From the sequence record OZ346222.1: a DNA stretch of 64,000 nucleotides. One strand, 5' to 3'. Shown one piece after another: positions 1 through 64,000 of the stretch. The notes under the pieces are model-generated. The model was given only the letters and a program-made list of their open reading frames with translations. It made no database searches and was not told where the DNA came from. Within the stretch, counting starts at the first letter, position 1, and every line of letters begins with the position of its first letter. The stretch is from a phage. A program made the translations under genes and the position numbers.

Positions 1-218
1 TGCCAGACCCGGAGTGCCGTGATTCTGATGTTGACTATTACGGATTTAGACAGATCACTGATGTGCATGTTTACCACAACGGTGAAGAGGTGGACTTCCA
101 CCAACTGCCAAACGATATTCGCCACTCAATTTACAAACGTGCAGCCCGTGAACTAGAGTCCTATCTGGATGCAGCGACGACAGCAGCTGCATTTGCCGAA
201 GAAGTGGGAGGTTTCTGA
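1..218 (+). CDS. hypothetical protein, C-terminal fragment (5' end outside window)
   Basis: Open frame from window edge to TGA at 216-218; stop overlaps next start (ATGA). Confidence 0.35.
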   Translation, partial: PDPECRDSDVDYYGFRQITDVHVYHNGEEVDFHQLPNDIRHSIYKRAARELESYLDAATTAAAFAEEVGGF

Positions 219-616
219 TGATTACAGGTGTGAAGATTCTCCAATACCACTTAACCAAATTGGAAGATGCTGAAAAAGAGCTTGCAGAAGTTCTGAATAG
301 TGGATATACTTTGCTATCATGCGCCTGCTCAGACACCTACGTTGTGTGGACACTTATCCGGAAGGAAGAGCCTGCAGGGATCTTGGTGCCAAACCCTAAG
401 ATTATTAGTGAGGTGGATGACTATTCCCAGGACGGCCTGCCAGAAGGCTGGGAAGTATGGGAAGGTGGTGAAAACCCTGCACCAGGTAAGTGGGTAAAAT
501 ATAAACTACGTAGTGGTGCACAGTACGCTGACTACTCTGATGACCTAGACTGGAGTCATTCTTCACCAGGATCGTCTGCAAGTTCATATGATATCGTTGC
601 TTTTCAGGAAGAATAA
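218..616 (+). CDS. hypothetical protein (132 aa)
   Basis: ORF in rightward gene array; start overlaps upstream stop; no recognised motif. Confidence 0.45.
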   Translation: MITGVKILQYHLTKLEDAEKELAEVLNSGYTLLSCACSDTYVVWTLIRKEEPAGILVPNPKIISEVDDYSQDGLPEGWEVWEGGENPAPGKWVKYKLRSGAQYADYSDDLDWSHSSPGSSASSYDIVAFQEE

Positions 617-628
617 GGAGATAGTGTT

Positions 629-1111
629 ATGTCAGCTTTTATGTGGAAAGTAGGTTACGCAGCTCCTGAAATGTGTGAGGCTTGCTTTGTGAAAATAGGC
701 CGCGAGGATATCGACAAAGTGATCCTTAAGTTTCGTGATGTGGCTGTGATCGGCAACCGAGTGCTTAAGCACTTAAAGAATTTGAAGCTCACCAAAAAGA
801 AATTCTTCGGGCTTTTCGAAGAGAAAGTTGATGCTTGGACCCATTGCATTCAGGAAGCTAAATCTCACTACAGCGCTATCGTTACCCCAGAACGGGTAGC
901 CAAGATGGAAGGATTCATCAACAGCACAGAGTTTGAGTGCCTGAAAGCTGCACTTGATAGTTATCCGAAATGCCTCAAGCACTTGGACAAGTATGTAGAA
1001 AAGGATGGGGAAATGTACCTAACCCTGGACGCATATTATGAGATGCAAGAAATTTTAAATTTAGATTTGACATTGGTATCCACCGAGTATACAATAGGTA
1101 TCCGGGTTTAA
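629..1111 (+). CDS. hypothetical protein (160 aa)
   Basis: ORF with AAGGAG RBS upstream; followed by hairpin/T-run terminator. Confidence 0.5.
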   Translation: MSAFMWKVGYAAPEMCEACFVKIGREDIDKVILKFRDVAVIGNRVLKHLKNLKLTKKKFFGLFEEKVDAWTHCIQEAKSHYSAIVTPERVAKMEGFINSTEFECLKAALDSYPKCLKHLDKYVEKDGEMYLTLDAYYEMQEILNLDLTLVSTEYTIGIRV

Positions 1112-1117
1112 CACTAG

Positions 1118-1145
1118 GCCCTGCCCGAAAGGGTGGGGCTTTTTG
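1118..1145 (+). terminator. rho-independent terminator (GAAA tetraloop hairpin + T-run)
   Basis: GCCCTGCCC-GAAA-GGGTGGGGC stem-loop followed by TTTTT; identical element at 11516. Confidence 0.6.
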
Positions 1146-1927
1146 CATTAGGAGACAGCAAATTGAAATTTATCTACAAAGAACACTACCACAAAGGTGT
1201 TGTGTGGAGCCTGTTTGACGGATCTGGTGGTGCAGTCATTGACTGGGCAAAAGCTGGGTATCTGTGCCTGTGCTTTAATGCAGAAGGTGCTGATCACGGC
1301 AGTTATGCAGAGGTGATAACCGATCATCCCAACATTCACTATGTGGATTATTGGATTGACCCATGGTTCCCTCAGGAAACTTTTTGCATGTACCCAGCTC
1401 CAGACTTTATTCTTGCATTTCCTCCGTGCACGCATTTAGCGGTATCAGGTGCTGCACATTTTAAGAAAAAGCTGGCTAAGGATCCTTTGATCCAAATTAA
1501 TGCTGTAAAGGATGCTCGGGTTGCGGAAGAGTTGGGAGAGATTTACGATTGCCCGTGGCATGTAGAGAATCCTGTAGGGGTTATGTCCACACTGTGGCGA
1601 AAACCTGATTACCGTTTTCATCCTTCGGATTATGGTGGGTATTTACCGGAGGATGATGTAAACCCCTGGTTTCCTGAATTTATAGCTCCACGTGATGCCT
1701 ATCCAAAAATAACTTGCGGCTGGATAGGCAATGGATTTATAATCCCGGCCACAAAACCTGTCCCGCAAATAGTTGACGCGGTTAGCGGGTATTCCATGCA
1801 ACACGCCAAGCTGGGTGGAAAGAGTGCAAGAACGAAGATGATCCGAAGCCTCACGCCACGTGGCTGGGCAAAAGCCGTATTCTTAGCAAACGAGCCTGTA
1901 GTAAGGAGCAGAATTAATGGGAAGTAA
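1133..1927 (+). CDS. DNA (cytosine-5) methyltransferase-like protein
   Basis: C5-MTase-like motifs: LFDGSGG (motif I), FPPCTHLAVSG (PC motif IV), VENPVG (ENV motif VI); only 264 aa; true start may lie downstream since 5' end overlaps terminator. Confidence 0.55.
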   Translation: MGLFALGDSKLKFIYKEHYHKGVVWSLFDGSGGAVIDWAKAGYLCLCFNAEGADHGSYAEVITDHPNIHYVDYWIDPWFPQETFCMYPAPDFILAFPPCTHLAVSGAAHFKKKLAKDPLIQINAVKDARVAEELGEIYDCPWHVENPVGVMSTLWRKPDYRFHPSDYGGYLPEDDVNPWFPEFIAPRDAYPKITCGWIGNGFIIPATKPVPQIVDAVSGYSMQHAKLGGKSARTKMIRSLTPRGWAKAVFLANEPVVRSRINGK

Positions 1928-3995
1928 ATTTATGGCATCTGCATACAACCGTTTCGGTGAGCCAAACCCGAAAGCAACTAAGTATAAAAGTGGGGGAAGT
2001 GTGAAACGAGACTATCGTGATGAAAAAGAGGTTGAAACTGTAGAGACTGTTTTAGAAAATACTAAAATCGTCCCTGTCCCACAACAAAATATCGGTCTGA
2101 TGGCTGCACAATATTTTGGTGTGCGATCAGCATTATCCCAAGAAGATGGTGTGACAGTCACTGCAACATATTTCCCATATTACGACCGCTACGGAAATCT
2201 GTCCGGTTTCAAAAAGCGTGACTGGACGATTCCTAAAGAGCAAAGAGGCCATTTCTCCGTTGTTGGCATAGTAAAGGCTAACTCTCAGATGTTTGGTCAA
2301 AAGCTGTGTGCATCTTCCAACAACCGTAAGCAGATTAACGTTTGTGAGGGAGAAGGTGATGTTATTGCAGCATGGCAGGCTGCATATCAGATACAAGTAA
2401 AAGGGATTCTCACCAACGCTAAAGCCCCGGCAAAGGTGAAACAGTGGGCTAAAGAGGTCCAGGACGGGATCGATGCAGTTATCAACGGTGGCGATCTGGC
2501 AGGAAAACCATGCCTGCCTTTTGTTGGAATTAACTGTGGATGTGCAAACGCAGTAGATACTTTTGCAAACAATGAGAAGTTTATCCGTAGCTATGGAACA
2601 GTTGTGCTGGCAATGGATAACGATGCAGCTAACGAGGTAGAGAAGCAAAAACACGTCATTAAAGGTGTTGAGGCCACGCACAATATCGCAGCATTTTTGA
2701 TGGCTGATAACGTTTACCACGTAGAATACCCTGGTGAAGTAAATGACCCTGACGGGGTAAAAGATATCCGTGACATGCTGAAGGCTAAAAAGCTGGAAGA
2801 TATTGTCAACATGTTCCGGCACCCTGTTAAATATGTGCCTGATGCTGTGTCGGATTTAGAAGACTTCTCTATCGAGTCTTTGCGGAAAAAGACTTCCAAC
2901 GGGGTAGATATCAGCGCAGAGTTCCCAAAACTGCAAAAAATGCTAAAAGGCTTGCACAAAGGGACACTCGTAATGCTTACAGGGCCATCAGGGGGCGGTA
3001 AAACAACTGTAGCTAAAAAACTGGAACATTGTATTGCAAGATACCTAATGGACCCGACATGCCCGAAGGCTGATGACTATGAAGAGGATGATCGTCTATG
3101 TATGATCCATCTTGAGGAGGACCCGGAGGAAGCAATTAACTCCTTGTATGCAAACCAGTTAGGGTTTGATGTTAAAGAGTTTGTTGAAGATCCTAGCCAG
3201 TTTTTAACTGATCAAGAACACGCAGAGATTCACCAATCATGGGCAAAAGCTGGAAAAATCAAAGTGTTCAAACATTTCGGATCTATTCCGGTGGACGAGT
3301 TGATTACCAAGCTTAAGCAAATGGTTTGCCTGTACCATTGCCGTTATATTGTGCTGGATCACCTGTCCATGGTAATTTCAGGGCTTAATGTTAAGGATGA
3401 GCGAAAAGAACTGGACATGGCTATGACTCAGCTGGCTGCGTTTTGTAAGCAGTTTAACGTGTTTATCTTAGTGATCGCTCACCTCAAACGTACAGAGATT
3501 GTGCCTCCTAAGGACAAGGATGGTAACCCGTTACCTTTCTGGTATCCTGTGCGAAAAGAGAATTTGCGAGGATCGGCGGGGCTTGAACAGTTGAGTTGGG
3601 TAGTCATAGGTGTCGAGGCCGAAGAAATGGTGGATCGTTCTCGTGGACGTGTCCGTCTGGTAGGTCTTAAAAACCGTCCAGCAAAAACTTTAGGTATTGC
3701 TGACACTTTGGTTATGGACCCGCACACAGGTAAGTTCCATGATGCCAGTAATTGGTACTGGGACAAAGAAATGCAAATGTTTACAGACGGAGAAGGTGGG
3801 GAGGTTGTTTGGAGACCTCAGGCTATGTTTGAGGATCAGGAGCATGCAGTTGTAGAAACACCTATGGGCAAGGTTGTGGCTGATAAGGTTGTAACTCCTA
3901 CTGTTAAGCCTGTTGACACGCAGGAAGACCTCCAGTACGATGATCCATCCTCTGACCCGGTCCCTGGTTTTGAGGATGATGAAACGCCTTTTTAA
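1917..3995 (+). CDS. DNA primase/helicase (TOPRIM primase + DnaB-like helicase, T7 gp4-like)
   Basis: TOPRIM-like CEGEGD and MDNDAA motifs; Walker A GPSGGGKTT; Walker B IVLDHLS; acidic C-terminus ending DDETPF. Confidence 0.8.
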   Translation: MGSKFMASAYNRFGEPNPKATKYKSGGSVKRDYRDEKEVETVETVLENTKIVPVPQQNIGLMAAQYFGVRSALSQEDGVTVTATYFPYYDRYGNLSGFKKRDWTIPKEQRGHFSVVGIVKANSQMFGQKLCASSNNRKQINVCEGEGDVIAAWQAAYQIQVKGILTNAKAPAKVKQWAKEVQDGIDAVINGGDLAGKPCLPFVGINCGCANAVDTFANNEKFIRSYGTVVLAMDNDAANEVEKQKHVIKGVEATHNIAAFLMADNVYHVEYPGEVNDPDGVKDIRDMLKAKKLEDIVNMFRHPVKYVPDAVSDLEDFSIESLRKKTSNGVDISAEFPKLQKMLKGLHKGTLVMLTGPSGGGKTTVAKKLEHCIARYLMDPTCPKADDYEEDDRLCMIHLEEDPEEAINSLYANQLGFDVKEFVEDPSQFLTDQEHAEIHQSWAKAGKIKVFKHFGSIPVDELITKLKQMVCLYHCRYIVLDHLSMVISGLNVKDERKELDMAMTQLAAFCKQFNVFILVIAHLKRTEIVPPKDKDGNPLPFWYPVRKENLRGSAGLEQLSWVVIGVEAEEMVDRSRGRVRLVGLKNRPAKTLGIADTLVMDPHTGKFHDASNWYWDKEMQMFTDGEGGEVVWRPQAMFEDQEHAVVETPMGKVVADKVVTPTVKPVDTQEDLQYDDPSSDPVPGFEDDETPF

Positions 3996-4053
3996 TGTTT
4001 AACAAAGAGTGGGAGGGGTAGTACAACCGCCTCCCCTTTAAGGAGAACTGTAT

Positions 4054-6447
4054 ATGAGTATGTGGTCTTTCGATTTTGAGTCATCCGGTTTGCTGGAAGA
4101 CCCAGATCTTTATTATCACTGCGGTCTGTTTAAAGAGCTGAATAAGAACCGTTTTATGCTGTTCCTTCCTCTAAATGACCGCACACACTACTCCGAGGAG
4201 GATATAGAAAAGGCTAAGAACTTCATTCTGTCAAAGAAAACTCTTTATAAAGATTTTGAAGTTCGCATAGCAGATTTTTCGGAGTTGGAAGGTTGGCTTA
4301 CAGGCAATTCTGACTGGTCACCAACAGCTTTGAACTGCCATAACTGCTACAGTTATGACTTTATGCTAATGGAAAGATTATCCGGTATTCATTTTGATAT
4401 GTTCCGTGATCCTAAATGCATGGGGACTATCAACGACCACCAGGTTAACCTGTTTGATACGTTGGCTATGAGCCGAATCTTGTGGCCTGATCGCCCTTTA
4501 CCAAAAGGTTGTCCGGACGCTGTATTCAACCCGGTTACTAAGAAAATGCAACCTGTTGGTCCTCACGGCCTTATGGCATGGGGCTACGCCCTTGGTAACC
4601 AGAAAGTTCAAATTGATGACTGGCGCGATCTTCCGTTGTGGAAGTATGTGGATCGTGTATTCGAGGACGTTATCATCCAGGAGCTGCTCTGGAAAGAGCT
4701 GGTAGCGGAATCAAAAGGTGTATTCTACGGCAAATCTGACATGCAGAACTTTATGTACGATCCAGCCAAAGAGAAGCCGAAAGGGTTCAAGAAGATCACC
4801 TGGAAGAACGCATTACGTCGAGGCATGCTGCAGCACTTCCTGATGGAGCTGCAGGCCCGTCAGGGTGTATACTTCGACATAGATGGAGCTATTGCTTTAC
4901 GTGACCGTTGCGATGCGTGGATGAAAGAAATCGCTGATCGTGTTGAACCACAACTACCTTTAAAAGAGCTGTCAATGTCTCAGCGGCCCAAGTTCCCTGA
5001 AAAGCCGTTTAACCAAGACGGGACAATCTCTAATAATGGTTGGAAATGGTTAAAAGATAAGCTTGGCTATCCTGTAGACATGAGTGCTTTAGAGTTCAAA
5101 GCCCCGCCTAAGCGAGCATTTACCTCTACAGGAGATGTCAGCAAGATGGGGATAAAATGGTGTGAAGAGATGGGCTGCAAAGACCCCGATAAGATGGCTG
5201 ATTTCTTGAGAGGCTATATTAAGGGCACCTCCACACCACAACCCTTACCTAAAGAGCTGATGGATCAGGCAATAAGTGATCTGCAGCAGAAGCGAATGCC
5301 TGACTGCAAGATACCTATGAAAATCAGCAATCAGGACGACATCAAGCGATACCTAATCAGTGCTGGTTGGCTCCCAACAATGTGGAGAACTAAAGATGTA
5401 ACTAAAGACAGCAAGAAGAAAGCTTTACCTGATGCAGATGTTGATGCACGAGTATATGCATATATGGACGAGCTTTTGGAGTCAGAGTATTGTGACCTAA
5501 TTATCAACTTCTGGAACAAAACTGATGCTAAGTTCCAGACAACCGTGCACAAGTTCCGAAGCTTTCCTAACTCCGAAAGGATTAAAAAGGAAGTATTCGG
5601 GAAAATACGTAGAAAAGCCAGGGCACTTATTACTTCTCCGCAACTGAAAGATACGTTTGGACACCTATGCCCAAATCTTGAAAAATTGAACGGAGAGATG
5701 GCTAAAGATATCGTCTTGTGGTTATCATTGCGAAACCGCAGATCGGTCCTTGATCCAATCAAGGAGGATAAGGTTGATACTGGTCTTCTTAATCACCCAC
5801 GTTTGAAGATTGACCATAAGCTTCCTGCTAAAAGCTCTGGATTAACAAACACTTCCAGACAGAAACACAGTATTTGTGCAAACATGCCTAAACCATCTCC
5901 TAAAGTGGTTATGGGTAAAGAGATGCGTAGTCTGTGGGGTGTTCCTCCGGGATACTTTGAGATCGGTATTGACGGGTCCAACTTAGAGCAGCTTATCGGG
6001 GCTTGGGGTGCCTTTGAGTTCGACAACGGCCTGTATTATGATGTTGTAAGTAACGGAGACGCACACCAAAACAATGCTGAGGCATATACAAAAGTGGCAG
6101 GCAGAGAGGTGTCCCGTAACGACGGTAAACCTATCACGTATGGGGTTATGTACGGGGCACAAAAAGATAAAGTTGCAGATATGTTGGACATCTCCCCAGA
6201 GTTGGGACAAAGGGTAATCGATGCACTCTGGGATGCCAACCCAGGTCTTAAGGGGCGCAAAGAGGATCTGGAGAAATTCTGGGAAGCAACAGGTAAGAAG
6301 TTTATCTACTCTTTTGATGGTCATGCTATCTGGACCCGATCTAAACACTCTTTACTTAATGCATACCAACAAAATGGCGGTGCATCGTTGTGTGACTTAG
6401 TTGGAATACTCATGCACCACCAGATGGTGAAGCGTGGGTGGTACGAT
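4054..6447 (+). CDS. DNA polymerase, family A (exon 1: 3'-5' exonuclease and polymerase motifs A and B)
   Basis: Exo I FDFESSG; motif A-like IDGSNLEQL; motif B-like KPITYGVMYGA; uninterrupted ORF runs to TAA at 6481-6483 but lacks the conserved C-terminal region; 3' boundary set at proposed 5' splice site. Confidence 0.75.
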
Positions 6448-6753
6448 GAAGGTGTTCGTCGTATTATTTATTACCATAAATAACATTGTGGCTTCATAGA
6501 GTAATCTATGTCGAATAACCTCTTTAACTGCGGGAAGCCTAAACCTTATGGCAAGGTAATCCGCAACGAAGCGCTCAAAAGAGCGAACGCTCAGAGGCCA
6601 TTCCGAAAGGAAGTAGACCAGCAAGTGCGGTCGAAATGGGAGGATTCCTGTGGTTGCTTATCATAGGAATATGAGATGGTCCGATCCTACGTGAAAACGT
6701 ATGGCTATGCACGTAATGGTGCGGGGTAGCTTAACGACCTACCTGAACTATTG
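6448..6753 (+). other. putative group I self-splicing intron (about 306 nt, no ORF) in DNA polymerase gene
   Basis: Four in-frame stops between two same-frame polymerase ORFs; P-like CTGCGGGAAG (6527-6537), Q-like AATCCGCAACG (6558-6568), R-like GTAGACCAGCAAG (6613-6625), S-like ATGAGATGGTCCGA (6671-6684) with R/S covariation; exon UACGAU (6442-6447) can pair with intron GUCGUA (6458-6463) giving U.G at splice site; G at 6753. Confidence 0.5.
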
Positions 6754-7107
6754 GATGAGTACCAACTTCAAGTGCCTGACACACCGAAGTATAAGACTGT
6801 GTACACCTTCGACACAATTGAAGAACTGGAAGCATTTAAGGCAGAGCAGGAAGCCAAACTTCATGTGTTCGACGGTCATAAGTACAAAAAGGCACGCAAG
6901 GATGAGGACGGAAACGAAGTGGTTGACAGAGACGGAAACACGGTGTACGATCCTATCCTGAACGATGACGGAAAGCTTGAACTTATCTGGAGCCCTGTGG
7001 GTGAAATGGTGGTACATTGCTTCTGGCAAGCTTCTAAAATGATGGGAGTCCCGTTCCAGATCACAGGTGAATACTTGTGTGGTCGTAATTGGGGTGATTG
7101 TCACTAA
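6754..7107 (+). CDS. DNA polymerase, family A (exon 2: C-terminal region)
   Basis: Same frame as exon 1; ends NWGDCH, closely resembling the T7 gp5 C-terminus NWAICH; begins DEYQLQV, which after splicing would give WYD-DEYQ (motif C-like). Confidence 0.55.
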   Translation, partial: DEYQLQVPDTPKYKTVYTFDTIEELEAFKAEQEAKLHVFDGHKYKKARKDEDGNEVVDRDGNTVYDPILNDDGKLELIWSPVGEMVVHCFWQASKMMGVPFQITGEYLCGRNWGDCH

Positions 7108-7156
7108 TGTAAACTATCAACACATGGAAGTGTTGTTGAGCAAAGAGGAGACTTTT

Positions 7157-7441
7157 ATGGTAGTAGAACCAACAAAAACATTTACATCCATGACTATCCC
7201 TGTTATTATGCAGGTGGAGTGTGTTCAGGTATCTCAAGTGTGGCCTGGCACCAAAATCCCAACAGGGCCTGATTTCTTTCAGGTTGGGAAAGTGTACAAT
7301 GTCTGGAAGGCACCAGATTGTTACCCTTTCATTAAAGATGACCGTGGGATGCTGTGGTATCTTGGAAATGACTTGACACTGCACCTTGGGAATGCTATTA
7401 TTGCAGTATTCAGACTTAACAAGAAGGAGACCGATCAATGA
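7157..7441 (+). CDS. hypothetical protein (94 aa)
   Basis: ATG with GAGGAG RBS; ORF-track start at 7067 probably too far upstream. Confidence 0.45.
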   Translation: MVVEPTKTFTSMTIPVIMQVECVQVSQVWPGTKIPTGPDFFQVGKVYNVWKAPDCYPFIKDDRGMLWYLGNDLTLHLGNAIIAVFRLNKKETDQ

Positions 7442-7665
7442 CGACTTTGGTTAAAGCCACCTTTGTAGAAGAAAAGATGACAGACATGTCATTCTTTAAA
7501 GAAGGAAAGACCTACGAGGTTTATTACGATAAAGCTCGTGCAAACAAAATGATTAAAGACGAGGAAGGGGTTGACTGGTATATCTCTCACCTGGCAAACG
7601 GTGAGTATCATATCTACGGAACCACTTTGCTTGCCAAGTTTGTAGTTGTTGAAGAGGACCTATGA
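7438..7665 (+). CDS. hypothetical protein (75 aa)
   Basis: ATGA start/stop overlap with upstream gene. Confidence 0.45.
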   Translation: MTTLVKATFVEEKMTDMSFFKEGKTYEVYYDKARANKMIKDEEGVDWYISHLANGEYHIYGTTLLAKFVVVEEDL

Positions 7666-7856
7666 AAGTAAAGTATCTTGCTGAAGGTATGAATAGGTAT
7701 TTTACCCTTGGTGAAGAATATTGGCCCTTTACAAACAACGGCGATGTCTACGTGAAAGATAATTTCGGCACGCCGTGGTTTCTGCACTCTAATGGGCTGG
7801 GATACTCCATTTACTGCGGTGCAGTGAACAACACAACTCTTGCAGAGTTCGTTTAG
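7662..7856 (+). CDS. hypothetical protein (64 aa)
   Basis: ATGA overlap; in gene array. Confidence 0.4.
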   Translation: MKVKYLAEGMNRYFTLGEEYWPFTNNGDVYVKDNFGTPWFLHSNGLGYSIYCGAVNNTTLAEFV

Positions 7857-7866
7857 AGGAGGTAGG

Positions 7867-8238
7867 ATGTTAGTAAAAGGTACCCACACAGTCAAACAAC
7901 GTATTGAAGTTGAGATTGATGATTGTGAGCTGAAGCATATTTTACGGTCATGCTCCAACGTTTTGCTCCTTAGTATTCTTCAGGAGCGAGCGGAGAACGA
8001 GTTCTTAAATGCATTGGCAGGCCGTCCCGGTGACTTCTGTGTGCGTAAGCGTGGTGACAACAAGTCGTGGTTGTGGGAGATCGATGCCGACTGGGATTAC
8101 CACAAAAATGAGGGTATAGATGAGCCTATTCGTGAACTGACGGACAAAGAGATTCAGATGTACAATGAAGTTTGTCATTGGGCAACACGCCAACAAATTT
8201 ACCTAGACCCTGTGTGGCTGATTGAAAATAGTCGTTGA
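7867..8238 (+). CDS. hypothetical protein (123 aa)
   Basis: ATG 5 nt after GAGGAGGTAGG RBS. Confidence 0.5.
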   Translation: MLVKGTHTVKQRIEVEIDDCELKHILRSCSNVLLLSILQERAENEFLNALAGRPGDFCVRKRGDNKSWLWEIDADWDYHKNEGIDEPIRELTDKEIQMYNEVCHWATRQQIYLDPVWLIENSR

Positions 8239-8263
8239 CAAGAAGTAAGGTTAGATGTAAGAT
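8235..8263 (+). promoter_or_regulatory. sigma70-type promoter
   Basis: TTGACA, 17-bp spacer, TAAGAT. Confidence 0.5.
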
Positions 8264-8314
8264 ACTCCTCACAAACAGAGTATTGATTGTTAAATAATTA
8301 AGGAGACCTCTAAG

Positions 8315-8569
8315 ATGAAAATCATGTTGAAACCAGAATGCGTTGCAAACGACCGAGCTTTTAAAGATTGCACACTTGGCGCTACTTATGAAGCAGAGTT
8401 TTGTGAGAACCCTTTGGTAAAAGCCCTTTTGGAAGAAGGGGCCCCTCTATCACAAGAAGAGCTTGATGAGCTGGAAAACTCAGCACAGTGCCTTACCTTT
8501 AAAGATGATGAAGGAGACTCTGTCTGGTGCACTGTTAACGAAGTAGTTTTTGTAAAAACTGAACATTAA
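8315..8569 (+). CDS. hypothetical protein (84 aa), paralog of 8633..8893
   Basis: AAGGAG RBS; shares AF(K/R)DCT and DD(E/N)GD.V(W/F)CT motifs with next gene. Confidence 0.5.
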   Translation: MKIMLKPECVANDRAFKDCTLGATYEAEFCENPLVKALLEEGAPLSQEELDELENSAQCLTFKDDEGDSVWCTVNEVVFVKTEH

Positions 8570-8572
8570 TAC

Positions 8573-8601
8573 TTGACAACAGCGATAGGACCTAATACAA
8601 T
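8573..8601 (+). promoter_or_regulatory. sigma70-type promoter
   Basis: TTGACA, 17-bp spacer, TACAAT. Confidence 0.5.
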
Positions 8602-8632
8602 GGTCCTATCAAAACGAAAGGGGACCACAGCA

Positions 8633-8893
8633 ATGACCAAACAATATCAACGAATTAAAGCCAAGGTTAAGCCAGACTATCTAGAGAAGGACTCTGCTTT
8701 TCGGGACTGCACAGCTGACAAAGTTTACACAGGGGCCGTCCTGTTGAACGATAAACTTGAAGTAGATGTGCTGGGTAAAGAGGCCGTTATCGAGGATGAC
8801 AACGGTGACTGTGTTTTCTGCACCACACGAGAGCTAGAAGTCTTAGAATATTTCGGTGAAATCTTCAACTCCTTAGACGACGAGGAAGCGTGA
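8633..8893 (+). CDS. hypothetical protein (86 aa), paralog of 8315..8569
   Basis: ATG downstream of promoter; ORF-track start at 8573 coincides with the -35 hexamer. Confidence 0.5.
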   Translation: MTKQYQRIKAKVKPDYLEKDSAFRDCTADKVYTGAVLLNDKLEVDVLGKEAVIEDDNGDCVFCTTRELEVLEYFGEIFNSLDDEEA

Positions 8894-9282
8894 TGAAAAA
8901 TATTTGGGATATCGATATCTTTGAAGCCTCTAAGCTTGACGGTGCTGATGGAGTGATTATGGTGTCTGATGGCAAGGCAACACTAACTTCCGGAGATATC
9001 ATCTATGCCTTGGACGAGCTGGCGCTTCTGAAATCTACCGGTAACACTTTGGAGGAGCGTCTTCAAGGATTCGCTTTCAAAGAAGGTACAAATACAGCCA
9101 TGATGTGCACCACACGGACAGTCCAGGTTGGTAACGGTGTCTATATGATTATTGCTGTGTGTCCTAAATTCAGCAACGTCAACAAAGATGATGCTGACGC
9201 GGTCAACGATGTGGTTGTTCTCTTCGTGGGTGACGCTATGGCAGATCTGATGAATGCAGGAGAAGCAGCAAATGAAGACTGA
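8890..9282 (+). CDS. hypothetical protein (130 aa)
   Basis: ATGA overlap; in gene array. Confidence 0.45.
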   Translation: MMKNIWDIDIFEASKLDGADGVIMVSDGKATLTSGDIIYALDELALLKSTGNTLEERLQGFAFKEGTNTAMMCTTRTVQVGNGVYMIIAVCPKFSNVNKDDADAVNDVVVLFVGDAMADLMNAGEAANED

Positions 9283-9574
9283 AAACATCACCCCAGCAGG
9301 GTTCTTAAAAGTATACCGTGAACTGCTATATACTACAGAGGACAGTGTTCTAGAGTATCCAGAATATCTTTTGCTGTATAAGTATCTGCAGGAGGCTGGT
9401 GAAAATCTGCCAGTTAGTGCAGAAGGTGGTCCAAACTGGATATACAGCGCATGGAGAAAGGTTGACATTCTCCCAAACCCAGGTAAAGATATGGTAGTTT
9501 GGCAGCTTATCAACAACATCGGGATTCCAATCTTTGATGAAGCTGTTAAAATCTATTTTGAACTTGACGATTAA
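9272..9574 (+). CDS. hypothetical protein (100 aa)
   Basis: ATG with AGGAGA RBS; overlaps upstream stop. Confidence 0.45.
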   Translation: MKTENITPAGFLKVYRELLYTTEDSVLEYPEYLLLYKYLQEAGENLPVSAEGGPNWIYSAWRKVDILPNPGKDMVVWQLINNIGIPIFDEAVKIYFELDD

Positions 9575-9591
9575 TATCAGGAGACCTTAAG

Positions 9592-9837
9592 ATGACTGAA
9601 GCAGTTGCTCGCGCAGGACAGAAAGTACGTTGTGTTGAAGTAGGTTTTGGTGGCAAAGGGTGTCAAAACTTGACTCAAGGCAAGGAATATGCTGTTATCT
9701 CTGGTGGTGGCGACGAAAGTATTGTGTTCGAGGGTCACATCCTGGATGCTGAAAACTTTGAAATCTTTGACGACGATGGGGATCCGATCACCTGCCTGCT
9801 GGACGGGAATTGGGGAACTTTCGAAGTGATTGGCTAA
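9592..9837 (+). CDS. hypothetical protein (81 aa)
   Basis: RBS CAGGAGA upstream. Confidence 0.45.
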   Translation: MTEAVARAGQKVRCVEVGFGGKGCQNLTQGKEYAVISGGGDESIVFEGHILDAENFEIFDDDGDPITCLLDGNWGTFEVIG

Positions 9838-9920
9838 CAAATACCTATTGTAATTTACAGAAGGGGATGCTAAAATAGTGTCTCCTTCTATGTTGTTCAA
9901 ATAAAATCGGAGATTCCATA

Positions 9921-10289
9921 ATGGAACAAATGAACGATCAAGAGTCGGTTGCGATGAACGAGCAAGAACAACCTCAAGAATTTTTCTTAGGGTTAAGTAA
10001 AGATCAAGTGTCTCTTTTGCTAGTGCTTTCTTCTTTCATGGGAAGACTTCAGGAGCTCACACAACAACCGGAGGCTGAACAATTATTTCAGGCTCTGCGT
10101 GAAGAAGAAAAATATCGTCGTTTGGACTATGCCTTAGGTTGGGTAGCTCAACAACGAGATATGCTGATGGCCCTCTCTGGGACCACAAGTTTTGCAATGG
10201 GCCTGTTGGCTCAAGTTCAGGACAAATTAATTCAAGCAGGGTTTGCACACACGGCAAACACTAACGAAGAACAAGGAGACAAAGAATGA
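9921..10289 (+). CDS. hypothetical protein (122 aa)
   Basis: RBS GGAGA upstream; stop overlaps SSB-like gene start. Confidence 0.45.
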   Translation: MEQMNDQESVAMNEQEQPQEFFLGLSKDQVSLLLVLSSFMGRLQELTQQPEAEQLFQALREEEKYRRLDYALGWVAQQRDMLMALSGTTSFAMGLLAQVQDKLIQAGFAHTANTNEEQGDKE

Positions 10290-11500
10290 GCGTTATTCAA
10301 CAATTCGCTAACCCGATGAATCCGCGTGAAACTGTTTTACTGGCTCACGGCATGATTAAACGCGTCAGCATCAAGCCTATCAAAGGTGCTGATCCTACAA
10401 CAGGTATTAAAACCACTGTGTGGCAAGGTAAGAAAATTGAATCCAGCCACACCATCTCTTTACTGATTTCTGAACTGGATTCCTCTGATAACCTACTTCA
10501 AGGTGGTGAAGAAGTTTGGATCAGTATGGGCGATAAGCTGCTTAAACCGGGTCATCAAGACTCTGTCTCTGTTAAAATTGATGACAAGTGGGAAACCGTA
10601 ACGCCAGGATGGATCGTAAATATTCCTTTGAAGGCAAACGAGCATAACGGTAAGACCTATTACAAAGGCTCACTGGCTAAGATGGTTAAGCTGGGTGTAG
10701 GAGAGGCTCCAGCAGCGACTCAGCAGCAAAAACAGCAACAAGGTGTACAATCACAAGGCCAGAAGCAGAATGCCAATCAGGACGTTTTACGCATCTATGG
10801 CGATGTGACTCAGATTGTTGGCAACGTGGTTACTGTCAATGACCACAAGATTGGCGAAGGTGCTATGGTTGTCACCGATGAGCAGCTTAAAGATCTGGTG
10901 GTAGGTGGTCGTGTTGCAGCCATTGTTGACAAAGACACCGGAAACATTATCAGTGGTTTCAAAGCCTACCCCCCTAAGGCAGAGAACGGCACTCAAGGCT
11001 CCGGTGGCAAGCGTAAATCCTCTTACGACCCTATCGGTGTGGAAACGGGGCATAGCATCAATGCGTTGCAGATCATCCTGGATCGCGGGTTTAAGGTAGA
11101 CGACCCACTGGGCGTGGCTAAAACACTGCACGTAGTCACCATTGAGCTTAAGAAAGAGTATGCTCAGGCCACCAACCGAACTGAAGATGAAGTAGGTGCC
11201 AGTGTCGGTAATGCGGTGTTGAACGCTTGTCGCCGTATTGACAAGAAAACGAAAGTTGATGATTTTGCAGCGGCAATTACTGCAGAAGCAAAAGATGTCT
11301 TGACTAATCTGGCTGAGCCGTTGTACGATTGGATCAAGAACGGTGCTGGGTCAACTGACCATCAAGAACCTCAGGCTACCAAACAGGAAGCAGCTCCACA
11401 GCAAAACACTGTAGACGCTCCTCCTGTAAATGATGAGGAAGATGACCCAATGGATCAGAATCCAGCACAGTACTCCTTTGATGATGACATCCCTTTTTAA
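10286..11500 (+). CDS. single-stranded DNA-binding protein-like, with host-SSB-type C-terminal tail
   Basis: C-terminus FDDDIPF matches the E. coli SSB tip; Gln-rich internal linker; adjacent to replication genes; OB fold not verifiable by eye. Confidence 0.55.
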   Translation: MSVIQQFANPMNPRETVLLAHGMIKRVSIKPIKGADPTTGIKTTVWQGKKIESSHTISLLISELDSSDNLLQGGEEVWISMGDKLLKPGHQDSVSVKIDDKWETVTPGWIVNIPLKANEHNGKTYYKGSLAKMVKLGVGEAPAATQQQKQQQGVQSQGQKQNANQDVLRIYGDVTQIVGNVVTVNDHKIGEGAMVVTDEQLKDLVVGGRVAAIVDKDTGNIISGFKAYPPKAENGTQGSGGKRKSSYDPIGVETGHSINALQIILDRGFKVDDPLGVAKTLHVVTIELKKEYAQATNRTEDEVGASVGNAVLNACRRIDKKTKVDDFAAAITAEAKDVLTNLAEPLYDWIKNGAGSTDHQEPQATKQEAAPQQNTVDAPPVNDEEDDPMDQNPAQYSFDDDIPF

Positions 11501-11515
11501 CAATTAGTTAACATA

Positions 11516-11545
11516 GCCCTGCCCGAAAGGGTGGGGCATTTTTAT
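11516..11545 (+). terminator. rho-independent terminator
   Basis: Same GAAA-tetraloop hairpin as at 1118, followed by T-run. Confidence 0.6.
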
Positions 11546-11562
11546 ATAAGGAGATCTGAAAA

Positions 11563-11979
11563 ATGACATTAGAAGATATCATTGTTAAACCTGAGAACTA
11601 TGACCAATACAACCTGTCAACTCAATCTGTAGACCTTGGATGCGCCACGGTCAGTGCGTGGCCGGTTAACGGAAAAGAGCTAGATAAATGCTTAGAAGCT
11701 CACATGTCTATTAACAAGTTTCTGGATGAAAATACTCACTGGCTTGAGGGTGCAGGAGTATATGCTTCATGGTTGGAGAGTATGGGATTCGACTACCAAT
11801 CTGAAGAAGGGTGGTGGAGCTATTTAGCTATCTGTCCAGAGACGCTACAATGCTTCATGAAATACTCTGAAGATTTAGAGTACCGGGCGGTGGTTGATAG
11901 TGCTATTGCCCGTTATAGCCGTAAACCTTTTTCCCACGACATTAAAACTGTGGAAGAGTTTGTTGAAGTTTTCTGTTGA
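11563..11979 (+). CDS. hypothetical protein (138 aa)
   Basis: AAGGAGA RBS. Confidence 0.5.
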   Translation: MTLEDIIVKPENYDQYNLSTQSVDLGCATVSAWPVNGKELDKCLEAHMSINKFLDENTHWLEGAGVYASWLESMGFDYQSEEGWWSYLAICPETLQCFMKYSEDLEYRAVVDSAIARYSRKPFSHDIKTVEEFVEVFC

Positions 11980-12004
11980 CACAGGTTGAAAGGTGTGCAA
12001 TTAT
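11976..12004 (+). promoter_or_regulatory. possible sigma70-type promoter
   Basis: TTGACA overlapping stop codon; weak -10 (AATTAT). Confidence 0.3.
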
Positions 12005-12075
12005 AACTTCATATGACTGGAGGACGTGATGAACGAAGAAAACTGGGATGTATAACTAACAGGAGGCCACTGCCC

Positions 12076-12273
12076 ATGATTTATCGAATCCGTGTAAGAG
12101 AAGATGCACCAGGCTGTTACTTTGACTGGCGTGGGTGGTGGTTTCTCCACCCAATGGATGGACTCACAGATAGAATGCTGGATGCTGCCCTTTATACAGA
12201 TACCGACATAGAGTATAATCTCTATCTGAAGGACGGTATAGATAACGGCCTGTTTGAAGCAATTCCTGTGTAA
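12076..12273 (+). CDS. hypothetical protein (65 aa)
   Basis: ATG 9 nt after AGGAGG; ORF-track start at 12013 likely too far upstream. Confidence 0.45.
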   Translation: MIYRIRVREDAPGCYFDWRGWWFLHPMDGLTDRMLDAALYTDTDIEYNLYLKDGIDNGLFEAIPV

Positions 12274-12341
12274 GAGACTGTGATAGCTATGTTTTATGAT
12301 CTTCCTGTAGCGCCACCACCTGTTGAACCCGGAGAACTAAG

Positions 12342-12767
12342 ATGATCTATGAAATGCCAAAACTGATTCGTGACGATGCCCAAAACGCTCACACCATTAT
12401 TATGGGCAAACGCATGGATATTATTTGTCATAAAGATTTCTGGGAAGGAAGTTACTTCACAGAGTATTTTGGTAAACTGGATAATGGTCTGCTGATCCAG
12501 TTCTACACCGATGCGGAAAACAACATTCCCTGGGAGTTCGAAACTGAAGATATTCATAAACTTTTCACCTTCCTCGATATTAAGGTTAAGGCCAAGTTTG
12601 AAGAGGGTGAGTGCGACGATTGTGGATTTTATGAGGTAACAGATTTCTATCTTCCAAGTGGTAAGAACCTTTACTATGAAAGCCACTTCGGTAACTCAAA
12701 TATGCCACAGTGCTGGACTGAGTTTTTTGAAATTGTGGAAGAGGAGCTGGCATATCGTGATTATTGA
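12342..12767 (+). CDS. hypothetical protein (141 aa)
   Basis: RBS GGAGAA; immediately upstream of macrodomain gene. Confidence 0.5.
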   Translation: MIYEMPKLIRDDAQNAHTIIMGKRMDIICHKDFWEGSYFTEYFGKLDNGLLIQFYTDAENNIPWEFETEDIHKLFTFLDIKVKAKFEEGECDDCGFYEVTDFYLPSGKNLYYESHFGNSNMPQCWTEFFEIVEEELAYRDY

Positions 12768-13215
12768 TACTGTAGAGGGAGATTTAATCTCCCTTTTTAA
12801 GAGCGGTGCTGGTCACCTGATCCACGGTTGTAACTGCTTCCACACAATGGGTAAGGGTGTAGCAAAACAGATTGCCCGTGAGTTCCCTCAAGCATTGGAA
12901 GCTGATAAAATGACTATGCACGGTTGCCTAAGTAAACTGGGCGCGTTCTCCCGCTGGGAGCACTTATCTCCGAGAGGTATTGTCTACGGAATAAATCTGT
13001 ATACTCAGTTCTACCCAGGGCCTAATGCTGAATATTTCTCAATACTGAAAGGCTTTGAGCGAGTCAATGAAGTATTTGAGGGGTCGATTTTACCATTCTA
13101 CATCCCTAAGATCGGGTGCGGCATAGGTGGTTTGAAGTGGGAACATGTAGAGGACATTATTAACCTTGCCACTTTTGATATAGATATTATCGTGGTGGAG
13201 TACAAAGAGTGTTGA
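12757..13215 (+). CDS. macrodomain protein, TARG1-like (putative ADP-ribose hydrolase)
   Basis: GDL, HGCNCFHTMGKGVAKQI and IGCGIGGLKWE segments resemble TARG1/C6orf130-type macrodomains; proposed GTG start after GAGGAG. Confidence 0.55.
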   Translation: MIIDTVEGDLISLFKSGAGHLIHGCNCFHTMGKGVAKQIAREFPQALEADKMTMHGCLSKLGAFSRWEHLSPRGIVYGINLYTQFYPGPNAEYFSILKGFERVNEVFEGSILPFYIPKIGCGIGGLKWEHVEDIINLATFDIDIIVVEYKEC

Positions 13216-13240
13216 CAGCTATATTTTAAGATGGTATAGT
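13212..13240 (+). promoter_or_regulatory. sigma70-type promoter
   Basis: TTGACA, 17-bp spacer, TATAGT. Confidence 0.5.
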
Positions 13241-13269
13241 CGCCACAACGATTAAGACAGAGGAGCACT

Positions 13270-13464
13270 ATGGAGACTAAAATCTTAATTCTAGCTGTGA
13301 TAGATACAACAGAAGGAGCCATGTTTGAATCTGCAGGAGGGTATTTCTACCTGCCCTATGGAAAAAGAACTTCCGAGCCGAGTAAAGATTCAATCCTTAA
13401 AGTGTTCCCGTGTGCTTTCTGGCTGGAGATCTTGGTAGAAGATTGCAGAGGACTAGGGAGATAA
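13270..13464 (+). CDS. hypothetical protein (64 aa)
   Basis: RBS AGAGGAG. Confidence 0.45.
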   Translation: METKILILAVIDTTEGAMFESAGGYFYLPYGKRTSEPSKDSILKVFPCAFWLEILVEDCRGLGR

Positions 13465-13466
13465 TT

Positions 13467-13661
13467 ATGAGAAACAAGAAAGAGCTTTACTCTGGTGAGT
13501 GGATAAACGATCAACAGGTAGGAGAGGTAACCTGCTTCCGGTGCTTTACTAGGTACAATCTTAAAACTGCACCAAAAAGTGTTCCAAAGACTGACGGTTA
13601 TTACATAAAAGAACCTCATTGCCCAAAATGCAAATGCCGATTATACTGGAGTAACCTGTAA
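13467..13661 (+). CDS. zinc-ribbon protein (64 aa)
   Basis: CFRC ... CPKCKC cysteine pairs; ATG after GGGAGATAA. Confidence 0.45.
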   Translation: MRNKKELYSGEWINDQQVGEVTCFRCFTRYNLKTAPKSVPKTDGYYIKEPHCPKCKCRLYWSNL

Positions 13662-13665
13662 AAGA

Positions 13666-13693
13666 TTGACATCTGAAAACTGCGGTGTATAAT
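13666..13693 (+). promoter_or_regulatory. sigma70-type promoter
   Basis: TTGACA, 16-bp spacer, TATAAT. Confidence 0.55.
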
Positions 13694-13724
13694 ATAAACA
13701 TAAACTAGCAGAGAGTGATATATT

Positions 13725-13916
13725 ATGGTAATTTTTAATCGAGACGGTATCATAGTTAGACAGCACCCATTCCTTGAATACTATCAAATTGAGCAATGGT
13801 GCTACGGGGATTGCAGTCACTCCTATGGGCAAAGTTGGGGATATCGCACAGTTTTTGAATCAACAGATCTTGATAAGGTAAGACAGAAAGTTTTAGAACT
13901 TATTAACAACAAGTGA
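13725..13916 (+). CDS. hypothetical protein (63 aa)
   Basis: Downstream of promoter. Confidence 0.4.
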   Translation: MVIFNRDGIIVRQHPFLEYYQIEQWCYGDCSHSYGQSWGYRTVFESTDLDKVRQKVLELINNK

Positions 13917-13923
13917 GTATGAT

Positions 13924-14259
13924 ATGGTAACATTAGAAAGACGTAAAGCTATCGCCGCCACACTGGCAGACATCTTTTGGGAGTGCAATTTAAAAGATAC
14001 CCGATATTGTGGCGCATCTGTAGATGCATTATTCCCACGGCCCACTATTGTTGCAATGGGAAACCTGTCAAACGTGGTGTATGGAGCATGGGACAAAGAA
14101 GGTGGATTTTATATCTGGCAACCTGACTACGGGACCTGGAAAGAGGTAAGGGGTGCGGATGACTTTGGGCCTGCAGTTGCCAAAACGATGGATGGCTGGA
14201 AAATCTATGTCGGTAACGACATGAAGCTGAAAGGCGAGATTGTTTACTGGTTACCTTAA
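13924..14259 (+). CDS. hypothetical protein (111 aa)
   Basis: In gene array. Confidence 0.45.
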   Translation: MVTLERRKAIAATLADIFWECNLKDTRYCGASVDALFPRPTIVAMGNLSNVVYGAWDKEGGFYIWQPDYGTWKEVRGADDFGPAVAKTMDGWKIYVGNDMKLKGEIVYWLP

Positions 14260-14280
14260 TAAAACGCAGGAGATAAAGTT

Positions 14281-14526
14281 ATGAACAAAGGGTGGACATT
14301 TGTAGACGGCGTTAAAAACATGCCTCTAGGAAAGTATATTGTAGCCATGGCAGATGAGAATGGCAAGGTGGATTTCGGAGTTTGCGAGGTTGTTCTTGCA
14401 GGATCTGGTGACTATGCTCACAAAACTGGGATAATTAACGGTCATTTCTACTTTGATTACAACCCTGTTGTGGCGTATATGGCTATGCCAGAGTTCGAGC
14501 TCCCAAAGGAGGGTGCGGATGTTTAA
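14281..14526 (+). CDS. hypothetical protein (81 aa)
   Basis: RBS GCAGGAGA. Confidence 0.45.
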   Translation: MNKGWTFVDGVKNMPLGKYIVAMADENGKVDFGVCEVVLAGSGDYAHKTGIINGHFYFDYNPVVAYMAMPEFELPKEGADV

Positions 14527-14716
14527 GCTTAAATCTGCATGGAACATCGCTGTGGGGGACGAGATCCGCATCCCAGGTGGAAAGACCATTATGAAGATAT
14601 CTCGTATCGAGTACGAAGGTGATCGTGTATTTCATATCTTTGCAGAAGATGGTCGAGAAATTTATATACAGGCAGGCTCTCACATCTATATTCGTAAGAA
14701 AGGGGACGACAAATGA
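14519..14716 (+). CDS. hypothetical protein (65 aa)
   Basis: ATG after GGAGGGTG; overlaps upstream stop. Confidence 0.4.
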   Translation: MFKLKSAWNIAVGDEIRIPGGKTIMKISRIEYEGDRVFHIFAEDGREIYIQAGSHIYIRKKGDDK

Positions 14717-15042
14717 CAGAGATCATCATTTCAACTGCAGGGTATGTGTTCCTGACAATCATTGCACTGACCATTCTGGTGGTGGTATATGGAATTGTTA
14801 TTCTCCCTATTCTTGAGACAATTAGTTTGTGTCGGTGTTGGAGAAAGGCTTACGGTCCACAGCCGTGGAAGGACTGGCCCCACCTGGTGCACATAGCGTT
14901 CTCTTATGCTTATGATCACGCCAGCAGTGCATGCATAACCGGGTATCACGCCCACAACTGGAGCTGGGAAGGGTTGAGGAAATGGAATGTTACAAAGACC
15001 ATACCTCTGCGCATGTACAAACCTAAAAACAAAGACAGCTGA
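14713..15042 (+). CDS. membrane protein (109 aa)
   Basis: N-terminal hydrophobic segments; ATGA overlap. Confidence 0.45.
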   Translation: MTEIIISTAGYVFLTIIALTILVVVYGIVILPILETISLCRCWRKAYGPQPWKDWPHLVHIAFSYAYDHASSACITGYHAHNWSWEGLRKWNVTKTIPLRMYKPKNKDS

Positions 15043-15071
15043 TACTTGAAAATCCCTGGCATATCAAGTGT

Positions 15072-15110
15072 AAGGAGGATTTCTAAAATGGATTTCCTCC
15101 TTTTGATATT
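15072..15110 (+). terminator. rho-independent terminator
   Basis: AAGGAGGA ... TCCTCCTT hairpin followed by T-rich run. Confidence 0.5.
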
Positions 15111-15355
15111 TCACCGGGCCAGATATTTTAAAATTCTTAGAAAATCAGAAAATGGATCGAAAACTAAAATGGATTTTTCAAGACAGGCACGATAAGATGT
15201 GCTGCTCATTCTATCGTTCGCACCGTACTTTAAGTCACTATTCCAGATTTTTCCGCACATACTCTCACCCTTCTACCAGAACTTTCCCAGCTTACCTCTG
15301 ACCTTTTATAACAATAAGTCCATTATTATCAGAAAGTTTCGGCACATCTCTTTCG

Positions 15356-15550
15356 GTACTCGATCTGTTTTTCATTTCAAAGACCTGATTTTCTGAAAAT
15401 TTTTCTCGATAAATTTCTTAGTACTCGATCTGTTTTTCATTTCAAAGACCTGATTTTCTGAAAATTTTTCTCGATAAATTTCTTAGTACTCGATCTGTTT
15501 TTCGTTTTCTGAATCGGATTTTCTGGAAATCGTTCCAGCTCTCGACCTGA
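15356..15550 (+). repeat. tandem direct repeat, about 65-bp unit, 2 perfect copies plus 1 degenerate
   Basis: GTACTCGATCTGTTTTTCATTTCAAAGACCTGATTTTCTGAAAATTTTTCTCGATAAATTTCTTA repeated head-to-tail; within a 1.1-kb ORF-poor island. Confidence 0.8.
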
Positions 15551-15744
15551 AATTTTTGGGGACGAAATCGATTTTTCGTTTTCAGAAATGGATTTTTAAA
15601 ATTTCTATATGGGAATATTTTATGGGATACTGTTTTATAGGAAATTGTTACGGAGGGTAATTAGCATGCTAATTAAATTTATTAAATGCGAGGAGTTCTC
15701 ATTTAGAATTTTGAATGATAATCATTCTCGTTTGCAGAATAACG

Positions 15745-15915
15745 GGCAGGCCCGGTGATTGTCTCCCGGCCCCTACTGCCCCGGCTTGTTATTATAGTAT
15801 CACACAGGACAAAGAAAGCAAGGATTTTTTGCATAAATTTTTAAATGATAATGATAACCGTTCTCATTTTATGCAGCGCCCATCCCCGGTGGTTGTCTCC
15901 CCCGTCACCGGTGCC
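15745..15915 (+). repeat. GC-rich dispersed repeat pair (GGCAGGCCnGGTGATTGTCTCCC-like)
   Basis: Two related copies about 150 bp apart, each preceded by GATAAT ... TGCAG; inverted copy at 25520-25545. Confidence 0.5.
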
Positions 15916-16123
15916 TGCCGTCCTTTCGATAGGTATATCGTGCCACCTGGCGGGGCCGCTGTCAACACTTTTCAAAAAATTTTTCTAACCTGATGCGCTA
16001 ACCGCTGCAACCTGGCGGGGTCAGCCTGGCAGGACCTAACTGACCGGGTAGGAGAGAATGAAGGCTTGTAAACCTGGTGGGCCTATGCTACAGGATAGGT
16101 AACAATTGAAGAGGAGGTACAAA

Positions 16124-16297
16124 AATGAAAGGTAATATGATCCCCCTAGAAAATGTAGCTATTAATGACGCTGAGGCTATCGCCCTGGTTGAAAAGGCTA
16201 TGGCGGGAGCGTTGGAACATAAAGAAGAGTACGAAAAATGGTGGTTAACCTGGCGGGGGCGGCAGGTGGATTCTATCATAAAAATAATTTAAAATAG
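16124..16297 (+). CDS. hypothetical small protein (about 57 aa)
   Basis: ATG 5 nt after GAGGAGGT; below ORF-track threshold; hand translated. Confidence 0.35.
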
Positions 16298-16300
16298 TCG

Positions 16301-16328
16301 TTGACAACAAGGTTAATCATGGTATTAT
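16301..16328 (+). promoter_or_regulatory. sigma70-type promoter
   Basis: TTGACA, 16-bp spacer, TATTAT. Confidence 0.5.
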
Positions 16329-16378
16329 TACCCTACAAGGTGAACAACACCGCACTAACCAGTAAAGAGGATAAATTT

Positions 16379-16576
16379 ATGAACGCATACGGGATCAAAG
16401 TACGTCGCAACACTCGCCAGGTGGTCACCAATCAAGTGATTTGCCGGGTGGATGTAACCATCAACAACGGGCAAGGCCTTTATAAATTTCGTCGCGGTCA
16501 TAGCTATACCCTGCAACAGCTTAATCGTTGCGCCCTGACAAAAGGTCAGATCAACCATTGGTTTAATAAAAAATAA
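16379..16576 (+). CDS. hypothetical protein (65 aa)
   Basis: ATG after GAGGATAAA; ORF-track start at 16301 coincides with the -35. Confidence 0.45.
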   Translation: MNAYGIKVRRNTRQVVTNQVICRVDVTINNGQGLYKFRRGHSYTLQQLNRCALTKGQINHWFNKK

Positions 16577-16579
16577 GTA

Positions 16580-16608
16580 TTGACATACAGTCCGACACCA
16601 AATACACT
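16580..16608 (+). promoter_or_regulatory. sigma70-type promoter
   Basis: TTGACA, 17-bp spacer, TACACT. Confidence 0.5.
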
Positions 16609-16640
16609 AAAAGCACAAAAGACACTAAGAGGATAAAATC

Positions 16641-17039
16641 ATGAAAACCACTACCTTTAATTTTGATAATGCAGACTTTTCTTTTTCTGATGTCAAGAAC
16701 TGCCGCCGTGATCGTGGATTTTACAAGGCTTATAATCTGGTGGGCCTGGACGATGACAATAATTTGCACGAAGTAGCTGAGATCCGGTATTATGCCGCCG
16801 CCAGCGGTAACACTAACTACTGCGTTTTTTGGATACACGACAACAAGAACAATAAGTACGGTTATACTGGTGGCAAGGCGAGCGGTCACGGTTACGATAA
16901 AGCTAATGCAGCACTTGAGAGCGCATTAAATGCTATGGGGATCACTGCCAACGGCTGGATCTATGAAGAAGAGTTTTTGTCGGCACTTGCTGACCACCTG
17001 GGCTATAAAAAGCACATTGTAACATGCGCCCACGAATAA
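16641..17039 (+). CDS. hypothetical protein (132 aa)
   Basis: RBS AAGAGGATAAAATC-ATG. Confidence 0.5.
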   Translation: MKTTTFNFDNADFSFSDVKNCRRDRGFYKAYNLVGLDDDNNLHEVAEIRYYAAASGNTNYCVFWIHDNKNNKYGYTGGKASGHGYDKANAALESALNAMGITANGWIYEEEFLSALADHLGYKKHIVTCAHE

Positions 17040-17045
17040 AAATTG

Positions 17046-17073
17046 TTGACACGCTGCAAAATTCAAGTAAACT
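17046..17073 (+). promoter_or_regulatory. sigma70-type promoter
   Basis: TTGACA, 16-bp spacer, TAAACT; followed by 5' leader hairpin. Confidence 0.5.
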
Positions 17074-17121
17074 AGTCACAAAAGGCGGGAATGTTTCCCG
17101 CCAACACAAAGGAAAAAGATC

Positions 17122-17526
17122 ATGAATAAGAACGTACGCCGCATCATGAACGAACTGGCAAACGATGAAAAAATTATTGACATGCATTTGATCAACATTT
17201 GCCGCCGTTGTGTAACATACAACAACCGCGCCGCAAAAGCGCGTGAGATGAACGCAAAAGGCACCTTAAAGCCATTCCAGGTGGTGGTAAAGGCCATTAA
17301 AGATGTAACTAATACGGCAAACCAGGTACAGGGGAACACCAACGAGAGTACCAATATTGATCCGGCTTACATCATGAAACGGATCCGGACCTGCAAGAAC
17401 AAAGAGCAAGTGTATAATGTCATAGACTGGTTGGATTCTATGGGCGATGTGGTGTACAATAGATTCTCGGCAGCTATTGAGATCCAGCTTGACAGGTTAG
17501 ACGGTAAAGTACTTAAAACTTACTAA
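17122..17526 (+). CDS. hypothetical protein (134 aa)
   Basis: Conserved leader/RBS ACAAAGGAAAAAGATC-ATG. Confidence 0.5.
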   Translation: MNKNVRRIMNELANDEKIIDMHLINICRRCVTYNNRAAKAREMNAKGTLKPFQVVVKAIKDVTNTANQVQGNTNESTNIDPAYIMKRIRTCKNKEQVYNVIDWLDSMGDVVYNRFSAAIEIQLDRLDGKVLKTY

Positions 17527-17533
17527 ATTTATT

Positions 17534-17572
17534 TTTAGATGGCCTTGACTCCAGGGCCATCAATAAAGTAAA
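17534..17572 (+). repeat. promoter-like stem-loop repeat element, copy 1
   Basis: GATGGCC-TTGACTCCAG-GGCCATC hairpin with TTGACT in loop and TAAA(G/T)T about 17 bp downstream; T-run precedes hairpin. Confidence 0.6.
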
Positions 17573-17606
17573 TTAATCTCAGCTAAGCGAAAAAGGGGGC
17601 TTTAAG

Positions 17607-17726
17607 ATGAGCACTACACGCCAATACACAAAGGTAACTATTATCGCCTGCGTTGTCGGTTACATCCTGGCGCAAATGTTAATGAGTAGCGCTAACAGTT
17701 TTGCAAAATTTTTCTTAAATTTTTAA
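17607..17726 (+). CDS. small membrane peptide (39 aa)
   Basis: ATG after AAAAGGGGG; hydrophobic core; below ORF-track threshold. Confidence 0.35.
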   Translation: MSTTRQYTKVTIIACVVGYILAQMLMSSANSFAKFFLNF

Positions 17727-17754
17727 TTGACAAGCTAACTTAGATTGATATACT
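17727..17754 (+). promoter_or_regulatory. sigma70-type promoter
   Basis: TTGACA, 16-bp spacer, TATACT. Confidence 0.5.
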
Positions 17755-17805
17755 TAAACACGTAAACGGGAAAACTTCCCAGAACACACAAAAGGAGAAA
17801 ACACC

Positions 17806-18147
17806 ATGACTACTATGGCCGCCGCAGAAAAAGCTATTCAGATCGCCGCACTGAAAAAACAGATCGCAGACCTTGAGAACAAGATCGATAACTTTGAAAT
17901 CGACGAGGACAAGTACGACGAAAACTATGATGAATGGTTAGACGAGATCTACGGCGAAATTATGATCGGAAACATTTCTTTTCTTCCGTCGCGTATCCTC
18001 AAGGAGCTAGATCCTATCGCTTACCGCTGCGGATTTAGCGACTACATCGACAGCCTGGATATTGAGGACGATGAAGAATACCAGGAATTACAGACAGAGT
18101 TAGAAGAAGCAAAAGAAGAGCTTGCAGAACTGGAAGAAAACGAGTAA
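17806..18147 (+). CDS. hypothetical acidic coiled-coil protein (113 aa)
   Basis: Conserved leader/RBS; Glu/Leu-rich C-terminus. Confidence 0.5.
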   Translation: MTTMAAAEKAIQIAALKKQIADLENKIDNFEIDEDKYDENYDEWLDEIYGEIMIGNISFLPSRILKELDPIAYRCGFSDYIDSLDIEDDEEYQELQTELEEAKEELAELEENE

Positions 18148-18154
18148 GATTATT

Positions 18155-18193
18155 TTTAGATGGCCTTGACTCCAGGGCCATCAATAAAGTAAA
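18155..18193 (+). repeat. promoter-like stem-loop repeat element, copy 2
   Basis: Near-identical to 17534-17572. Confidence 0.6.
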
Positions 18194-18236
18194 CTTTATA
18201 CTGTTAACACTGAACTAATGCATAGGAGTTAAAACC

Positions 18237-18482
18237 ATGGCAGCACTAATCACCAAATATTATGCCCCTACCAACACCAAAAGCGCCCGTATCATGGTAA
18301 AAGGCTTCGGACGTAAAAAGGTGTACACCTGGGATTATGCCTTAGACACGGAAGACAACTACACCAACGCGATGACCGATTTTATTAATGATCTGAACAC
18401 GCGGATCTTGACAAATTATAAAATTACCGATATTGCCTATATAGGGGAAGGCGGGATCTGTTTTGTCGGTATCGTCAAATAA
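18237..18482 (+). CDS. hypothetical protein (81 aa)
   Basis: RBS TAGGAG. Confidence 0.45.
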   Translation: MAALITKYYAPTNTKSARIMVKGFGRKKVYTWDYALDTEDNYTNAMTDFINDLNTRILTNYKITDIAYIGEGGICFVGIVK

Positions 18483-18485
18483 GCT

Positions 18486-18530
18486 GTTTTTTCGGTGGTC
18501 CTGGTAGCAGGGCCATCTATAAAGATAGTT
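18486..18530 (+). repeat. promoter-like stem-loop repeat element, divergent copy 3
   Basis: GGTCCTG ... CAGGGCC hairpin with G.U, followed by ATCTATAAAG. Confidence 0.4.
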
Positions 18531-18557
18531 TATCAATACAATGAAAGGAGAAAGTAC

Positions 18558-18911
18558 ATGATCAGCGGGGCAAGTTTTATTATTGGCGCTATTGCTACGG
18601 CTTTAATTGTAAACAAGATCCAATCTAAAAACGAAAAAGATAGCAACGCCCTTACAGAATACCCGTTTTGGGTATTCAACGACAATGAAGACTATATTAT
18701 CAAGTACAAGAATGAGAAGGGCGACCAGGTAACACCGCGACCGATCCCGGCTTACAAGATGCAAGAAACACTATACCGCCTAAAGGCTGGAGGCGCAAAA
18801 ATCGTAGACTTTTGGGGATACGATCACACAGATCAGGAAGTTATAAAGCGCCGTATCCGGGCTATTCAGGCCAATATTGAAGTTAGCAAGGGGGGAATAT
18901 ATGAAGATTAA
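18558..18911 (+). CDS. membrane-anchored protein (117 aa)
   Basis: ATG after AAAGGAGAAAG; N-terminal TM helix. Confidence 0.45.
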   Translation: MISGASFIIGAIATALIVNKIQSKNEKDSNALTEYPFWVFNDNEDYIIKYKNEKGDQVTPRPIPAYKMQETLYRLKAGGAKIVDFWGYDHTDQEVIKRRIRAIQANIEVSKGGIYED

Positions 18912-19098
18912 TTTTGAGAAGATTGTAAAGCGATCTCATGCTTCCGAAGAGCTGCCGGAACGCCGCCAGCGCAACAATAAACTGAATAAGCCAAAAAGAT
19001 TTGGGAAGATCTGGCGGAATCATTATGATCGCAAATTACCGGGCCTGCTTTTGGAACGTGAACGACAGGCGGAACGATACCGCCACAAAGGCAAATAA
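18901..19098 (+). CDS. hypothetical basic protein (65 aa)
   Basis: ATG after AAGGGGGGAA; overlaps upstream stop. Confidence 0.4.
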   Translation: MKINFEKIVKRSHASEELPERRQRNNKLNKPKRFGKIWRNHYDRKLPGLLLERERQAERYRHKGK

Positions 19099-19106
19099 CA
19101 ACCAAC

Positions 19107-19135
19107 GCCCCGCCATTGTGCGGGGCTTTTTATTT
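19107..19135 (+). terminator. rho-independent terminator
   Basis: GCCCCGC ... GCGGGGC hairpin followed by TTTTTATTT. Confidence 0.65.
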
Positions 19136-19256
19136 CTATCCTACGAATAGCGCCCCTGGTTGGCCCTGTAAGCGCCAAAAAGGCCCCACCTATGCAATCG
19201 CCCACCTTTAACCTGAAAACATCGCTTAGGGCCGTTTTATGGCGTTAAAAATATCA

Positions 19257-19307
19257 TTGACAGTGATTTTATTTAAAGCTTGACATCTTAAACAGGTTAG
19301 CTATACT
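19257..19307 (+). promoter_or_regulatory. sigma70-type promoter with tandem -35 hexamers
   Basis: TTGACA at 19257 and 19280; 16-bp spacer; TATACT. Confidence 0.5.
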
Positions 19308-19341
19308 AACCACATCAAAGAGAGAGAAAGGAGTAAACGCC

Positions 19342-19602
19342 ATGCGTAAATTAAAAAATTTTGATAAAGTTGATGTTGTCCTGAATAATTTTTACTACTG
19401 CAACAACAAGGCCATTTGGTGGCGTGATAGTTCCACCGATAAAGTCAAGGCGCGCTTTCTCCAGGGGCACTGGCAAGGCCGCCCAGTGATTAAAATCATG
19501 GGGCAATTGGTAGCGTTTAAAAATTGCCGCCGTGTTGATGACGTTGAAGAGATCTTGAATATTTTACGCCACAATAATTTAAAAAATAGTGTTGACAAGT
19601 AA
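19342..19602 (+). CDS. hypothetical protein (86 aa)
   Basis: RBS AAAGGAG. Confidence 0.5.
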   Translation: MRKLKNFDKVDVVLNNFYYCNNKAIWWRDSSTDKVKARFLQGHWQGRPVIKIMGQLVAFKNCRRVDDVEEILNILRHNNLKNSVDK

Positions 19603-19619
19603 ATCTCAATAAGTATACT
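19592..19619 (+). promoter_or_regulatory. sigma70-type promoter
   Basis: TTGACA, 16-bp spacer, TATACT; followed by GCGGGAAGTTTTCCCGC leader hairpin. Confidence 0.5.
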
Positions 19620-19676
19620 TAAGCACACAGGCGGGAAGTTTTCCCGCCACTAACAAAGAAAATAGGAGAAAATATC

Positions 19677-20300
19677 ATGACCACCGTTAACATTACCACA
19701 GGTTGCAATTTATCTTTCGACGTGCTGACCGACGAACAAAAAGAAAAAGCTGTTGAAATGGTCCGCGAAAGAGAAGAACACAGCGGGGATAACTTTTTTG
19801 CAGAAAGTGTAATTGAATACTATAAAGAATATGTTTTTCCAGAGTACGGGCTTGAAGATACCAAGGTACAGTGGTCCGGCTTTTGGTGTCAAGGCGACGG
19901 CGCATCAATTAGCGCTGAAAATGTAAACTTAGAAAAATTCTTGCGTAAGGTTAAAGCGCTTACAAAATTTCGCTCAATTAGACACTTGTTCGGCACAATG
20001 CACGATGGCGAACTATCAGCCAGCGTTGAACGTATCCCGTTTAGCCATTATCATCACGAAAACACAATAGGCGGGTGCATCGATACCAACTGGCTAGACC
20101 TGACCACCAAGCAAGAGGATAAAATTGAAGAGCTGGAAGAGCTGATCACCGAGACGGTACGGGAGCTATCCCGCAAGGTTTACGTAGACCTGGAGCAGGC
20201 CTATCTTGAACAATTCACTACCGAAAACCTGATCGGCCTTATCGAGGCCAATGATTGGCGGTTTGATGTGGATGAGTATGGCGAGATGACTTTTTCATAA
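19677..20300 (+). CDS. hypothetical protein (207 aa)
   Basis: Conserved leader/RBS. Confidence 0.5.
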   Translation: MTTVNITTGCNLSFDVLTDEQKEKAVEMVREREEHSGDNFFAESVIEYYKEYVFPEYGLEDTKVQWSGFWCQGDGASISAENVNLEKFLRKVKALTKFRSIRHLFGTMHDGELSASVERIPFSHYHHENTIGGCIDTNWLDLTTKQEDKIEELEELITETVRELSRKVYVDLEQAYLEQFTTENLIGLIEANDWRFDVDEYGEMTFS

Positions 20301-20308
20301 ATAAAGTG

Positions 20309-20336
20309 TTGCAATAACCTAAAAACCTGCTATATT
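20309..20336 (+). promoter_or_regulatory. sigma70-type promoter
   Basis: TTGCAA, 16-bp spacer, TATATT. Confidence 0.45.
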
Positions 20337-20389
20337 AAAACTCAAGGGGCAAGACGTTTGCCCCCACACAAAACAAAGAGGAAAACATC

Positions 20390-20770
20390 ATGAAAAACAC
20401 TACTAAAGCTATTGACACCGTTATGTTTAACCTGGTTACCTTTCGCGAGGATATGAAAGATCTTCCACGTGAAACAGTGTGCGATCACATTGAAAACTAT
20501 CGCAAACTAATCAAAGAGTTGCCTTTAAAACGTGACCAGTATGCGGCTAACGCCATGCTTAATGCCATGATCAAAAAGATGATTCAGTGTGATTTAACTC
20601 TGGCCTATGACTATGCGGGTGGTCGTTTTGCAGTATACAATCAGCCCGTGCCCGGTATGGGCACCACCGAAGAATTGCACGCGCTCAATCTAAAACAAGA
20701 CGTATGGGATAACATGCCCCGCGTGGTGGTGTGGGCAGAAAGCGGAAAGATTTACGGCGATAATTTTTAA
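20390..20770 (+). CDS. hypothetical protein (126 aa)
   Basis: Conserved leader hairpin plus RBS. Confidence 0.5.
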   Translation: MKNTTKAIDTVMFNLVTFREDMKDLPRETVCDHIENYRKLIKELPLKRDQYAANAMLNAMIKKMIQCDLTLAYDYAGGRFAVYNQPVPGMGTTEELHALNLKQDVWDNMPRVVVWAESGKIYGDNF

Positions 20771-20780
20771 TCAGGTAACA

Positions 20781-20806
20781 GGCGGCATATTTGCCGCCTT
20801 ATTGTT
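20781..20806 (+). terminator. rho-independent terminator
   Basis: GGCGGCA ... TGCCGCC hairpin followed by T-rich run. Confidence 0.55.
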
Positions 20807-20834
20807 AAACAGAGTTGCAAAAGAGGTACATAGA

Positions 20835-21206
20835 ATGGAATTTATTATTTTGGCTGTAGTAGTTGCCTTGTTCAACGCCTGGATCGCTGGCAAGATGGGT
20901 AGATCCGCCTTTTTATGGTTTATTATATCTATTTTCCTGGGGGTGGTTGCAACTATTGTACTTGTTATCCTTGCAATTGTTGACAAGGGGAATAATAGAA
21001 AGGGTAAAGTATTTTCAGACCTGTACGACGCTCAAACGTTTGTCAACGCCTATTATAGTGATCTTCCAGTCTCCCTACGCTGCAGCCTGGCACAACAAGT
21101 TTTCGATGAGGCTAAAACCAGAGATCAAGCCCATGAGATATGTTTAACTGAGGCGGATCGCCTATTTGAGAGGAATAGAAAATATGTGGGCCAACCGTTT
21201 AAATAA
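20835..21206 (+). CDS. membrane protein (123 aa, two predicted TM helices)
   Basis: ATG after AAAGAGG; hydrophobic N-terminal half. Confidence 0.45.
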   Translation: MEFIILAVVVALFNAWIAGKMGRSAFLWFIISIFLGVVATIVLVILAIVDKGNNRKGKVFSDLYDAQTFVNAYYSDLPVSLRCSLAQQVFDEAKTRDQAHEICLTEADRLFERNRKYVGQPFK

Positions 21207-21429
21207 TGCCACGTTAATTAATCCCTTTAGTGAAGATTTGAAGCCAGCCGCCTGGCGTGATGGATTCAATAACGAACGCTTTATTTTCAAGCCTGATCTT
21301 GAGGAATTTTATAACAATGGATCGAACAACAGCGGAGATAATTTTTCTTGGGATGTGCGTGGTGATGGTACTCCTGGGGGCCATTGTAAACCACGTCACT
21401 ACTACCAGGAGGAAAGAGGGAGACGATGA
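21184..21429 (+). CDS. hypothetical protein (81 aa)
   Basis: ATG after GAGGAA; alternative overlapping frame (21257..21442) also open. Confidence 0.3.
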   Translation: MWANRLNNATLINPFSEDLKPAAWRDGFNNERFIFKPDLEEFYNNGSNNSGDNFSWDVRGDGTPGGHCKPRHYYQEERGRR

Positions 21430-21549
21430 CAACCAAGGATAAGCCCCGTACCGATAAGGCGCGCCGGGTTATGGTATGGCTTGAGATCATCGCCCTTGAA
21501 ATATTGCTAGGCGTAGGGATGTACTTTATCGCTGTAAGTAACTAAGAGC

Positions 21550-21578
21550 GGCCCCCGATCATGGGGGCCTATCTTTTA
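21550..21578 (+). terminator. rho-independent terminator
   Basis: GGCCCCCGATCATGGGGGCC hairpin followed by TATCTTTT. Confidence 0.6.
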
Positions 21579-21599
21579 AAAAATTTTTCTTCCGGGGTG

Positions 21600-21627
21600 T
21601 TGCAATCCGGTCCGGAATGTGGATAAT
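21600..21627 (+). promoter_or_regulatory. sigma70-type promoter
   Basis: TTGCAA, 16-bp spacer, GATAAT; similar to element at 22763. Confidence 0.45.
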
Positions 21628-21683
21628 AACAATCAACGGGGAGCTAATCCCCACCACCACAAAAACCAGAAAGGAGAAACAAA

Positions 21684-21884
21684 ATGAGCAACAATATCCG
21701 CGTTATTAACTTCAAAAAAGAAGAAAAAATTGCCGTGCTGATTGACGGTCAAGAAATCTTCAAGGGCGACTATGAAGATCATCAAACGGCGATTAGTATC
21801 ACTCGCGTGATTGGTTATCATAATTTCTACCCCCAAGGCGCTGAGGCAGCAGTTAAACGAATCAAAGAGATTGTAGGCCTGTAA
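21684..21884 (+). CDS. hypothetical protein (66 aa)
   Basis: Conserved leader/RBS. Confidence 0.45.
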   Translation: MSNNIRVINFKKEEKIAVLIDGQEIFKGDYEDHQTAISITRVIGYHNFYPQGAEAAVKRIKEIVGL

Positions 21885-21891
21885 AATTTAT

Positions 21892-21931
21892 TTTTAGATG
21901 GCCTTGACTTCAGGGCCATCGATAAAGTAAA
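21892..21931 (+). repeat. promoter-like stem-loop repeat element, copy 4
   Basis: GATGGCC-TTGACTTCAG-GGCCATC; near-identical to copies 1 and 2. Confidence 0.6.
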
Positions 21932-21977
21932 TTTAAACCCTGTTAAAATACCACGCAGTTAACAAGGAGTGATAGAC

Positions 21978-22277
21978 ATGTTTATCCAGGCTAATAATCT
22001 TTATTTCTTTGATGGTCAGATCGTAGATGGTGTGGAAGTGGAGATCACCGGGTGCCCTGGCGGTCAGGCTATGACTTTTCGGAATAATGCCTTTGATGAT
22101 TCTCATATCGTTATGAGAATGGAAGTTACGAAGCTGGACGACAAGAAAACACTTATTGACTATTCTGTGAAAGATCATCCAGACTACCGCATGATCCATG
22201 GTGATTTGTGCATTGTTGACCGTGACAAGGTGGGCGGCATTGTGATCGCTATTGTGAACGATGTTTTCTCAAACTAA
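21978..22277 (+). CDS. hypothetical protein (99 aa)
   Basis: ATG 8 nt after AAGGAG. Confidence 0.45.
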   Translation: MFIQANNLYFFDGQIVDGVEVEITGCPGGQAMTFRNNAFDDSHIVMRMEVTKLDDKKTLIDYSVKDHPDYRMIHGDLCIVDRDKVGGIVIAIVNDVFSN

Positions 22278-22294
22278 TTTCAGCAGGCGATTTT

Positions 22295-22645
22295 ATGAAA
22301 GTCAAACTATATTACCTTAATGAGCTTAACCCCCTTGCCCAGGTCCGCGCCCTAGCTAATACCTTGATTTGTGAGAAATCTGTATATTGTGTTGAGCTTA
22401 ACGCCATGCGTGAACGTCTCAAAGGTGGTTACTTTGACATCCATGCTGCAATCAACGGCCTGAATATGGAATTTATACGCTTACGTAACAGCCGCCGGAA
22501 TCTGGCAAGAATGGAACAAGATCCGGCCCACCTTCGTAAGCTGGTTATTGAAAATCATCTGATGTTTAATGCCGAGGGTGATTATTACCATTTTCACCGC
22601 AAACGCTGGTACCGTGGCGGCAATACAGGCAAGAATGCAAAATAA
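22295..22645 (+). CDS. hypothetical protein (116 aa)
   Basis: In gene array; followed by hairpins. Confidence 0.45.
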   Translation: MKVKLYYLNELNPLAQVRALANTLICEKSVYCVELNAMRERLKGGYFDIHAAINGLNMEFIRLRNSRRNLARMEQDPAHLRKLVIENHLMFNAEGDYYHFHRKRWYRGGNTGKNAK

Positions 22646-22680
22646 GGCCCCTAGCAGGGCCTGCAGCAATATAATCACAT

Positions 22681-22714
22681 AAAGGCCATGCGGTTGCATG
22701 GCCTTTATTATTTT
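22681..22714 (+). terminator. rho-independent terminator
   Basis: AAGGCCATGC-GGTT-GCATGGCCTT hairpin followed by T-rich run. Confidence 0.6.
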
Positions 22715-22762
22715 GGCGTTACAACGGCATACGGGGCGCTTAAAAAATTTTTAAAGAAGTAC

Positions 22763-22790
22763 TTGCATCATTCCCGACAATATGGATAAT
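22763..22790 (+). promoter_or_regulatory. sigma70-type promoter
   Basis: TTGCAT, 16-bp spacer, GATAAT. Confidence 0.45.
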
Positions 22791-22847
22791 AAGAGTTGTC
22801 GAGGGGGAGGCCCCCAATCGTTGACCAGATAGATAGGAGTTAAAATC

Positions 22848-23132
22848 ATGGCTATTGTTACCGCTGGCGATGTAGTAGAAATGGAAGCAAAATACTTAAA
22901 AGCGGGTATGCACATCCTACGGAATGATCAAGAGCTATTATTAACGATGGTTGACTATAATCACGGCCAGGATTATCCAAGCATCGACTACTTTTTTGAG
23001 TATGTTGATGAAGAGTTGAAAGAGGATGAGGCCTATTGCGGTGAGTTCTGCAACTTCTTTTGTCCTGATGAGGTTGTAAAGGTTATTTATCAACCTGGCG
23101 TAGCTTTCCCGCTGCACGCTATCAATAAATAA
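22848..23132 (+). CDS. hypothetical protein (94 aa)
   Basis: RBS TAGGAG. Confidence 0.5.
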   Translation: MAIVTAGDVVEMEAKYLKAGMHILRNDQELLLTMVDYNHGQDYPSIDYFFEYVDEELKEDEAYCGEFCNFFCPDEVVKVIYQPGVAFPLHAINK

Positions 23133-23187
23133 ACCTGGCGGGGCCGAAAAGGCCCCCAATTATGAAAATAAAGAGAGGCAAATCATC

Positions 23188-23421
23188 ATGATGGAACAAA
23201 TTAAACGCGCCGAGGCTATTAATGGCAACGTGATCTATTTTGTCAGCAAAAACGAAAAAGGCGTACCATATGCGGCAGTAATAGTACAACCTGACGGCGA
23301 TTATTGGTTTACTGTGTACGGCGCTTATTCTTTTGGGCGTCCAGTGCATGATAAAATTTTGAAAGTAGCGAACCCTACCGGGAAGAATATCACAGCAGAA
23401 AAATTTTTTGAAAATAGTTGA
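23188..23421 (+). CDS. hypothetical protein (77 aa)
   Basis: RBS AGAGAGG. Confidence 0.45.
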   Translation: MMEQIKRAEAINGNVIYFVSKNEKGVPYAAVIVQPDGDYWFTVYGAYSFGRPVHDKILKVANPTGKNITAEKFFENS

Positions 23422-23445
23422 CATGACCATATAAGACTGTAATAT
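23418..23445 (+). promoter_or_regulatory. sigma70-type promoter
   Basis: TTGACA overlapping stop codon; 16-bp spacer; TAATAT. Confidence 0.5.
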
Positions 23446-23496
23446 ATAAATCAAAGGGGGCAACGAACCCCACCAACTACAAAGAGGATAAAAATC

Positions 23497-23676
23497 ATGG
23501 CTATTATTGCAAAGACTGAGATCATAGGCTTAGATTCTATTCTCCTCGCATATGAGGAAGCTATAGAAATGTATGTGGTTTCCTATGGTGAGTATATCCG
23601 TGAATATAAATCTATTGATCTGGCTTTTGAATGTTATATCCGCCAGGTTAATAAAGCGTACGATGATTATCGTTAA
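23497..23676 (+). CDS. hypothetical small protein (59 aa)
   Basis: Conserved leader/RBS; below ORF-track threshold. Confidence 0.4.
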   Translation: MAIIAKTEIIGLDSILLAYEEAIEMYVVSYGEYIREYKSIDLAFECYIRQVNKAYDDYR

Positions 23677-23682
23677 AATAGT

Positions 23683-23711
23683 TTGACAACAGCCATCTTA
23701 CAAAGCATAAT
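23683..23711 (+). promoter_or_regulatory. sigma70-type promoter
   Basis: TTGACA, 17-bp spacer, CATAAT. Confidence 0.5.
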
Positions 23712-23763
23712 ACATAAGGCGGTGGAATGGTCCGCCACCTGGAACAAAGAAGAGGTAAACACC

Positions 23764-24009
23764 ATGAAAAGCAATAAAGGTTATAACGGTTACAAAAACA
23801 AAACTCATTGGAATGTAAGCCTTTGGATTAATAACGATGAGTCATTGTACCGGTTGGCCCAAGGCTTTATTAACGCCAATGCTAATCGTAATGATGCGGC
23901 GCGGGATATGATGCTTTTTCTGGAGCTAACCGGACAAGATAAGACCCTGGACGGCTTCAAGTACAGCACTACGGCGATCCGTGCCGCGATGGTTGGAATG
24001 AAACACTAA
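23764..24009 (+). CDS. hypothetical protein (81 aa)
   Basis: ATG after conserved AGAGGTAAACACC leader. Confidence 0.45.
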   Translation: MKSNKGYNGYKNKTHWNVSLWINNDESLYRLAQGFINANANRNDAARDMMLFLELTGQDKTLDGFKYSTTAIRAAMVGMKH

Positions 24010-24086
24010 AAGCACATAGCTGCCTTACCCTGGGGCTGTGGTAGCGGCCCCATGAATAAGGTTACTAACAGAAGAGAATAAACACC

Positions 24087-24191
24087 ATGAAACAGAAATT
24101 AATCGATGCAGTGATCTTGGTTATTGCCCTGGGTATTGGCCTGATTGCAACCATGTCTAATATGATCTTGTCTTCCAACGGTATCGGGTGA
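24087..24191 (+). CDS. small membrane peptide (34 aa)
   Basis: ATG after AGAGAATAAACACC; single hydrophobic helix; hand translated. Confidence 0.3.
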   Translation: MKQKLIDAVILVIALGIGLIATMSNMILSSNGIG

Positions 24192-24200
24192 GGTTGGCAA

Positions 24201-24416
24201 ATGATCACTAACAAAACAGGCAAAACGGAATTTTTACGCAACTTACAGATCGGCAAGCCTGAGATCTGGTACTGCACTAAAACACCGCGTGACGAAATGA
24301 AAGACTTCACCGCCACGCTGCAACGGGTAAAGATATCTATCACGCAGAAAAAGGCCTTACTAGTGGTGGAAGGGGAGATCCCCCAAACCGTTGTTATAGT
24401 TGATCGTACAGCATAG
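24201..24416 (+). CDS. hypothetical protein (71 aa)
   Basis: RBS GGTGAGG. Confidence 0.4.
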   Translation: MITNKTGKTEFLRNLQIGKPEIWYCTKTPRDEMKDFTATLQRVKISITQKKALLVVEGEIPQTVVIVDRTA

Positions 24417-24507
24417 TTTAATTTATACAGATACCTGAAAATTAACCAACAAAGCATAAACAGGCGGTTACCGCCGCCTTAAACGTAGCAGAAAGAGGAT
24501 AGGCACA

Positions 24508-24792
24508 ATGAAAAAGATGATCGCAGTGGTTACCCTGGTTGTTGGACTTAATGCGCCTGTAATGGCTAAAGAGCTGGCAAAAGAGGTTAATCTAACGGAT
24601 ATTCATGCCGTCAATCAAATCGGGGTTACTTATCGCTTATGCCTTGCCGCTAAAACTTTTAAGGACGGCACAACAGAGTACTACGGATTCGAGGGTATCC
24701 GGTGCGGTGAGCTTGCTCGCGACCTTAAGGAAGATCCAGACCTGGAGGATCTGCCCATAACCGTGAACGGGAAAACTTACGTGAACCGTTAA
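24508..24792 (+). CDS. secreted/periplasmic protein (94 aa, N-terminal signal peptide)
   Basis: MKKMIAVVTLVVGLNAPVMA signal-like N-terminus; AGAGGATAGG RBS. Confidence 0.45.
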   Translation: MKKMIAVVTLVVGLNAPVMAKELAKEVNLTDIHAVNQIGVTYRLCLAAKTFKDGTTEYYGFEGIRCGELARDLKEDPDLEDLPITVNGKTYVNR

Positions 24793-24794
24793 CC

Positions 24795-24929
24795 ATGAGA
24801 AAGATAATTATTACCATGGGGATCGTGGCGGCAATGTTGGCGATCTTTCCCTTTATGGTTAGGTATGTGCTGATTAATGTTGTCCTGGTAGTCAGCGATC
24901 TGGTGTTATATATTAACTCATTGTTTTAG
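24795..24929 (+). CDS. small membrane peptide (44 aa)
   Basis: Hydrophobic throughout; hand translated. Confidence 0.3.
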   Translation: MRKIIITMGIVAAMLAIFPFMVRYVLINVVLVVSDLVLYINSLF

Positions 24930-24937
24930 GCGCGATA

Positions 24938-25129
24938 ATGACAGCGGAAGAAGTTAAAAAAGTACTGGCGGTACTGCGTTATCATAATCATTGCAAGGTG
25001 AAGAATGATCCTGATTATCTTGATTCATCCCTTGAAGAGGATACACTACAAGCCATAAGCAACATGCAAGAATTGCTTAAGCGTATGACAGAGAAAAACC
25101 GACCGGACTACATAGGGGGTAAAATATGA
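24938..25129 (+). CDS. hypothetical protein (63 aa)
   Basis: In gene array. Confidence 0.4.
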   Translation: MTAEEVKKVLAVLRYHNHCKVKNDPDYLDSSLEEDTLQAISNMQELLKRMTEKNRPDYIGGKI

Positions 25130-25437
25130 TCGCTATTACGCCAACCGTTTTAGATTGGTATCGGCAACGCATAGCGCCTCCGCTGGCTATCTTCAAAGAT
25201 GCGGAAGCAAAACAACGCCGGATCTCAATACATGAGATCATCAACCTTAACGCTGGAGGCACACCATACCGCCCAGGACCTGGCCGTGAGATGGACAATA
25301 CATTGGCGATCCTGAAGATACGCCGTAAACGGTCCTCCCTTACGCTGGATTCATTACACACAATGCAGTCTCCGTTCCAGGTGACTGGGAAACGGATCGC
25401 CAGGTCCTGGACAAAGGCCAATGACCGGACCGTATAA
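25126..25437 (+). CDS. hypothetical protein (103 aa)
   Basis: ATGA overlap with upstream gene. Confidence 0.4.
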   Translation: MIAITPTVLDWYRQRIAPPLAIFKDAEAKQRRISIHEIINLNAGGTPYRPGPGREMDNTLAILKIRRKRSSLTLDSLHTMQSPFQVTGKRIARSWTKANDRTV

Positions 25438-25572
25438 ATAAAAAGTGTTTTGGTACTGATTTTGGGGTTGACTTGTTCGGCCCCTTTTGCTATTCTTATT
25501 AAACGGGCGGCACTTGGGAACAGGGGGAGACAATCACCAGGCCTGCCTGTCATATAAGAACTATAAAAACCG

Positions 25573-25601
25573 TTGACATCTGCCAGGGGGTGGGGTAACA
25601 T
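25573..25601 (+). promoter_or_regulatory. sigma70-type promoter
   Basis: TTGACA, 17-bp spacer, TAACAT; followed by leader hairpin. Confidence 0.5.
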
Positions 25602-25655
25602 TTATCTTGAAGGGGCAAAGGTGCCCACACAACAACCAGAAGAGAGGAAAACACT

Positions 25656-25928
25656 ATGTCAAGCTGGATTAATCAAGAAGTCGAATCACGTTTTAATGCT
25701 ATTTGGGATCTCATCGAAAAAGAAGACGGCACATCAAGCCCCTACCTCAACAATTTGGAATTCCATTTTGTGGAAGCGATGAACGCAGAACATGATCACG
25801 AAGGTGGTGCGGACGAGTTCGCTAAAGGGTATGGCTTCAACAATGCCAACGAAATGATCGAGGCGGTTGTACTCCAGGCTGAGGAAGATTATCAATTAAA
25901 AACGCTTGAATTCTGCCGCCGCAAGTAA
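25656..25928 (+). CDS. hypothetical acidic protein (90 aa)
   Basis: Conserved leader/RBS. Confidence 0.5.
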   Translation: MSSWINQEVESRFNAIWDLIEKEDGTSSPYLNNLEFHFVEAMNAEHDHEGGADEFAKGYGFNNANEMIEAVVLQAEEDYQLKTLEFCRRK

Positions 25929-25988
25929 TAAGATAATGACACGGGCCGGGAGGCCCACTAATCAGAACCACACAAAGAGGTAAACATC

Positions 25989-26252
25989 ATGAAACGTCTT
26001 GATCAGCTTAAACTAGTTCAGTACATGGCCTACAAAGTTCTTGAAGTCCAAAAAGGTAGCAAAAAAGAGGTTTGCGAGAAAGCGTACAAGATCTTTACCC
26101 GTAAAAAAGATGATTGGATGTTACGCCAGACCAAAAAAGCCGATATCTTGGGGTACCTGGAAGAAGAGATCCGACTTGAAGAGCAAGAAGAGATCCGCCG
26201 CAGTGAGGCAGATTATCAGGCAGCCTGGGAAAACTGGATGAGCAACAAATAA
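25989..26252 (+). CDS. hypothetical protein (87 aa)
   Basis: Conserved leader/RBS. Confidence 0.5.
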   Translation: MKRLDQLKLVQYMAYKVLEVQKGSKKEVCEKAYKIFTRKKDDWMLRQTKKADILGYLEEEIRLEEQEEIRRSEADYQAAWENWMSNK

Positions 26253-26319
26253 TACAACAAGTTGCACGATCAGGGGGCAATAAAGCCCCTTGATCACATA
26301 AAAATTATGCTATCCTTGG

Positions 26320-26348
26320 TTGACAAGGATCGGCAGTTTTGCTATATT
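26320..26348 (+). promoter_or_regulatory. sigma70-type promoter
   Basis: TTGACA, 17-bp spacer, TATATT. Confidence 0.5.
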
Positions 26349-26396
26349 CTTTTTGAAGGGAAGTTGTAAGAAAATTAACTAAGAGGTAAAAACACC

Positions 26397-26816
26397 ATGA
26401 ACATTAAATCTAATAATCCGGCATATAGCTTTGATAACGCTTTTTGTCACGGTCCGGCGGCGAAAGGATTCGAAATCGATGGTAAACTAATTATTGTCAA
26501 TGTTGACGGGGAAGAGGTTGCAGTATATCCGGTGGCAGACGTAAAAAGCCGTTTACAATGCCGCATGGATGTTACCGCCTATCAGCTTGATCCGGTCCGC
26601 ATAGTTGCCCTGGTCCTGGAAGAAGAAATTAAAGCCATGCACCATAGCAACAGATTTATTGGTGACGCGCAGGATAATATGAAAGTATGCCGCCATAAAG
26701 TTAATGAAGTGCTTAAAGAGTACGGCTATAAAGATCTTATGATCAAACGTGAGGAAAAATTCCGCTACCGTAACGACCTGGCAAATCGGATTTTTGAAAT
26801 ATACGAATCATTATAA
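26397..26816 (+). CDS. hypothetical protein (139 aa)
   Basis: RBS AAGAGG; last gene of rightward block. Confidence 0.5.
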   Translation: MNIKSNNPAYSFDNAFCHGPAAKGFEIDGKLIIVNVDGEEVAVYPVADVKSRLQCRMDVTAYQLDPVRIVALVLEEEIKAMHHSNRFIGDAQDNMKVCRHKVNEVLKEYGYKDLMIKREEKFRYRNDLANRIFEIYESL

Positions 26817-26834
26817 TTTTTTAACTGAATTATC

Positions 26835-26860
26835 AAGGGGCTTAGGCCCCTTTCTTTTTG
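26835..26860 (+). terminator. rho-independent terminator
   Basis: AAGGGGC-TTAG-GCCCCTT hairpin followed by TCTTTTT. Confidence 0.6.
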
Positions 26861-27477
26861 TCTGCTCTTCCCCCTACCATAAACGGCCCTACCTGGCAAG
26901 TGGAATAATTGACGAGCCATCAATCCCACACACTGTACAAATATACATGTAAAATAACTATTGCATAACCTTTCATTGTGTGGTAGCGGTGCTATTTTTT
27001 ACCTGTTTTCCTTCCAAAATTGCACGTAATGCAGCTATTGCACAAAATTTAACCTGATGCACATCTCCAATATCCTGTCAACAACTAAAAATCTTTATAA
27101 GTCATACACTTACACAGCATCGAAAGCGTGTTCTACGCGAAAAATCGAGTATAACTATAGCCGCCAGATCTCAGAATTCACGTACGCACGCCATTCTATA
27201 GCCTGCAAAGTATTTATTCCAACCACAGAATAACGGAATAGTCAATACCTGAATAAAATAATTATTCGTTTAAACTGCATAACATAAATCAGCTCAGGTG
27301 TCAACATTTTTCGTAAACAGTCTGAAATTGTCACTGTGAGTTATCATAAACAGAGAAATCTTTAGTCGTATAATGTTTACTGTACGTTACTATACTGACT
27401 GGAATCATTAGATGACTAATAGAAAGATAAGAAATAATTAACAATACAATTATTTTACCTGTAACAATAAGACAACT

Positions 27478-27726
27478 ATGCAAACGAATGGCATGGCGCG
27501 ACGGAGTCGCGACATAATATAAAAGCAGTAACCATCACCCCCGTGATGGTTTGTCTGCAATCTATTAATCAGATCATAGTTGCCTTGTATTCAGTTAATC
27601 ATGACATAATAAGCAAGGCAACTATAGATCTGCTAATAGTTGCCCTGCTTTTATATTATGTCATATATTATTAACTTGTTAATTGTTAACTTGCTAATTG
27701 TTTTCATGCAAACGAATGTCATGGCT
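27478..27726. repeat. palindrome-rich module flanked by 21-bp direct repeats
   Basis: ATGCAAACGAATG(G/T)CATGGC at 27478 and 27706; perfect 18-bp inverted repeat GACATAATATAAAAGCAG / CTGCTTTTATATTATGTC (27510/27645); 12-bp inverted repeat CATAGTTGCCTTG / CAAGGCAACTATG; several short hairpins. Confidence 0.75.
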
Positions 27727-27734
27727 TATCCTAT

Positions 27735-27805
27735 CTGTGTAAACAGTTAAGGTGTAAACTATCCAGGCGTAAACAGTCTATGCGGGAACAATCTATACGT
27801 GAACA
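27735..27805. repeat. iteron-like array of GT(A/G)AACAG octamers
   Basis: GTAAACAG / GTAAACTA / GTAAACAG / GTGAACAG spaced 10-20 bp; further copies near 27313, 28078, 28790. Confidence 0.6.
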
Positions 27806-28357
27806 GTGAAACATGAAATAATAACAGTCGTTATTGTGTCGAAAGTGTATAAGGTGTCAGACAAGTTTTTCTCCTCTTTGTCAAGTGCTGCATGAAAAAT
27901 TTACAAGCTTGTATGGTAGCATTTTTGCGGCCCTGTTTACATTCAGCGATGTATGTATAATCCTTGTTGTGTGGGCGTTTAGACGTCTAGACGGTCAGAA
28001 GTCTGCAGGTTAATACCTAATCTATCGGCTGCTAACTATATCCCACACAAATAGTAAGAAATATAATTGTTATGTGCGTAAACAGTAACTCATGTTATCA
28101 ATCCCTGTATGTATCGCCAGTGGTGCGCATAATGGGTATTATGTTAAATTGCCCGTAATGATAACTATTCTCACAATGATAGGTATTCTCATTCACTCCC
28201 ACAAGATAGGTTGCAAATGTTGTGCCACTGTGTGAACGGCCTAACCTATTAATTTGCCTCACTGCCTCGATATTTGAGAATTGTTATAAGAATGAGAAGT
28301 ATTCCCATTTCGTCCGCCTGGCAGCACTCCAGTCGCTACCGCTCATGACAGGGCAGA

Positions 28358-29610
28358 ACTAGACCCTCTTCAGATATTTCTGGCTGACTCTTCAGGTCTG
28401 TGTGGGAAAAGCCAACCTCTCCGGCGGCGGGGAGGGGGTCAATTAAAAAAAATTACGTGGTGCATGAAGCGCTCTTCAGGTAAGGCATGTGTTATGGGAT
28501 GAAACCCTCTTCAGGCAATGATATTTGTGGGTGTGATATTTGCTGGAAAGCCAGATATGACGGGACTCCTGGCGGGGCAGGGGTAGTACAGACAGGGAAA
28601 ATATGGGGGATGTAGTTGGGGAAATTGATCAGACAGGTAGAGTATGGAATATGTTACAAGTATGTTAAATAGGGAGGATGAATATCTGCAGGATTTGTGT
28701 GTAAAATCAAAGACTTAAGTGGTGTTGTGGTATTTTCTATAAATAATTCAAGTTTAATAGGTAATATTTGTCTCTATCCACTTTGTGTGGTAAACAGATT
28801 CAGATGAAATTGGTTTACAAGTGTATACATAATATACAAATTAAAGATACAAGAAACCCCCCTCCCCCTTCGGCTACCATTCACCTTTTCCTCTGACTGG
28901 TACTTAAACACTTATTCAGACTCTTCAGGTTATCACCCATATATCATATGGCAGTGACTGGTGTCCTCCGGCCCCTCTTTCGTCACCCGTCCGCTTCGCC
29001 ATGCTAATGCCATAGCCAATGGTTCGGTTGTTCACTCTGTTCACTCAGGTGTATCTCCATACCCCTTCAAACCGAAGAGAACAGAAAACCCGAATTACTC
29101 GGTAAAAGAAAAGAGAAGAACTTAATTTTATCAGGATAGGCAAGAATGTCAAGGCATGACTGCTCACTAAACAAGCAAACAGTCATGTGTGGAAGGTAAG
29201 TGATTGTGGTGGTGGGAAATTTAGTTGAAAGATGTGTTATAGGTGCGCTTCCAGCACTTTGGCCGGGCAGCTAATTGTGTGTCAGTCCAGCGGTTCATCC
29301 TCTACTTCACTGAAATCAATGTTCATGGTCTCCTCCCAACCATCGATCTCAGCACAAGAGTGGAGTTCTTTAGGGTTTACTCCCAAAGCCTCAGCAACAG
29401 AGTCTATATTTAACACCTCTGGCAGGTATGATTCATCGAATTCAAGGTAAATCAGGCCACGAGTGTTGTCAGCTCCACCAAATATCTCTATCTTCATGAA
29501 ATCTCCTCTGGAAATGAGAGTGTGAACAGGGTTTTATACGTTCTAATGCACAGGAATTATACACGTTTGCCTCTTCAGGCCATGCTTTAGCATGAGGAAC
29601 CTGTGTGGGC
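28358..29610. repeat. dispersed CTCTTCAG(G) motifs, often followed by TGTGTGGG
   Basis: Six copies on the same strand (about 28358, 28388, 28465, 28505, 28918, 29567) within a G/T-rich non-coding stretch. Confidence 0.6.
29282..29497 (-). CDS. hypothetical acidic protein (71 aa)
   Basis: Last gene of leftward block; begins MKIEI like several paralogs. Confidence 0.45.
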   Translation of the reverse strand: MKIEIFGGADNTRGLIYLEFDESYLPEVLNIDSVAEALGVNPKELHSCAEIDGWEETMNIDFSEVEDEPLD

Positions 29611-29618
29611 TCGGTGCT

Positions 29619-29831
29619 TCATAGTCTACCACCTCTGAACTCTTCGTGCTCAGGCATAATAGAGAACCAGATATCTACGATGTCCTCCCACGTCAGGTCA
29701 TCAGCCTCAGGATCTGTCTGGGACGAAGATGAAGAGTCCTCAGAATCTAAGTTTTCCTCTTTAACTGGCTCATCCAAGGGACATATGGTCACTCCTTCGG
29801 ATGTCTCTTCAGATGCATGTGTGTTGATCAT
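29619..29831 (-). CDS. hypothetical highly acidic protein (70 aa)
   Basis: Asp/Glu/Ser-rich. Confidence 0.4.
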   Translation of the reverse strand: MINTHASEETSEGVTICPLDEPVKEENLDSEDSSSSSQTDPEADDLTWEDIVDIWFSIMPEHEEFRGGRL

Positions 29832-30191
29832 GTTCCCCCCGTGAGTATTCCGGCAACAGCCGCTATGGAAGTAATGATCATCAGGATCACCACTAAAACT
29901 TCAGACAATGTTCTCATTGTGTATTCCATATTCTCCAAACTGTGTGTGGATACTATCACGGGAGCGGTAATGTGTCAACAGCAACGCCGCGAGGGTTTGG
30001 TTAAAATCCGAGCGTATGGTGATTTGGGTCAAAACGGACGTGCGTTCTCGCTACGCTCGAAAGAGAGACTTGTTTGTAGAAAGCTCTTAAACGCTCTGTA
30101 ACGAGATTATCTGTCCAAGGTATGCAATCGTGCACCAGATAAAGAAAAGGACGCCACAGAGCGTCCTAGGTGTCTTAAATTTGATATTTTG

Positions 30192-30491
30192 CTATACCCA
30201 TGAGGGCTTATCAAGGTTGGAGTAGCTGAAAGGTGTCAAAAGGTGACTGTCAAAATCCCTCAAACTATCCAAATCTTTTTCCTCGTCCTGACACCATCTG
30301 TGCCTACATTTATTGTTGTAGTGCATAGAATGCATAGCGTTCTGCAACTTAACAGGTACAAGTGATTCAGGAGTAGATAGTATTGTTGGGTATGCCAGAA
30401 TCACCTCAAACAGTGGAAACACATCGAAACTAAAGTCTATCTCTGCAGAGGTTGATGGCATATAGGAGTATTTAGCCGCCTTTGTAGACAT
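30192..30491 (-). CDS. hypothetical protein (99 aa)
   Basis: ATG after GAGGTGG; upstream stop overlaps RBS. Confidence 0.45.
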   Translation of the reverse strand: MSTKAAKYSYMPSTSAEIDFSFDVFPLFEVILAYPTILSTPESLVPVKLQNAMHSMHYNNKCRHRWCQDEEKDLDSLRDFDSHLLTPFSYSNLDKPSWV

Positions 30492-30499
30492 AATCCACC

Positions 30500-30673
30500 T
30501 CACACAGGTTTGATAATACCTTTACCGAATAATTCTTCGTATCTAATCTTATCCGGATCCCACTCTTGGATAATTTCGAAGACAATATCCAACCCAGGGA
30601 TAATCACTTCTCCAGTGTCAAGTTTGGCAAGAACAAAACCAGAAGGCTGAATGGTTTCCCAGTTGTGCTTCAT
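30500..30673 (-). CDS. hypothetical protein (57 aa), or 3' part of a frameshifted gene
   Basis: Open frame overlapping 30618..30827 by 56 nt in another frame. Confidence 0.3.
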   Translation of the reverse strand: MKHNWETIQPSGFVLAKLDTGEVIIPGLDIVFEIIQEWDPDKIRYEELFGKGIIKPV

Positions 30674-30827
30674 TGGAATAGAAGACCTCGAAAATATCGC
30701 CGACCTTTATCTGTTGATCAAGATGTTCAAGATTCTCTTTCATATAGACGCAGCGGATTTTTCGTGCAGGCCAGAGACCACCTGCATCACGTTCATTTAG
30801 CTCTTTTACAGTAATCGGTATACCCAT
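30618..30827 (-). CDS. hypothetical protein (69 aa), or 5' part of a frameshifted gene
   Basis: ATG after terminator/promoter region. Confidence 0.4.
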   Translation of the reverse strand: MGIPITVKELNERDAGGLWPARKIRCVYMKENLEHLDQQIKVGDIFEVFYSNEAQLGNHSAFWFCSCQT

Positions 30828-30848
30828 CTCAAATCTCCTTCATAGATA

Positions 30849-30880
30849 GTAAAAAGAGGGGCCCAAGCCCCCCTCTTTGT
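30849..30880 (-). terminator. rho-independent terminator (leftward)
   Basis: GC-rich hairpin (AAAGAGGGG ... CCCCTCTTT) followed by T-run on minus strand. Confidence 0.5.
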
Positions 30881-30882
30881 CA

Positions 30883-31188
30883 TTATTCTACAGAGCGTTT
30901 GAACAGAATGTCTGCCTCAGACATGTGCTCAACCTCTTCTTCGATTTTAGCGCGACGTTTTTCAGCCTCATAGCGAATATCGAACTCGGTAGCCACCAGA
31001 GATTTGATGAATTTAGGAGAATACAGGTGATCCTGCTTCTCAACGAGAATGATATCCTTAATGGCATCTTTCAGATCTTTAATCTGAAGTTGGAGTTCTA
31101 CCAGTTCTTCGATTGTTTTGCGAAGGCGATCACGCTCTGCAGTGTCAGAAGGAAGAGAGGTGAACAGTTCAACTTTAGATTTAGCCAT
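30883..31188 (-). CDS. hypothetical coiled-coil protein (101 aa)
   Basis: Heptad-like charged sequence. Confidence 0.45.
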   Translation of the reverse strand: MAKSKVELFTSLPSDTAERDRLRKTIEELVELQLQIKDLKDAIKDIILVEKQDHLYSPKFIKSLVATEFDIRYEAEKRRAKIEEEVEHMSEADILFKRSVE

Positions 31189-31216
31189 AGTAAGAGTCTC
31201 CTTATGTTGTTTTAAA

Positions 31217-31468
31217 TTAACGTTCTACAAAAATACCGTTCAGTTCAATAACCAGGAATTTCTGGTCTTCACTATCGTCTCGTGCCAGCACCTCACAGAC
31301 GTATCGGTCATCCCCATCATCATCGCAGTCAAATACAAGACTGAGGACTTTATCATGGTAAACCTTCGCCACTACCGCCTCGTAAGTATTGCCGATTGTG
31401 AATCCAAGATAATCTCCGATGCATTTGACAACAACATGGTCTCCAGCATTTAAGTCAATCTTCGTCAT
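31217..31468 (-). CDS. hypothetical protein (83 aa)
   Basis: ATG after AAGGAGCG; ORF-track start likely too far upstream. Confidence 0.45.
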   Translation of the reverse strand: MTKIDLNAGDHVVVKCIGDYLGFTIGNTYEAVVAKVYHDKVLSLVFDCDDDGDDRYVCEVLARDDSEDQKFLVIELNGIFVER

Positions 31469-31623
31469 TACTGCGCTCCTTGGGTAATAATACTGTATGT
31501 AAAACTTTAACCAGAGATGTGAATAACGCCCCAAAACACACCGATAGCGCTAAAACAGACAAGGCCATCATTAAAGCTTCAGTAAAATCAGTCATTCCTC
31601 ACCTCTTGTTAGTCACTGTACTA

Positions 31624-31887
31624 TCATTTATCCTTGTCGTCAAGAACTTTTTTAAATCTTTCAGGGATATCTCCCGTTCTTAGATAGTTCATGACCTCGC
31701 AAGGTTCCCACTTGAATTTCTTACAGAGCAGGGCGGCTGAGATTGTTTCATTGCGAAAAGAAAGGATATTAATATCCCACTCTGAGAACCCCAACTTCCG
31801 AAGGGTAGCTACAGAAATCCTCACCGCAACCCAGCAGCAAAAACATGCAACAAACGCCACTGCTACAACCCACATCAGGATGTTCAT
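31624..31887 (-). CDS. membrane-anchored protein (87 aa)
   Basis: N-terminal TM helix. Confidence 0.45.
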   Translation of the reverse strand: MNILMWVVAVAFVACFCCWVAVRISVATLRKLGFSEWDINILSFRNETISAALLCKKFKWEPCEVMNYLRTGDIPERFKKVLDDKDK

Positions 31888-31976
31888 ATAAGCACCTTAC
31901 TGAAATACAAGACACAGTGTTAAGGTTACTGACCAGCAAATAATTAACAGTGCCGTTGCAACCTTTGCAAGATTTA

Positions 31977-32264
31977 TCATAGTGCCTCTAAGATTTCATA
32001 TCCTTCGGGTCGGAATACAAGCCACTCCGTGGCTCCGTTTGGTCGATACGCTTTATACAGAACAACCTGGTCTCGGCACATGCACATGGCTACATAGTTT
32101 TCATCCACACCTGCAGCCTGCATTGCATCTTCTTCTCCGGCAACTGCTTTGCTTACAACTTCCTTGGTAGGCAGGTGTGCGATCAGCTCGTCACCATCAT
32201 TAATTCCAAAATGGCTGAGTTCGCCGTTGGTATCTTTAATCTTAATCTTAACCAGATCTTTCAT
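31977..32264 (-). CDS. hypothetical protein (95 aa)
   Basis: Stop/start overlap with neighbours. Confidence 0.45.
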   Translation of the reverse strand: MKDLVKIKIKDTNGELSHFGINDGDELIAHLPTKEVVSKAVAGEEDAMQAAGVDENYVAMCMCRDQVVLYKAYRPNGATEWLVFRPEGYEILEAL

Positions 32265-32593
32265 TAGTCTTCCCCCAGGTTCAAAGGTCCTAAGATTTCA
32301 TATGCCAGATTAGAAGTTACAAGAGGGTCTTCTGCGTCTTTAGTATTATACCACCCGTGAATAACCAGAGTCCCACTTTGTTTCATGTCCAACTGGAACT
32401 CTTCTGCCGTTTCCTCATCCAGCTCCAAGATTTCCATAAGGTATTTGATGTTAGGGAGGTATGCAGCTGTTACAGTCCCCTCTACCAGACCTTCAGGCCA
32501 ACCTACATCTGGATGACAAGTAGGAACCAGGTTGGTCAGCTTAATGGTGTACGCTTTTTCTGCACGAGCCTTCAGTAACGGGTCAATCTTCAT
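32264..32593 (-). CDS. hypothetical protein (109 aa)
   Basis: Stop/start overlap with neighbours. Confidence 0.45.
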   Translation of the reverse strand: MKIDPLLKARAEKAYTIKLTNLVPTCHPDVGWPEGLVEGTVTAAYLPNIKYLMEILELDEETAEEFQLDMKQSGTLVIHGWYNTKDAEDPLVTSNLAYEILGPLNLGED

Positions 32594-32943
32594 TATTCGT
32601 CCTCCTCTTCGGTACCTGCTTCCAGTAATAAGTTAAGAATATCTTCTGCACAAGGTTCATAGAACTCTTGGCCTTCATTATCGATGATTTTGTAGTCATC
32701 TCCACGAATAATCAGGGGATCACTATCAAAATTATCGAGACCTTTAACAACGACAACACGATCGATTGCCATCATTGTAAGAACTTTATCGACATCTTCC
32801 TCTGCTACACCATACTGCAGCAGAATGTCTTTGGTAGGAGGAACAGCATCCACCACAACGCCGTTACCAAAACCTTCTGGAAGTTTAGCTAAAATATCTT
32901 CCGGAACCACATTCACATCAAAACCGGTAATTTCTACTTTCAT
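32593..32943 (-). CDS. small acidic protein (116 aa), family B paralog
   Basis: MKVEITG N-terminus; acidic C-terminus. Confidence 0.5.
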   Translation of the reverse strand: MKVEITGFDVNVVPEDILAKLPEGFGNGVVVDAVPPTKDILLQYGVAEEDVDKVLTMMAIDRVVVVKGLDNFDSDPLIIRGDDYKIIDNEGQEFYEPCAEDILNLLLEAGTEEEDE

Positions 32944-33204
32944 TTACAGCACCTCTTCGTCAACTACTTCATAAAAATGGCCTGGGATTGCAATAGCGTT
33001 CTCACCTTCACCTACAAACACAGTTCCGTCAAGAATCAACATCATAAGAATTTCTGTAATATCCTCTTCCGGAACGTTGCCAAAACCTTTAATCAGCTCG
33101 TAGGTTGGAATATTTACCTCTAAGATGTCACCATCTTTAGAACGGAAATCAACACCGTCCTGAATCTCTGCCGTTTCAAGGTTTTTCAATTTAATCTTCA
33201 TCAA
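32944..33204 (-). CDS. small acidic protein (86 aa), family B paralog
   Basis: MKIKL N-terminus; ends FYEVVDEEVL. Confidence 0.5.
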   Translation of the reverse strand: MMKIKLKNLETAEIQDGVDFRSKDGDILEVNIPTYELIKGFGNVPEEDITEILMMLILDGTVFVGEGENAIAIPGHFYEVVDEEVL

Positions 33205-33280
33205 TCGGTCCCCTGTCTTGTTAAGATGAAGGTATTATTTCACACAGGGTTGGCGTTGTCAACACCTGTGTGCAAGAAAA

Positions 33281-33676
33281 TTACTGAAACAGTGCGGATA
33301 AATTACCTTCTGGTGGGAACTTATCTGCCAAAAACGGTGTTAGCACAGTAGCCTTCTGAAGATCTGGGGTCCACTCGTTGTTCAGAACATCCCAGTAGTA
33401 CGCAATGTTGCTGTGTGGGTGCCGCATTACGAACTTTTTCCCTTCGTAGTCATCTGAAACCTCTACAGAAGAAATAACAACAGAATCTTCAAGGGTTTCT
33501 TCATAGAAAGATCCACCTTCAAATTTCCAACGAGATGCAAGAGCCCCTGCCTTGAACGCTGCAGATAACGGACTGTCGGCAAGAACATACATTTCTTGCA
33601 CTCTGTCGCTGCGATCTTTGCTTCTTACGTTGTATACAGTATCTGAGCTATACTCAACACGGTATAGTCTTACCAT
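33281..33676 (-). CDS. hypothetical protein (131 aa), family C paralog
   Basis: Shares V..HP.S...YW...WTP...LTPFL pattern with 35482..35880. Confidence 0.5.
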   Translation of the reverse strand: MVRLYRVEYSSDTVYNVRSKDRSDRVQEMYVLADSPLSAAFKAGALASRWKFEGGSFYEETLEDSVVISSVEVSDDYEGKKFVMRHPHSNIAYYWDVLNNEWTPDLQKATVLTPFLADKFPPEGNLSALFQ

Positions 33677-34008
33677 TACCGCACCTCCTCAATAACTTCC
33701 ACATCTGAACCCACCACAAATGCAAAAGGACAGGTTTCATGAAAGACATCCGGATCTCCGCCAAGCTTGCTAACAATTTCTCCACCACTAATAAACACAA
33801 GCTCACCGATATTCATCAGATTGCTGAAATAGTATCCATAATGATTAAAGAATGCAGCAGGGTCAGGTAGACTAGTAGCCTCAAGTTCTACATCGGTTGA
33901 GATTACTTTCTTATCATAACCTCTCGCCTTCTGAGATGCAAGATCCGCAGAATCTTCAGGCGACCTGAGATGCACAGGAATTGTTTCACCAATAAAGCGT
34001 ACTTTCAT
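33676..34008 (-). CDS. small acidic protein (110 aa), family A-like paralog
   Basis: MKVRF start; ends VEVIEE; ORF-track start is an upstream TTG. Confidence 0.45.
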   Translation of the reverse strand: MKVRFIGETIPVHLRSPEDSADLASQKARGYDKKVISTDVELEATSLPDPAAFFNHYGYYFSNLMNIGELVFISGGEIVSKLGGDPDVFHETCPFAFVVGSDVEVIEEVR

Positions 34009-34012
34009 ATTA

Positions 34013-34276
34013 TCACCCAACAACCATAGCTTCAAAAGGGGTCATGAACGAATAAACGGCATCATCATCTGCTTCAGGGAATGCTCCCAAAGACTTCATG
34101 TCTGAGCCCTTGACAAATACAAGGTTTTGATCAAAAGCTTCTTGGGGATCAATCCGATACATATTTCGTAGAATATCGCTTACCTCCTCATCAAGAGGTG
34201 AGTATGCTGTGCACGTTTTTCCGATCAAGCTTTGAGAATCAGGGTATCCACCTGAAGTTTTAAAATAAACAATCAT
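34013..34276 (-). CDS. small acidic protein (87 aa), family A paralog
   Basis: GYPDSQSLIGK and VFVKGSDMKSLGAF align with 39795..40028. Confidence 0.5.
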   Translation of the reverse strand: MIVYFKTSGGYPDSQSLIGKTCTAYSPLDEEVSDILRNMYRIDPQEAFDQNLVFVKGSDMKSLGAFPEADDDAVYSFMTPFEAMVVG

Positions 34277-34366
34277 ATAGTATCACCTCTGGTAAGAGAT
34301 GGGATTCCTTTCCCACAAATAATTACAAACCTTCCTTATCGAGGAAGTATGCTAATCCAAGCAGGA

Positions 34367-34636
34367 TTATTCCTCTACAATCTCATACACATCAGGAGTT
34401 ACAATCAACTCTTCTCCGTTACCCGGTGCAATAAACACCACCAAACCTTCAGGTGTGTGCTTTTTAGCCATCTCGATAACATCTTCCCGCAGGGCTGGCT
34501 CCATCAGATCAAAACCTTCACCCAGGGCATCACGAACCACCTTCATATAGTCCACTGGTTGTGCTTCAACAATCATGCCTTCAACCAGACCACAATTTTT
34601 GTCTGCCAGCTCAGTTTTGAATAATTTAATTTTCAT
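34367..34636 (-). CDS. small acidic protein (89 aa), family B paralog
   Basis: MKIKLF N-terminus; ends VYEIVEE. Confidence 0.5.
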   Translation of the reverse strand: MKIKLFKTELADKNCGLVEGMIVEAQPVDYMKVVRDALGEGFDLMEPALREDVIEMAKKHTPEGLVVFIAPGNGEELIVTPDVYEIVEE

Positions 34637-34773
34637 TTAGAGGTCTCCTCAATTATTTGATATTAATAGCCGTAACCTAACACATTAACTACAACTGCGA
34701 TTGCAAACATAATTTCAAAGCATGCAATCTCTACATTTGGGACTAATTTCTTGATCACACCCATTGTAGCACC

Positions 34774-35091
34774 TCATTCTCTAAAGTCAATCTTTACTTT
34801 GCCTTTCCCCTTACCTTTCTTTCCACCGCATTTAGCCAGTTGACGTGCTGCAACATCTACCATACGGTCAGTTGCCTCGTAAGCATCACTGCCTTTAGCT
34901 TTGGCAATAACTTCTTTTCCAGAATTGTCAAAAATGAACGCCATAACTTCCTGGTGATCATTTTCAACTTTTACACTCACACGTGCATAGTTGGCAGAGG
35001 GATGCAAACGCTCCAGCTTAGACATTTTGTGGGAAATGAAAGACACCATACCTTCAGTGATTTCTACGTTGCCAGTGATTTCAATTTGCAT
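34774..35091 (-). CDS. hpf: ribosome hibernation promoting factor (HPF/YfiA family) homolog
   Basis: MQIEITGNVEITEGM ... RVSVKVEN ... AKAKGSDAYEATD ... RQLAK closely parallels E. coli HPF (MQLNITGNNVEITEAL ...); lysine-rich tail. Confidence 0.7.
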   Translation of the reverse strand: MQIEITGNVEITEGMVSFISHKMSKLERLHPSANYARVSVKVENDHQEVMAFIFDNSGKEVIAKAKGSDAYEATDRMVDVAARQLAKCGGKKGKGKGKVKIDFRE

Positions 35092-35173
35092 AACGTGTTC
35101 CTTTTAAAGAAGAGGGAACCAAACCCTCTTTGAAAACAATGATACTAAATCTGAAGCGTTGTGTCAACAGTTT

Positions 35174-35464
35174 TTACAGATTGTTGTCGATAGTTTTTAA
35201 AATATCCACAGCAAGATCTGCCATTTTTCGAACATACTCTGCAAACTCAACAGGATCCTTGATCAAAGAATTCACAGGGTCGTACCCTAGAGCGTTCAAA
35301 ATGGCTGCAGCATCTACAACCTTCTCATCATTTGCGAAGATCTCTCCATCAAACTTGTAGGTCCATTTTGAGTCAATCTTGGCAGGGAATGATTGGTCAA
35401 CGCTTGTTACACCATCCTTTTTAAACGCTCCGGTGTTATCAGTGTCTAGAACTAAATCCATCAT
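35174..35464 (-). CDS. hypothetical protein (96 aa)
   Basis: In leftward gene array. Confidence 0.45.
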   Translation of the reverse strand: MMDLVLDTDNTGAFKKDGVTSVDQSFPAKIDSKWTYKFDGEIFANDEKVVDAAAILNALGYDPVNSLIKDPVEFAEYVRKMADLAVDILKTIDNNL

Positions 35465-35481
35465 GTTAGTACCTCACCGTT

Positions 35482-35880
35482 TCAGTTTAGCTTTTCTTCA
35501 ACAACCCCATAGCTCGGGACAGAGTCAAGAGCTTTCTGGTTTAAAAGTGGTGTAGCAGAATCTGCAAACGGTGTCCAAGTTTTTGTTCTGGCGTTCCAGT
35601 AATGCTTCACTCTGGAATCTGGATGCACTATAACAAAAACTTTTTCACTTGTCAACACATTAATTTCTTCCACACCCCTGCTGATAATTTCTCCGTCATA
35701 TCCCCCGGTCTGGTATCCTTCGTACCAGGTTCTTGCATAGGCATAGCCAGCCTGCCAGCATGCAGCCTCCTCCGAGGTGGAGACTACGTAGAAGTCTTTC
35801 TCAAATTCTGGGATACGCCCTTGCTTTACGCTCCAAGCTCCGCGAATTTTCATTGTAACTTTGAATAGTTTATTTTTCAC
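35482..35880 (-). CDS. hypothetical protein (132 aa), family C paralog
   Basis: Paralog of 33281..33676. Confidence 0.5.
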   Translation of the reverse strand: MKNKLFKVTMKIRGAWSVKQGRIPEFEKDFYVVSTSEEAACWQAGYAYARTWYEGYQTGGYDGEIISRGVEEINVLTSEKVFVIVHPDSRVKHYWNARTKTWTPFADSATPLLNQKALDSVPSYGVVEEKLN

Positions 35881-35892
35881 AACGGTTACCCA

Positions 35893-36147
35893 TCACAGTT
35901 CTACAATATCTGCATCTGACCCTGCCCCAAAGGCATAATAGGACTCTTCCCCGAAATAATATTCCGGTGCACCAGCAGCGATCAGGTCTGATCCCAAAAT
36001 GAATACCACGTTGTGGCCTACATAGCTGTGATTTTGCCGCACAGGATCATCCCACGGCAACCCTTCGAAGTATACCGCAGGGACGACCTTTCCTTTCAGG
36101 AAGGATTGCCCCAAGTAGACGTTAGAATCAAGAATTTTAACCTTCAT
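35893..36147 (-). CDS. small acidic protein (84 aa), family A paralog
   Basis: MKVKILDS and DLIAAGA motifs. Confidence 0.5.
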   Translation of the reverse strand: MKVKILDSNVYLGQSFLKGKVVPAVYFEGLPWDDPVRQNHSYVGHNVVFILGSDLIAAGAPEYYFGEESYYAFGAGSDADIVEL

Positions 36148-36364
36148 GATCGTCCTCCACTATCTCTACATCCTCACCTAGGGCAAAGTTGTAGGTCCAC
36201 TGACTGTCAAAGCATTCCTGAGATGCACCAGCGGCAATAAGATCTGCCCCTTTTATTTTTAAAAGGTCAGGGTAATCTTCGTTAGGGACAGCAGTAAACA
36301 CTTTCCCTACTAAAGGCTCCTGACCAATATAGAAGCTTGAATCTAAAACTTTAACTTTCATCAA
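36137..36364 (-). CDS. small acidic protein (75 aa), family A paralog
   Basis: MKVKVLDS and DLIAAGA motifs; ends VEIVEDDHEG. Confidence 0.5.
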   Translation of the reverse strand: MMKVKVLDSSFYIGQEPLVGKVFTAVPNEDYPDLLKIKGADLIAAGASQECFDSQWTYNFALGEDVEIVEDDHEG

Positions 36365-36648
36365 CGGTCTCCATCAGGTGGTTGTGGGACGTAAACACTG
36401 TTACGAATATCGTCCGCAGTATAGTAATAAGTGTCTCCAACCCTATCTCTGGCTGCAATGTACTCTGCTATACCAATAAGTGCCATTGATTTGGTGGCGT
36501 ATCTTCCCCACTCGTTAGCTCCCCAGTAGAATTTAGACCAGTAGGGAATAATACCGAACAAATATACCTTTTGACGAACTTCCCAGTAAGTGCCTTTTCC
36601 GACAAGTTTAAACTCTACTTCACTACTGTTAATCTTTTTCATTATCAA
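36361..36648 (-). CDS. hypothetical protein (95 aa)
   Basis: Overlapping stop/start. Confidence 0.45.
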   Translation of the reverse strand: MIMKKINSSEVEFKLVGKGTYWEVRQKVYLFGIIPYWSKFYWGANEWGRYATKSMALIGIAEYIAARDRVGDTYYYTADDIRNSVYVPQPPDGDR

Positions 36649-36941
36649 TCTCCCTCTACCGTGGTCGGATTGTCAGTAAGAAATTGAGCATTGGCTGGAG
36701 GCACGCCTGACATTTTCCACACAACCATAAGTTTGTAACCAGGAACTCTATTAAGTGCAGATCGAGTAGAGTTTGTGCACGTATACTTTCGCTTTCCAAA
36801 CCCGTTCTCCATCATAATCCAGTACCCAGTATCTTTGTCACCAGGTATCGGTAGACCACCTTCATCAACCCACTGAATGGACCACGGCACGATGGCTACA
36901 GCTTTATATTTAAACTTTTTAAACCACTCAAAAAGTTTCAT
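36645..36941 (-). CDS. hypothetical protein (98 aa)
   Basis: Overlapping stop/start. Confidence 0.45.
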   Translation of the reverse strand: MKLFEWFKKFKYKAVAIVPWSIQWVDEGGLPIPGDKDTGYWIMMENGFGKRKYTCTNSTRSALNRVPGYKLMVVWKMSGVPPANAQFLTDNPTTVEGD

Positions 36942-37036
36942 AATTCAGCCTCGCATAGACATAATCACTATAAACAGGCAAACAATGAATCCGAATGCCA
37001 CGCCACCCATAAACGTTAATATTGATGCAATCATAG

Positions 37037-37234
37037 TCAATCAGCCTCGCTTGGCAACTCTTCTACCTTAACATGCCGAAAAGTGTTACCGTAATGGTTG
37101 ATCCATGACATCAGCTCGCTTTCTTGCTCTTCCTCTGGGATGAACTCTCGAATGCTGACAAGTTTTAAGAAAACCCAATCACAATCTGCACCCATTCTAC
37201 CAGACAGGCAATAGTGCTTCATAAAACCCCCCAC
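37037..37234 (-). CDS. hypothetical protein (65 aa)
   Basis: In gene array. Confidence 0.4.
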   Translation of the reverse strand: MGGFMKHYCLSGRMGADCDWVFLKLVSIREFIPEEEQESELMSWINHYGNTFRHVKVEELPSEAD

Positions 37235-37239
37235 CTGGT

Positions 37240-37434
37240 TTAGAATATTGCTTCTTCCATTGCACCTGAGAGCAACAAAGAGGTGATCTGGCTAACATTC
37301 ATCTCAGACTCTACTTCCTCCCCTTTGAAAGGTTCGCGGCAGAATAGGACTGTTTCAGGACTTTTACTTCGAACAATATAATACAAATCATTCAATGTGT
37401 TGTAGTAATAAGTGTTAAAACGTAAGTTTTTCAT
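37240..37434 (-). CDS. hypothetical protein (64 aa)
   Basis: In gene array. Confidence 0.4.
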   Translation of the reverse strand: MKNLRFNTYYYNTLNDLYYIVRSKSPETVLFCREPFKGEEVESEMNVSQITSLLLSGAMEEAIF

Positions 37435-37718
37435 TTTCTAGTCCCCTTCTTAGATTTTTGTGTAGAAACGCTTTCTGCAATACGAGACAAACGTTCTTCT
37501 GAAGCCTTGCCTATTCCAGGTTTTTTGAGTGGGTTATCTTTATGACCACAATCCAATTGGATATTGGATACCTCTCCAACCTTGTAAGTCAATTCTAGCA
37601 AAAGGTTGTCGTCCTTGTCAAATGTTCTTACGATAAATTTTTTATCGTTCTCCTGAACTTCGTATCGGGTACCCGCAGTATACAGCATGGTGCCATCCGC
37701 ATAGGATATCCAGATCAT
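37431..37718 (-). CDS. hypothetical basic protein (95 aa)
   Basis: Overlapping stop/start. Confidence 0.45.
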   Translation of the reverse strand: MIWISYADGTMLYTAGTRYEVQENDKKFIVRTFDKDDNLLLELTYKVGEVSNIQLDCGHKDNPLKKPGIGKASEERLSRIAESVSTQKSKKGTRK

Positions 37719-38062
37719 TGAACCTCCTTCTGCTGCAACAGCATTAACTCTTTGTTGGAGATTTTTACTGCTGTTTTTATTGTTCCATCTTCACGAAACC
37801 ACGACCAGAACTCTACAGTGTCACCACTATCAAGTAAAGCATGCCCATGGTAAAAATCTTTGTCCTTAGACAGTTTCTCATCTATATCTGCATCAACACA
37901 TTCGTGATCCATAGCATTTTGCCTGAACGCATCGGTTATGCCAATGCACGCCTTGCTCTCAAGACTGGTATATCCGATATCTTTTAATTCAGTTTCCCAA
38001 GTCCAGTACCCTATAAAAGCTAAAACAGCTACCCACAGTAATAACGTTTTAATCTTTGGCAT
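37715..38062 (-). CDS. membrane/secreted protein (115 aa)
   Basis: N-terminal hydrophobic helix LLLWVAVLAFIGYW. Confidence 0.45.
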   Translation of the reverse strand: MPKIKTLLLWVAVLAFIGYWTWETELKDIGYTSLESKACIGITDAFRQNAMDHECVDADIDEKLSKDKDFYHGHALLDSGDTVEFWSWFREDGTIKTAVKISNKELMLLQQKEVQ

Positions 38063-38124
38063 TCTCTCTACCTCTTTCTTAGTTTATTTCACTATGGCAC
38101 ATCCTTTGTGCCATATCTCAACTA

Positions 38125-38283
38125 CTACTTAAATAGTAGTTCAAAATAGTGCAAAATTAACAGAAGTTGAACTACACCTAGTGCAACGGCGAGTATGTTA
38201 ATCTTAGAATCGAAAAACTTCTTAACTTTTACTCTAAAAGGTTCCTTAATGTCCTTTACGATCCTATCTATAGATGACCTCAT
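38125..38283 (-). CDS. small C-terminally anchored membrane protein (about 52 aa)
   Basis: Internal ATG chosen to limit overlap with upstream gene; uncertain. Confidence 0.3.
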   Translation of the reverse strand: MRSSIDRIVKDIKEPFRVKVKKFFDSKINILAVALGVVQLLLILHYFELLFK

Positions 38284-38596
38284 ATCTCTGATTACCATCC
38301 TGAACATTAAAGACGGATGCTCCCCCCATCTCTGTAACGGAATCAAAAACATACTCTCTTCGGTCATAAGGGCCGCCAGCTCTGCGTATTAACCTCTCCA
38401 CAGAGACTTCGAACGTCACACCTGTAACGTAATCATCTATAACAAGTCGTGACGGGTCTTTACCTTTACTATCAAGAGGTATCAAAGTTATCTTTCCAGA
38501 TTTTGTTAAAATTTCCCCTTTTTCAAGCAAGGTGTACCAATGCTCTCTGCCAAGACTGTTGAGGCACGTTTTTACATATTTAACAAACATCGTCAC
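38264..38596 (-). CDS. hypothetical protein (110 aa)
   Basis: In gene array. Confidence 0.45.
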   Translation of the reverse strand: MTMFVKYVKTCLNSLGREHWYTLLEKGEILTKSGKITLIPLDSKGKDPSRLVIDDYVTGVTFEVSVERLIRRAGGPYDRREYVFDSVTEMGGASVFNVQDGNQRYEVIYR

Positions 38597-38796
38597 CCCT
38601 CATCGCACGTCTGATATAACCACTCTATAAAATCTTGATACCATTCGCCCTCTGAGCGCTCCGTAGGCCAATAATCTTCACCCTCTCGTGCATTAAAATC
38701 TGAGTATTCAACTTTCCACTCCTTTACCAGCTCGTGGAGAAGGTTTTCAGCCTGCTCTAAAGATTTATTTTTTACCATTGCTGTCTCCTTTTTCAA
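38593..38796 (-). CDS. hypothetical protein (67 aa)
   Basis: RBS AAGGAGACAGC. Confidence 0.45.
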   Translation of the reverse strand: MKKETAMVKNKSLEQAENLLHELVKEWKVEYSDFNAREGEDYWPTERSEGEWYQDFIEWLYQTCDEG

Positions 38797-38861
38797 GATA
38801 GTTATACATCAGAACTGCACCACCTAAGATGGCTACCAGTAACAATACCCCAGATAGCATC

Positions 38862-39014
38862 TCAATAAACATGGCTTGAAACACTGGAAGGCCTCCCTAA
38901 ATTAACGCACCATTTTAAATACATGCTCTTTTCCCATAAAGGTGCCTGGCTAAGATCTGCGTAGAACGCAATCTCTTTAAGAACAGTATAAACAGTTTTA
39001 GGTGCGGTCTCCAT
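38862..39014 (-). CDS. hypothetical small protein (about 50 aa)
   Basis: ATG after AAGGAGGGTAGGG; uncertain. Confidence 0.3.
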   Translation of the reverse strand: METAPKTVYTVLKEIAFYADLSQAPLWEKSMYLKWCVNLGRPSSVSSHVY

Positions 39015-39234
39015 CCCTACCCTCCTTTTTCTCCTTCCTGATATTCTTGTAGTAATCAACTAGGCACATTATTACGATGAAGATAACAACAGGCCAAAAA
39101 GGTGCAGCAGTGATGATGGTGATAAAATCATCAAACTTCACCCTTCGTCTGGACACGATGCATACACCTGTCAAGAATACCGCTGTTATAACGGACATTA
39201 CCAGGTAACCTATTAGCACAACATTTATACTCAT
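38998..39234 (-). CDS. membrane protein (78 aa, two TM helices)
   Basis: Hydrophobic segments; basic C-terminus. Confidence 0.45.
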   Translation of the reverse strand: MSINVVLIGYLVMSVITAVFLTGVCIVSRRRVKFDDFITIITAAPFWPVVIFIVIMCLVDYYKNIRKEKKEGRDGDRT

Positions 39235-39264
39235 TGGTCCTCCCTTTGTAGGTTAAATTGTATA

Positions 39265-39798
39265 CTACAAATGGTCGCTGAGGGTGTCAAGAAAATTATC
39301 CCGTTCTTTCTCAGAGTTTTCATGTGTGTAGCTGAAAAACATATCGAGAATAACCTTATTGATATATTCCAGCTCCTCTGTGTTCAGATGCTTAGCAGGA
39401 TCTACAATGACATCCCAAATATCATACAGACCACACTCATGATACCCATAACGCCACTCAATTGTCAAGCTGAGCGGCAAATCTTTACCTTCACAAACAA
39501 CCTTCCATCTACATATGTTGGTATCTGGTCGTACCTGTGCACGGTACACCTGCACAAAATCCAATTTGAATTTGAGGTACTCGTCATACAATTTAAGCAC
39601 AAAGCTCTCGATTTGTGGAGACACTTTTGCAGCAAACTGTGCGTATTTGTACTTGCACTGGATGATCTTTCTGCGTTTTGCAGTTAAATTTTTTGCCGCC
39701 AGTTGTTCTTCAGTGTATCTCCACCTACGATCAACAAACGCAACAGGGTCTTTGTCCCCATAGAGGTCTTCCCAGTTAATCAGAAGCATACCTGTCAC
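39265..39798 (-). CDS. hypothetical protein (177 aa)
   Basis: In gene array. Confidence 0.5.
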   Translation of the reverse strand: MTGMLLINWEDLYGDKDPVAFVDRRWRYTEEQLAAKNLTAKRRKIIQCKYKYAQFAAKVSPQIESFVLKLYDEYLKFKLDFVQVYRAQVRPDTNICRWKVVCEGKDLPLSLTIEWRYGYHECGLYDIWDVIVDPAKHLNTEELEYINKVILDMFFSYTHENSEKERDNFLDTLSDHL

Positions 39799-40028
39799 TC
39801 CTCCACAACTTCAAGGCCTTTACCGCCTCGCTCTGGCAGATTACTTAAAGATAGGTAATACATATAATCAGGAGAGATCCTGCCAGACTCTGCACCTGCA
39901 GCTAGTAAATCCTTCCCTTTAACCAGGACAACATTCTCGTTTGCAGATAGCCGTTTTGCTTCCACAATTTTACCAACACAGTCAACCAAGGAAGGGTACC
40001 CTAAATCTGTAAGAAATTTAACTTTCAT
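39795..40028 (-). CDS. small acidic protein (77 aa), family A paralog
   Basis: MKVKFLTD and DLLAAGA motifs; ends LEVVEE. Confidence 0.5.
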   Translation of the reverse strand: MKVKFLTDLGYPSLVDCVGKIVEAKRLSANENVVLVKGKDLLAAGAESGRISPDYMYYLSLSNLPERGGKGLEVVEE

Positions 40029-40065
40029 GCTACCTCCTACCTACCGTCCCTGGTAAGATAAATTA

Positions 40066-40464
40066 TTACTGAACAGAGCGCGGTGCTGGGAAGGATAACT
40101 CTTCTAAAGAGAAGATTTCATTTCCTACCACCCAAGTTGCTGGGTCATCTGGATCAACAGGTTGGATAATCATTACCTCATCCGCCTCGCACACACGTTT
40201 CCCACCCATAGTAGCGTCAGCCACTAACATACGCGGCTCTTCAGAAATGCACAGGTAGCCACCTCGGCCCACTGTTCCTTCCACGGGATCCTGCCCTTTG
40301 ACCACAATGAATACCTTCTCTCCTGTGGAGATATTACTTTTCACACTAACAGTTTGACCAACTTTAGATGTACCGATCTTGGTGGCTTCAAACATTAAAT
40401 CCCGAATTACTGTTGCATAGTTGCCGGACACTTTCTTACCTTCTTTAGTAATCTCAATCTTCAT
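40066..40464 (-). CDS. hypothetical protein (132 aa)
   Basis: Begins MKIEIT. Confidence 0.45.
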   Translation of the reverse strand: MKIEITKEGKKVSGNYATVIRDLMFEATKIGTSKVGQTVSVKSNISTGEKVFIVVKGQDPVEGTVGRGGYLCISEEPRMLVADATMGGKRVCEADEVMIIQPVDPDDPATWVVGNEIFSLEELSFPAPRSVQ

Positions 40465-40736
40465 AATCTAGGCTCCTTAAATGAATCTATGTAATCAATT
40501 AAATCCCAAGCATCGCGATGGGCTGTCAGAGGGTATACTTCTCCGAGAGGGATCATAGCAATAAGTCTATCAAAAACCCAGTCTGGACGCAACATTTTAT
40601 GGTGATATTCCCACTCACCTTCCACAGATTTTTTCTGAGTGATCAGGATCTCTGTGTAGTGTTTCGCCTGTCTTGAGTAGATTGAAAATGACTTGTACAT
40701 AAATGACCCCCTCTTGTTGAAAACAACAATACACAA
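40461..40736 (-). CDS. hypothetical protein (91 aa)
   Basis: Overlapping stop/start. Confidence 0.45.
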   Translation of the reverse strand: MCIVVFNKRGSFMYKSFSIYSRQAKHYTEILITQKKSVEGEWEYHHKMLRPDWVFDRLIAMIPLGEVYPLTAHRDAWDLIDYIDSFKEPRL

Positions 40737-41051
40737 CTACCAGGTTACTGTCAAGTAGGCAACCGTATTATTTTTCTCTGGGGAGATGCCAACAACATCT
40801 ACCTGCAGACCTCCTGCCCTTAAATCTCCAACAATGTGCGGGAAGTAATCTGAGAGATGCGAGGGTAGATTTATCGAAAATCCGCACCCCAGAAAGCCTG
40901 CTAACGCTTTATTTTGTATCTCCCCTACAATCGCATCATAAATGGAGTTAAGCTCGTCAGGGAGTGTTACAGGGCGTTTTAGCGCTAGCTGGTGTAATTT
41001 GTCCTTAGCACTCATTTTCATTTCAGGTCTACCTCTGGGGGTGCCAACCAC
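40737..41051 (-). CDS. hypothetical protein (104 aa)
   Basis: In gene array. Confidence 0.45.
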   Translation of the reverse strand: MVGTPRGRPEMKMSAKDKLHQLALKRPVTLPDELNSIYDAIVGEIQNKALAGFLGCGFSINLPSHLSDYFPHIVGDLRAGGLQVDVVGISPEKNNTVAYLTVTW

Positions 41052-41551
41052 ATAAACGGCGGCAAGTCTAAACGGTTTTTCTTATCCCACACAAAATATG
41101 CATATGCTTGCCCGTCAGTTCTGCCGTTTGATTGAAATGATGGACGCTTAGATATTGTGATCACAGTAGTAGGTGCATTATCAAGCCACCATTCAAATCT
41201 GGCTTTGCTTTCCAGAAAATTAAGACGCAAAAGCATAATAACTACGTCAGCATCTTTCAACGCCTTGTCTACAAACTCACGAGCCAGGCTGTATGGTGGG
41301 TTGGTGATAATACAGTCAACATGGTTGTATTCTGTATTCAGATAGTCAACACCTTCTTGTATTTCTCCCCATGCAGATCCTAACGGCATACGGGAGTAGA
41401 ACACACCTGAGGCACTATTCCTGCAAGGCTCTAAGTAGGTCCAGTCTTCTGGGAACGGAATAAGGTCATACAGCCCTTCTGCACACCACTCCGGTGTCAC
41501 ATACTCATCGTAGGCGTTACGTTGTTCATCAGGTTTTCTAGCACAAGTCAT
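41018..41551 (-). CDS. DNA amino-methyltransferase (N6-adenine/N4-cytosine type), small
   Basis: Motif IV IITNPPYS. Confidence 0.55.
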   Translation of the reverse strand: MTCARKPDEQRNAYDEYVTPEWCAEGLYDLIPFPEDWTYLEPCRNSASGVFYSRMPLGSAWGEIQEGVDYLNTEYNHVDCIITNPPYSLAREFVDKALKDADVVIMLLRLNFLESKARFEWWLDNAPTTVITISKRPSFQSNGRTDGQAYAYFVWDKKNRLDLPPFMWLAPPEVDLK

Positions 41552-41564
41552 GCAAATCTCCAGA

Positions 41565-41592
41565 TCATAAAAGCCCTCCGAAGAGGGCTTTA
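41565..41592 (-). terminator. rho-independent terminator/attenuator (leftward)
   Basis: AAAGCCCTC-TTCGG-AGGGCTTT hairpin followed by T-run on minus strand, between protease and MTase genes. Confidence 0.5.
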
Positions 41593-41602
41593 GAATTAAT
41601 GT

Positions 41603-42652
41603 TTAAGCTTCTTCGACAATTCCTGCACCCAGGATTTTTTCATTGAGCTCTTTTGCTGTTTTAATAATATTGTCCACCAGACGCTTGCGAGTCTTATCTT
41701 TCACCTTAACCTCTTCACCGCCGTTCAGAGTAGTCTTCAATTGAGACAGAATATCCTGAAGTTCAACGACAGAGAATCTCTGCAGATCTTCTGAAGTAAT
41801 CTCACTCAGGGCAATTCTGACGGTCTCGCCACTTTCCATCTGCAGATTCAGGAACACAGTGTGAACATCACCTTTCGAACCACCCGCTTTTGCAGATTCA
41901 ACAGCATGAACTAACTCATCTAAAGATGTGCACTGGTGAATCTCCGGAAGACCTGCTTCACCTAACACGCCTTCTTCATCACCTTTTGCCAGAAGCTTTT
42001 TCGGTTTTTGTCCGTTCTGGATGCGTTGTATGTTGCCTTCATCCAGAATAATAGCTCCAGTGCGTGCTGCCAGCTCTTCTCCGTCCAACCACACTTCGCC
42101 ACCAGCTGTGATGGATGCGATCTCATCTTCTGTCAGCACCCCACCGTAGTATTTTTCGATCAGGCGTTCAAAACGTTTTTTCCAGTAGCTGACCTGAGTA
42201 TTCATGTTCACACCGTTACCATAAGTGCCACCTTGATAGTAGTGGAACATAAACTCTGTGTCCGGAGCCACAGTACGTTCTTTACAACCAAGCCATAAGA
42301 TTGTTCCAGCAGAGCAGCACATCCCTTCAGCATGTGCAACAACGCTTGCCTGAGACTCTCGGAATGCCTGCAGATAAGCCATTGCAATGTGCACGCAACC
42401 CCCAGGGCTATTGATGATCACCCGAATGCTTTCTTCCGGCTGAGCCATACGGATCGTCTGCAGACGAGACATATGATCTTGTAAGTCTTCCAAATCGTCG
42501 ATATAAAGAACGTGGTCAACAACAGGTGTTGGGTAGCTGTATGTTTCCATGATACCGCCCGGCATACCAAACATTTTATTACTCATAGGTTCGAAACCGT
42601 TCTGTTTTTCTTTCATGCCGTGCACCATGGTTCTGCGAGGTGTTAAATTCAT
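41603..42652 (-). CDS. ClpP/S14-family serine protease-like protein with C-terminal extension
   Basis: INSPGGCVHIAMA (ClpP INSPGG-like), GMCCSAG (catalytic Ser context), FMFHYYQ (His motif); about 150-aa C-terminal domain. Confidence 0.6.
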   Translation of the reverse strand: MNLTPRRTMVHGMKEKQNGFEPMSNKMFGMPGGIMETYSYPTPVVDHVLYIDDLEDLQDHMSRLQTIRMAQPEESIRVIINSPGGCVHIAMAYLQAFRESQASVVAHAEGMCCSAGTILWLGCKERTVAPDTEFMFHYYQGGTYGNGVNMNTQVSYWKKRFERLIEKYYGGVLTEDEIASITAGGEVWLDGEELAARTGAIILDEGNIQRIQNGQKPKKLLAKGDEEGVLGEAGLPEIHQCTSLDELVHAVESAKAGGSKGDVHTVFLNLQMESGETVRIALSEITSEDLQRFSVVELQDILSQLKTTLNGGEEVKVKDKTRKRLVDNIIKTAKELNEKILGAGIVEEA

Positions 42653-42712
42653 GAGAAATCCTTAATATTGGAAGTTGAAAGCTATTTATTTAAACCTGAT
42701 TCACATTTACCT

Positions 42713-43024
42713 TTATTTAGCAATCACTATGGAATACTTACGATTGTCAGAAGCATCACAACTCAATGATTGCCAGTCTACCACATACCACGTATCATTG
42801 TCAACAATTACTTTATCGCCTGTTCTGTAGCAAGTGCTGCTTTCAATAATTCGAGACTCGATAAAGAATCTGTGTCGGCGCTCACGTAGCAACGCTAAGT
42901 TAATTATATTACCACCGCTGTCCTTGGTCCACACATTCTTGGATCCCTTATTTGCCAAAATTGTCTCGCCGTTATAGACAAACAGGCAGTATATTTTATT
43001 CAGTTTCTCTTGTATTGTAGCCAT
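42713..43024 (-). CDS. hypothetical protein (103 aa)
   Basis: In gene array. Confidence 0.45.
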   Translation of the reverse strand: MATIQEKLNKIYCLFVYNGETILANKGSKNVWTKDSGGNIINLALLRERRHRFFIESRIIESSTCYRTGDKVIVDNDTWYVVDWQSLSCDASDNRKYSIVIAK

Positions 43025-43125
43025 ACTGTCCTTCTCTCTGTTTTGTCCGATAATAATATCTAAAGCTTACCTATTTGTCAACAACTGTTTTAGATATTTA
43101 AGGGTGGAATAACCACCCTTCTGTA

Positions 43126-43914
43126 TTACTCGGAAACAGGGGTCCAAATATGATTTGCACGATCCTCAATAAGATTGAGTGCGATCTGACGACCCAACCC
43201 AGAACGAACGACATCGTCTGGACTATCAAAGCTGATCATTCCAACCTCAGGATCTGGATGACGAGTAAAGAAATCCGTCACCCATGCAAGGCCAGATTTA
43301 CCAGGGATGTCACGTTGGCTATTATCACCCATAATTACAAGGGTGGCTTGATCAGAGATCCTTGTGATAATTGACAACATTTCTTCAGGGTTAGTTTGCT
43401 GTGCCTCGTCAATCAGGACAAAGCATCGCTCATCGAAACTACGACCACGAATGCTTTCAACTTCACAAATCTCGATACGGCTGTTCTGACCGTCTCCCAG
43501 CATTGCGGCAAAAGCACCTTTGCCAACACGACGACAAATCGTGTCCATCATGCTTCGAAGATAGGGCCACAGTTTCTGCATTGCATTTCCAGGTTTAAAT
43601 CCTGAAGTCTTTCCTGTCTGAACGTAAGGACGTGCAACAATAATCTTATCAATCTCGTTCTTACGCAGAAGATCACCTGCATATGCAGATGCCATGAATG
43701 TCTTACCGGATCCAAACACACCGTTTACAATAATAATCTTACGTGACCCTAGATAATCAAGATACTTTTGCTGCTTCTTATTCATTGGTCGGAGAGCTGG
43801 AGCGGTGTGCTCTCTTTCGTCAGCAAATTTCTCAGCAGCCTTACGCAGGCGATCAGATTTGCGAGCCTCTCTAGCTTCATCACGCATGCGTTTTGTTTCT
43901 TTAGCTCGACCCAT
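43126..43914 (-). CDS. phoH: PhoH-like ATPase
   Basis: Walker A GVFGSGKTFMA; RPYVQTGKTSGFKPG and LIDEAQQT segments typical of PhoH. Confidence 0.75.
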   Translation of the reverse strand: MGRAKETKRMRDEAREARKSDRLRKAAEKFADEREHTAPALRPMNKKQQKYLDYLGSRKIIIVNGVFGSGKTFMASAYAGDLLRKNEIDKIIVARPYVQTGKTSGFKPGNAMQKLWPYLRSMMDTICRRVGKGAFAAMLGDGQNSRIEICEVESIRGRSFDERCFVLIDEAQQTNPEEMLSIITRISDQATLVIMGDNSQRDIPGKSGLAWVTDFFTRHPDPEVGMISFDSPDDVVRSGLGRQIALNLIEDRANHIWTPVSE

Positions 43915-43952
43915 GTTGGGACTCCTTTCAGATTGAGATGTGCCAAGTACTT

Positions 43953-44303
43953 TTACTGCAACAGTTTTTCAATAGCCGCTTCCATGCTGCTTGCAACAGC
44001 CTGAACTCGGATATTCATCTCTTCTTGGTGGATCAGCTCCTTAAGCTCTTTAATGGTAAATTCTTTAGAGAAACCTTCCACCATAATCTTGTGCAAGGCT
44101 TCTTGCGTGTCTACTTGCAAGAACTTTTCCAGTTTGTTGGCAGAGGCTTCTAAATCAGCCCGAATACGAGGGTCATCTGTGCGATTCAGCATTAGGCGTA
44201 AGCCATCAAGATTAGTAGAAATAGCATCTGCATGTTGAGTAACTAACCGTGGCAAAATGAGATCTACAAACTTATTAGCCAAATCGATACGTTCTTGTGT
44301 CAC
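43953..44303 (-). CDS. hypothetical helical protein (116 aa)
   Basis: GTG start in ORF track. Confidence 0.4.
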   Translation of the reverse strand: MTQERIDLANKFVDLILPRLVTQHADAISTNLDGLRLMLNRTDDPRIRADLEASANKLEKFLQVDTQEALHKIMVEGFSKEFTIKELKELIHQEEMNIRVQAVASSMEAAIEKLLQ

Positions 44304-44413
44304 TGTTGCACCCCCTCTTCATCTTCATGATGTTTCTTTTCACGCTTGTGTTTTTTCTTAAGCTCAAGCGCAATCTCTTTCTTGTACGCCTTCTTCAAGG
44401 CTTTTTTAGCCAT
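44300..44413 (-). CDS. small lysine-rich basic protein (37 aa)
   Basis: ATG 5 nt after GGAGGTG; MAKKALKKAYKKEIALELKKKHKREKK. Confidence 0.35.
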   Translation of the reverse strand: MAKKALKKAYKKEIALELKKKHKREKKHHEDEEGVQQ

Positions 44414-44475
44414 TTGGCACCTCCTCTGCTTTCATTACGGCAATTATAACCAACTCAACAAAGCTTTGTCAACAA

Positions 44476-44949
44476 CTAGTCTACCTGAACCCAACCGCCT
44501 GATACTTTTTTAAACATTCTTTGGTTATCACTGCCTCGGAACGGTTTCTTGGTTGGTAAATCTTTTACATACTTACCGTCAATGATGATATCAGCCAGTT
44601 TAAGAACATCACTAGAGATATGGTCAAATGTGAACCCAGTATATACAAGAATAGTTTTCTTGTCACCAAATTTTTCCTTAATTTTCTCCATCAGGCTAAT
44701 AATATCTGGCTCATTATAGTATGCTAAGGGTTCTCCACCCAGTAGAGAGATACCGCACACAGACGGGTTATCTAAATCTGACAAGATTTTTTGCAAGTCT
44801 TCTTCAGTGAACTTCCTCCCCTTATCTTTTGACCAAAATGCCTGATTAAAGCAACCAGGGCAATCGTGTGGGCACCCAGATACCCACAAGGCAGTTCTAA
44901 TACCTGGTCCTTCGGTGTAAGATATTTCTGTGTATCCAGCAATGTTCAT
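44476..44949 (-). CDS. nrdG: anaerobic ribonucleotide reductase activating protein (radical SAM)
   Basis: CPHDCPGC (CxxxCxxC) cluster; adjacent to nrdD. Confidence 0.8.
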   Translation of the reverse strand: MNIAGYTEISYTEGPGIRTALWVSGCPHDCPGCFNQAFWSKDKGRKFTEEDLQKILSDLDNPSVCGISLLGGEPLAYYNEPDIISLMEKIKEKFGDKKTILVYTGFTFDHISSDVLKLADIIIDGKYVKDLPTKKPFRGSDNQRMFKKVSGGWVQVD

Positions 44950-45062
44950 AGATACTCCGCATCACATTTAGGGCAATGCCAAATAAAATCGTCTAGTGCC
45001 TTGCACCAACGAAGATTACAACTACAGCCGCACTTGCAAATTTTATAAATACCTGATGACAT
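44946..45062 (-). CDS. small cysteine-rich protein (38 aa) between nrdD and nrdG
   Basis: ATG 5 nt after AGGAGGTG; CKCGCSC ... CPKC; stop overlaps nrdG start. Confidence 0.4.
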   Translation of the reverse strand: MSSGIYKICKCGCSCNLRWCKALDDFIWHCPKCDAEYL

Positions 45063-45125
45063 ACTGCACCTCCTAGCTCACTGTGTGTCAATAATATGCC
45101 ACATCCTTGTGGCTTTTGTCAAGAA

Positions 45126-47249
45126 TCAGCAACCACAACTTCCGTAGTGCTTAACTCGCTCGATAACTTCCGCTTGCTTACCTTTATTGTAAGGACGGGA
45201 GTTAGGACTGGAAAGGTATCCAGACACACGTCGAATTACACTGATCGTTCCCTCTTCATGGTTTCCACACTCTGGGCATACAAAGCCTTTAGCTGTTGCA
45301 CTGAACTCACCAGAGAAACCACACTTGAGACATTTATCCACAGGTTGGTTAATACCAAAATACATAATGTGTTTATACCCGAAGTCAACAAGAGCCTCTA
45401 AAGCATCCAGGTTGTTTTTCAGGTTAGGTGTTTCTACGTATCCGATGTTGCCACCAGAGGAGATCATAGCAAAACCTTCCTCATACTCCCACTTATCAAA
45501 AGGAGAGCTATTTATCCATACTGGCTGATGGAAACTGTTGGTGAGATATTCATGCTCGTGCTTCAACACTTCCGGATATTCACGATCCAGACAGGTTGCA
45601 GCTTTATAGCATAGACTCTCAGAAGGAGTGCCGTACAAGCTAAATGCTAGTCTACTTTCCTTCTTGTATCGCTCACAAGCATCTCTCATGTGCTGAAGGA
45701 TTCCAAGAGCTAAAGCCTTGTCACCCTCTCTGCCCAAAATCTGACAGGTTTCATACACACCGATATACCCAATACTGATGGAAGCGTACCCGTCATAGAA
45801 GAGTTTATCAATACTCTCTTCAGGATCCAGGCGAGCAAGAGCGCCTTCACACCACATGATGGGGTTCTGCCCTGCCTTTGTTCCTTTTAGACGATTAACC
45901 CTTACAAGGTGAGCCTCGTATGCAAGATCCAAGTATTCGTCAAGAACTGCAAAGAAATCAACACCTTCCGTCTTAGCTTTTGCCGCAATCATTGGCAGGT
46001 TAAGGCTAACAACGCCTAAGTTAAATCTGCCAAGGTATTTCTCCTCGCCTGTTTCCAAGTCATTGTATTTGCTAAGAAAACTCCTGCAACCCATGCTAGT
46101 TACTTTGCCATCTGTCGAGCCTGTCACTTTTCTATTTAGTGGTACAGATACGAAGTCAGGATAGATACGTTCTGCACAGCATTCCAGAGCTAATCGTTTC
46201 AAATCATAGTTAGGATCCCCAGGGTTCATGTTGACACCCTCTTCCAGGAAGAACAGCACTTTAGGGAACACAGGTGTGATACGTTCTTCACCAAGACCCA
46301 TTTTGTGGACTTTCAGGTAGTTTTTGGTAATCATTCTACCAAAGACCGAGGTATCCAGTCCTAAACTCAATGTGATGAATGGAGTTTGCCCGTTGACAGA
46401 AGTTAACGTGTTGATTTGATAGAGCAAAGTCTGCATGCTGTCAAATACGTCTTTATCTGTCATTTGCATTGCAACAGTTTCAGCATCCGGCAACCAATGT
46501 TCCTGGCAAAATTTAAGGTTCTTCTCATAGGTTGCTTCAGCATACTGTGCCAGATAATGATCAATATGGCTCATAGTCTGACCACCATATTGAGCACTAG
46601 CTACCGCACTAGAGATTTGGCTAAGGATTGTTGTTGCAACCCCTATTGACTTCGGCTTACTGACATGGGCGTTACCAATGTTGAATCCGTTTTCCAACAT
46701 ATCTGGATAATTTACCAAACAACAGTTTGTTAACGGACTGATCAAGTAGTCAAGATCATGCACATGGATGAATCCTTTATTGTGCTCTTCGGAGACACGG
46801 TCTGGCAGGATCTGTGTTGATGCAAGGTGTTTGCTAAGAATACCTGCAAGCAGGTCGCGATGAGTGTGTACATGATTAGTAGGCTTATTTGCGTTTTCTT
46901 TTGTAAATTCATCACAAGTTCGATCCAAGAAGCCACTAATATCTGCAAGCAGTTTTCCACCTGCCTCTCTGTTATTATCTCTTGTCTGTCTATACTGGAT
47001 GTATTCTCTGGCTGCACATTTTAAACCCATATCCATAAGAGCATCTTCAACAAGGATATGGATATTTTTTACAGAGATCGTGCACTGGTCGGTTGGTAGA
47101 TTGTTAGCAACAACTTCATTAACCGCGCAGGCGATCCGGTAAGCTTCTTCTTCAGTATGTCCAGACTCAAGTAAGGCGGACTCTGCCGCCTTGATCACCT
47201 TAATTCCGTTATAGAACTCTTCTCTACCGTCCCGTTTTACAACTTTCAC
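45126..47249 (-). CDS. nrdD: anaerobic ribonucleoside-triphosphate reductase (class III)
   Basis: 707 aa; C-terminal glycyl-radical motif RVSGYL and Cys-rich zinc ribbon. Confidence 0.85.
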   Translation of the reverse strand: MKVVKRDGREEFYNGIKVIKAAESALLESGHTEEEAYRIACAVNEVVANNLPTDQCTISVKNIHILVEDALMDMGLKCAAREYIQYRQTRDNNREAGGKLLADISGFLDRTCDEFTKENANKPTNHVHTHRDLLAGILSKHLASTQILPDRVSEEHNKGFIHVHDLDYLISPLTNCCLVNYPDMLENGFNIGNAHVSKPKSIGVATTILSQISSAVASAQYGGQTMSHIDHYLAQYAEATYEKNLKFCQEHWLPDAETVAMQMTDKDVFDSMQTLLYQINTLTSVNGQTPFITLSLGLDTSVFGRMITKNYLKVHKMGLGEERITPVFPKVLFFLEEGVNMNPGDPNYDLKRLALECCAERIYPDFVSVPLNRKVTGSTDGKVTSMGCRSFLSKYNDLETGEEKYLGRFNLGVVSLNLPMIAAKAKTEGVDFFAVLDEYLDLAYEAHLVRVNRLKGTKAGQNPIMWCEGALARLDPEESIDKLFYDGYASISIGYIGVYETCQILGREGDKALALGILQHMRDACERYKKESRLAFSLYGTPSESLCYKAATCLDREYPEVLKHEHEYLTNSFHQPVWINSSPFDKWEYEEGFAMISSGGNIGYVETPNLKNNLDALEALVDFGYKHIMYFGINQPVDKCLKCGFSGEFSATAKGFVCPECGNHEEGTISVIRRVSGYLSSPNSRPYNKGKQAEVIERVKHYGSCGC

Positions 47250-47524
47250 TTTTTCTCTCCAAAACCATTCTTAACAAAAGAGATGAAATCGTCGGCACCG
47301 CCTATATGGACACTGTCAAGATCGCTTTCTAAGAAGATCTGTGGCAACGTTCTGGGGACAATTGGACTGCACTTCTCAATAAGCTCTTCTTTTGTGTAGC
47401 CCTCGCCAAGTGTCTTATATACAAAAGGCAGACCTTTGCTGATTGCAAATTCTTTTGCTCTGACACAATGTGGGCAGTTATCCTTACCGTAAATGATGAT
47501 GAAAAAAGATTTTTCGCAGCTCAT
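47246..47524 (-). CDS. glutaredoxin/NrdH-like redoxin
   Basis: CPHC active-site motif; 92 aa; between nrdB and nrdD. Confidence 0.75.
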   Translation of the reverse strand: MSCEKSFFIIIYGKDNCPHCVRAKEFAISKGLPFVYKTLGEGYTKEELIEKCSPIVPRTLPQIFLESDLDSVHIGGADDFISFVKNGFGEKK

Positions 47525-47527
47525 ATA

Positions 47528-48676
47528 TTAAAACTCCCAAATTTCTTCTTCAGCGTCGTTAACAGTTGTGTTGACGCGGTAGTCAGTGTTCGACATTTCT
47601 TGGTTCGCCGTCTGTTGTAATGAAGGTTTCATCCACACCTGCATAAACGGTAGCGGGTCCTTTGTTGGCGGCACAAAGTCTTTGTCGATGTCGTAGTAAT
47701 CATAAATCGGTGAGCAGTTATAGTCAACCCACTCTTTAAGCAACGGTGAGTTAAGACCTATAATCGCTCTTCCTTCGCTGAAAATATAGTCACTCCAACC
47801 GTACTCTTTGGTTCGTACTTCATCAAGAATCTCTTTTAACTCCCCCTTTATCTCAAGGAAGCTTTTCTCCCATGCGGGATCATTAAGCAAGATATCAATG
47901 ATGGCAAAATCACCTTTCGAATGTAGCATTTCGTCAAGCATGATTTTTTGAACAAGCTGCGCCACCTGAACAAAGATACCCTGTTCAGCTACTGCGAAAG
48001 TGCATGCAAAACTTGCAATAAACTCAATACTTTCCAGAGCTAAAAGCGCAAAAAGCGCTCTAAGAATGCATTTCCGCACAATATCTTCTTCAACACTAGA
48101 AGGATCCAGGCGGTATTTTGCACCAATAACCTCAAGCTCTTGCATGTATTTGACAATAACGCCGGATCTGCTCAGAACGTTTTGGTTTTCCTGAATCTCT
48201 TCTATAATCTCACGGGCATTGGGGAGGCATTGTCTAACAATCTCTGAGTAAGTTAGTGCGTGAAGAACTTCAATCTCTGACTGTTTCATCAATAGAGTGA
48301 AAAGCTCACTATTAGTGATGAATGGTGAAAAGAGGCAGATGATCGATCTTGCCGCAACGCTATCAGCCTCCCATTGCCACATCAAGGTCTGCACCATCAC
48401 GTCATAAGTTGACTTTGAGCATGTTACAAAATCTGAAATAGATTGCGACAAATCCACTTCATCCTCTGCCCAATCTTGCTCTTTTTGTTTTTTGTATAGT
48501 TCAAACAGTTGTGGATATTTTTTGTTGATAGAGTCGTACATACCCATTTGCTGTCCCAGAAACAGCGGATAGTCACCAGTTTTATGAGCGGTGTTCTCAG
48601 CATTAAATACAGCCATTATTCTACCTCTAAAATGGGGCCGAAGCCCCTTTAAAATTATAGTGCACAGCTTTCGCAA
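47528..48676 (-). CDS. nrdB: ribonucleotide reductase class Ia small subunit
   Basis: Di-iron ligand motif EVLHALTYSEI; 382 aa; adjacent to nrdA. Confidence 0.8.
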   Translation of the reverse strand: MRKLCTIILKGLRPHFRGRIMAVFNAENTAHKTGDYPLFLGQQMGMYDSINKKYPQLFELYKKQKEQDWAEDEVDLSQSISDFVTCSKSTYDVMVQTLMWQWEADSVAARSIICLFSPFITNSELFTLLMKQSEIEVLHALTYSEIVRQCLPNAREIIEEIQENQNVLSRSGVIVKYMQELEVIGAKYRLDPSSVEEDIVRKCILRALFALLALESIEFIASFACTFAVAEQGIFVQVAQLVQKIMLDEMLHSKGDFAIIDILLNDPAWEKSFLEIKGELKEILDEVRTKEYGWSDYIFSEGRAIIGLNSPLLKEWVDYNCSPIYDYYDIDKDFVPPTKDPLPFMQVWMKPSLQQTANQEMSNTDYRVNTTVNDAEEEIWEF

Positions 48677-50970
48677 TACGGATCTTCAACTGAACTATCT
48701 GCAATCAAAGGATAGTTCTTTCTGGTTTCATCTTCAGCCTGTTTCTTGGCATGAAGTTCCTCTGCCAAGGAGTCACCAGCACCAACCCTAGAGTTTAAAT
48801 AATACCATGTCTTCATCCCGAATTTAGTGGCACGGATAAGGTACCCTAACTGCTCCTTCATTGAAATTTTACCATCTTTCAACTTGGTGTAGTCTATGTA
48901 TAAATCCGCGCTGATTGCCTGACCTGTGAATTTTTGAATCACGGCATACATATCGATCATGTCGTTAGTATCAACGTCCCAAGCCGAGGTGTAATACTCT
49001 TTCAACTCATCATAGTCAGGAACGATAAACAGCACCTGCCCTTGTGGCGACTTTTTAAAGATAATGTGCTCACGGACAGGATAAACCCCGTTAGTGGTGT
49101 TTGTTGCCAGCGAAGAGCTTTCATTAGGCATATATGCTTCAAGAACGCTATTACGTAGCCCACCATTCTCAATGATTTCTTTACGTAACCCTTCCCAATC
49201 CTGTTTAAGAGAAGGATCTTTCACCACGCTATCGACCTCTTTGTTATAGGTGTCGATTGGTAACCAACCTTCTGGATATTTTGTTTTATGCATCCACTCG
49301 CAGACACCACGCTCTTTTGCCAACCGTAAACTTGCCTTATGCAAGCTGTAGCTGTGAAGTTCTGCAAGATCGTGAACGAGCTGTTTACTTTCAGGAGACC
49401 CGTAAGTAACCTTGTGGCTGGCAATAAAATGTGCAACATTGGTAAGGCCAACCCCGATGGATCTGCGTTTTTTAACTGTGCTTTCCATATTTTCATACGG
49501 ATATGTCATGATTTCCATAACATTGTCAATCATAAGCACCGTATAGTATGCAACATCCTCATACTCCTCTGGAGTAACCCTCCCAGCTACAAGAGATGAC
49601 AGGAAGCACAATGCAACCTCTCCATCATCAGCATCGTACTTGAAGATATTACGCATATCTGAATAGCCTTTTGTCGGGAGGGCTATTTCTGCACACAGGT
49701 TGCTTGAATAGATCACATCTTTAAAAGGTGTATGTCTATTCATCTCATCTGTCCAGTATACGTACAGCCTTCCCACCTCAGTGCGCTGCGTGATCAGTTC
49801 AACAGCAAGATCTCTAGCTCGGATCCATGTTTTAGGAATACTGTCATCTTTAGCAATACGATCAACCTCTGCATCAAACTCCTCCATAGACATGGTGAAG
49901 ATACCCTCATGCAGTTGAGGCGCGTGCTTATAAGAAACAAGCATCCAATCTAAATTCTTAGCCACACGGTTGATAAACGACCTATTAATACCGATGGAGT
50001 AGTCCATGGTGTTGATTCTTTTTGAAGCAACAGTCATAGGGTTTCTCAAACGGATTAGCTCATCAATCTGCGGGTCCAGTGCAAGGAATGATACTGTTGC
50101 AGAACCACCACGTGATTGTTGTCTGTTCTCCTTAACCCCAGCATCAATACCTCGATAATATGGAATCTTACCCATATGTTTAATAGTGTTACCACGAACA
50201 CCATCGCCTGCAGATCTTGAGGATAAGTAGTAGCCGATACCTGCTTGGTTAACCGTCATTGTGTACGCAACTTCACGTGCCACACCAATAGATTTTGCTG
50301 TATCGTCAGCTTTTATTACACAACAAGATGCATACCCTGTCTTACCTGTGCGCAGCCCGTTTAAGTACGGTGTTGGGGCATTGATCTTTAAGTCGGACAG
50401 ATAAGTGTATAATTTTACAACATCGTTGATACGACGTTCTTTCGGCATATTCTTCATGACAGCCATTGCTATCCCCATAAACATCATCTGGGGAGATTCA
50501 AACAAGGTGTCTTTAAGAGTATCCTTGATCCCGTATTTGTCGCGAAACTGTTTAAGGACTGCATAGCCATAACCGAGATCTTTACTGTGGTCAATAACAG
50601 CGTCTAAAGTGTTTAGCTCGGTAAAGCTATAACCCATATCCTCCCAATAACCTTTCTCAACCATGTCATTGTAAAATGATGGTAAGGAAGGGATCTTTGT
50701 AAACCCTCCAAAAGCCTCTTTATAGATCTGACCAATAAGAACACGACCAGCCATACGGGAATGTGCTTCGTCTTTACGGCTAACACAAGAGTCTATAATA
50801 GCTTGGTTAACTTCTTTGGTTGTACATCCATCATACAACCGCTTGTAGGCATCCAGTGCAATATGTGACCAATTGCCGTTACCATCGTCACCGAAAATAG
50901 CTGCCTTATTTAAACGTTCTGGATCGAATGCCACTTCACATCCGTTGCTTTTAATTACCTTGGTGATCAA
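48655..50970 (-). CDS. nrdA: ribonucleotide reductase class Ia large subunit
   Basis: 771 aa; active-site NLCAEI; C-terminal CESCAL redox cysteines. Confidence 0.85.
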   Translation of the reverse strand: MITKVIKSNGCEVAFDPERLNKAAIFGDDGNGNWSHIALDAYKRLYDGCTTKEVNQAIIDSCVSRKDEAHSRMAGRVLIGQIYKEAFGGFTKIPSLPSFYNDMVEKGYWEDMGYSFTELNTLDAVIDHSKDLGYGYAVLKQFRDKYGIKDTLKDTLFESPQMMFMGIAMAVMKNMPKERRINDVVKLYTYLSDLKINAPTPYLNGLRTGKTGYASCCVIKADDTAKSIGVAREVAYTMTVNQAGIGYYLSSRSAGDGVRGNTIKHMGKIPYYRGIDAGVKENRQQSRGGSATVSFLALDPQIDELIRLRNPMTVASKRINTMDYSIGINRSFINRVAKNLDWMLVSYKHAPQLHEGIFTMSMEEFDAEVDRIAKDDSIPKTWIRARDLAVELITQRTEVGRLYVYWTDEMNRHTPFKDVIYSSNLCAEIALPTKGYSDMRNIFKYDADDGEVALCFLSSLVAGRVTPEEYEDVAYYTVLMIDNVMEIMTYPYENMESTVKKRRSIGVGLTNVAHFIASHKVTYGSPESKQLVHDLAELHSYSLHKASLRLAKERGVCEWMHKTKYPEGWLPIDTYNKEVDSVVKDPSLKQDWEGLRKEIIENGGLRNSVLEAYMPNESSSLATNTTNGVYPVREHIIFKKSPQGQVLFIVPDYDELKEYYTSAWDVDTNDMIDMYAVIQKFTGQAISADLYIDYTKLKDGKISMKEQLGYLIRATKFGMKTWYYLNSRVGAGDSLAEELHAKKQAEDETRKNYPLIADSSVEDPYCESCAL

Positions 50971-51275
50971 TTTGCTTCCTCCACTTCACTAACGTATTTA
51001 TCAAGGCAGGTATCAGTATCTTGCTGGATAAAAGTATCCTCTTCTACAGAGATATTTATAATTTTACCTGTATACTCGTCATAATAGACATCATCATACA
51101 TTTTAATATCGTTTGTCAGGCCATTGAACCAAAGCCAACCAACATACTCTGCCCGACTTGCAAAACCAAGATCCTTCCACTTGGAGTTATGACTCATCTT
51201 CACCACCTTAGCTTTCAATACCGAATAATTTTTCCAGGCGATGCAGATCTTCAAAATTGAAAGGTTCATCAACAA
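50967..51275 (-). CDS. hypothetical protein (102 aa)
   Basis: Overlapping stop/start. Confidence 0.4.
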   Translation of the reverse strand: MLMNLSILKICIAWKNYSVLKAKVVKMSHNSKWKDLGFASRAEYVGWLWFNGLTNDIKMYDDVYYDEYTGKIINISVEEDTFIQQDTDTCLDKYVSEVEEAN

Positions 51276-51708
51276 TATGAATATCTTCAGCCTTTTCAGA
51301 TTGTTTTGTATACTTTCTTACATTAACACGATCCTCTACGGGGATATCATACGGGAGATCTTGAACAAGCATTGCCTCACCAGGTGCTTTATCTACATCT
51401 AAAATATCTACACCGTTATACATTTGTGGGTATCTAAAGTCTGCACGCATGACACCAGCAAATACATCTGCCTTTCGATAATGTGTTGGCTTATTTTTGC
51501 ATCGAACGTTTTTTCCACGAAGAACATCAATACTTTTTAAATCAAACCCTACGGCAAAGAGTGCAGCTCGGAGACCGTTTCGTGTGCGAACGTTAAACCC
51601 GGGGACGGTAGATAGAAAATCTAAAGTAACTGAAATAAATGTCTTTTTAGGAATCATAACATTACTCATATCTGTCTCCATTTCTGGCTCACCAACAAAG
51701 TGAGCCAT
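51208..51708 (-). CDS. hypothetical protein (166 aa)
   Basis: In nucleotide-metabolism cluster; no motif recognised. Confidence 0.45.
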   Translation of the reverse strand: MAHFVGEPEMETDMSNVMIPKKTFISVTLDFLSTVPGFNVRTRNGLRAALFAVGFDLKSIDVLRGKNVRCKNKPTHYRKADVFAGVMRADFRYPQMYNGVDILDVDKAPGEAMLVQDLPYDIPVEDRVNVRKYTKQSEKAEDIHIVDEPFNFEDLHRLEKLFGIES

Positions 51709-51767
51709 TATTATAGATTATCTAATACTATTAGTCAACACAAAAGTTACCTATCGCTGTGATAGGA

Positions 51768-52751
51768 TTAACCTTTCACGAAGTGGTTATTAAGCAGTTG
51801 TCTGTGCTGAACCCACCCACAAAAGTTGGCAGACCAGAATTTACCATCACGGTCTTGATGGGTTACACCTTCCTGCCAAGTACTGATGTCTTGTGTGATT
51901 TCACATGAAGACAGGTAGTAGTTTAAACGTTCCATTGCGTTATCGTGATCCATAGGTGTTGCCTGGTGCTCGTAAGGGCTTGCATGAATACGATCCCCAC
52001 CAATCAATTTTTTAGCCACACTATCTGCCTTTTCAAACGTGCTGTCAATATTTCGATAAGATACTTGTGCACAGCAACTAGCACTGATAGACAGAGCTTC
52101 TTTAGTATCGAGAATGCAGAGCTTTCCTTCTGTGTCACGTACAGCGTAGTTAAACTCTCCGTCCAAATAAACGTGCTCTACATATGGGGTGTGCCATTGA
52201 CCCGGTTTAAGGATTTCAGGAGTGCTATTCTCAAGAGCCTCCCACATACAATTAGCTAACATCTGAATCGTAGGATCCGCATCGTGCCAGCAACGGAGGT
52301 GGAAAAAATTATTCCACTCGGTGCTTGTTACAACTGTTTTCATGCGCTGGAACGGCTCCACTAAGCGGTTACATACTTGCTTATGGTAACCAGCAAGGGC
52401 GAACTTCTCTGCATGCCAAGCGGCGTTTTTTGCAGCTTCTTTCCAAAACTCTTCAGGAGTTAGCTCCATGTCAGTGTACTCTACACGGATCTTTTGATCG
52501 TGTTCCCCACCATCTTCCATTCCTCGCTTATTTACACCGAAGCGAACTGGCATTGCCGGATTCTCCACAATCTGTTGCAGCATCTTGCCGACAGGTACTG
52601 CACGGGAAGACATGGCGTTTCGGCTGAACACTCGGTGCGTCATAAGCTCTGAGTGAATAATTCGAGGATACTCTAGTTCAAAAGTGGTGATACGCTTACC
52701 TTTCTCGGAAATGCTGTCAGCAATAATCTTTGCAGTGCACAGTTTTAGCAT
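51768..52751 (-). CDS. thyX: ThyX-like flavin-dependent thymidylate synthase family protein
   Basis: THRVFSRNAMSSR resembles the ThyX RHR-x7-S signature with R to T at first position; 327 aa. Confidence 0.55.
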   Translation of the reverse strand: MLKLCTAKIIADSISEKGKRITTFELEYPRIIHSELMTHRVFSRNAMSSRAVPVGKMLQQIVENPAMPVRFGVNKRGMEDGGEHDQKIRVEYTDMELTPEEFWKEAAKNAAWHAEKFALAGYHKQVCNRLVEPFQRMKTVVTSTEWNNFFHLRCWHDADPTIQMLANCMWEALENSTPEILKPGQWHTPYVEHVYLDGEFNYAVRDTEGKLCILDTKEALSISASCCAQVSYRNIDSTFEKADSVAKKLIGGDRIHASPYEHQATPMDHDNAMERLNYYLSSCEITQDISTWQEGVTHQDRDGKFWSANFCGWVQHRQLLNNHFVKG

Positions 52752-52951
52752 TATTTAGCTCTCCTTGTTTTAATTTTGGAAATTTCGTCTGGGTTTATGT
52801 TGGCCTTAAATGCAAGGTATCTGTTGAACATGTCAGAGCACATATCTTGGGTGATCCTAGAGGCATACACTAGCTTACCTCCTAGATCATACACCTCTAG
52901 CCAGTCACCGTATCTGACTACAGGATCGCCACCTTTAGAACATCTGCCCAT
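52751..52951 (-). CDS. hypothetical protein (66 aa)
   Basis: Overlapping stop/start. Confidence 0.4.
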   Translation of the reverse strand: MGRCSKGGDPVVRYGDWLEVYDLGGKLVYASRITQDMCSDMFNRYLAFKANINPDEISKIKTRRAK

Positions 52952-52952
52952 T

Positions 52953-53546
52953 TCAAATACCTTCTAAAAATTTTCCTATTTTATACCAGCTATTAGCGGT
53001 ATAGTCAACACTGACCTTTAACTCCTCGAATTGCTCATAAGGCGTATCTTTTAGGATTTTAATAACTTCAGGTCGTGAAGCGAATTGGTTCAGGTATTCA
53101 TGCCTGTCGTCAATTATAACATCTACAGCCACATTCCCTTTGAAATGTGTGGCGTAGAAGCCGTGGCCCTGGGTGTGATCGTCCAGATCCATAAAATCAC
53201 TGGTCCAACGCTTTAAGAACCTTGATTTAGATGCAAGGTGACCTTTCTTGCATACCGAGATAAATGCAAGCTTGTGACCACGAGCCACCAAATCTTTCAT
53301 AACCTCAATAGCCCCCTCTTCAGGCTTAAGGAAGTCGTAGAGGAACGGATCACTCCAGAAATCAAAAGGTCCTATGATGTTTTCTTTGGGACGATCAGGC
53401 CAATACTTTGACAGATCGTAATACATTAGCCCATTAGAAGGTTTAGCTACTGTCTTACTGGCTGGACCATACAAACGCTCCAACCACTCCCACCATGCTG
53501 TTCCTGAATCTACCAGTGTCAAATCTACATCAATTCCGATTAACAT
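52953..53546 (-). CDS. HAD-superfamily hydrolase, putative 5'(3')-deoxyribonucleotidase
   Basis: N-terminal IGIDVDLTLVD (HAD DxDxT motif); within nucleotide-metabolism cluster. Confidence 0.5.
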   Translation of the reverse strand: MLIGIDVDLTLVDSGTAWWEWLERLYGPASKTVAKPSNGLMYYDLSKYWPDRPKENIIGPFDFWSDPFLYDFLKPEEGAIEVMKDLVARGHKLAFISVCKKGHLASKSRFLKRWTSDFMDLDDHTQGHGFYATHFKGNVAVDVIIDDRHEYLNQFASRPEVIKILKDTPYEQFEELKVSVDYTANSWYKIGKFLEGI

Positions 53547-54157
53547 TCTTCTTGGGCCTCTTTAGCATCAATATACTTGAACACAATCTCCGATGCACAC
53601 TCCCAAGGTGCACCTTCAGGGTTTACAACATCAAACTCAACCCCTTTTATTCCGTTCTTTTCCAGACTTAGATAGGTTCTGGAATCATTTCCCCAGTCAT
53701 ATCCTACACGGTGAATACGGAACAACAACAGATCTCCACCTGTGCTGTATGCGTACTCGCTAAGGCATGCCAGCTCCTCTTTGAATCCACCATCGGAGTA
53801 AACAACAGCCCCTTTACCTTCAGGGAAATCTTTCTTCAAAGATGCGACTGCGGCTTTACCGAAAGCATCTTCACCAAAGATAGGTTTAATCAGATTTTCA
53901 CTACAATGGATCATCCATTCTCGCGGAGAAACATGCTTGCCGTCTATCATTAAGAAAGGGCAAGGCTCTTCTTTGTAGTGGCGGTCATAAAGTGCATTCC
54001 AGAGTTGAGGAGTTACACCAGCTGCCTTAATTGCCACACTGAAGAGCATCTCCTTAACCTCACGGTGGTGTGAGTTAGGAATAGCTTCCAACAAGAGATC
54101 TGCAATGTGATCCTTACCACTGCTAGGTGGGGCGTTAAGAACAATAATATCCATCAA
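53540..54157 (-). CDS. putative deoxynucleoside monophosphate kinase (P-loop)
   Basis: LNAPPSSGKDHIADLL resembles the T4 gp1 P-loop (RSGKDTTADF). Confidence 0.5.
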   Translation of the reverse strand: MMDIIVLNAPPSSGKDHIADLLLEAIPNSHHREVKEMLFSVAIKAAGVTPQLWNALYDRHYKEEPCPFLMIDGKHVSPREWMIHCSENLIKPIFGEDAFGKAAVASLKKDFPEGKGAVVYSDGGFKEELACLSEYAYSTGGDLLLFRIHRVGYDWGNDSRTYLSLEKNGIKGVEFDVVNPEGAPWECASEIVFKYIDAKEAQEEC

Positions 54158-54357
54158 AAACCTCCGTGGTATTCTTCAACTGCATCAATAATACTTTTAC
54201 ACTTATCTACCAGCTCGTTAGCCACTACAGCATCGTCTTCCCAAACAGCTTCCTCAATCTGATCAAGCAATGATCGCATCTTACCCATCATTTCTGGGAT
54301 AAAGTTTTCTGAAAAGCTGTCTGGAATTGTTAACTTTAGTGTCATTGTGGTCTCCAA
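54154..54357 (-). CDS. hypothetical protein (67 aa)
   Basis: Overlapping stop/start. Confidence 0.4.
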   Translation of the reverse strand: METTMTLKLTIPDSFSENFIPEMMGKMRSLLDQIEEAVWEDDAVVANELVDKCKSIIDAVEEYHGGF

Positions 54358-54372
54358 TCATACTATGCGTTA

Positions 54373-54831
54373 TTAGAAGTTTGTTTTTACACGTCCCTTC
54401 TCATCAACCTCGTTGTTAGCTAAAAGCGTTACAAAGTCTGTGAAACGAACATGAAGAACCCTTTTCTTATCAAGGTATCCTAAAGCCACCCCTGAGAAAT
54501 TTAGCATCAAAGGGGCTAAAGAAGCTCTGGCACTGAAATGCTGTTGTTCTACCCTTCCAACACCCTTAGTGTAGGATGGGTTAAGATTGTAAGTTCTGAA
54601 TCCCAGTTTTGTTGGAGCTTTAGAATTAAAAACGACTTTATAGCGTTTCTTACTCAACTTATGCTCCAGGATAAGCATTCCCTTATCACCTTTGATAAGT
54701 TGAAAATCTGTAAAGTGCTCTTTTAAGACGAAAGGTAGTGCCAGTCCCATCGCCTGTCCTCTTTGTACCGCTGTCTCACCAAAAGCTTTTGCATCAGTAA
54801 GTTCTTTGGTCAAGTCTATGCTTTTGATCAT
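54373..54831 (-). CDS. hypothetical protein (152 aa)
   Basis: In gene array. Confidence 0.45.
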   Translation of the reverse strand: MIKSIDLTKELTDAKAFGETAVQRGQAMGLALPFVLKEHFTDFQLIKGDKGMLILEHKLSKKRYKVVFNSKAPTKLGFRTYNLNPSYTKGVGRVEQQHFSARASLAPLMLNFSGVALGYLDKKRVLHVRFTDFVTLLANNEVDEKGRVKTNF

Positions 54832-55642
54832 ACCTGGTCTCCAAAATGTATTGTAGTTCTTTCTTACCTATACTCTTCATTCCAGCAGTCTTACCTGCTT
54901 CTTCTTGAAAAGAAGAATAGCATTCAGCAAACACTCTGTCAACACCGTTAACTAAAGATTTTATGAAATATGTTGATTCTTCAGATTTTGGGTCATCATC
55001 CCCCAATACTTTTCCAGCATTATACCCAACACGTCTTACACAGAAGTCGTAGTCATCTGGTGTGCTAAAAGAAAATAACTTATTCTCTCCAATCTCTACA
55101 GGATCCCTATTGCACGCCTTTTTCTCCCAAATTTGGAAAACACATGGCACGTCATAAGGTTTGCCATTAAGTAAAAACGAATTCTTAGGGCACCTTTCGC
55201 TGTAGACAAGGTGCATCGACATGTCCAGTTTGTTTGCAAAAAATATTTTTTCAAATGTCCGTGGCAAGATGAAGGCTATAGCCCCTCCAAGCTCTAGCAA
55301 TGATGCACAATGGTTAAAGAATTTGCAAGCTAAGGATGAATTCTTGCCAAATGGTGGGTTACCTATGAAGACATCTGCCTTGGGATGCACCTCCAAGAAG
55401 TTTGCCTGAATGCACGGTGTTGGTCCTTCAAATTCAGGATCTGGTACTAAATCGTACGACAGTATCTCTGAAAATAGTTTTGAAAAAGAACCCCTTCCAG
55501 CAGAAGGCTCAACGTATGCACAATTCCCATACTTATCTTTTACTTTACCAACAAGATATTCTGCATACTCAGGGTTTGTGTAGTATTTGTCGTTGGACTC
55601 TTTCTTGCTCAAAGTGCCTCCAAAAGGAAAAGGGAGGCGCAA
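54794..55642 (-). CDS. DNA N6-adenine methyltransferase-like
   Basis: Motif I VEPSAGRGSF; motif IV FIGNPPFG. Confidence 0.65.
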   Translation of the reverse strand: MRLPFPFGGTLSKKESNDKYYTNPEYAEYLVGKVKDKYGNCAYVEPSAGRGSFSKLFSEILSYDLVPDPEFEGPTPCIQANFLEVHPKADVFIGNPPFGKNSSLACKFFNHCASLLELGGAIAFILPRTFEKIFFANKLDMSMHLVYSERCPKNSFLLNGKPYDVPCVFQIWEKKACNRDPVEIGENKLFSFSTPDDYDFCVRRVGYNAGKVLGDDDPKSEESTYFIKSLVNGVDRVFAECYSSFQEEAGKTAGMKSIGKKELQYILETRYDQKHRLDQRTY

Positions 55643-55657
55643 GCCTCCCTATAATTG

Positions 55658-56641
55658 TTAGATTATCTGAATCAGGGTATTTTTCATTTCTTCTCTGGTG
55701 CGGATGTTGTTACGGTCACGAACAACAGATCCACAACCTTCGCAGCGGTATGTTTTAAATGCACTCAGTTGAGTATACGCCAAAGCTTCTTCCTCGTGAA
55801 GGTGTTCTCCACCACAGCGTGGGCAACGAACTTTTGGCTCCTCATCCTGGTAGTACAATGACATGTTGGGGTGCTGCTTAGCAAACGGGCGAGCCAGCAA
55901 ATACAGGCCTTCCAGAGATAGGATATCGCCAACATTGTACTCCCGCATCTGTTTAAACGCCTCAAGATCACCGTGAACACACTTGATCCACATTTCAAAT
56001 GTGTGGTCAATCAGTTTCTGTCGGGCAAGTTGGAAGTATTTGCATGCATACTCCAAAGTGTTTGCATTCAAACGGAATGCCTTCTTGATCATTTTAAGGG
56101 TGTCAACCTCTTTGTAGGGGCTTGTTGGAGGCAATCCGTGAAATGCAAATCGTTGGTTGGCCCACCCACAGTCAAAACCTGAATTGTGGGCTACTGCGAC
56201 ATCACATTTATCCAGATAATACCACAAATCCTGAATCAATTCGAGATCATTGTGAATATCCTCATCCCACATTTTGTAATCAGGAAGAGCGCAGTCAACC
56301 ACACTAGGACTGTCTAACCACTTACCTGCGAAAGTTAGCATGTAGGGCATAATTTCAATACCGCAGGTTTGAATGTTGGTCTTATAGTGCCCAAAGAACC
56401 AGCCGTTTGTTGGAGATGTCTCTGTATCATACACCCAAACTTTAGCACCTTTGTGCTCTTCAAGGAAGCGCTCCGTTGCTTCTCCTACAATCTCTGACAT
56501 ATTCTCTTGTGCACGTTTAAGCTGTAGTCGGATCCAGCTCTCACGTGACTCACGGCCTAAAAATTCACGAGCAATTTGTCTATTAGTGTATCCCTGTTGC
56601 TTTAGTGTTAAAATTTGCTCAAGAGTTAACTTTGTCATCAT
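55658..56641 (-). CDS. DnaQ-like 3'-5' exonuclease with N-terminal HTH and C-terminal zinc ribbon
   Basis: Exo I VYDTETS; Exo II AHNSGFD; CPRCGG ... CEGCG. Confidence 0.55.
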   Translation of the reverse strand: MMTKLTLEQILTLKQQGYTNRQIAREFLGRESRESWIRLQLKRAQENMSEIVGEATERFLEEHKGAKVWVYDTETSPTNGWFFGHYKTNIQTCGIEIMPYMLTFAGKWLDSPSVVDCALPDYKMWDEDIHNDLELIQDLWYYLDKCDVAVAHNSGFDCGWANQRFAFHGLPPTSPYKEVDTLKMIKKAFRLNANTLEYACKYFQLARQKLIDHTFEMWIKCVHGDLEAFKQMREYNVGDILSLEGLYLLARPFAKQHPNMSLYYQDEEPKVRCPRCGGEHLHEEEALAYTQLSAFKTYRCEGCGSVVRDRNNIRTREEMKNTLIQII

Positions 56642-56653
56642 CGTTAAGATTCC

Positions 56654-56875
56654 TTAGTAAAACTGAAGAATGTCTTTTAAAGCGAAGTCACGATATTCGC
56701 CCTTGTCTACATCGAAGGCACGCATCAACCACTGCTCTTCTTTATGATACTCTGTAGAGCCAAACCATAAATTAGGCTCAGTAACGCAGCGATCTGCAAC
56801 AACACCTTTCCAGTTACGGTATTTCATCCTGATCAGAACTGAATCGCAAGGATTGAATACCTTTTTCATCCCCAT
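56654..56875 (-). CDS. hypothetical protein (73 aa)
   Basis: In gene array. Confidence 0.4.
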   Translation of the reverse strand: MGMKKVFNPCDSVLIRMKYRNWKGVVADRCVTEPNLWFGSTEYHKEEQWLMRAFDVDKGEYRDFALKDILQFY

Positions 56876-57419
56876 AGAAATCTCTCTCCTCAGTTTTCTT
56901 TATAAACTCCTGCATGTAGAACTCAATAGCCTCATGCTTGGTGCACTCCGGATTAATGACAAGATTGAGATCTGATTCTGCTCGTGCAATGATCGTAGCT
57001 TTAGAGCATCTCCTCAAGAACTTTGTCATATCATCTCTGTAGTTTTTGTGGAGCGGGAAGTCGCTGTAGTCTTTCTCCAAATAGTCAGCCATCCGGCGCA
57101 ACGCCTCTGATAAACTGCAATCTGTATACTCGTTACAGTATTTCATCCAGTATTTAAGCACATACCCCTCAAAGGTATTAGTGCATTGGGACAAAACACC
57201 CCTGCAACGACCAGTCAGATGGTCATGATCCAAACAAGGCTTACGAAGTGGCTCGCACAAGATAGGATCAAGACCATCCTGCTCCTCTGACAATTCTTTT
57301 CGAAAGTTGGCTATGTCCTTAGAATCTTTTAACCACCCGTTATGAACGGGGGCTTTGACAGCTTTCTTTCTTATTTTACGCTTTGCGATAATCCCTCCAG
57401 ATGCGCCCTGCCTATCCAA
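56814..57419 (-). CDS. endonuclease VII-like junction-resolving nuclease
   Basis: LDHDHLTGRCRGVLSQCTN matches the endonuclease VII family signature; start uncertain due to overlaps. Confidence 0.5.
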   Translation of the reverse strand: MDRQGASGGIIAKRKIRKKAVKAPVHNGWLKDSKDIANFRKELSEEQDGLDPILCEPLRKPCLDHDHLTGRCRGVLSQCTNTFEGYVLKYWMKYCNEYTDCSLSEALRRMADYLEKDYSDFPLHKNYRDDMTKFLRRCSKATIIARAESDLNLVINPECTKHEAIEFYMQEFIKKTEERDFYGDEKGIQSLRFSSDQDEIP

Positions 57420-58000
57420 TAAGCATCTGCGAGATCGGCCTTACCTTGTACCAAATTGATCCCATCTAGGAACCCAGGTTCAGATACTTCGCAGGCCTTA
57501 ACCATCAACTTTTTATCCATCGTAACAGGTTTCTTCACAGTATGCTCTTTACCTGTCTTTTTGTCAAGCTTTTTCTTCTCCTCGAAAGCAAGTTCCTCAG
57601 GAAGATGACCACGAGCAAACTTTTTGGCAGTTGTTGGTGTCACTGTGTGGACCTTAAACAGGCCGTCATTTTCACAATCCGCTAAGGCATCCCAAAGCAT
57701 AACTTCAAGACCGTAAAACAACCCAGCCAGTTCACGTGTGGCATCCCCGCGTGATCCAAAGGAAAGCCCTTCCATAACTACAGTGTCAACGCCGTGCGTG
57801 TGGATATAATATCTGACCTGTTTGCAGATCCAGTCAATACGCTCAGCAGCTGTTGCAAAAGAAACCGTCCCTGGTTTCTTCTCTTTTGCAGATGAGCTTT
57901 GAGTTCGTAACACAACCTTATGAACAGGCTTTCCATCGTCCCATACAACGCAAGCTGTGTGTGTCAACGACTGGTCTATGGATAATAGACGCTCTCTCAT
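57371..58000 (-). CDS. RuvC-like Holliday junction resolvase
   Basis: N-terminal LLSIDQSLTHTACVV and VVMEGLSFGSRGD resemble RuvC-family catalytic segments. Confidence 0.45.
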   Translation of the reverse strand: MRERLLSIDQSLTHTACVVWDDGKPVHKVVLRTQSSSAKEKKPGTVSFATAAERIDWICKQVRYYIHTHGVDTVVMEGLSFGSRGDATRELAGLFYGLEVMLWDALADCENDGLFKVHTVTPTTAKKFARGHLPEELAFEEKKKLDKKTGKEHTVKKPVTMDKKLMVKACEVSEPGFLDGINLVQGKADLADAYWIGRAHLEGLSQSVK

Positions 58001-58332
58001 GCTTCCTCATCCTCCTCTCCTTCATCAGGAGCATAAGCCTTATCTTTGAACAATACGAGAGAGCAAAGCTTAACATCTGTTTCCACACTGGTGAACATGC
58101 ATAACCGCTCGCCCTCAATCAGCTCACAATCCTCTTTTAAAACAGCAGACCATACACGGTCATCTGCGTAATCATCCGTGTACAGGATGTATGAAATGGT
58201 GTCATCTTCATACAACCGCCACATACCTGTGGCAACAACGAATGTATTTTTTGTTTTAAGTGTCCCTGTTGTGTGATCATCCTCAAAAACAGCTTCCATA
58301 ATTGCGTTATCTACAGAATTTTTAGTCATCAA
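57997..58332 (-). CDS. hypothetical acidic protein (111 aa)
   Basis: Overlapping stop/start. Confidence 0.45.
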   Translation of the reverse strand: MMTKNSVDNAIMEAVFEDDHTTGTLKTKNTFVVATGMWRLYEDDTISYILYTDDYADDRVWSAVLKEDCELIEGERLCMFTSVETDVKLCSLVLFKDKAYAPDEGEEDEEA

Positions 58333-59468
58333 ATTGCTCCAACATTTCTAAGAACGTTAACAAGTTTTGTTTGATCATTGAATGTTCGCTTCATATACAA
58401 ACAGTCAAAAATTATACTCATCCATTGACCTACGGAGATTCTACGATCAATACCATTGAAGTCAGTATACTTAACAACACCTTTCGGGAACCACTTCTTG
58501 TACTGATCAATAATAGCCACCCACATCTCCTTTGGAGTGCTGCACTGAGACAGTAGGTAGAATGCTGAGGCATCTCCGAACTTACCCTTACCGATAAGTC
58601 CTTGATACGGCTTGATGTTGTCAGCAGAGTCACCACACAGCATTTGGTATCCGAAGAACAGCATTCCGTAACCACCAACCTCTCCATTAGGCTTCATGAA
58701 GATGTTCCCCATACCGTTATCGATCAGCATAGGGGTTTCCCTTACAAAATCTCCCTTATCGTTTCGCATGGGATCGAACACAAGCCCCGGTAGTGTTCTT
58801 TGGTCCTTATCAATAGAGATAATAAACTTGTTGAACTTACCTGTTTTTTGGTAGTGGTTCCAACCTTCAAATTGCTGGATAGCTAACCAGTCATCAGCCT
58901 CGATACCGTTGATCACTTGAGCATTATACTGCTTTTGGAGATACTGTCTTGCATCTCCAAGCAGCAGTGGTCGAAGAGTATTGTTACGGTTGGCTTTGTA
59001 TCTTTCCGGCATTGGAAGATCTAGTCTGAAGTTACCTGTGCCTCCCAACACCCCGACACATCGCTCTTCCGGAATACCAAGATAGTTAAGAACTGCATTT
59101 GCCTTACATTTTATTGTGTGCAAGCAGTTCTCTACAGGGTCAGGTGTTTGGATATCCAAGACATCAAAATCTTCACGTGTCCACGGAATAAACTCCTTAC
59201 CAGACTTTTTACATGCGGCTTCACGGTTGGTATTCTCAGCTTTTAGCCAACCACCAACGGTGTTCTTCTGCCGCCCCCAGAACTCTGTTCGTGTTTTAAA
59301 CATCTTCTTACGTCCGGAGGCTTTGTGTGTTACCTCAATTGTCCTTTTTTCACAACTTGCTGCAGCTTGATATGCAACCTGATCGAAGTCATAATAAACT
59401 ATAGCGTCAGGTTCAAGAAGATCAGCCAGACAATCTATGGACTCAATAAGTGGATATTCTCTACTCAA
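58329..59468 (-). CDS. 5'-3' exonuclease / flap endonuclease (FEN family)
   Basis: GIEADDWLA (GxEADD motif), ISIDKDQ, GDSADNIKP. Confidence 0.7.
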   Translation of the reverse strand: MSREYPLIESIDCLADLLEPDAIVYYDFDQVAYQAAASCEKRTIEVTHKASGRKKMFKTRTEFWGRQKNTVGGWLKAENTNREAACKKSGKEFIPWTREDFDVLDIQTPDPVENCLHTIKCKANAVLNYLGIPEERCVGVLGGTGNFRLDLPMPERYKANRNNTLRPLLLGDARQYLQKQYNAQVINGIEADDWLAIQQFEGWNHYQKTGKFNKFIISIDKDQRTLPGLVFDPMRNDKGDFVRETPMLIDNGMGNIFMKPNGEVGGYGMLFFGYQMLCGDSADNIKPYQGLIGKGKFGDASAFYLLSQCSTPKEMWVAIIDQYKKWFPKGVVKYTDFNGIDRRISVGQWMSIIFDCLYMKRTFNDQTKLVNVLRNVGAI

Positions 59469-59769
59469 AGACCCTCCTGTTAGTTATTCTGCAAGATGGT
59501 TGGATGCTGTAATGGAATGCATCATCACTCTCTGCAATAAGTGACTCAACATCCCAATACTTTTCAAAAAGGAACGGATTAGACCCCCAGTGGTGGGTTA
59601 TTTTCATCAAGGAGTCTGGTATCATATAACCACAGATCTTAATTACATCGCCAGGTTGAATTGTGTTTTCATGAAGGTTGCTTGCCTTCTTCAGAATCAT
59701 ACCTTTATGATTCTCGTTTGCATACAACTGGACAATATCTTTATCTTCAACAATAAAAATTTTAAGCAT
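59461..59769 (-). CDS. hypothetical protein (102 aa)
   Basis: Overlapping stop/start. Confidence 0.45.
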   Translation of the reverse strand: MLKIFIVEDKDIVQLYANENHKGMILKKASNLHENTIQPGDVIKICGYMIPDSLMKITHHWGSNPFLFEKYWDVESLIAESDDAFHYSIQPSCRITNRRVFE

Positions 59770-59828
59770 ACCTAGTTCTCCTAGTTTATAGATATCTGAC
59801 CGATAATATCAGATTAATAACACTTTTG

Positions 59829-60122
59829 TCAAGACTTTTTAGTCTTTCTTGGAGAGCTTTTTGTTGATCTTTTCCTTTTGTGGTAGATTCCAAGTGCAGC
59901 GTTTTCTTGGGCGCACGTTTTAACAGTTCTCAGACAAGAGCTTTCAGCTTTAGGCAGGTTTAACTCCCACCAACCAAGCCAGTAAAGTTCTGATTCAGAC
60001 AACTGCTCAGATTCAGCCTTCCGATACAAGGCTTGCATACCCCTGATGATATCGTCCAGAGGTGTATCGAATACAAAAGCTGTCTTATCGAATTTCTCTT
60101 TTACAGATCTCTTAGCCATCAA
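59829..60122 (-). CDS. hypothetical basic protein (97 aa)
   Basis: In gene array. Confidence 0.4.
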   Translation of the reverse strand: MMAKRSVKEKFDKTAFVFDTPLDDIIRGMQALYRKAESEQLSESELYWLGWWELNLPKAESSCLRTVKTCAQENAALGIYHKRKRSTKSSPRKTKKS

Positions 60123-60576
60123 GGTAACCCTCTATCCACGAAAAGTCAGTCTTCCATTCTGGAACTTTACTAAGCTCGCGCCACTCTGCAAAGCAGTCTC
60201 GGTAATACGCCTCTGCCATACCTCTGGTGATCTTATTCACCTTAGCCAACTGATTAACTGCCTGAGCATACTTTCCACGGATATTTGCTAATCCAGGATG
60301 TACCGATGTGTGACAATCTGGGCACAACGCTATCAGTCCGACAAGCCGGATCACTCCCTCTTCGAAAGTGTAAAGTTCATGACACTCCACTGGATGTTTG
60401 CTGCCTTTACCGCCGCACACCTCGCAAGTGTAGTTTGCCTCTCTGTAGCACTTCTTACGGATCTTATCCCACTCACTCTTCTTCACAGCGTTTCGGAGGT
60501 TATTATACCAAGCTGTTTCTGGGATCAGTTGCACAATAAGCCTGCGTTCAGACCTCATTAAACGTCCGTCTTCCAC
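60112..60576 (-). CDS. HNH endonuclease-like protein
   Basis: CEVCGG ... ECHE ... LCPDCHTSVH (CxxC ... LCxxCHxxxH). Confidence 0.45.
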   Translation of the reverse strand: MEDGRLMRSERRLIVQLIPETAWYNNLRNAVKKSEWDKIRKKCYREANYTCEVCGGKGSKHPVECHELYTFEEGVIRLVGLIALCPDCHTSVHPGLANIRGKYAQAVNQLAKVNKITRGMAEAYYRDCFAEWRELSKVPEWKTDFSWIEGYLDG

Positions 60577-60585
60577 GTATCCCCC

Positions 60586-60792
60586 TTATTCAAAGAAATG
60601 GGTGCGAGGGCAGGAACCTGCCTCGCCTTGTTTCACAAGCTCGTAGAGCTCACCTTGGCTTGTCTCATAAAGGCAAATACGTTTACCATTGTCCCGATAC
60701 ACATCGACAAGATACGCTGTTTCACCTGCAAACACGACACCACAGGCCAGACATGCTGCCATGAACAAAATTGCCAACAGAAAATCTTTCAT
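60586..60792 (-). CDS. small secreted protein/lipoprotein (about 68 aa)
   Basis: MKDFLLAILFMAACLACGVVFA signal-like N-terminus with possible lipobox; immediately downstream of endolysin. Confidence 0.4.
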   Translation of the reverse strand: MKDFLLAILFMAACLACGVVFAGETAYLVDVYRDNGKRICLYETSQGELYELVKQGEAGSCPRTHFFE

Positions 60793-60855
60793 GGTTAAAC
60801 ACTCCATAACATTTTATGAGGTAACAATACCACGTCCGTGTGGTTATGTCAATGA

Positions 60856-61326
60856 TCAATCCAGGACAATGCCGCCTGCCTTTTTAAACACCTCGATCAA
60901 CTTCTCGATCTTCTGTTCATGCTGACCATATCCAGCGCCGGGTAACGAAGCCCAGCGGGAACGGCATTTGCGGATAGCTTCGTGGATACGCCCTTCGTCA
61001 ATGTCGGCGAGAGCCTTGCACTCACGGATCAGTTGCAACGCAATCTTGTCCTGACTGGCAGGGCCAAAATCTGGTAATCCTAGCTGTTTCATGTAGTGTT
61101 TAGCAAACTTCTCCAAAACCTGGTAACGACCAGCAGCGGAGGAGGTAAGTTTAGCATTTAGCTTAACGTAAACACCTGGATGCTTGCTGTAATCGCTGAA
61201 CAGCTTGCCGCCGACTATGACATCGTACCCCCGATCCTTGGTAGGTTGTCTACCATTATCTGTTCCTTCCGAATATGCGATCATATCCAAGAAAGCTTTT
61301 CGTTGAACATTTTTATCAAGTTTCAT
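60856..61326 (-). CDS. endolysin, lambda R-type lytic transglycosylase
   Basis: QRKAFLDMIAYSEGTDNGRQ ... GYDVIVGG ... AGRYQ ... WASLPGAGYGQHE closely parallels phage lambda R; start set at internal Met (156 aa). Confidence 0.85.
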   Translation of the reverse strand: MKLDKNVQRKAFLDMIAYSEGTDNGRQPTKDRGYDVIVGGKLFSDYSKHPGVYVKLNAKLTSSAAGRYQVLEKFAKHYMKQLGLPDFGPASQDKIALQLIRECKALADIDEGRIHEAIRKCRSRWASLPGAGYGQHEQKIEKLIEVFKKAGGIVLD

Positions 61327-61449
61327 TTTCATACTCTCCAGTTTGCTCATAACTAACCCGATCAACAACACTGCATAGTGTGGTTATGTAGGTGCCAATT
61401 GAAAAACCATCATTCAATTGGCTACCGTTACCTACTAAACCATCCTACA

Positions 61450-62733
61450 TCATTCCAGAACCTCCCAAGTATCTGGGTTAACATTTCGGACGCAGATACC
61501 GACAGGGAATTGGTAGTTGTTGTCTTCTGTCCTTGCTTGATATTTGAAGGTGACAAACTTGCCGATCATTTCCTGCATCCTGTCATAGCTACGCTCCTCG
61601 TGCGTGCCTTTCATCTTCATTTTAACAACAACACCTTCCTTGTCAACACAGATAAGAACACCTTCATCATTCTTATCTTTCTCAACGTCAATAACTTTCA
61701 CCTCTGCGTCGTTGAACTTTTTCCATTTCAATGCTTCAGATGTTCGCTGACCATACTCATATTTACCACAGAAGTTACGCATAATGGTACCTTCATATCC
61801 TTCAGACATAAATATACCAACAGACTCTTCGCACCGATCAACCGTATATGCAAGCTCTGCATCAACAACCTTAATATGATCAAGCATCAAAGAAGTAATA
61901 GCACCGTTTGCCTCCATAAGATCCTTACAGCGACCAGACTCTGTTTCAGGATCCCACCACACCTTATCGCTAGGAATATCGAAAATATGATACTCTAAGT
62001 CGTAGCTGCAGTACCCTTCGTAACGCAAATCATCACGAACAGGCTCAACATCAACAGGAATGTCCACCTTGTTGAAGTTTTTGTATGTTGCTAAACCTGC
62101 TTTAATCGCAGCCTGACGGCGTTTTTTATCTGCCTTGTAGTCTTTATCGATCTCGGCCTGAATTTCTTCCTGTGTGCGCCACCGTTTAGCAAGAGACACT
62201 ATTTTCTGCAGAGGTAGACCATGAATATAGAGCTCTCCGTCGAGCTGTTTAATCCCGGTGGTTAGGTGGAAAGAGCGAAGTTGCTCCAGAAGCTTTCCTT
62301 GAATAGGGTAGGACTTATTACCACGGGAAATAAATTTAGGCTCACCATTCTGGAAAACAACAAGTAGACGAAGGCCATCTAACTTACGCAAGATCCAGCA
62401 AGGTAATTTAAGTGCCTTGCCACGCTTCAGGTAGTCATGCACCAACATGGGTAAAAGATCAACACCTTGCTCACAATCTTCCATACTCTCCACGTACCCG
62501 AGTCGGACCTGTTTTTCCCACTTACTGATCGCTTCCAGCTCGGCCTGTTGCTCAGCTGTAGTTTCATTGGCGCGACCCACGTTCTTAGGTGTGCAGATCG
62601 TCTCTTTGTATTGCAGTTTACCATCAAGCTTGCCAAACTCTACGATAACCTTATCACCATCCGTGAATACTTTCCACTGTTGGTAGCTGCCATCTTTGTT
62701 CAGTGCGTACAGTGTTGTTTTGATTTGATGCAT
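61450..62733 (-). CDS. ATP-dependent DNA ligase
   Basis: Adenylation motif I KLDGLR; 427 aa. Confidence 0.75.
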   Translation of the reverse strand: MHQIKTTLYALNKDGSYQQWKVFTDGDKVIVEFGKLDGKLQYKETICTPKNVGRANETTAEQQAELEAISKWEKQVRLGYVESMEDCEQGVDLLPMLVHDYLKRGKALKLPCWILRKLDGLRLLVVFQNGEPKFISRGNKSYPIQGKLLEQLRSFHLTTGIKQLDGELYIHGLPLQKIVSLAKRWRTQEEIQAEIDKDYKADKKRRQAAIKAGLATYKNFNKVDIPVDVEPVRDDLRYEGYCSYDLEYHIFDIPSDKVWWDPETESGRCKDLMEANGAITSLMLDHIKVVDAELAYTVDRCEESVGIFMSEGYEGTIMRNFCGKYEYGQRTSEALKWKKFNDAEVKVIDVEKDKNDEGVLICVDKEGVVVKMKMKGTHEERSYDRMQEMIGKFVTFKYQARTEDNNYQFPVGICVRNVNPDTWEVLE

Positions 62734-63002
62734 TACTCGGCCTCTTCCTTAAAAATTTTAAACATCTCTTCTTTACTCATTACCAACCAGTCCCCCATAA
62801 AATCAACAAGCCAATCACCCTGGTACAAGACTAGGTTACCAAACGGCTCTACAAGCTCACACATGCGACGAAGATCTCTGGTCCGAACAGGTGACGATGT
62901 AAACACACCTGTATCAATCCACCGTTGCAGATCAGATACTGATGAAGAGCTTCCGTCAAACTGGTGTGCTTCTACAGGTTTAGCAAGATTAAATAACGGC
63001 AT
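62733..63002 (-). CDS. hypothetical protein (89 aa)
   Basis: Overlapping stop/start. Confidence 0.45.
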   Translation of the reverse strand: MPLFNLAKPVEAHQFDGSSSSVSDLQRWIDTGVFTSSPVRTRDLRRMCELVEPFGNLVLYQGDWLVDFMGDWLVMSKEEMFKIFKEEAE

Positions 63003-63327
63003 TGCAGTCCTCCTTATCTAATAGATCTTTTATTGGGTAAACAAGCAGGTGTGGATCGTAATAATTTATAGTTTTATTCTGCCACACTATGAACTTAATT
63101 ACAACTAAATTTACCACATCTTTATCTCCATGTAGTCCAACACACAGATTTGTCCATATTTTGTGGTTGAATACTTTGCTGTCGATGTAGATCTTAGTGT
63201 CAAACTTATCCTCTATCCTGCCTATAAGTTTAACCAACTCTTTCATCTGATCCCCAAACACAGCATCGTTTTCAAGATCTCTAGAGTGCTTGTACATAAC
63301 TATCTGCCTCACTTGCATACTTTCCAC
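62989..63327 (-). CDS. hypothetical protein (112 aa)
   Basis: In gene array. Confidence 0.45.
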   Translation of the reverse strand: MESMQVRQIVMYKHSRDLENDAVFGDQMKELVKLIGRIEDKFDTKIYIDSKVFNHKIWTNLCVGLHGDKDVVNLVVIKFIVWQNKTINYYDPHLLVYPIKDLLDKEDCNAVI

Positions 63328-63360
63328 AACAAGTAAAGCCGGGTAATCCCGGCCATGTTG

Positions 63361-63999
63361 TTAAATATACTCTGCTACATCCTTGAAGCTCGAAGGCTTC
63401 ATGATCTTACCTTTACTGTCAAGGAATATGATAACTTTATTACCGTTGTAGAATTCTTCCTTAGCAACAAAACCTTCATATCGACCATCAAAGCGTCGCT
63501 CAAGATCTTTAATCTCCAACTCTATGAGTTGTTCAGCAGGCATATCTGCACTGGCACCGTGTGAATACCGTAGATGGTTGACCCGTGCAAACTTGCTGTC
63601 ATTCGATTTGAGAACCTTACGCATCATCCCGCACACATCGCCGCGAAGCTGGAACAGCAAAGCTGTTGACAACTCCGCTAAACGGTAAGCTGACGCTCTT
63701 TGCTTGGATGTGTTTTTCGCAGCGATCAGTGTGTCATAGAACTCACCGATCTTGAACTTAAGACCTCGTGGATTATCAAACAGGTTTGACCACTTTTCGT
63801 GATTGTCATTAACAAGATAAGCTGCATAACTTGTGACAACGTGAAGATCGCAGGCCTCCTTTAGCAGGTGATCTCCACCATCACCTTTCTCCAGCTCTTC
63901 CAAAACTTCATTGAACTCTTCCTCAATGAAGCTAAGCTGTAATTCGAATGGTGTGTATGATTTTTTCACTTTAGCTGCCACACGGTTCCAGTTTTCCAC
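63361..63999 (-). CDS. MazG-like nucleotide pyrophosphohydrolase domain protein
   Basis: N-terminal FIEEEFNEVLEELEKGD ... LLKEACDLHVV resembles MazG EExxE/ExxD metal-binding helices; start at window edge. Confidence 0.4.
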   Translation of the reverse strand: MENWNRVAAKVKKSYTPFELQLSFIEEEFNEVLEELEKGDGGDHLLKEACDLHVVTSYAAYLVNDNHEKWSNLFDNPRGLKFKIGEFYDTLIAAKNTSKQRASAYRLAELSTALLFQLRGDVCGMMRKVLKSNDSKFARVNHLRYSHGASADMPAEQLIELEIKDLERRFDGRYEGFVAKEEFYNGNKVIIFLDSKGKIMKPSSFKDVAEYI

Positions 64000-64000
64000 C

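Follow-up and report, generated by a model that had tools for sequence, protein, structure and literature searches.

A GC-rich 20-mer that recurs in both orientations in a phage genome may form the conserved core of a promoter-leader cassette that the genome carries in three copies, with copies A and B gated by Fur and placed beside an origin-like non-coding region. We put the chances that this account is right at about even. The DNA analysed is a stretch of 64,000 nucleotides (sequence record OZ346222.1; hereafter the window) from a Vequintavirus, an rV5-like and strictly lytic coliphage. As predicted from the sequence, three short transcripts that arise from early promoters of the ordinary kind share the motif as their conserved beginning, and the adjacent Fur-type sites hint at a control linked to iron that has not been reported, in a phage that is strictly lytic. 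Several elements of this picture are directly supported, namely the number of copies, their conservation, the placement and strand of the predicted promoters, the fixed spacing, the near-identity of a palindrome to a proven Fur operator, and the lack of a conserved RNA fold.

Three conserved GC-rich leaders

The core, GGTGATTGTCTCCC, is found exactly at 15754-15767 (plus strand, copy A), with one mismatch at 15888-15901 (plus strand, copy B) and exactly at 25525-25538 (minus strand, copy C). Three copies compare with 0.42 expected, and as many were reached in 1 of 100 shuffles. Over the extended 23-mer GGCAGGCCnGGTGATTGTCTCCC, A and the reverse complement of C agree at 22 of 23 positions. The repeat to which a sequence-only reading had drawn attention is therefore genuine and non-random, and its copies were placed correctly to within 3 nt. 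The family is not dispersed, as that reading supposed. When a profile built from 16 leaders was run jointly over the window and positions 1-100 kb of EdH4, together one whole genome, it found only A, B and C, exactly three per genome. Nor is the genome AT-rich: GC content in the window is 36-47% (~43% overall), with a lower value (38%) just in the local non-coding stretch.

On the strand that we take to be transcribed, leader A extends over 15744-15785 (minus strand; transcribed as ...GGGGCAGUAGGGGCCGGGAGACAAUCACCGGGCCUGCCC; nhmmer E=1.5e-15), leader B over 15876-15923 (minus strand; E=2.7e-5) and leader C over 25505-25551 (plus strand, where the core reads GGGAGACAATCACC; E=3.6e-12). Leader C stands upstream of the promoter at 25573 and of ORF 25656-25928. 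All three copies are kept in EdH4, naswa, JEP1 and IMG/VR contig L245; with partial coverage, Gotham and L117 show A and B, and L244 shows C. The 5' part of leader B is homologous to copy C of relatives. Positions 15696-15770 retain 80-89% identity in Certrevirus, Seunavirus, Mydovirus, Phapecoctavirus and an Aeromonas Plateaulakevirus, five other genera in which the flanks can no longer be aligned. Cronobacter phage GAP31 has a second, inverted cassette with its own box 9.4 kb away, and this is orthologous to copy C of the window.

The conservation of the leaders is in primary sequence, without a conserved RNA fold. RNAalifold gave essentially no consensus structure for either strand (-1.2 and -0.9 kcal/mol). 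A hand-drawn two-helix model paired 62.1% of cells, as did shuffled columns (62.1%), with no excess covariation. Single-sequence folds were not clearly better than those of shuffles (z -0.4 to -2.9), and no Rfam family matched. These results do not support the idea of a small structured RNA family. The suspicion that ORF 15715-15993 is spurious proved well founded, since it is truncated in EdH4 (to 40 codons), L245 (to 7) and L072 (to 13). There is no ORF downstream of cassettes A and B. Among the small proteins flanking the motif, only one has a Pfam match (DUF7170).

Predicted promoters and the transcribed strand

The GAGACAAYCACC strand, which has the GAGACAA sense and is the reverse complement of the one read at first, carries a predicted sigma70-type promoter at every copy. 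For 22 of 26 motif copies (15 genomes, six genera) the best match is a sigma70-like promoter scoring 7.5-12 of 13, and the -10 hexamer of the predicted promoters ends 27-31 nt upstream of the core (37 nt for B). In EdH4 copy A, dw-ec and ZCKP1 the top-ranked promoter of the scan lies further upstream, but the printed leaders show comparable hexamers at the usual distance. On the opposite strand the best sites score 6-8.5 and lie 12 to 65 nt away. A promoter on the GAGACAAYCACC strand at a near-fixed distance would make the motif a transcribed, promoter-proximal leader. Since the hexamers vary among genera and their position is kept, selection probably acts on promoter function. It was right, then, to tie the motif to promoters, and the promoter noted at 25573 is there (TTGACA-17-TAACAT), but the conserved promoters of A and B are on the strand opposite to the one chosen.

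The predicted promoter of copy A (P_A, 15791-15821, minus strand) consists of TTGCTT (-35, 15821-15816) and TACTAT or TATAAT (-10, 15799-15791). Promoter-like hexamers occupy the same position in all Vequintavirus copies, and the counterparts in other genera, at the same distance, are better (TTGCAA-17-TATATT, TTGATC-16-TATTAT). The predicted promoter of copy B (P_B, 15937-15965, minus strand) has TTGACA (15965-15960), a 17-nt spacer that contains a copy of a second repeat, ACCTGGCGGGG (15945-15955), and CACGAT (15942-15937). Relatives have TTGACA-17-CACAAT or CATAAT there, and other genera TTGACA-17-TATAAT or TATACT with a GC-rich hairpin within the spacer. The predicted promoter of copy C (P_C, 25468-25496, plus strand) is TTGACT-17-TATTCT with a TG extension. 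Part of it coincides with the hairpin (25464-25484) that terminates the upstream gene, and relatives have TTGCAA-16-TATACT in its position. That P_A is mediocre in Vequintavirus (TTGCTT-16-TACTAT) and that the -10 hexamer of P_B is weak (CACGAT) speak against our favoured explanation.

Ordinary early mRNAs of the phage are predicted to start like the cassettes: the promoter is followed by a brief A-rich run, then by a segment rich in GC and by GGAG-AAACACC-ATG. The invariant part of the leaders, GGGAGACAAYCACC-N6-TGCC, looks like the Shine-Dalgarno box and spacer of early genes (GGAGAAAACACC-ATG) without the start codon. The transcribed, promoter-proximal control elements of lambdoid phages offer a comparison. 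Lambda nutL/nutR and HK022 putL/putR are likewise few per genome and lie just downstream of early promoters in the same promoter-relative orientation, so that they are mutually inverted. Unlike nut, the leaders show no boxA or boxB by eye; unlike put, a two-stem fold is unsupported here. The phages with the leaders are not known to have an N-like protein, which is a further difference from the lambdoid systems.

Fur-box-type palindromes downstream of the leaders

Fur-like palindromes are strongly enriched: where 0.25 matches to the pattern AATGAKAATNATTMTCATT would be expected, the window has seven. All but one are inside the two ORF-free regions, and the exception, at 24800, is the weakest. 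The E. coli ryhB operator fits this pattern with one mismatch. The proximal box of most genera, AATGAGAATGATTATCATT, is identical to the ryhB Fur operator, AATGAGAATGATTATTATT, at 18 of 19 positions; the likeness to ryhB does not extend meaningfully beyond the 19-bp box. These palindromes, which the sequence-only reading missed, are the most informative context of the motif.

Copy A is accompanied by A2, AATGATAATCATTCTCGTT (15714-15732), with one mismatch to the pattern, and by the distal A1, AATGCGAGGAGTTCTCATT (15685-15703), in which only the right half-site is good. In position, A1 corresponds to the second box of GAP31, phiTE and dw-ec. Beside copy B are two overlapping sites, AATGATAATGATAACCGTTCTCATT (15844-15868), one of which fits GATAATGATAATCATTATC at 16/19. 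At copy C a decayed position, ACTATAAAAACCGTTGACA (25560-25578), overlaps the -35 hexamer of the promoter at 25573; the box is lost in Vequintavirus, and the orthologous inverted copy of GAP31 retains one, AATGAGAATTACTATCAAC. The gap from core to box is 21 nt in 15 of 16 unit-1 copies scanned (19 nt in L072). It is also 21 nt for A2, for the decayed position at C and for the second copy of GAP31, and 19 nt for B.

If our explanation is correct, a cassette would consist of an early sigma70-type promoter, a G-rich initial transcribed region of ~45 nt, and one to four Fur-box-type palindromes beginning 21 nt past the core. A and B would fire leftwards (minus strand) across the Fur boxes into the iteron-rich ORF-free region, and C rightwards, ahead of the promoter at 25573 and ORF 25656. 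Host Fur-Fe2+ at ~+55 to +100 may gate the transcripts as a roadblock or attenuator. Iron scarcity would then result in more leftward transcription into the iteron-rich, origin-like region, or, in GAP31, into downstream early genes. The conserved leader would be read as a linear sequence, RNA or DNA, and not as a hairpin. Since copy C would work without a Fur box in Vequintavirus, the leader core would need to have a Fur-independent role. Fur might instead act on a weak convergent promoter, TTGAAT-18-CAGAAT, which overlaps the Fur-type box in about half of the lineages.

Like enterobacterial Fur operators such as that of ryhB, the phage boxes form tandem or overlapping arrays, as at many Fur-regulated promoters. 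Unlike them, the phage boxes are ~55-100 nt downstream of the best conserved predicted promoters, and they adjoin non-coding DNA of a strictly lytic phage and not an iron gene. Classical Fur boxes overlap the -35/-10 region, and a roadblock-type box at +55 is unusual. This weighs against Fur gating, as do the weak convergent promoter and the lack of a single preferred position of the boxes relative to predicted promoters in diverse IMG/VR contigs. The absence of an ORF downstream of A and B and the loss of the box at copy C also count against our explanation.

Other possible roles of the motif

Several other suggestions can be made. The sequence-only reading suggested first an operator. GGTGATTGTCTCC would then be bound, as double-stranded DNA, by a protein of the phage or the host. 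This protein would work with Fur two helical turns away, or would shut off the three promoters from a promoter-proximal downstream position. The motif does not have the upstream place of a classical operator, as it lies inside the predicted transcript (~+20 to +45); a role at the RNA level is at least as likely. An operator in DNA is still compatible with primary-sequence conservation without covariation, with exactly 21 bp to the Fur box and with the fixed distance from the -10 hexamer. However, the motif is asymmetric, no candidate for the regulator turned up beside it, and a 13-bp core common to six genera on different hosts would require an equally conserved binding factor. We consider such an operator unlikely.

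Another potential role, which strikes us as quite improbable, is that A and B are primer or activator promoters of a replication origin, comparable to T4 oriF/oriG and ColE1 RNA II. The same transcribed parts would serve a different purpose: an R-loop would start from the G-rich nascent RNA, the DNA would be unwound at the AT-rich palindromes and an initiator would bind to the CTCGATC iterons. The setting fits. The ORF-free region is 1.1 kb long, its GC skew is locally reversed, and it follows the DNA polymerase gene in the arm that carries the replication genes. A 65-bp tandem repeat of 2.3 copies with the iterons (15356-15507) follows cassettes A and B in RNA sense, and the GATC-containing iteron core is found also in phiTE, GAP31 and an Aeromonas phage. 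On the RNA strand G exceeds C in 25 of 26 leaders (15-23 G against 9-17 C), and some IMG/VR contigs have the same palindromes beside DnaA boxes. As in the T4 and ColE1 systems, a predicted host-polymerase promoter would lead through a G-rich transcript to an AT-rich segment, within a non-coding region that carries iterons. Unlike there, this segment is a sequence-specific Fur-type palindrome, and an unwinding element needs AT-richness, not 18/19 identity to a Fur operator. Moreover, copy C has ordinary early genes on either side, no protein could be identified as an initiator, and the authors of the rV5 study could not locate an origin from GC skew.

We are more doubtful still about a Fur-repressed small RNA on the strand read at first. 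It would be made from the TTGAAT-18-CAGAAT promoter and start near GGGCAGG, and its 5' seed, GGUGAUUGUCUCC, would pair with ribosome-binding sites (GGAGACAAUCACC) and be antisense to the opposite-strand leaders and copy C. In favour of this, the Fur box covers precisely the -35 hexamer and the spacer, an arrangement that is classical for genes repressed by Fur. The seed could pair both with leader C (22/23) and with the consensus ribosome-binding site of early genes, and L072 has a good promoter there (TTTAAA-18-TATATT). However, the -10 is not conserved (CTGAAT, CGGAAT, CAAAAC; the essential A at position 2 is missing in BIS47, L167, phiTE, the second copy of GAP31 and L163), promoter scores are 6-8.5 at variable distances, no terminator follows, and copy C in Vequintavirus has neither box nor promoter on that strand.

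It is hardly credible that the cassettes are without specific function, as duplicated promoter/5'-UTR units of the T4-type promoter-early-stem-loop (PeSL) kind, spread by recombination between GC-rich stem-loops and with a fossil ribosome-binding site as motif: the core does resemble the phage's own Shine-Dalgarno box and spacer, copy C resembles A in its 3' half and B in its 5' half, as a chimera would, and ACCTGGCGGGG stem-loops recur at gene boundaries, but core, 21-nt spacing and box at 80-89% identity across subfamilies, where neighbouring genes no longer align, are not the behaviour of a neutral remnant. PeSLs are reportedly short repeated intergenic units of an early sigma70 promoter and a GC-rich stem-loop, and are said to be recombination substrates within a genome and not deeply conserved elements. 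They too occur in both orientations in an early small-gene region, and the ACCTGGCGGGG stem-loops fit them; the three leaders differ in being conserved across genera at a fixed spacing to a Fur box.

ACCTGGCGGGG itself has exact copies at 15945, 16010, 16248 and 23133 and a copy with one mismatch at 28567, always on the plus strand (0.35 copies expected; five reached in 0 of 100 shuffles). All five recurrences had been seen before, with coordinates correct to within 3 nt. They form arms of GC-rich stem-loops, which lie within promoter spacers or at the ends of genes. The one at 16010-16020 is the 5' arm of a hairpin, ACCTGGC...GCCTGGC, the counterpart of the variable hairpin that other genera have in 'module 2'. 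The copy at 16248-16258, within the 3' end of ORF 16125-16292, belongs to the hairpin ACCTG-GCGGGGGCGG-CAGGT, 40 nt ahead of the promoter at 16301. The copy at 23133-23143 comes right after the stop codon of ORF 22848-23132 and is part of GGGGCC-GAAAA-GGCCCC; the mismatched one, TCCTGGCGGGG (28567-28577), is in the second ORF-free region of the window.

A repeated motif in a non-coding region

The region belongs to an rV5-like phage: positions 15000-17000 of the window are 92-94% identical to the Escherichia phages EdH4, Alma and Gotham and to some 110 other Vequintavirus (rV5-like) genomes. A GC-rich motif noticed in a sequence-only reading is truly repeated. GGTGATTGTCTCCC occurs at 15754 (copy A, plus strand), 15888 (copy B, plus strand, one mismatch) and 25525 (copy C, minus strand), three times against 0.42 expected, and a second motif, ACCTGGCGGGG, has five matches against 0.35 expected. 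An extended 23-mer of copy A is identical to the reverse complement of copy C at 22 of 23 positions. The same reading had placed the motif in an AT-rich genome and had seen it as a dispersed family. Neither description holds. GC content per kilobase is 36-47%, about 43% overall, and only the local non-coding stretch is down to 38%; over the whole genome (the window plus EdH4 positions 1-100,000) a regular expression finds three members only, as does an nhmmer profile of 16 leaders. All three are kept in EdH4, naswa, JEP1 and the IMG/VR contig L245. Where coverage of a relative is partial, Gotham and L117 show A and B, and L244 shows C.

No credible ORF occupies 15043-16124, the 1.1-kb stretch in which copies A and B are situated. 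The genome map in the rV5 genome paper labels a block "non-coding" and leaves it without interpretation. GenBank records of relatives (L001, L254, L256, L257) annotate one to four hypothetical proteins across the stretch, for example Gotham F10B_0202, JEP1_099, EdH4_00029 and EdH4_00030; the ORF of at least the largest is not kept among relatives. The 92-codon ORF that runs through A and B at 15715-15993, already suspected to be spurious, proves to be so because only 40 codons of it are left in EdH4, 7 in L245 and 13 in L072. A mini-ORF (peptide MRMIIIQ) spanning the Fur-type box described below was rejected as a mere translation of that box, with in-frame stops in dw-ec, ZCKP1 and L245. No tRNA or tmRNA was found within the window, and the proteins flanking the copies have no informative Pfam domains.

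A sensitive BLAST search with 15690-16125 shows that only 15696-15770 is kept in distant phages (Certrevirus phiTE, Seunavirus GAP31, Mydovirus, Phapecoctavirus and Aeromonas Plateaulakevirus), at 80-89% identity and with flanks that do not align. The distant loci share one layout, in which iterons come first, a 19-bp palindrome (AATGAGAATCATTCTCATT) follows in one to four copies, and the GC-rich element is last. GAP31 has a second cassette, inverted, 9.4 kb from the first and with its own Fur box, followed by an AT-rich segment and a terminator hairpin, both as at copy C. This shared 3' context implies that copy C is orthologous to the GAP31 second cassette and that its box has decayed in Vequintavirus. 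W70 and TH18 have no second inverted copy within 12 kb on either side, an 11-mer match in TH18 being at chance level. An exact 14-mer scan of IMG/VR recovered two relatives and no more; nearly all its matches are due to chance, in prophage-like coding sequence that recurs across contigs. A host origin of the element was discarded, there being no significant match among 5,426 E. coli genomes.

Promoters and the nature of the leader

In 15 genomes both strands were scored for sigma70-type promoters ahead of the motif, the maximum score being 13. On the strand that reads GAGACAAYCACC, the best match in 22 of 26 copies is a promoter scoring 7.5-12, with 27-31 nt between the end of its -10 hexamer and the core (37 nt for B). 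In copy A of EdH4, in dw-ec and in ZCKP1 a more upstream site ranks first; equivalent hexamers can be read at the standard distance in the printed leaders. The hexamers vary by genus (TTGCAA-17-TATATT, TTGATC-16-TATTAT, TTGACA-17-CATAAT, TTGACT-17-TATTCT) and their position is constant; in the three copies and in six genera they lie 16-18 bp apart at a fixed place. An independent promoter listing also contains the predicted promoter of copy C; those of A and B fall below the threshold of a stricter scan, and these promoters are absent from the rV5 supplement. On the opposite strand the best candidates score 6-8.5 and lie anywhere from 12 to 65 nt away. Since promoters of constant position face weak and variable ones, the motif, judged by sequence, is most likely transcribed within the first 50 nt or so of an RNA, from the minus strand at A and B and from the plus strand at C.

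The suggestion that the copies form a structured RNA family found no support. RNAalifold gives -1.22 and -0.85 kcal/mol with four and three pairs on the two strands, almost no consensus structure. A hand-drawn two-helix model pairs 62.1% of cells, as do column-shuffled controls (62.1%), and its covariation score was reached in 92 of 500 shuffles. The stability of single-sequence folds is not clearly above that of shuffles. Stems can be drawn for each sequence, but their register shifts across genera and they did not pass the covariation tests, and the hairpin model was abandoned. With Rfam 15 at gathering thresholds a group I intron is the sole match in the window, and permissive scans, run on 15600-16140 and on the GAP31 element, returned only noise (E>4). 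With no conserved fold, conservation must lie in the primary sequence, which follows the pattern GAGACAAaCACC-N6-TGCcCG-N-ATTC and then the box. The core resembles the phage's own translation-initiation regions, GGAGAAAACACC-ATG, and AAACACCATGA recurs four times; ordinary early leaders start in a similar fashion to the motif leader. No start codon follows the core.

When compared with an Hfq-type small RNA, the element has a predicted promoter and a conserved linear core; A and B lack a terminator, and C continues into a gene. No Rho-independent terminator (a GC-rich hairpin with a loop of 3-8 nt and a U-run directly after it) was found on either strand of 15600-16140, and the terminator close to copy C, at 25464-25484, is a hairpin in its own right. 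Mimicry of ToxI, as in the pseudo-ToxI of phiTE, was dismissed: a 36-nt query that we take to be the ToxI repeat matches nothing, even with 10 substitutions allowed, in the window or at the loci of phiTE, GAP31, dw-ec and Aeromonas. Sigma54 (-24/-12) sites, Chi, CRISPR-repeat mimicry, an ArgR box and an IHF site were dropped after inspection by eye.

Fur-type boxes and what they may do

Fur boxes were sought as the 19-bp consensus GATAATGATAATCATTATC or as the 7-1-7 repeat TGATAATnATTATCA. The site at 15847 matches the consensus at 16 of 19 positions, and that at 15714 has one mismatch to the palindromic form. With this form the window yields seven matches where 0.25 are expected, and the two ORF-free regions contain six of them; the sole additional match in EdH4 1-100 kb is a site with three mismatches within a gene. 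As a positive control we fetched the E. coli ryhB promoter, whose established Fur operator, AATGAGAATGATTATTATT, is identical at 18 of 19 positions to the phage box of other genera, AATGAGAATGATTATCATT. Homology to RyhB outside the box amounts to 10-12 nt of identity in one phage (z=3.1) and was taken as chance. From core to nearest box the distance is exactly 21 nt in all genera; the L072 lineage and copy B, both with 19 nt, are the exceptions. By their sequence and their above-chance non-coding placement, the phage palindromes qualify as predicted Fur sites.

Such boxes are widespread. The exact 16-mer AATGATAATCATTCTC is present in more than 118 IMG/VR contigs with a GC range of 21-59%; of these, 80% are outside long ORFs and 59% are in arrays (at least two boxes within 400 nt). 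In many uncultivated phage contigs that are unrelated to one another (loci L126-L243), palindrome arrays occupy non-coding DNA. They adjoin DnaA-box clusters in some of these loci (L208, L141, L165), and in L127 one lies just upstream of a terminase small-subunit gene. Relative to predicted promoters across the contigs, box placement shows no sharp preferred position. Full-text literature searches turned up no account of either Fur boxes or small RNAs for Vequintavirinae, nor of AATGATAATCATTCTC box arrays.

The geometry of the cassette, its conservation and the near-identity of its box to a proven Fur operator are established, and the whole is best described as a cassette of promoter, leader and Fur box, whose parts are known and whose deeply conserved arrangement is undescribed. 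The reading of its role that we prefer, at about even odds, is that Fur would bind the box, which falls some +55 to +100 from the strong conserved promoters, and would control their transcripts. Those of A and B would run into an iteron-rich, origin-like region, and those of the second GAP31 copy into downstream early genes. More widely, and less probably, strictly lytic rV5-like phages and many unrelated phages may have made the iron sensor of the host, Fur, part of a conserved control region in non-coding DNA. Near-consensus operator arrays, at a fixed 21 nt from the leader core, would then gate strong early transcription into the origin-like iteron region, or would titrate Fur during genome amplification. 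Iron availability in the gut could in this way adjust the early transcription or the replication of the phage, or the uptake of iron by the host.

A DNA operator for some phage or host factor would fit the conservation in primary sequence, but we consider such an operator unlikely. That the cassettes serve a replication origin, as its primer or activator promoters, is rather improbable. A 65-bp tandem repeat within 15043-16124 carries iterons with the core CTCGATC (15356-15507), which could be initiator-binding sites. They take the form GGTCTCGATC or TACTCGATC, each with a GATC, and precede the Fur boxes in Escherichia, Pectobacterium, Cronobacter and Aeromonas phages (loci L122, L123, L124 and L253 besides the window). 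Little probability, too, attaches to a Fur-repressed RNA transcribed from the strand opposite to the predicted A and B transcripts and carrying an anti-ribosome-binding-site seed. The box does overlap a promoter on that strand, TTGAAT-18-CAGAAT, but only a weak and poorly conserved one that in several lineages is missing the essential A at position 2 of the -10 hexamer. Duplicated cassettes without function are very improbable, fitting poorly with conservation across subfamilies.

The preferred reading, control by Fur, would mean, if Fur truly binds, that phages widely used in biocontrol and therapy sense the iron status of their host, which dominates the nutritional cues both in the gut and during infection, and their efficacy in vivo could then differ from that in rich medium. 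Even without Fur, a defined architecture of promoters, leader core, Fur-type operators and iterons, conserved from Escherichia to Pectobacterium and Aeromonas phages, replaces hypothetical-protein calls and provides a landmark for annotating and engineering Vequintavirinae genomes.

Stem-loops and other features of the region

The ACCTGGCGGGG matches, four exact and one with a single mismatch, are all on the plus strand, and no shuffle reached five. The copy at 15945 lies, as its reverse complement, in the spacer of the predicted copy B promoter (TTGACA-gcggCCCCGCCAGGTgg-CACGAT), whose counterpart in other genera likewise has a GC-rich hairpin in the spacer. At 16010 the copy forms one arm of a hairpin whose homologue in other genera is the variable hairpin in a second conserved module, and the copies at 16248 and 23133 are stem-loops at ORF 3' ends. 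We regard these copies as ordinary GC-rich boundary stem-loops that share their sequence, probably through duplication. They resemble the promoter-early-stem-loop cassettes of T4-type phages.

The second module, about 110 nt long, is found in other genera (loci L122, L123, L125, L252, L253 and L259-L262; for example L123 1635-1745). It consists of ACCGGCGATCCACCTTCCRACC, a variable hairpin ACCnGG..CCnGGT, AYGTTAGCCCCGCCTTTWCGCCGTGGGGWGGCG and a near-consensus minus-strand promoter with a GC-rich hairpin as spacer; the hairpin stem shows compensatory changes in length and sequence. The module has no match in Rfam. Its counterpart in the window may be copy B, in diverged form.

A perfect 18-bp palindrome, TAATTAGCATGCTAATTA, at 15658-15675 lies 10 nt from the distal Fur-like box and is kept in L245 and L117. 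The other, larger ORF-free region, 26850-29230, is at a strand-switch point, and the EdH4 GenBank record begins inside it. Repeats of the GTAAACAG type lie in it at 27740-27810, and CTCTTCAG is repeated five times; there are also long inverted repeats, and Fur-like palindromes stand at three more positions, 28157, 28175 and 28291.

The group I intron (Rfam RF00028, 64.7 bits, E=4e-14) at 6468-6703 interrupts the DNA polymerase I gene: the ORF at 4054-6483 (809 aa) stops at the intron start, and the C-terminus comes from the ORF at 6751-7107 (118 aa). In EdH4 the gene is a single ORF of 925 codons. Sixteen GenBank records of "Campylobacter phages" (A142, A141, C2, D1 and others, about 135-141 kb; phage-collection hits H15-H20, H23, H27 and H38) are 92-97% identical to this region and are probably mislabelled or contaminant genomes. 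A repeat of at least 22 nt, TTATTTTTAGATGGCCTTGACT, has three plus-strand copies, at 17529-17560, 18150-18181 and 21888-21919; it ends in a -35-like TTGACT, which suggests another repeated promoter cassette of the early region.

Follow-up and report, generated by a model that had tools for sequence, protein, structure and literature searches.

Cassettes in which an early promoter is combined with a stem-loop (PeSL, promoter-early stem-loop) have been described in the T4-like phages RB49/phi1, T4/PST and KVP40/nt-1 (Arbiol et al. 2010, PMC2839356; Comeau et al. 2014, PMC4122927). The PeSLs of RB49 fall into five positional subclasses; a stem-loop downstream of the −10 box is just one of these, and positions between or overlapping the boxes are the most common. 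The stem-loop was proposed to be a terminator or attenuator, and the cassettes to serve modular gene shuffling (PMC2839356). In E. coli, a stem-loop at the 5' terminus is well established as a way of stabilizing mRNA (Emory, Bouvet and Belasco, listed in the review PMC3997798), and the text of that review describes how sensitive RNase E is to the 5' end.

Promoters and cassettes of the early-gene arm

The 64,000-nt window analysed here (sequence record OZ346222.1) is that of an rV5-like coliphage (Vequintavirus), with 95–96.5% nucleotide identity to Vequintavirus genomes. Its region 16301–26396 is probably the hyperplastic early-gene arm, the early timing being presumed; many of the genes there are small, of unknown function and located on the + strand, with their own strong host-type promoter. 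A first-pass annotation had described cassettes of promoter, 5' hairpin and leader, which we found to be real, non-random and strand-specific. Their layout is tidy, yet it is no new kind of thing: it matches the PeSL cassettes (PMC2839356), a match that had been missed. Within a regulatory unit of ~80 nt, an AT-rich upstream stretch is followed by a near-consensus sigma70 promoter, a stem-loop made of G-run, loop and C-run, a T-poor leader, a strong Shine–Dalgarno sequence and ATG.

Searching 16251–26400 with the model TTGACA-N16–18-TATAAT at a threshold of 10/12, we obtained 11 sites on the + strand and none on the other, versus 1.85±1.28 (maximum 6) in dinucleotide shuffles. Once 9/12 and two 8/12 sites were added, which were admitted only if directly upstream of SD-ATG, 17 genes had a promoter of their own. 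The earlier claim of near-consensus sigma70 promoters before at least a dozen rightward genes was thereby borne out. The 20 nt 5' of the −35 box had an AT content of 55–95%, and host RNA polymerase would read these promoters.

Absent from the first-pass annotation were four strong promoters in the arm without a hairpin, three hairpins in the region without a promoter, and, in three or four cassettes, a hairpin of another kind that has the −35 box inside it (class II). The cassettes are as follows (hairpin energies in brackets, kcal/mol):

16301–16381, +: promoter-only cassette; TTGACA-16-TATTAT, 11/12, TG-extended; 50-nt leader with only a weak hairpin (−3.0); ATG 16379
16580–16643, +: promoter-only cassette; TTGACA-17-TACACT; 32-nt leader, no hairpin; ATG 16641
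17046–17124, +: class I; TTGACA-16-TAAACT; hairpin GGCGGGAATGTTTCCCGCC 17084–17102 (−13.1); leader AACACAAAGGAAAAAGATC; ATG 17122
17529–17609, +: class II with 43-nt repeat TTATTTTTAGATGGCCTTGACTCCAGGGCCATCAATAAAGTAA; hairpin 17538–17561, −35 TTGACT in its loop; −10 TAAATT; ATG 17607
17727–17808, +: class I with weak hairpin; TTGACA-16-TATACT; GGGAAAACTTCCC 17768–17780 (−4.0); ATG 17806
18150–18239, +: class II, exact second copy of the 43-nt repeat; hairpin 18159–18182; ATG 18237
18494–18560, +: diverged class II hairpin GGTGGTCCTGGTAGCAGGGCCATC without −35 (−16.4), G-U pairs on the sense strand; ATG 18558
19258–19344, +: tandem −35 hexamers (19258, 19280), then TATACT; no hairpin; ATG 19342
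19592–19679, +: class I; TTGACA-16-TATACT; hairpin GGCGGGAAGTTTTCCCGCC 19630–19648 (−13.1); ATG 19677
20309–20392, +: class I; TTGCAA-16-TATATT, TG-extended; hairpin GGGGCAAGACGTTTGCCCC 20346–20364 (−11.1); leader CACACAAAACAAAGAGGAAAACATC; ATG 20390
21600–21686, +: class I; TTGCAA-16-GATAAT; GGGGAGCTAATCCCC 21638–21652 (−7.8); ATG 21684; 30 nt past terminator 21550–21569
21888–21980, +: class II, third copy, one mismatch in the 24-mer; hairpin 21897–21920; ATG 21978
22762–22850, +: class I; TTGCAT/TG-GATAAT, 8/12; GGGGGAGGCCCCC 22803–22815; ATG 22848; after terminator 22679–22708
23140–23190, +: promoterless intercistronic hairpin GGGGCCGAAAAGGCCCC with leader; hairpin 23140–23156 (−13.2); ATG 23188
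23418–23499, +: class I; TTGACA-16-TAATAT; hairpin GGGGGCAACGAACCCC 23456–23471 (−6.9); ATG 23497
23683–23766, +: class I; TTGACA-17-CATAAT; hairpin AGGCGGTGGAATGGTCCGCCACCT 23717–23740 (−12.9); ATG 23764
24031–24089, +: promoterless hairpin TGGGGCTGTGGTAGCGGCCCCA 24031–24052 (−16.2); leader ...GAATAAACACC; ATG 24087
24462–24510, +: promoterless hairpin AGGCGGTTACCGCCGCCT with leader; hairpin 24462–24479 (−11.0); ATG 24508
25573–25658, +: class I; TTGACA-17-TAACAT; GGGCAAAGGTGCCC 25613–25626 (−6.8); ATG 25656; after terminator 25464–25484
25906–25991, +: class I; TTGAAT-17-TAAGAT, 8/12; GGGCCGGGAGGCCC 25943–25956 (−10.0); leader ...CCACACAAAGAGGTAAACATC; ATG 25989
26320–26399, +: promoter-only cassette; TTGACA-17-TATATT, 11/12; no GC hairpin; ATG 26397

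Stem-loops and leaders

A GC hairpin was present in 10 of the 17 promoter leaders (the ten class I hairpins above), starting 5–13 nt after the −10 box and in seven of the ten at 9–11 nt. Hairpins of −6.5 kcal/mol or lower occurred in 9 of the 17 leaders, against 0.79±0.86 (maximum 4) in shuffled leaders. The GC-rich 5' hairpins previously ascribed to most of these genes are real, 'most' being 10 of 17. Their positions had been given correctly to within a few bases: GCGGGAATGTTTCCCGC lies at 17085 as stated, and the other two were slightly off, GGGGCAAGACGTTTGCCCC starting at 20346 (given as 20345) and GCGGGAAGTTTTCCCGC at 19631 (given as 19625).

The minimum-energy fold held all ten class I hairpins, with stem pairing probabilities of 0.90–0.99. 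With the start site predicted as a purine 6–9 nt after the −10 box, the ten hairpins would be preceded by 5' tails of 0–6 nt. The class I stem-loop, beginning ~10 nt after the −10 box, would thus lie at about +1 to +7 of the transcript, a '5'-terminal' placement that rests on the predicted start. Stability favoured the sense over the antisense fold in 28 cases and the reverse in 8 (p=0.0017), a modest bias among copies that are not independent, and it comes partly from G-U pairs (e.g. GGGCGG...CCGCTC).

The leader 3' of the hairpins consists of 56% A, 20% C, 16% G and 8% T. The conserved RBS leader reported before was recovered as six occurrences of AAAGAGGAAAACAYCATG with up to three mismatches, all on the + strand within the region (0.13 expected), T-poor and with a strong Shine–Dalgarno sequence. 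Duplication of the small early genes together with their cassettes, as had been suggested, is not supported by the genes themselves: each of the ten class I genes has a PHROG family of its own, every one of unknown function, and only the regulatory unit is repeated.

Relative to the related loci of 11 genomes, substitutions amounted to 0.3% in the −35 box, 2.4% in the −10 box, 2.1% in the stem, 30% in the loop, 8.8% in the spacer and 7.2% in the leader. Since substitutions are no more frequent in the stems than in the promoter hexamers but reach 30% in the loops, this comparison indicates that the hairpin structure is under purifying selection. Of 59 distinct ortholog variants, 55 kept a fully paired stem, and four single-locus variants had a stem mismatch and a weaker fold; some variants have altered stems (e.g. 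GGGGGAGGCCCCC versus GGCGGTGAGGCCTCC). Among paralogous hairpins of four phage groups, with 19 distinct arm sequences, 90% of the positions pair, versus 63±2.5% with the arms permuted.

Probable gene shuffling at the cassettes

Where relatives differ by an indel, the junction is often at a cassette repeat. L007 lacks a 574-nt segment that has the 43-nt class II repeat on either side; gene 23764, missing in three relatives, is flanked by the string TAAACACCATGAAA, and rV5 ORF166 by a duplicated leader; L008 carries 540 extra nt between the two TTGACA of the tandem site 19258/19280. Junctions were mapped to the leader, the −35 box, terminator hairpins and the class II repeat, and none to class I stems. 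As read from these alignments, the junctions support the modular gene shuffling proposed for PeSLs. By virtue of their similarity, the cassettes would supply short homology patches at which related phages delete, insert or swap genes.

Role of the stem-loop

Our preferred reading, to which we assign a probability of about 0.55, is that these are PeSL-type cassettes whose stem-loop acts in RNA as a 5' mRNA protector ahead of an open RBS leader, with shuffling at cassette homology. The stem-loop would hold the 5' terminus of the early mRNA in a base-paired state (in promoterless copies, the new 5' end left by processing), making it less open to RppH and RNase E where their attack depends on that end. 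G-rich bases would also be sequestered away from the leader, giving whatever gene is inserted the same open ribosome-binding site. The protector role is plausible, with start sites and stabilizing effect both predicted, and the predicted tails of 0–6 nt fit the 5' stem-loop stabilizer mechanism. Against it, the predicted tails of up to 4–6 nt may, in the light of the Belasco work, be long enough for RppH, and the four strong promoters without a hairpin also count against protection. Moreover, since the stem-loops of RB49 and CR9 lie mostly between −35 and −10, and thus upstream of the start site, and the three class II copies enclose the −35 box, a purely 5'-terminal role cannot account for every stem-loop of this kind.

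This free placement, including the promoterless class III, is explained by the published PeSL model, in which the stem-loops attenuate or insulate transcription: they would stop or damp polymerase coming from upstream cassettes, and perhaps from their own very strong promoter, so that expression would not pile up along the arm. One RB49 stem-loop without an obvious U tract strongly lowered expression of downstream lacZ, as much as rrnB T1 did (Arbiol et al., PMC2839356). For the window we regard attenuation as possible but doubtful, given its intrinsic terminators:

19107–19126, +: intrinsic terminator, GC stem followed by TTTTTATTT
20780–20799: intrinsic terminator of the same type
21550–21569: the same type
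22679–22708: the same type
25464–25484: the same type
26835–26852: the same type

These six classical terminators already divide the arm into several transcription units. T runs come after them but not after the class I hairpins, whose 3' flanks are T-poor and none of which was called as a + strand terminator by terminator prediction. Three class I cassettes directly past true terminators retain their hairpin, with nothing there to stop. At about +4, a hairpin would reduce transcription from its own promoter just as much, and attenuation would not need a fixed distance from the −10 box.

Less probable still is a function in DNA, with the inverted repeats acting as cruciform or hairpin recombination targets, or as operators to which a DNA-binding protein of phage or host would attach to shut down early promoters. 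Loops that are reverse complements of each other in different relatives (TGT/ACA at 17084, GTT/AAC at 19630, GACGT/ACGTC at 20346) show hairpin events at the DNA level, the ESCO13 copies are nearly identical, and a protein recognizing GGGG...CCCC has been a matter of speculation (Arbiol et al., PMC2839356). However, the many different stem sequences, loop lengths of 3–8 nt and the 30% loop substitution argue against a sequence-specific dimeric binder, and G-U pairs favour sense RNA. The indel junctions at cassette repeats would suit such a role, but they map outside class I stems, and any repeats recombine with no dedicated function required.

Termination of leftward antisense transcription from a convergent arm is very improbable: four class I hairpins (17102, 20365, 21656, 23471) and the promoterless one at 24479 were flagged as terminator-like on the − strand, owing to the A-rich start region, which reads as a T-rich tail on that strand, but these T runs are short, interrupted by-products of the AT-rich −10/start region, the region has no − strand promoter of at least 10/12, and the sense fold is the more stable.

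Comparison with known systems

The protector reading draws on the 5' stabilizers of ompA and papA, listed in the review (PMC3997798), which likewise have a short stable hairpin a few nucleotides from the (here predicted) 5' end, a sequence that is free if pairing is kept, and next to it an open leader with a strong ribosome-binding site. Those are single, experimentally proven cases, whereas the window has a repeated unit before ten unrelated genes, with predicted start sites. The leader of phage T7 gene 10, with its 5' hairpin, is also of the mRNA-stabilizer type.

The same order of promoter, hairpin, leader and ATG is found before nearly every small gene in Phapecoctavirus (ESCO13, WPEC1), jumbo phage 121Q and Cronobacter phage CR9; our literature search found no paper on the cassettes of these phages, nor, for rV5-like phages, a report of PeSL cassettes or of mapped transcription starts or mRNA half-lives. 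Each lineage has its own cassette 'dialect': TTGACA-N17 then ATCACRT-AGGGCGGCAATGGTGCCGCTC in ESCO13, TTGCAA-N16-TATAAT in 121Q, and GGGGCC...GGCCCC in the spacer in CR9. Some of their early genes are homologous to window genes (70–84% nucleotide identity), and this homology spans the gene and the last 17–27 nt of the leader, with hairpin and promoter outside. In the ESCO13 segment homologous to window 24438–24901, a promoterless hairpin lies upstream of a gene, as at 24462.

RB49 also shows the promoter-hairpin-leader layout. The window differs from the described PeSLs in that its phage is a Vequintavirus and not T4-like, and in that its stem-loop lies mostly downstream of the −10 box, within the predicted transcript, whereas in the RB49 region that we examined it mostly fills the −35/−10 spacer or overlaps the −10 box. 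Terminator activity and mini-circles have been shown for RB49/phi1, whereas the window cassettes are known from their sequence. Shared with PeSLs are the AT-rich upstream stretch, the near-consensus sigma70 promoter, the stem-loop of G-run then C-run, the 3' Shine–Dalgarno sequence and ATG, the location in a variable region before small genes of unknown function, and differences between close relatives that join at cassettes. The PeSL cassette of T4-like phages is the closest known kind.

Promoters, stem-loops and leaders of the early arm

The arm at 16301-26396 aligned over its full length with the Vequintavirus genomes A6-1, AlexBoehm, rV5_ev168, Murica and rV5 (Escherichia phages) at 93-96.5% identity, and it is the counterpart of rV5 ORFs 196 to 164, which are small rightward hypothetical genes. 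The rV5 paper proposed four transcription units, with these ORFs at the end of one, and predicted 33 sigma70 promoters genome-wide. The promoters marked for the arm in the rV5 GenBank record are P195A/B, P192, P186, P168 and P164; the main text of the paper makes no mention of hairpins following the promoters. Six classical terminators with T runs partition the arm.

We scanned 16251-26400 for sites matching TTGACA-N16-18-TATAAT in at least 10 of 12 positions and found 11 on the plus strand and none on the minus strand; the same scan of dinucleotide shuffles gave 1.85±1.28 sites (maximum 6). Counted gene by gene, 17 genes have their own promoter directly 5' of the SD-ATG. The 20 nt upstream of the -35 were 55-95% AT, reaching at least 75% in 12 of 14 promoters, compared with 57% for the window. 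Ten of the 17 cassettes (class I) have a GC hairpin that begins 5-13 nt past the -10 (9-11 nt in seven of the ten) and is followed by a leader of 19-32 nt. Three others carry a different element, with the hairpin enclosing the -35 (class II), and none of these hairpins lies in the -35/-10 spacer. Further hairpins stand without a promoter (class III).

Cassette elements of the early arm
ATGs at 17122, 17806, 19677, 20390, 21684, 22848, 23497, 23764, 25656 and 25989, plus strand: class I cassettes (n=10)
ATGs at 16379, 16641, 19342 and 26397, plus strand: promoters without hairpin (n=4)
17529-17571, 18150-18192 and 21888-21930, plus strand: class II 43-nt repeat TTATTTTTAGATGGCCTTGACTCCAGGGCCATCAATAAAGTAA (24-nt core: three matches, none expected)
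18494-18517, plus strand: diverged class II copy, hairpin kept, without -35
23140, 24031 and 24462, plus strand: class III GC hairpins, each 3' of a stop codon and 5' of the next leader, without promoter

A hairpin of -6.5 kcal/mol or lower within 15 nt of the -10 was found in nine of the 17 leaders, compared with 0.79±0.86 in shuffled leaders. Stems are 4-9 bp long, and 27-35 of 39 hairpin copies have G on the 5' arm and C on the 3' arm at stem levels 2-4. With up to three mismatches, the leader motif AAAGAGGAAAACAYCATG matched six times, always on the plus strand inside the arm (0.13 matches expected). All ten class I cassettes have an SD-like run (GAGG, GGAG, AGGA or AAGG) that ends ~7-10 nt 5' of the ATG. 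The near-consensus sigma70 promoters before short rightward genes and the conserved leader reported by the first-pass annotation were thus both recovered. Its hairpins are real and were placed correctly to within 1-6 bases, but the 'most' promoters said to have one amount to ten of 17. The promoter-hairpin-leader cassettes themselves are real and statistically solid.

The class II repeat folds into a hairpin of 7 bp whose loop contains the -35 hexamer TTGACT; the -10 (TAAATT or TAAACT) lies 18 nt downstream. The Murica record labels the 18494 variant and the 21888 copy 'terminator'; neither is followed by a T run on either strand.

Each of the ten class I genes fell into a PHROG family of its own, none with a known function, and one of the genes matched Pfam DUF7249. 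This diversity rules out the duplication of small early genes first supposed and indicates that the regulatory unit, not the genes, is repeated. Homologs of the 90-aa protein encoded at 25656-25925 occur at 33-51% identity in TH13, phSE-2, Sazh and U136B (genomes of roughly 45-51 kb), which we take to be T1-like siphoviruses; these homologs show that the small genes travel well beyond myoviruses. The rV5 record calls this protein 'RB49-like', and RB49 was not among the tblastn matches listed.

The two convergent arms meet in a gene-poor stretch at ~26850-28500, especially 27430-27730, which is probably the part labelled 'non-coding' in Figure 2 of the rV5 paper. Its repeats are nested: ATAGTTGCC recurs in both orientations, and a perfect inverted repeat of 18 nt lies at 27511/27645. 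The stretch may serve as an origin or as a site of regulation. On the minus strand of the opposite arm, most promoters have a short leader without a hairpin; two strong ones, with -10 ends at 35139 and 51710, are each followed by a hairpin (AAGAGGGTTTGGTTCCCTCTT, 8 nt past the -10, and GGCTCACTTTGTTGGTGAGCC, 2-3 nt past it).

Conservation of pairing in the stem-loop

For each class I cassette, we aligned up to 11 related loci (Murica, rV5, 241Ecol014PP, JLBYU08, CM1, nimi, YN3, RudolfGeigy, nomo and two IMG/VR contigs) and counted differences from the window sequence. IMG/VR held just two close relatives of the 207-aa gene, hence orthologs were taken from GenBank phage records.

Differences between class I cassettes and their orthologs
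-35 hexamer: 0.3%
-10 hexamer: 2.4%
Hairpin stem: 2.1%
Hairpin loop: 30%
Promoter spacer: 8.8%
Start region: 8.2%
Leader: 7.2%

A fully paired stem was kept in 55 of 59 distinct ortholog variants; the other four, each from a single locus, have a stem mismatch and a weaker fold. Several variants have altered yet paired stems (GGGGGAGGCCCCC versus GGCGGTGAGGCCTCC; GGGGCAA/TTGCCCC versus GGGGGCGAG/CTTGCCCCC). We also compared 39 distinct paralogous hairpins from the window, the phages ESCO13, 121Q and WPEC1 and an IMG/VR relative, which between them carry 19 distinct 5' arms. When 30 paralogous hairpins were aligned and folded with MAFFT/RNAalifold, the consensus had zero pairs, because stem and loop lengths vary; pairing was measured by loop-anchored pair counts with a permutation control. 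In the real hairpins, 90% of the six innermost positions pair, compared with 63±2.5% (maximum 72%) for permuted 3' arms (2000 permutations). The sense fold was more stable than the antisense fold in 28 cases and less stable in eight (Wilcoxon p=0.0017, indicative only as the copies are related), which can be explained in part by G-U pairs that would be A-C on the opposite strand.

Pairing in these stems is constrained while their sequence is free, as is expected of a stabiliser. Taken together, the pairing, ortholog and strand data point to a structure in the sense-strand RNA and argue against a sequence read by a protein.

In comparisons of the window with L008 (an IMG/VR contig), most relatives and the relative L018, loops were found exchanged for their exact reverse complement, with stems unchanged: TGT/ACA at 17092-17094, GTT/AAC at 19638-19640 and GACGT/ACGTC at 20353-20357. 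The same flip separates the TTAC loop at 24462 from GTAA in a promoterless ESCO13 hairpin of a homologous segment. These flips between relatives show that small inversions occur at perfect palindromes.

Cassettes as recombination joints

Comparison of the window with 11 relatives gave about a dozen classes of indel junction within 10 kb. Cassette repeats bordered six of them: class II copies in two, leader copies in another two, a TTGACA pair in one and a pair of terminator hairpins in one. About five had no flanking repeat. The class II repeat borders segments that are absent from relatives.

Indel junctions flanked by cassette repeats
574 nt with genes 17607 and 17806: absent from the relative L007; bordered by the exact 43-nt class II repeat
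Gene 18237: absent from 241Ecol014PP; bordered by class II copies
Gene 23764: absent from rV5, CM1 and RudolfGeigy; bordered by TAAACACCATGAAA (leader and first codons)
Extra gene rV5 ORF166, present in rV5 and L007: bordered by two leader copies, ACTAATCA.AAC...CCACA.AAAGAG
Tandem TTGACA at 19258 and 19280 (22 nt apart): two promoters 540 nt apart in L008, with extra coding sequence between
Promoter and gene at 26292-26835: absent from four relatives; bordered by two similar terminator hairpins

Since L008 carries 540 nt between the two hexamers, the tandem TTGACA at 19258-19285 has the look of a scar left when the DNA between two promoters was deleted.

Predicted position in the transcript and proposed role of the stem-loop

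No mapped transcription starts for these phages were found in the literature searched, Vequintavirus transcriptomics included. We took as predicted start the first purine 6-9 nt past the -10, usually the A of a CA step. The unpaired 5' tail before the hairpin is then 0-6 nt long (median 3), a value that depends on the predicted start. When each leader was folded together with 45 nt of its gene, the minimum-energy structure contained the hairpin in all ten class I cassettes, with a stem pairing probability of 0.90-0.99. No plus-strand terminator was called at a class I hairpin, whereas the six true terminators in the arm were called. The class I hairpins at 21638, 22803 and 25613 sit just 3' of true terminators, where no transcription would arrive from upstream for them to halt.

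Judging by their consensus match and strand bias, the promoters would let host RNA polymerase with sigma70 transcribe every small gene on its own as infection begins. The stem-loop may then act at the RNA level, protecting and insulating the 5' end of the transcript, and in the promoterless copies it may protect a new 5' end arising by processing. The leader 3' of the hairpin is poor in T (A 56%, C 20%, G 16%, T 8%) and has its G mostly in the SD, a composition that would keep the ribosome-binding site open for any gene.

We favour this protective and insulating role at the 5' end because the hairpin has a fixed position near the predicted start, because paired stems with free loops are under strong selection, and because the hairpin shows a sense-strand bias, lacks U tracts and is kept right after true terminators. 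The mRNA stabilisation proposed in the first-pass annotation is a plausible mechanism. Among phages, the leader of T7 gene 10 carries such a stabiliser, a 5'-terminal stem-loop.

The main rival is the published model for PeSLs (promoter-early stem-loop cassettes, described from the T4-like phages RB49 and phi1), in which the stem-loop is a transcription attenuator. Attenuation would account better for copies with the hairpin in the promoter spacer or enclosing the -35, but a U tract is missing 3' of the class I hairpins. Both roles, protective and attenuating, could apply in different positional classes. Selection for a DNA-level role, as recombination target or operator, is less likely: recombination between cassettes clearly happens, but all of the joints mapped fall outside the class I stems.

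Other candidates were rejected. An intrinsic (Rho-independent) terminator does not fit a leader with 8% T past the hairpin and the lack of class I plus-strand calls. RNase III sites such as those in T7 early mRNA call for an RNA duplex of roughly 20 bp, or about two helical turns, and stems of 4-9 bp are too short for them. Lambda-type nut sites are opposed by loops that are not conserved and by a separate promoter for each gene. A search of 15500-27500 with Rfam 15 at a permissive threshold gave one chance hit (31.5 bits; gathering score 94.4).

The cassettes would flag which small nameless genes come on first and independently, and such genes are the usual hunting ground for host-takeover and anti-defence functions. 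They may also serve as a natural set of compact, strong, context-insulated E. coli expression units. We regard them as moderately relevant to phage genomics and to the design of expression parts, and as no surprise to a specialist.

Comparison with other phages and known systems

A 5'-terminal stem-loop shields E. coli mRNAs from 5'-end-dependent attack by RNase E (PMC3997798). The Srd protein of T4 stimulates RNase E decay of host mRNA (PMC7430671), and the rV5 paper gives gp11 as a probable Srd homolog; on a speculative view, early mRNAs of the phage could be spared by having their 5' end paired.

In the Phapecoctavirus phages ESCO13 and WPEC1 and in 121Q, a promoter-hairpin-leader unit stands before almost every small early gene and is near-identical within each lineage. 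About 20 of 27 intergenic regions of ESCO13 (14000-24800) are near-copies of one cassette (TTGACA-N17, -10, ATCACRT, AGGGCGGCAATGGTGCCGCTC or GGGCGGGAA...TTCCCGC, leader, ATG), and several promoterless hairpin-leaders occur there too. The 348-kb jumbo phage 121Q (4300-9700) has TTGCAA-N16-TATAAT with the hairpin 10-12 nt downstream. No paper describing the cassettes of Phapecoctavirus (including phAPEC8-like stem-loops) or 121Q was found in the literature searched. Phapecoctavirus and 121Q carry homologs of several window genes at 70-84% nucleotide identity. This homology takes in the gene together with the 3'-most 17-27 nt of the leader and stops short of the hairpin and promoter; each genome has its own cassette dialect before shared genes. 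From this movement of a gene with the last part of its leader, one might read hairpin and A/C-rich leader as going beyond a generic stabiliser, as a 'socket' common to unrelated lineages of large coliphages (Vequintavirinae, Phapecoctavirus, 121Q-like jumbo phages and RB49-like phages). It would mark phage early mRNAs for survival under phage-accelerated RNase E decay of host mRNA and also let small genes be plugged in and exchanged across families; we consider this improbable.

In Cronobacter phage CR9 (800-8900), of the same subfamily as the window phage, most cassettes have the hairpin in the -35/-10 spacer (TTGAC-GGGGCC...GGCCCC-ATAAT), and in RB49 (14500-32300, minus strand) it is of the spacer type or overlaps the -10. 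The GC hairpin of these two phages usually fills the 17-nt spacer. Judged by these arrangements, the position of the stem-loop varies by lineage while the remaining cassette is constant. A hairpin in the transcript (window) versus the promoter spacer (RB49, CR9) would offer a direct handle on whether it protects mRNA, damps transcription or does both.

A collection-wide scan for TTGACA...GGCGGGAA gave mostly single matches, about chance level by a rough estimate, and contigs with several matches alone were retained. Repeated promoter-hairpin-RBS units (TTGACA-N17, -10-like hexamer, ~9 nt, GGCGGGAA...CCCGCC, SD, ATG) were seen in Mycobacterium phage Thonko (L036, 99.5% identity) and in the GC-rich IMG/VR contigs L054, L058, L064, L073, L076 and L050. 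By their layout, these units are an analogous design in an unrelated host group.

The closest known system is the PeSL, in which an AT-rich stretch precedes a consensus sigma70 promoter; a stem-loop, in many cases with a G tract and a C tract, and an ORFan's SD and ATG complete the cassette (PMC2839356). PeSLs concentrate in hyperplastic regions, their recombination yields indels and mini-circles, and one PeSL stem-loop lowered lacZ expression as strongly as rrnB T1 (PMC2839356). Five subclasses are distinguished by stem-loop position, 'downstream of the -10' among them; the commonest position is between -35 and -10 or over the -10 (PMC2839356). Comeau et al. extended PeSLs to other T4-like phages; single passing mentions aside, no discussion of PeSLs outside that group was found in the literature searched.

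Every sequence-level feature of a PeSL is present in the window: the cassettes lie in a variable region before genes without known function, and differences between close relatives join at them. The window phage differs in being rV5-like and in that the leader position of the stem-loop predominates, so that the agreement in position runs through the less common subclasses. The cassettes also show that PeSL-style building and reshuffling of early regions is not limited to T4-like phages: the design reaches rV5-like phages, Phapecoctavirus, a jumbo phage and Cronobacter phage CR9, with homologous genes behind lineage-specific cassettes. On sequence grounds, the window cassettes are of the PeSL type, here in an rV5-like phage and mostly in a transcribed-leader form.

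Follow-up and report, generated by a model that had tools for sequence, protein, structure and literature searches.

Repeated Intercistronic Hairpin Elements Among the Small Early Genes of an rV5-like Coliphage

DNA from an rV5-like coliphage (Vequintavirus; OZ346222.1), of which a stretch of 64,000 nucleotides (the window) was analyzed, contains four copies of an element approximately 55 bases long, three of them nearly identical and the fourth 68% identical. All four are on the + strand and clustered within 4.4 kb. Selection maintains the pairing of the hairpin that the + strand of this element forms. Furthermore, the copies are homologous or microhomologous recombination junctions, at which genes located between copies have been deleted and from which a promoter-gene-element module has been carried to another phage subfamily. 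When all parts of the explanation are taken jointly, the chances are about even that the four copies form a family of composite intercistronic elements that is specific to the genus and located where this phage carries its early, ORFan-rich genes.

Small early genes of unknown function are numerous in large virulent phages and often serve host takeover or anti-defense, and their expression and exchange are poorly understood outside T4 and T7. The element provides a concrete handle on this problem in a phage group that is used in E. coli O157 biocontrol and therapy. Specific RNA ends and start sites are predicted from it, and it marks places of cassette gain and loss, with two deletion types and one transfer between subfamilies documented. 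These observations also suggest that modular shuffling of the kind associated with PeSLs is not limited to T4-like phages.

Number, Position, and Distribution of the Copies

A motif search of the window locates GATGGCCTTGACTYCAGGGCCATC on the + strand at 17538–17561, 18159–18182, and 21897–21920, and 0 matches were obtained in 100 shuffles, such that no copy is expected by chance. A repeat search recovers a 50-nt family at 17525–17574 (element A), 18146–18195 (element B), and 21884–21933 (element D) with 94–100% identity, plus the 68% copy at 18481–18530, which is part of the divergent element C (18479–18533). Thus, the repeated 40-bp element reported in a first-pass annotation is real, with three near-identical copies and one divergent copy. 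Its coordinates were right except that they began approximately 7–9 nt inside the elements.

Each copy begins at the stop of a + strand ORF. These ORFs are located at 17122–17526, 17806–18147, 18237–18482, and 21684–21884, which places elements A through D immediately 3′ of genes for 134, 113, 81, and 66 amino acids, respectively. The placement after stop codons had been noticed for three genes, but it holds for all four copies. The stop codons themselves (17524–17526, 18145–18147, 18480–18482, and 21882–21884) are inside the T-rich 5′ arm of the element, and the next ATG, with a Shine-Dalgarno (SD) sequence, follows 27–44 nt past it. The 81-aa gene occupies the + strand between B and C and has distant homologs in unrelated siphophages. 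All copies are situated in an ORFan region, and the small ORFans that flank them have no Pfam domains.

With a covariance model, neither the window nor the other 90 kb of the closest complete genome yields a fifth copy, and this total of only four per genome speaks against a general class of promoters. The three near-identical slots recur in approximately 120 GenBank records, and in the examined rV5-like genomes and contigs, all four slots are kept together with their pairing. Phage KKE7M, a phi92-like recombinant, was the only carrier of the element seen outside the genus. When IMG/VR and metagenomes were queried with the invariant 17-mer, hits were mostly due to chance, and the covariance model gave scores only for rV5-like contigs. 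Orthologous slots were not found in more distant genera, and the flanking 134-aa gene is restricted to the genus; a search for related loci with the 207-aa neighbor as query returned few useful rV5-like loci. No Rfam family matches positions 11000–30000 at E ≤ 1, except for an unrelated weak match at 20322. The elements are absent from the promoter and terminator lists of the rV5 genome paper.

A Bipartite Hairpin Conserved on the + Strand

In the RNAfold prediction, a tetraloop caps an upper stem of 10 bp, and a 2/3-nt internal loop separates this stem from a lower stem of 10–13 bp made of A·U and G·U pairs. In element A, the lower stem is formed by 17526–17535 and 17565–17574 and the upper stem by 17538–17547 and 17552–17561, with the loop ACUC at 17548–17551; the upper stem of element B is formed by 18159–18168 and 18173–18182. 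The 7-bp stem GATGGCC/GGCCATC recognized earlier is present but was underestimated, because U·G, U-A, and G-C pairs extend it to 10 bp. This extension places TTG inside the stem and leaves ACUC as the loop. The lower stem, a helix of 10–13 bp between the T-run and the A-rich 3′ flank, had been missed.

Minimum free energies range from −22 to −28 kcal/mol, with z scores of −5.2 to −7.5 on the + strand and −2.3 to −2.9 on the − strand. Covariance-model scores are likewise asymmetric, at 74–84 bits versus 30–44 bits for the set of copies (84 versus 40 bits for element A). Among 25 distinct copies, in an alignment that had been fitted to the covariance model, 99% of cells are paired and four pairs are changed on both sides, whereas slid controls are 34–58% paired. 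The covariation value for these copies is 0.219 compared to 0.128 in shuffles, and 0 of 500 shuffles reach 0.219. However, the copies are few, closely related, and recombining, and thus some of this covariation (column 7/53) might represent co-conversion rather than independent compensation. Each copy contains 2–5 G·U pairs, and pairing is 99.0% on the + strand versus 85.6% on the − strand. This strand-specific G·U pairing and the existence of the lower stem indicate a role at the RNA level.

Element C also folds into the bipartite hairpin, with a lower stem of 13 bp (−28.2 kcal/mol), and A>G, C>U, and U>C changes as well as lower-stem swaps (C-G↔U-A and G·U↔A-U↔G-C) leave its pairing intact. 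Since this copy lacks TTGAC yet keeps the hairpin, the hairpin is the selected feature. The 3′ arm and ATAAAG are invariant in 33 copies; invariance of what would be a promoter spacer is more than a promoter alone explains. Promoter composition could account for part of the lower stem, which is composed of the T-run and the A-rich −10 region. RNAfold scans for long hairpins across the entire window were not discriminating.

Promoter-like Sequences in Three of the Four Copies

Elements A, B, and D carry TTGAC(T/A)-N18-TAAA(T/C)T when TTGACA variants are counted, and the copies in the window read TTGACT-N18-TAAATT or TTGACT-N18-TAAACT. The putative −35 and −10 hexamers are located at 17545–17550 (TTGACT) and 17569–17574 (TAAATT) in A, at 18166–18171 and 18190–18195 (TAAACT) in B, and at 21904–21909 (TTGACT) and 21928–21933 (TAAATT) in D. 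They match at 9/12 positions in the window and at 9–10/12 among orthologs including TTGACA variants, and promoter-like matches of 9/12 quality are common in the region (74 observed versus 43 expected). Weak points include the 18-bp spacer and a −10 that matches at only 4/6 positions.

The −10 context of A, B, and D is that of early promoters in these phages that are genuine. At 17046–17102 on the + strand, upstream of the 134-aa gene, a promoter-plus-stem-loop cassette of a different kind consists of TTGACA-N16-TAAACT (P194 in rV5 Table S4) and a 5′-UTR hairpin (GGCGGGAA...TTCCCGCC), and its promoter has the −10 context AAGTAAACT in common with the elements. In addition, AATAAAGTAAACT is the spacer and −10 of a genuine TTGCAA-N16-TAAACT cassette in phage UAB_1, and in KKE7M the −10 of the element has taken the place of the resident one, with the 11-nt distance to the 5′-UTR hairpin unchanged. 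From these sequence features, A, B, and D are candidate sigma70 promoters of moderate strength, which would act at the DNA level on the downstream gene through a UP-like T-tract, TTGAC(T/A), an 18-bp spacer, and TAAA(T/C)T.

Element C has no TTGAC, its sequence being CCTGGTAG, and no −35; its best promoter-like reading is CTGGTA-N17-GATAGT (7/12), and promoter function has presumably been lost from this copy. Loop bases 1–2 (the AC of TTGAC) are conserved in A, B, and D and free in C. In one ortholog of A (L002), the loop is altered and the −35/−10 spacing is 20 nt, and the hairpin is intact. The pairing of TTGACT with a TAAA-type −10, which the first-pass annotation presented as part of the element, is therefore found in the three similar copies, but it is not the conserved feature, as both C and L002 keep the hairpin.

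Resemblance to RNase III Sites Rather Than Terminators

On the + strand the hairpin is followed by AAUAAAGUAAAU, and on the − strand by UAAAAAUAAAU. No U-tract is adjacent to the hairpin of any copy on either strand, and the elements do not appear in the output of the terminator scan. Intrinsic termination was thus rejected for both strands, as had been proposed at the outset. The form of a real terminator in this phage is exemplified at 19107–19136 on the + strand, where GCCCCGCC...GCGGGGC is followed by TTTTTATTT, closing the transcription unit that holds B and C. The real terminators of rV5 likewise have GC stems followed by T-runs (rV5 Table S4). Moreover, no separate promoter is listed for the gene that follows C (18558), which thus needs read-through.

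The T7 sites R0.3, R0.5, R1, R1.1, and R1.3 share the folding plan of the elements and are likewise found 3′ of stop codons. The helix from the loop to the predicted cut comprises 10 bp plus an A × A mismatch, followed by the 2/3-nt internal loop and the 10–13-bp lower stem; E. coli RNase III signals of the R1.1 type similarly have approximately 11 bp between the loop and the scissile bond, an internal loop at the cut site, and further helix below it. Published rules (PMC1540722) specify a distal box of U-A and U·G and a proximal box of G-C, A-U/U-A, A-U, and A-U/U-A. Base pairs 2–3 below the loop in A, B, and D are U-A and U·G, corresponding to the distal box, and those of C are U-A and C-G, with C-G at position 2 as in T7 R0.5. 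Proximal-box position 2 is A-U, as the rules ask, but positions 1 (U-A) and 3 (G-C) are nonpreferred pairs for E. coli RNase III. Position 4, which is base pair 11, is mismatched as in native R1.1, and NAU in the 3′ strand of the internal loop resembles the UAU of T7.

By analogy with these sites, a role for the hairpin in RNase III processing is plausible. The hairpin forms in + strand RNA read through from upstream promoters and would act post-transcriptionally instead of as a terminator, its most likely role being RNase III-type processing and 3′-end stabilization, comparable to that of the early R sites of T7. Cleavage is predicted at CAUCNAU|AAAG, in the 3′ strand of the internal loop, which corresponds to the junction between 17564 and 17565 in element A, and after such a cut the upper hairpin would cap the upstream cistron. 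No transcript maps of rV5-like phages were found in the literature searched.

Recombination Between Copies

The segment between A and B (17575–18145, + strand) contains a 39-aa ORF (17607–17726), a consensus promoter (TTGACA-N16-TATACT, 17727–17754), and the 113-aa gene (17806–18147). This cassette is missing from phages ime, magaca, ECP32, and phiWec189 and from one IMG/VR contig, where a single A/B hybrid element is left; these five genomes represent two allelic backgrounds. In phage 241Ecol014PP, the 81-aa gene is deleted and a B/C hybrid element is in its place. The region 17726–18193, which includes the promoter, the 113-aa gene, and the element, is found at 95% identity in KKE7M, where the module is bounded by the element and was inserted via homology with the resident promoter on both sides. 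Crossover points vary between events, falling within CATCAATAAAG|ATAATTT and at AGTAAAT|TATATTC, and this variation fits homology or microhomology instead of a site-specific recombinase. The deletions in laboratory-evolved rV5_ev146 are not bounded by elements.

Alternative Explanations

A composite signal, in which an RNase III-type processing hairpin is combined with a promoter in A, B, and D and with a recombination junction, is the best explanation, and it might equally well be right or wrong. We infer a promoter/stem-loop cassette that is PeSL-like but uses its stem-loop for processing and not for termination. The elements could instead be PeSLs in the strict sense, in which the stem-loop embedded in an early sigma70 promoter terminates or attenuates upstream transcription and insulates each small gene, with no RNase role. 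The layout agrees with the PeSL description (PMC2839356), the hexamers are promoter-like with a −10 context from the promoter family, and the unit that traveled into KKE7M carries the element where the terminator of a moron would be. Promoter-coupled terminators with a stem-loop over the −35 are also documented in bacteria (bioRxiv 10.64898/2026.08.19.745784). However, strict PeSLs seem unlikely given that AAUAAAGUAAAU, and no U-tract, follows the hairpin in a phage whose real terminators have the conventional form. Efficient termination at C, which has the hairpin without a promoter, would silence the next gene, and a long A·U/G·U lower stem with compensatory changes is unnecessary for termination.

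The other two alternatives dispense with an RNA function. A dimeric phage regulator might bind the inverted repeat GATGGCC-N10-GGCCATC as a DNA operator over the −35 and switch early genes off or on. The 7-bp repeat is perfect over a promoter-like site in three copies, and rV5-like genomes encode an anti-sigma-like protein and a putative transcriptional regulator. Strand asymmetry makes such an operator very unlikely: pairing is 99% on the + strand versus 86% on the − strand, and substitutions that keep RNA pairing via G·U break the DNA symmetry (GGTGGTC versus GGCCATC in C). The symmetry also spans approximately 50 nt including A/T flanks, unlike an operator, and the half-site centers are approximately 17 bp apart. 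Just as improbable, if not slightly more so, is a selfish or neutral dispersed repeat, or a folded recombination site akin to integron attC sites, with the copies being scars of cassette exchange that have no regulatory role. There are only four clustered copies, three independent rearrangements end in the element, and structure is conserved more than sequence and on one strand, as in attC sites. Nevertheless, the varying crossover points disfavor the attC-like reading, no integrase was seen in the region among the small ORFans, and conservation of the slots and their pairing in the rV5-like genomes and contigs, including the three slots in the GenBank records, implies purifying selection.

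A more extended interpretation of the composite signal is offered tentatively, as a possibility that we would sooner doubt than assume. The element might be a dual-purpose intercistronic signal of rV5-like and phi92-like coliphages, serving as RNA to process and stabilize the upstream cistron through an RNase III-type hairpin, as DNA to promote transcription of the downstream gene, and through its conserved sequence as a portable module junction between subfamilies. PeSL-like shuffling would then have evolved independently on a processing site, not on a terminator.

Comparison with Known Systems

PeSLs have been described in T4-like phages phi1/RB49, PST, and nt-1 (PMC2839356, Arbiol et al. 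2010; PMC4122927, Comeau et al. 2014) with a similar composite intergenic layout, in which a stop codon in an AT-rich stretch is followed by sigma70-like hexamers, a stem-loop overlapping the −35, and then an SD sequence and ATG (PMC2839356). The resemblance to PeSLs suggested in the first-pass annotation is borne out by this layout and by recombination between copies. The elements have the AT-rich tract with the stop as well as the SD and ATG, and a stable stem-loop that overlaps the −35 and spacer. Like PeSLs, they reside among small early ORFans, where recombination between copies deletes, inserts, and moves the flanked genes. In contrast, there are four copies and not dozens, whereas PeSLs are numerous and concentrated in hyperplastic ORFan regions, the stem-loop is a 20–23-bp bipartite hairpin without a poly-G/poly-C stem or terminator features, one copy has no promoter, and the promoters of the others match at 9–10/12 positions with an 18-bp spacer instead of being consensus. 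The likeness does not extend to lineage, since the phage is rV5-like (Vequintavirinae) and not T4-like, and the relation to PeSLs is thus one of analogy, not homology. Overall, the element is PeSL-like and composite, and it is not unprecedented.

The T7 early RNase III sites are also repeated intercistronic hairpins that follow stop codons in a polycistronic early mRNA made by host RNA polymerase. Both have an upper stem of approximately 10 bp, a 4–5-nt loop, a small asymmetric internal loop with a 3′ NAU, and a lower stem, with the distal box (U-A, U·G) at matching base pairs below the loop and A-U at proximal-box position 2. The elements have no sequence homology to the T7 sites, and their lower stem is longer and almost purely A·U. 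Furthermore, the T7 sites have no additional role as host promoters, and no T7-like kinase that stimulates RNase III is known here.

Two other systems share individual traits with the elements. In bacterial promoter-coupled terminators (Fletcher et al., bioRxiv 10.64898/2026.08.19.745784), the DNA of a stem-loop between tandem genes likewise overlies the −35 of the next promoter, but the elements have AATAAAG at the compared stretch and carry no terminator signature. Lambdoid morons are promoter-gene-terminator units, and the region 17726–18193 similarly moved as one unit into a phi92-like genome. The KKE7M module differs from a moron in that it was inserted by homology with a resident promoter on both sides, and its 3′ element is not a terminator by sequence.

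Copies of the element and their genomic setting

Four plus-strand copies of the element lie at positions 17525-17574 (A), 18146-18195 (B), 18481-18530 (C), and 21884-21933 (D). In the repeat search, A, B, and D form a 50-nt repeat family and C is a 68% copy, and the plus strand has three occurrences of the 24-mer GATGGCCTTGACTYCAGGGCCATC, compared with zero in shuffled sequences. The stop codon of a plus-strand ORF marks the start of each copy, and the next ATG, which has an SD sequence, lies 27-44 nt beyond the end of the copy. The first-pass annotation had described repeats that follow gene stops, and the 24-mer count, repeat search, and ORF positions agree with this description save for small coordinate offsets. 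Its suggestion that copies be sought elsewhere in the genome yielded none beyond these four when a covariance model was run on the 64-kb window and, with filters off, on the other 90 kb of the closest genome. Matches to the element in a blastn search are limited to 121 phage records, comprising Vequintavirus and one phi92-like recombinant (KKE7M), and a record usually has three. When IMG/VR and metagenomes were scanned with the invariant 17-mer, true elements were found solely on rV5-like contigs. Rfam yielded no match to the element, and Table S4 of the rV5 study gives neither a promoter nor a terminator at the element sites (PMC3606486).

More than 110 complete rV5-like coliphage genomes of the genus Vequintavirus match the region 17000-22500 at 90-97% identity, and the closest is rV5_ev168 (96.8%, minus strand of that record). 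The corresponding region of rV5 belongs to the early transcription unit, which is served by host RNA polymerase, with many sigma70 promoters (PMC3606486). Genes flanking the elements are small plus-strand ORFs that lack Pfam domains and have PHROG matches only to families of unknown function. The 81-aa gene (18237-18482; PHROG 3199, unknown function) is a small gene that travels widely, with homologues of 43-47% identity in unrelated siphophages (Seuratvirus/Nonagvirus, e.g., CAjan and Skure) and weaker homologues in phages of Pseudomonas and Klebsiella.

Seventeen GenBank records titled 'Campylobacter phage' (UNVERIFIED, host C. jejuni) share 94-100% identity here with E. coli rV5-like phages, and are probably mislabelled or contaminant assemblies. 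At 15346-15596, a stretch without long ORFs holds 3-4 tandem 65-nt repeats, two of them identical, which may represent the 'non-coding' box in the rV5 map and could conceivably be iterons or mark an origin. Canonical terminators at 1118-1144 and 11516-11542 (GCCCTGCCCGAAAGGGTGGGGC and then a T-run) are 96% identical, lie 10.4 kb apart, and correspond to rV5 t232 and t213.

The hairpin is the selected feature

Plus-strand RNA folding gives all four copies an identical bipartite hairpin plan. Its lower stem (10-13 bp), in which the T-run is paired with the A-rich 3' flank and one U.G pair is included, is joined through a 2-nt/3-nt internal loop to a 10-bp upper stem with a tetraloop; within the upper stem, U.G, U-A, and G-C pairs take up the TTG of 'TTGACT'. 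A stem-loop had been recognized in the first-pass annotation, but its extent was understated, since both of these stems belong to it. Folding energies of the four copies range from -22 to -28 kcal/mol (z = -5.2 to -7.5), compared with z = -2.3 to -2.9 only on the reverse strand, and a covariance model built on the hairpin scores 74-84 bits on the plus strand versus 30-44 on the minus strand.

The window and nine related loci together supplied 33 copies, 25 of them distinct, for an evaluation of conservation. In an alignment that was itself fitted to the covariance model, standard pairs fill 99% of pair cells, compared with 34-58% paired in slid controls, and four lower-stem pairs have changes on both sides. 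Covariation is 0.219 versus 0.128 in shuffles, with 0 of 500 shuffles reaching 0.219, although part of it (column 7/53) could be co-conversion because the copies are few, related, and recombining. Every copy has 2-5 G.U pairs, and the helix is therefore only 85.6% paired on the other strand. In the upper stem, copy C departs from the other copies solely on the 5' arm, where A>G, C>U, and U>C changes each preserve pairing, and its lower-stem pairs are swapped between phages (C-G<->U-A, G.U<->A-U<->G-C). The loop of C varies freely (GUAG, GUAA, GUUG, GCUG); this copy is without TTGAC, and its best promoter-like reading matches 7/12. On a divergent contig (L002), the A orthologue has the loop AUAAC and one extra base, which stretches the -35/-10 distance to 20 nt, and the hairpin is intact. 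Finally, the 3' arm and ATAAAG, the 'spacer' of the promoter model, are invariant in 33/33 copies. Taken together, the pairing, the G.U asymmetry, copy C, the L002 orthologue, and the invariant 3' arm show that the selected feature is the hairpin, read on the plus strand. A post-transcriptional function of some kind can be predicted for it with reasonable confidence.

Terminator and promoter readings

The element is rejected as an intrinsic terminator. Downstream of the hairpin, the sequence is AAUAAAGUAAAU on the plus strand and UAAAAAUAAAU on the minus strand, with no T-run, unlike the genuine terminators of this phage, in which a GC stem is followed by a T-run (e.g., 19107, 21550, and 22679; terminator scan and rV5 Table S4). 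The earlier opinion that these are not canonical terminators therefore stands. Copy C lies inside the unit that extends from the consensus promoter 17727 to terminator 19107, and no promoter is listed for the downstream gene itself (18558-18911), so the hairpin at C would have to be read through.

Copies A, B, and D contain TTGAC(T/A)-N18-TAAA(T/C)T, with AAATTTATTTT-like T-tracts upstream. The hexamers alone are unremarkable, given that they match at 9/12 positions and that 74 such hits occur in 19 kb versus 43 expected. In the loops of A, B, and D, the first two bases (AC of TTGAC) are conserved and the next two are variable (T/A, C/T), whereas all four vary in C, as would be expected if a -35 constrained only A, B, and D. 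Accepted consensus promoters in this phage group have the 3' part of the element, AAGTAAACT, as their -10 context, examples being rV5 P194 (window 17046-17073), TTGACA-N16-TAAACT of phage muut, and TTGCAA-N16-TAAACT of phage UAB_1, which has the identical 13-mer AATAAAGTAAACT. In KKE7M, the resident -10 is replaced by the TAAATT of the element, and the distance to the downstream 5'-UTR hairpin is the same, exactly 11 nt. Because of the loop-base pattern, the shared -10 context, and the KKE7M replacement, putative promoter activity is slightly favored for A, B, and D; copy C appears to have lost it.

Element copies as recombination junctions

The element copies are recombination junctions. The A-B segment (a 39-aa ORF, the 17727 promoter, and the 113-aa gene) is retained in 110 of the 121 records and absent in ime, magaca, ECP32, phiWec189, and one IMG/VR contig. 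Its deletion leaves a single hybrid element, with the left flank from A and the right flank from B, and is seen with two distinct combinations of flanking-gene alleles. Phage 241Ecol014PP lacks the 81-aa gene that separates B from C and has a B/C hybrid instead (L020 7343-7402), with the crossover in CATCAATAAAG|ATAATTT. This deletion created a near-consensus promoter (TTGACA-N17-GATAAT, 11/12) before the 117-aa gene, with two lower-stem mismatches in the hybrid. KKE7M, a phi92-like Justusliebigvirus of another subfamily, is alone among its relatives in carrying window 17726-18193, at 95% identity; the segment contains one element, preceded by the 17727 promoter and the 113-aa gene. Phage muut has the empty site, and by comparison with it, the left crossover lies within the homologous resident promoter and the right crossover at AGTAAA(C/T)T, where the element -10 meets the resident -10. 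A site-specific recombinase is disfavored because crossover positions vary from event to event, which fits homology or microhomology.

Other segments are also common to the window and KKE7M at 76-95% identity (20423-20756, 23478-23678, 23782-23838, and 24136-24414), and small early modules have therefore been exchanged repeatedly between the two subfamilies. The 'ev' derivative rV5_ev146 (L011) is without 0.5 kb and 6.5 kb (window 17115-17619 and 19048-25532), A and D included, and about 7 kb of these early genes are therefore dispensable. Its junctions have 14-18 nt overlaps and are distinct from the element.

Comparison with known systems

The same folding tool gives the early RNase III sites of T7 an upper stem of 9-10 bp, a loop of 4-5 nt, a lower stem of 5-8 bp, and UAU on the 3' side of the internal loop, a plan similar to that of the element. 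Both occur directly after stop codons as a repeated family. Cleavage determinants of the T7 site R1.1 are defined as distal, middle, and proximal boxes (PMC1540722), and pairs of A, B, and D were counted from the loop downward. Below G-C at bp1, U-A at bp2 and U.G at bp3 match the distal box exactly, and C-G and G-C at bp5-6 occupy the middle box; a G-C substitution at the counterpart of bp6 gave a slight increase in R1.1 cleavage (PMC1540722). In the proximal box, position 1 (bp8) is U-A where G-C is preferred, and position 2 (bp9) is A-U, as required where G-C or C-G is strongly inhibitory (PMC1540722). Position 3 (bp10) is G-C where A-U is preferred, and position 4 (bp11) is an A x A mismatch where native R1.1 has U.C. 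In the 3' loop, the element has AAU, UAU, or GAU and then A, whereas T7 has UAU and then G. The likeness is thus a resemblance, short of proof, in which the features agree in part, and RNase III cleavage of the putative site is possible but somewhat doubtful. By analogy with T7, the cut is predicted to lie between columns 44 and 45, at 17564/17565 (A), 18185/18186 (B), 18520/18521 (C), and 21923/21924 (D), and the upstream cistron would end in the upper hairpin.

A second repeated cassette consists of a consensus sigma70 promoter (TTGACA-N16/17-TAnnnT), followed after about 11 nt by the GC hairpin GGCGGGAA(N3-5)TTCCCGCC and then by AAAGAnGG and ATG. Two are present in the window (17046-17116 and 19592-19662) and 5-6 in 13 kb of the phi92-like phage KKE7M, at L021 3215-3277, 3571-3655, 6184-6268, 9894-9964, 10450-10512, and 10739-10809. 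These are promoter-plus-stem-loop cassettes in the sense of the promoter-early stem-loop (PeSL) cassettes of T4-like phages, and their hairpins, located at the predicted mRNA 5' end, are probably 5'-end stabilizers. The element 12-mer CCATCAATAAAG also follows two GGCGGG hairpins in KKE7M (L021 7255-7279 and 10151-10175), where AAAGAG is the SD; this sharing may reflect common ancestry of the 3' part, or coincidence.

Bacterial promoter-coupled terminators have a T-tract that is absent in the element. The likeness to PeSLs drawn in the first-pass annotation holds for layout and evolutionary behavior (PMC2839356, PMC4122927), and the element is a PeSL-like cassette. It differs from PeSLs in belonging to an unrelated phage lineage, in having four copies only, one of them apparently promoterless, and in a stem-loop that resembles a processing signal and not a terminator.
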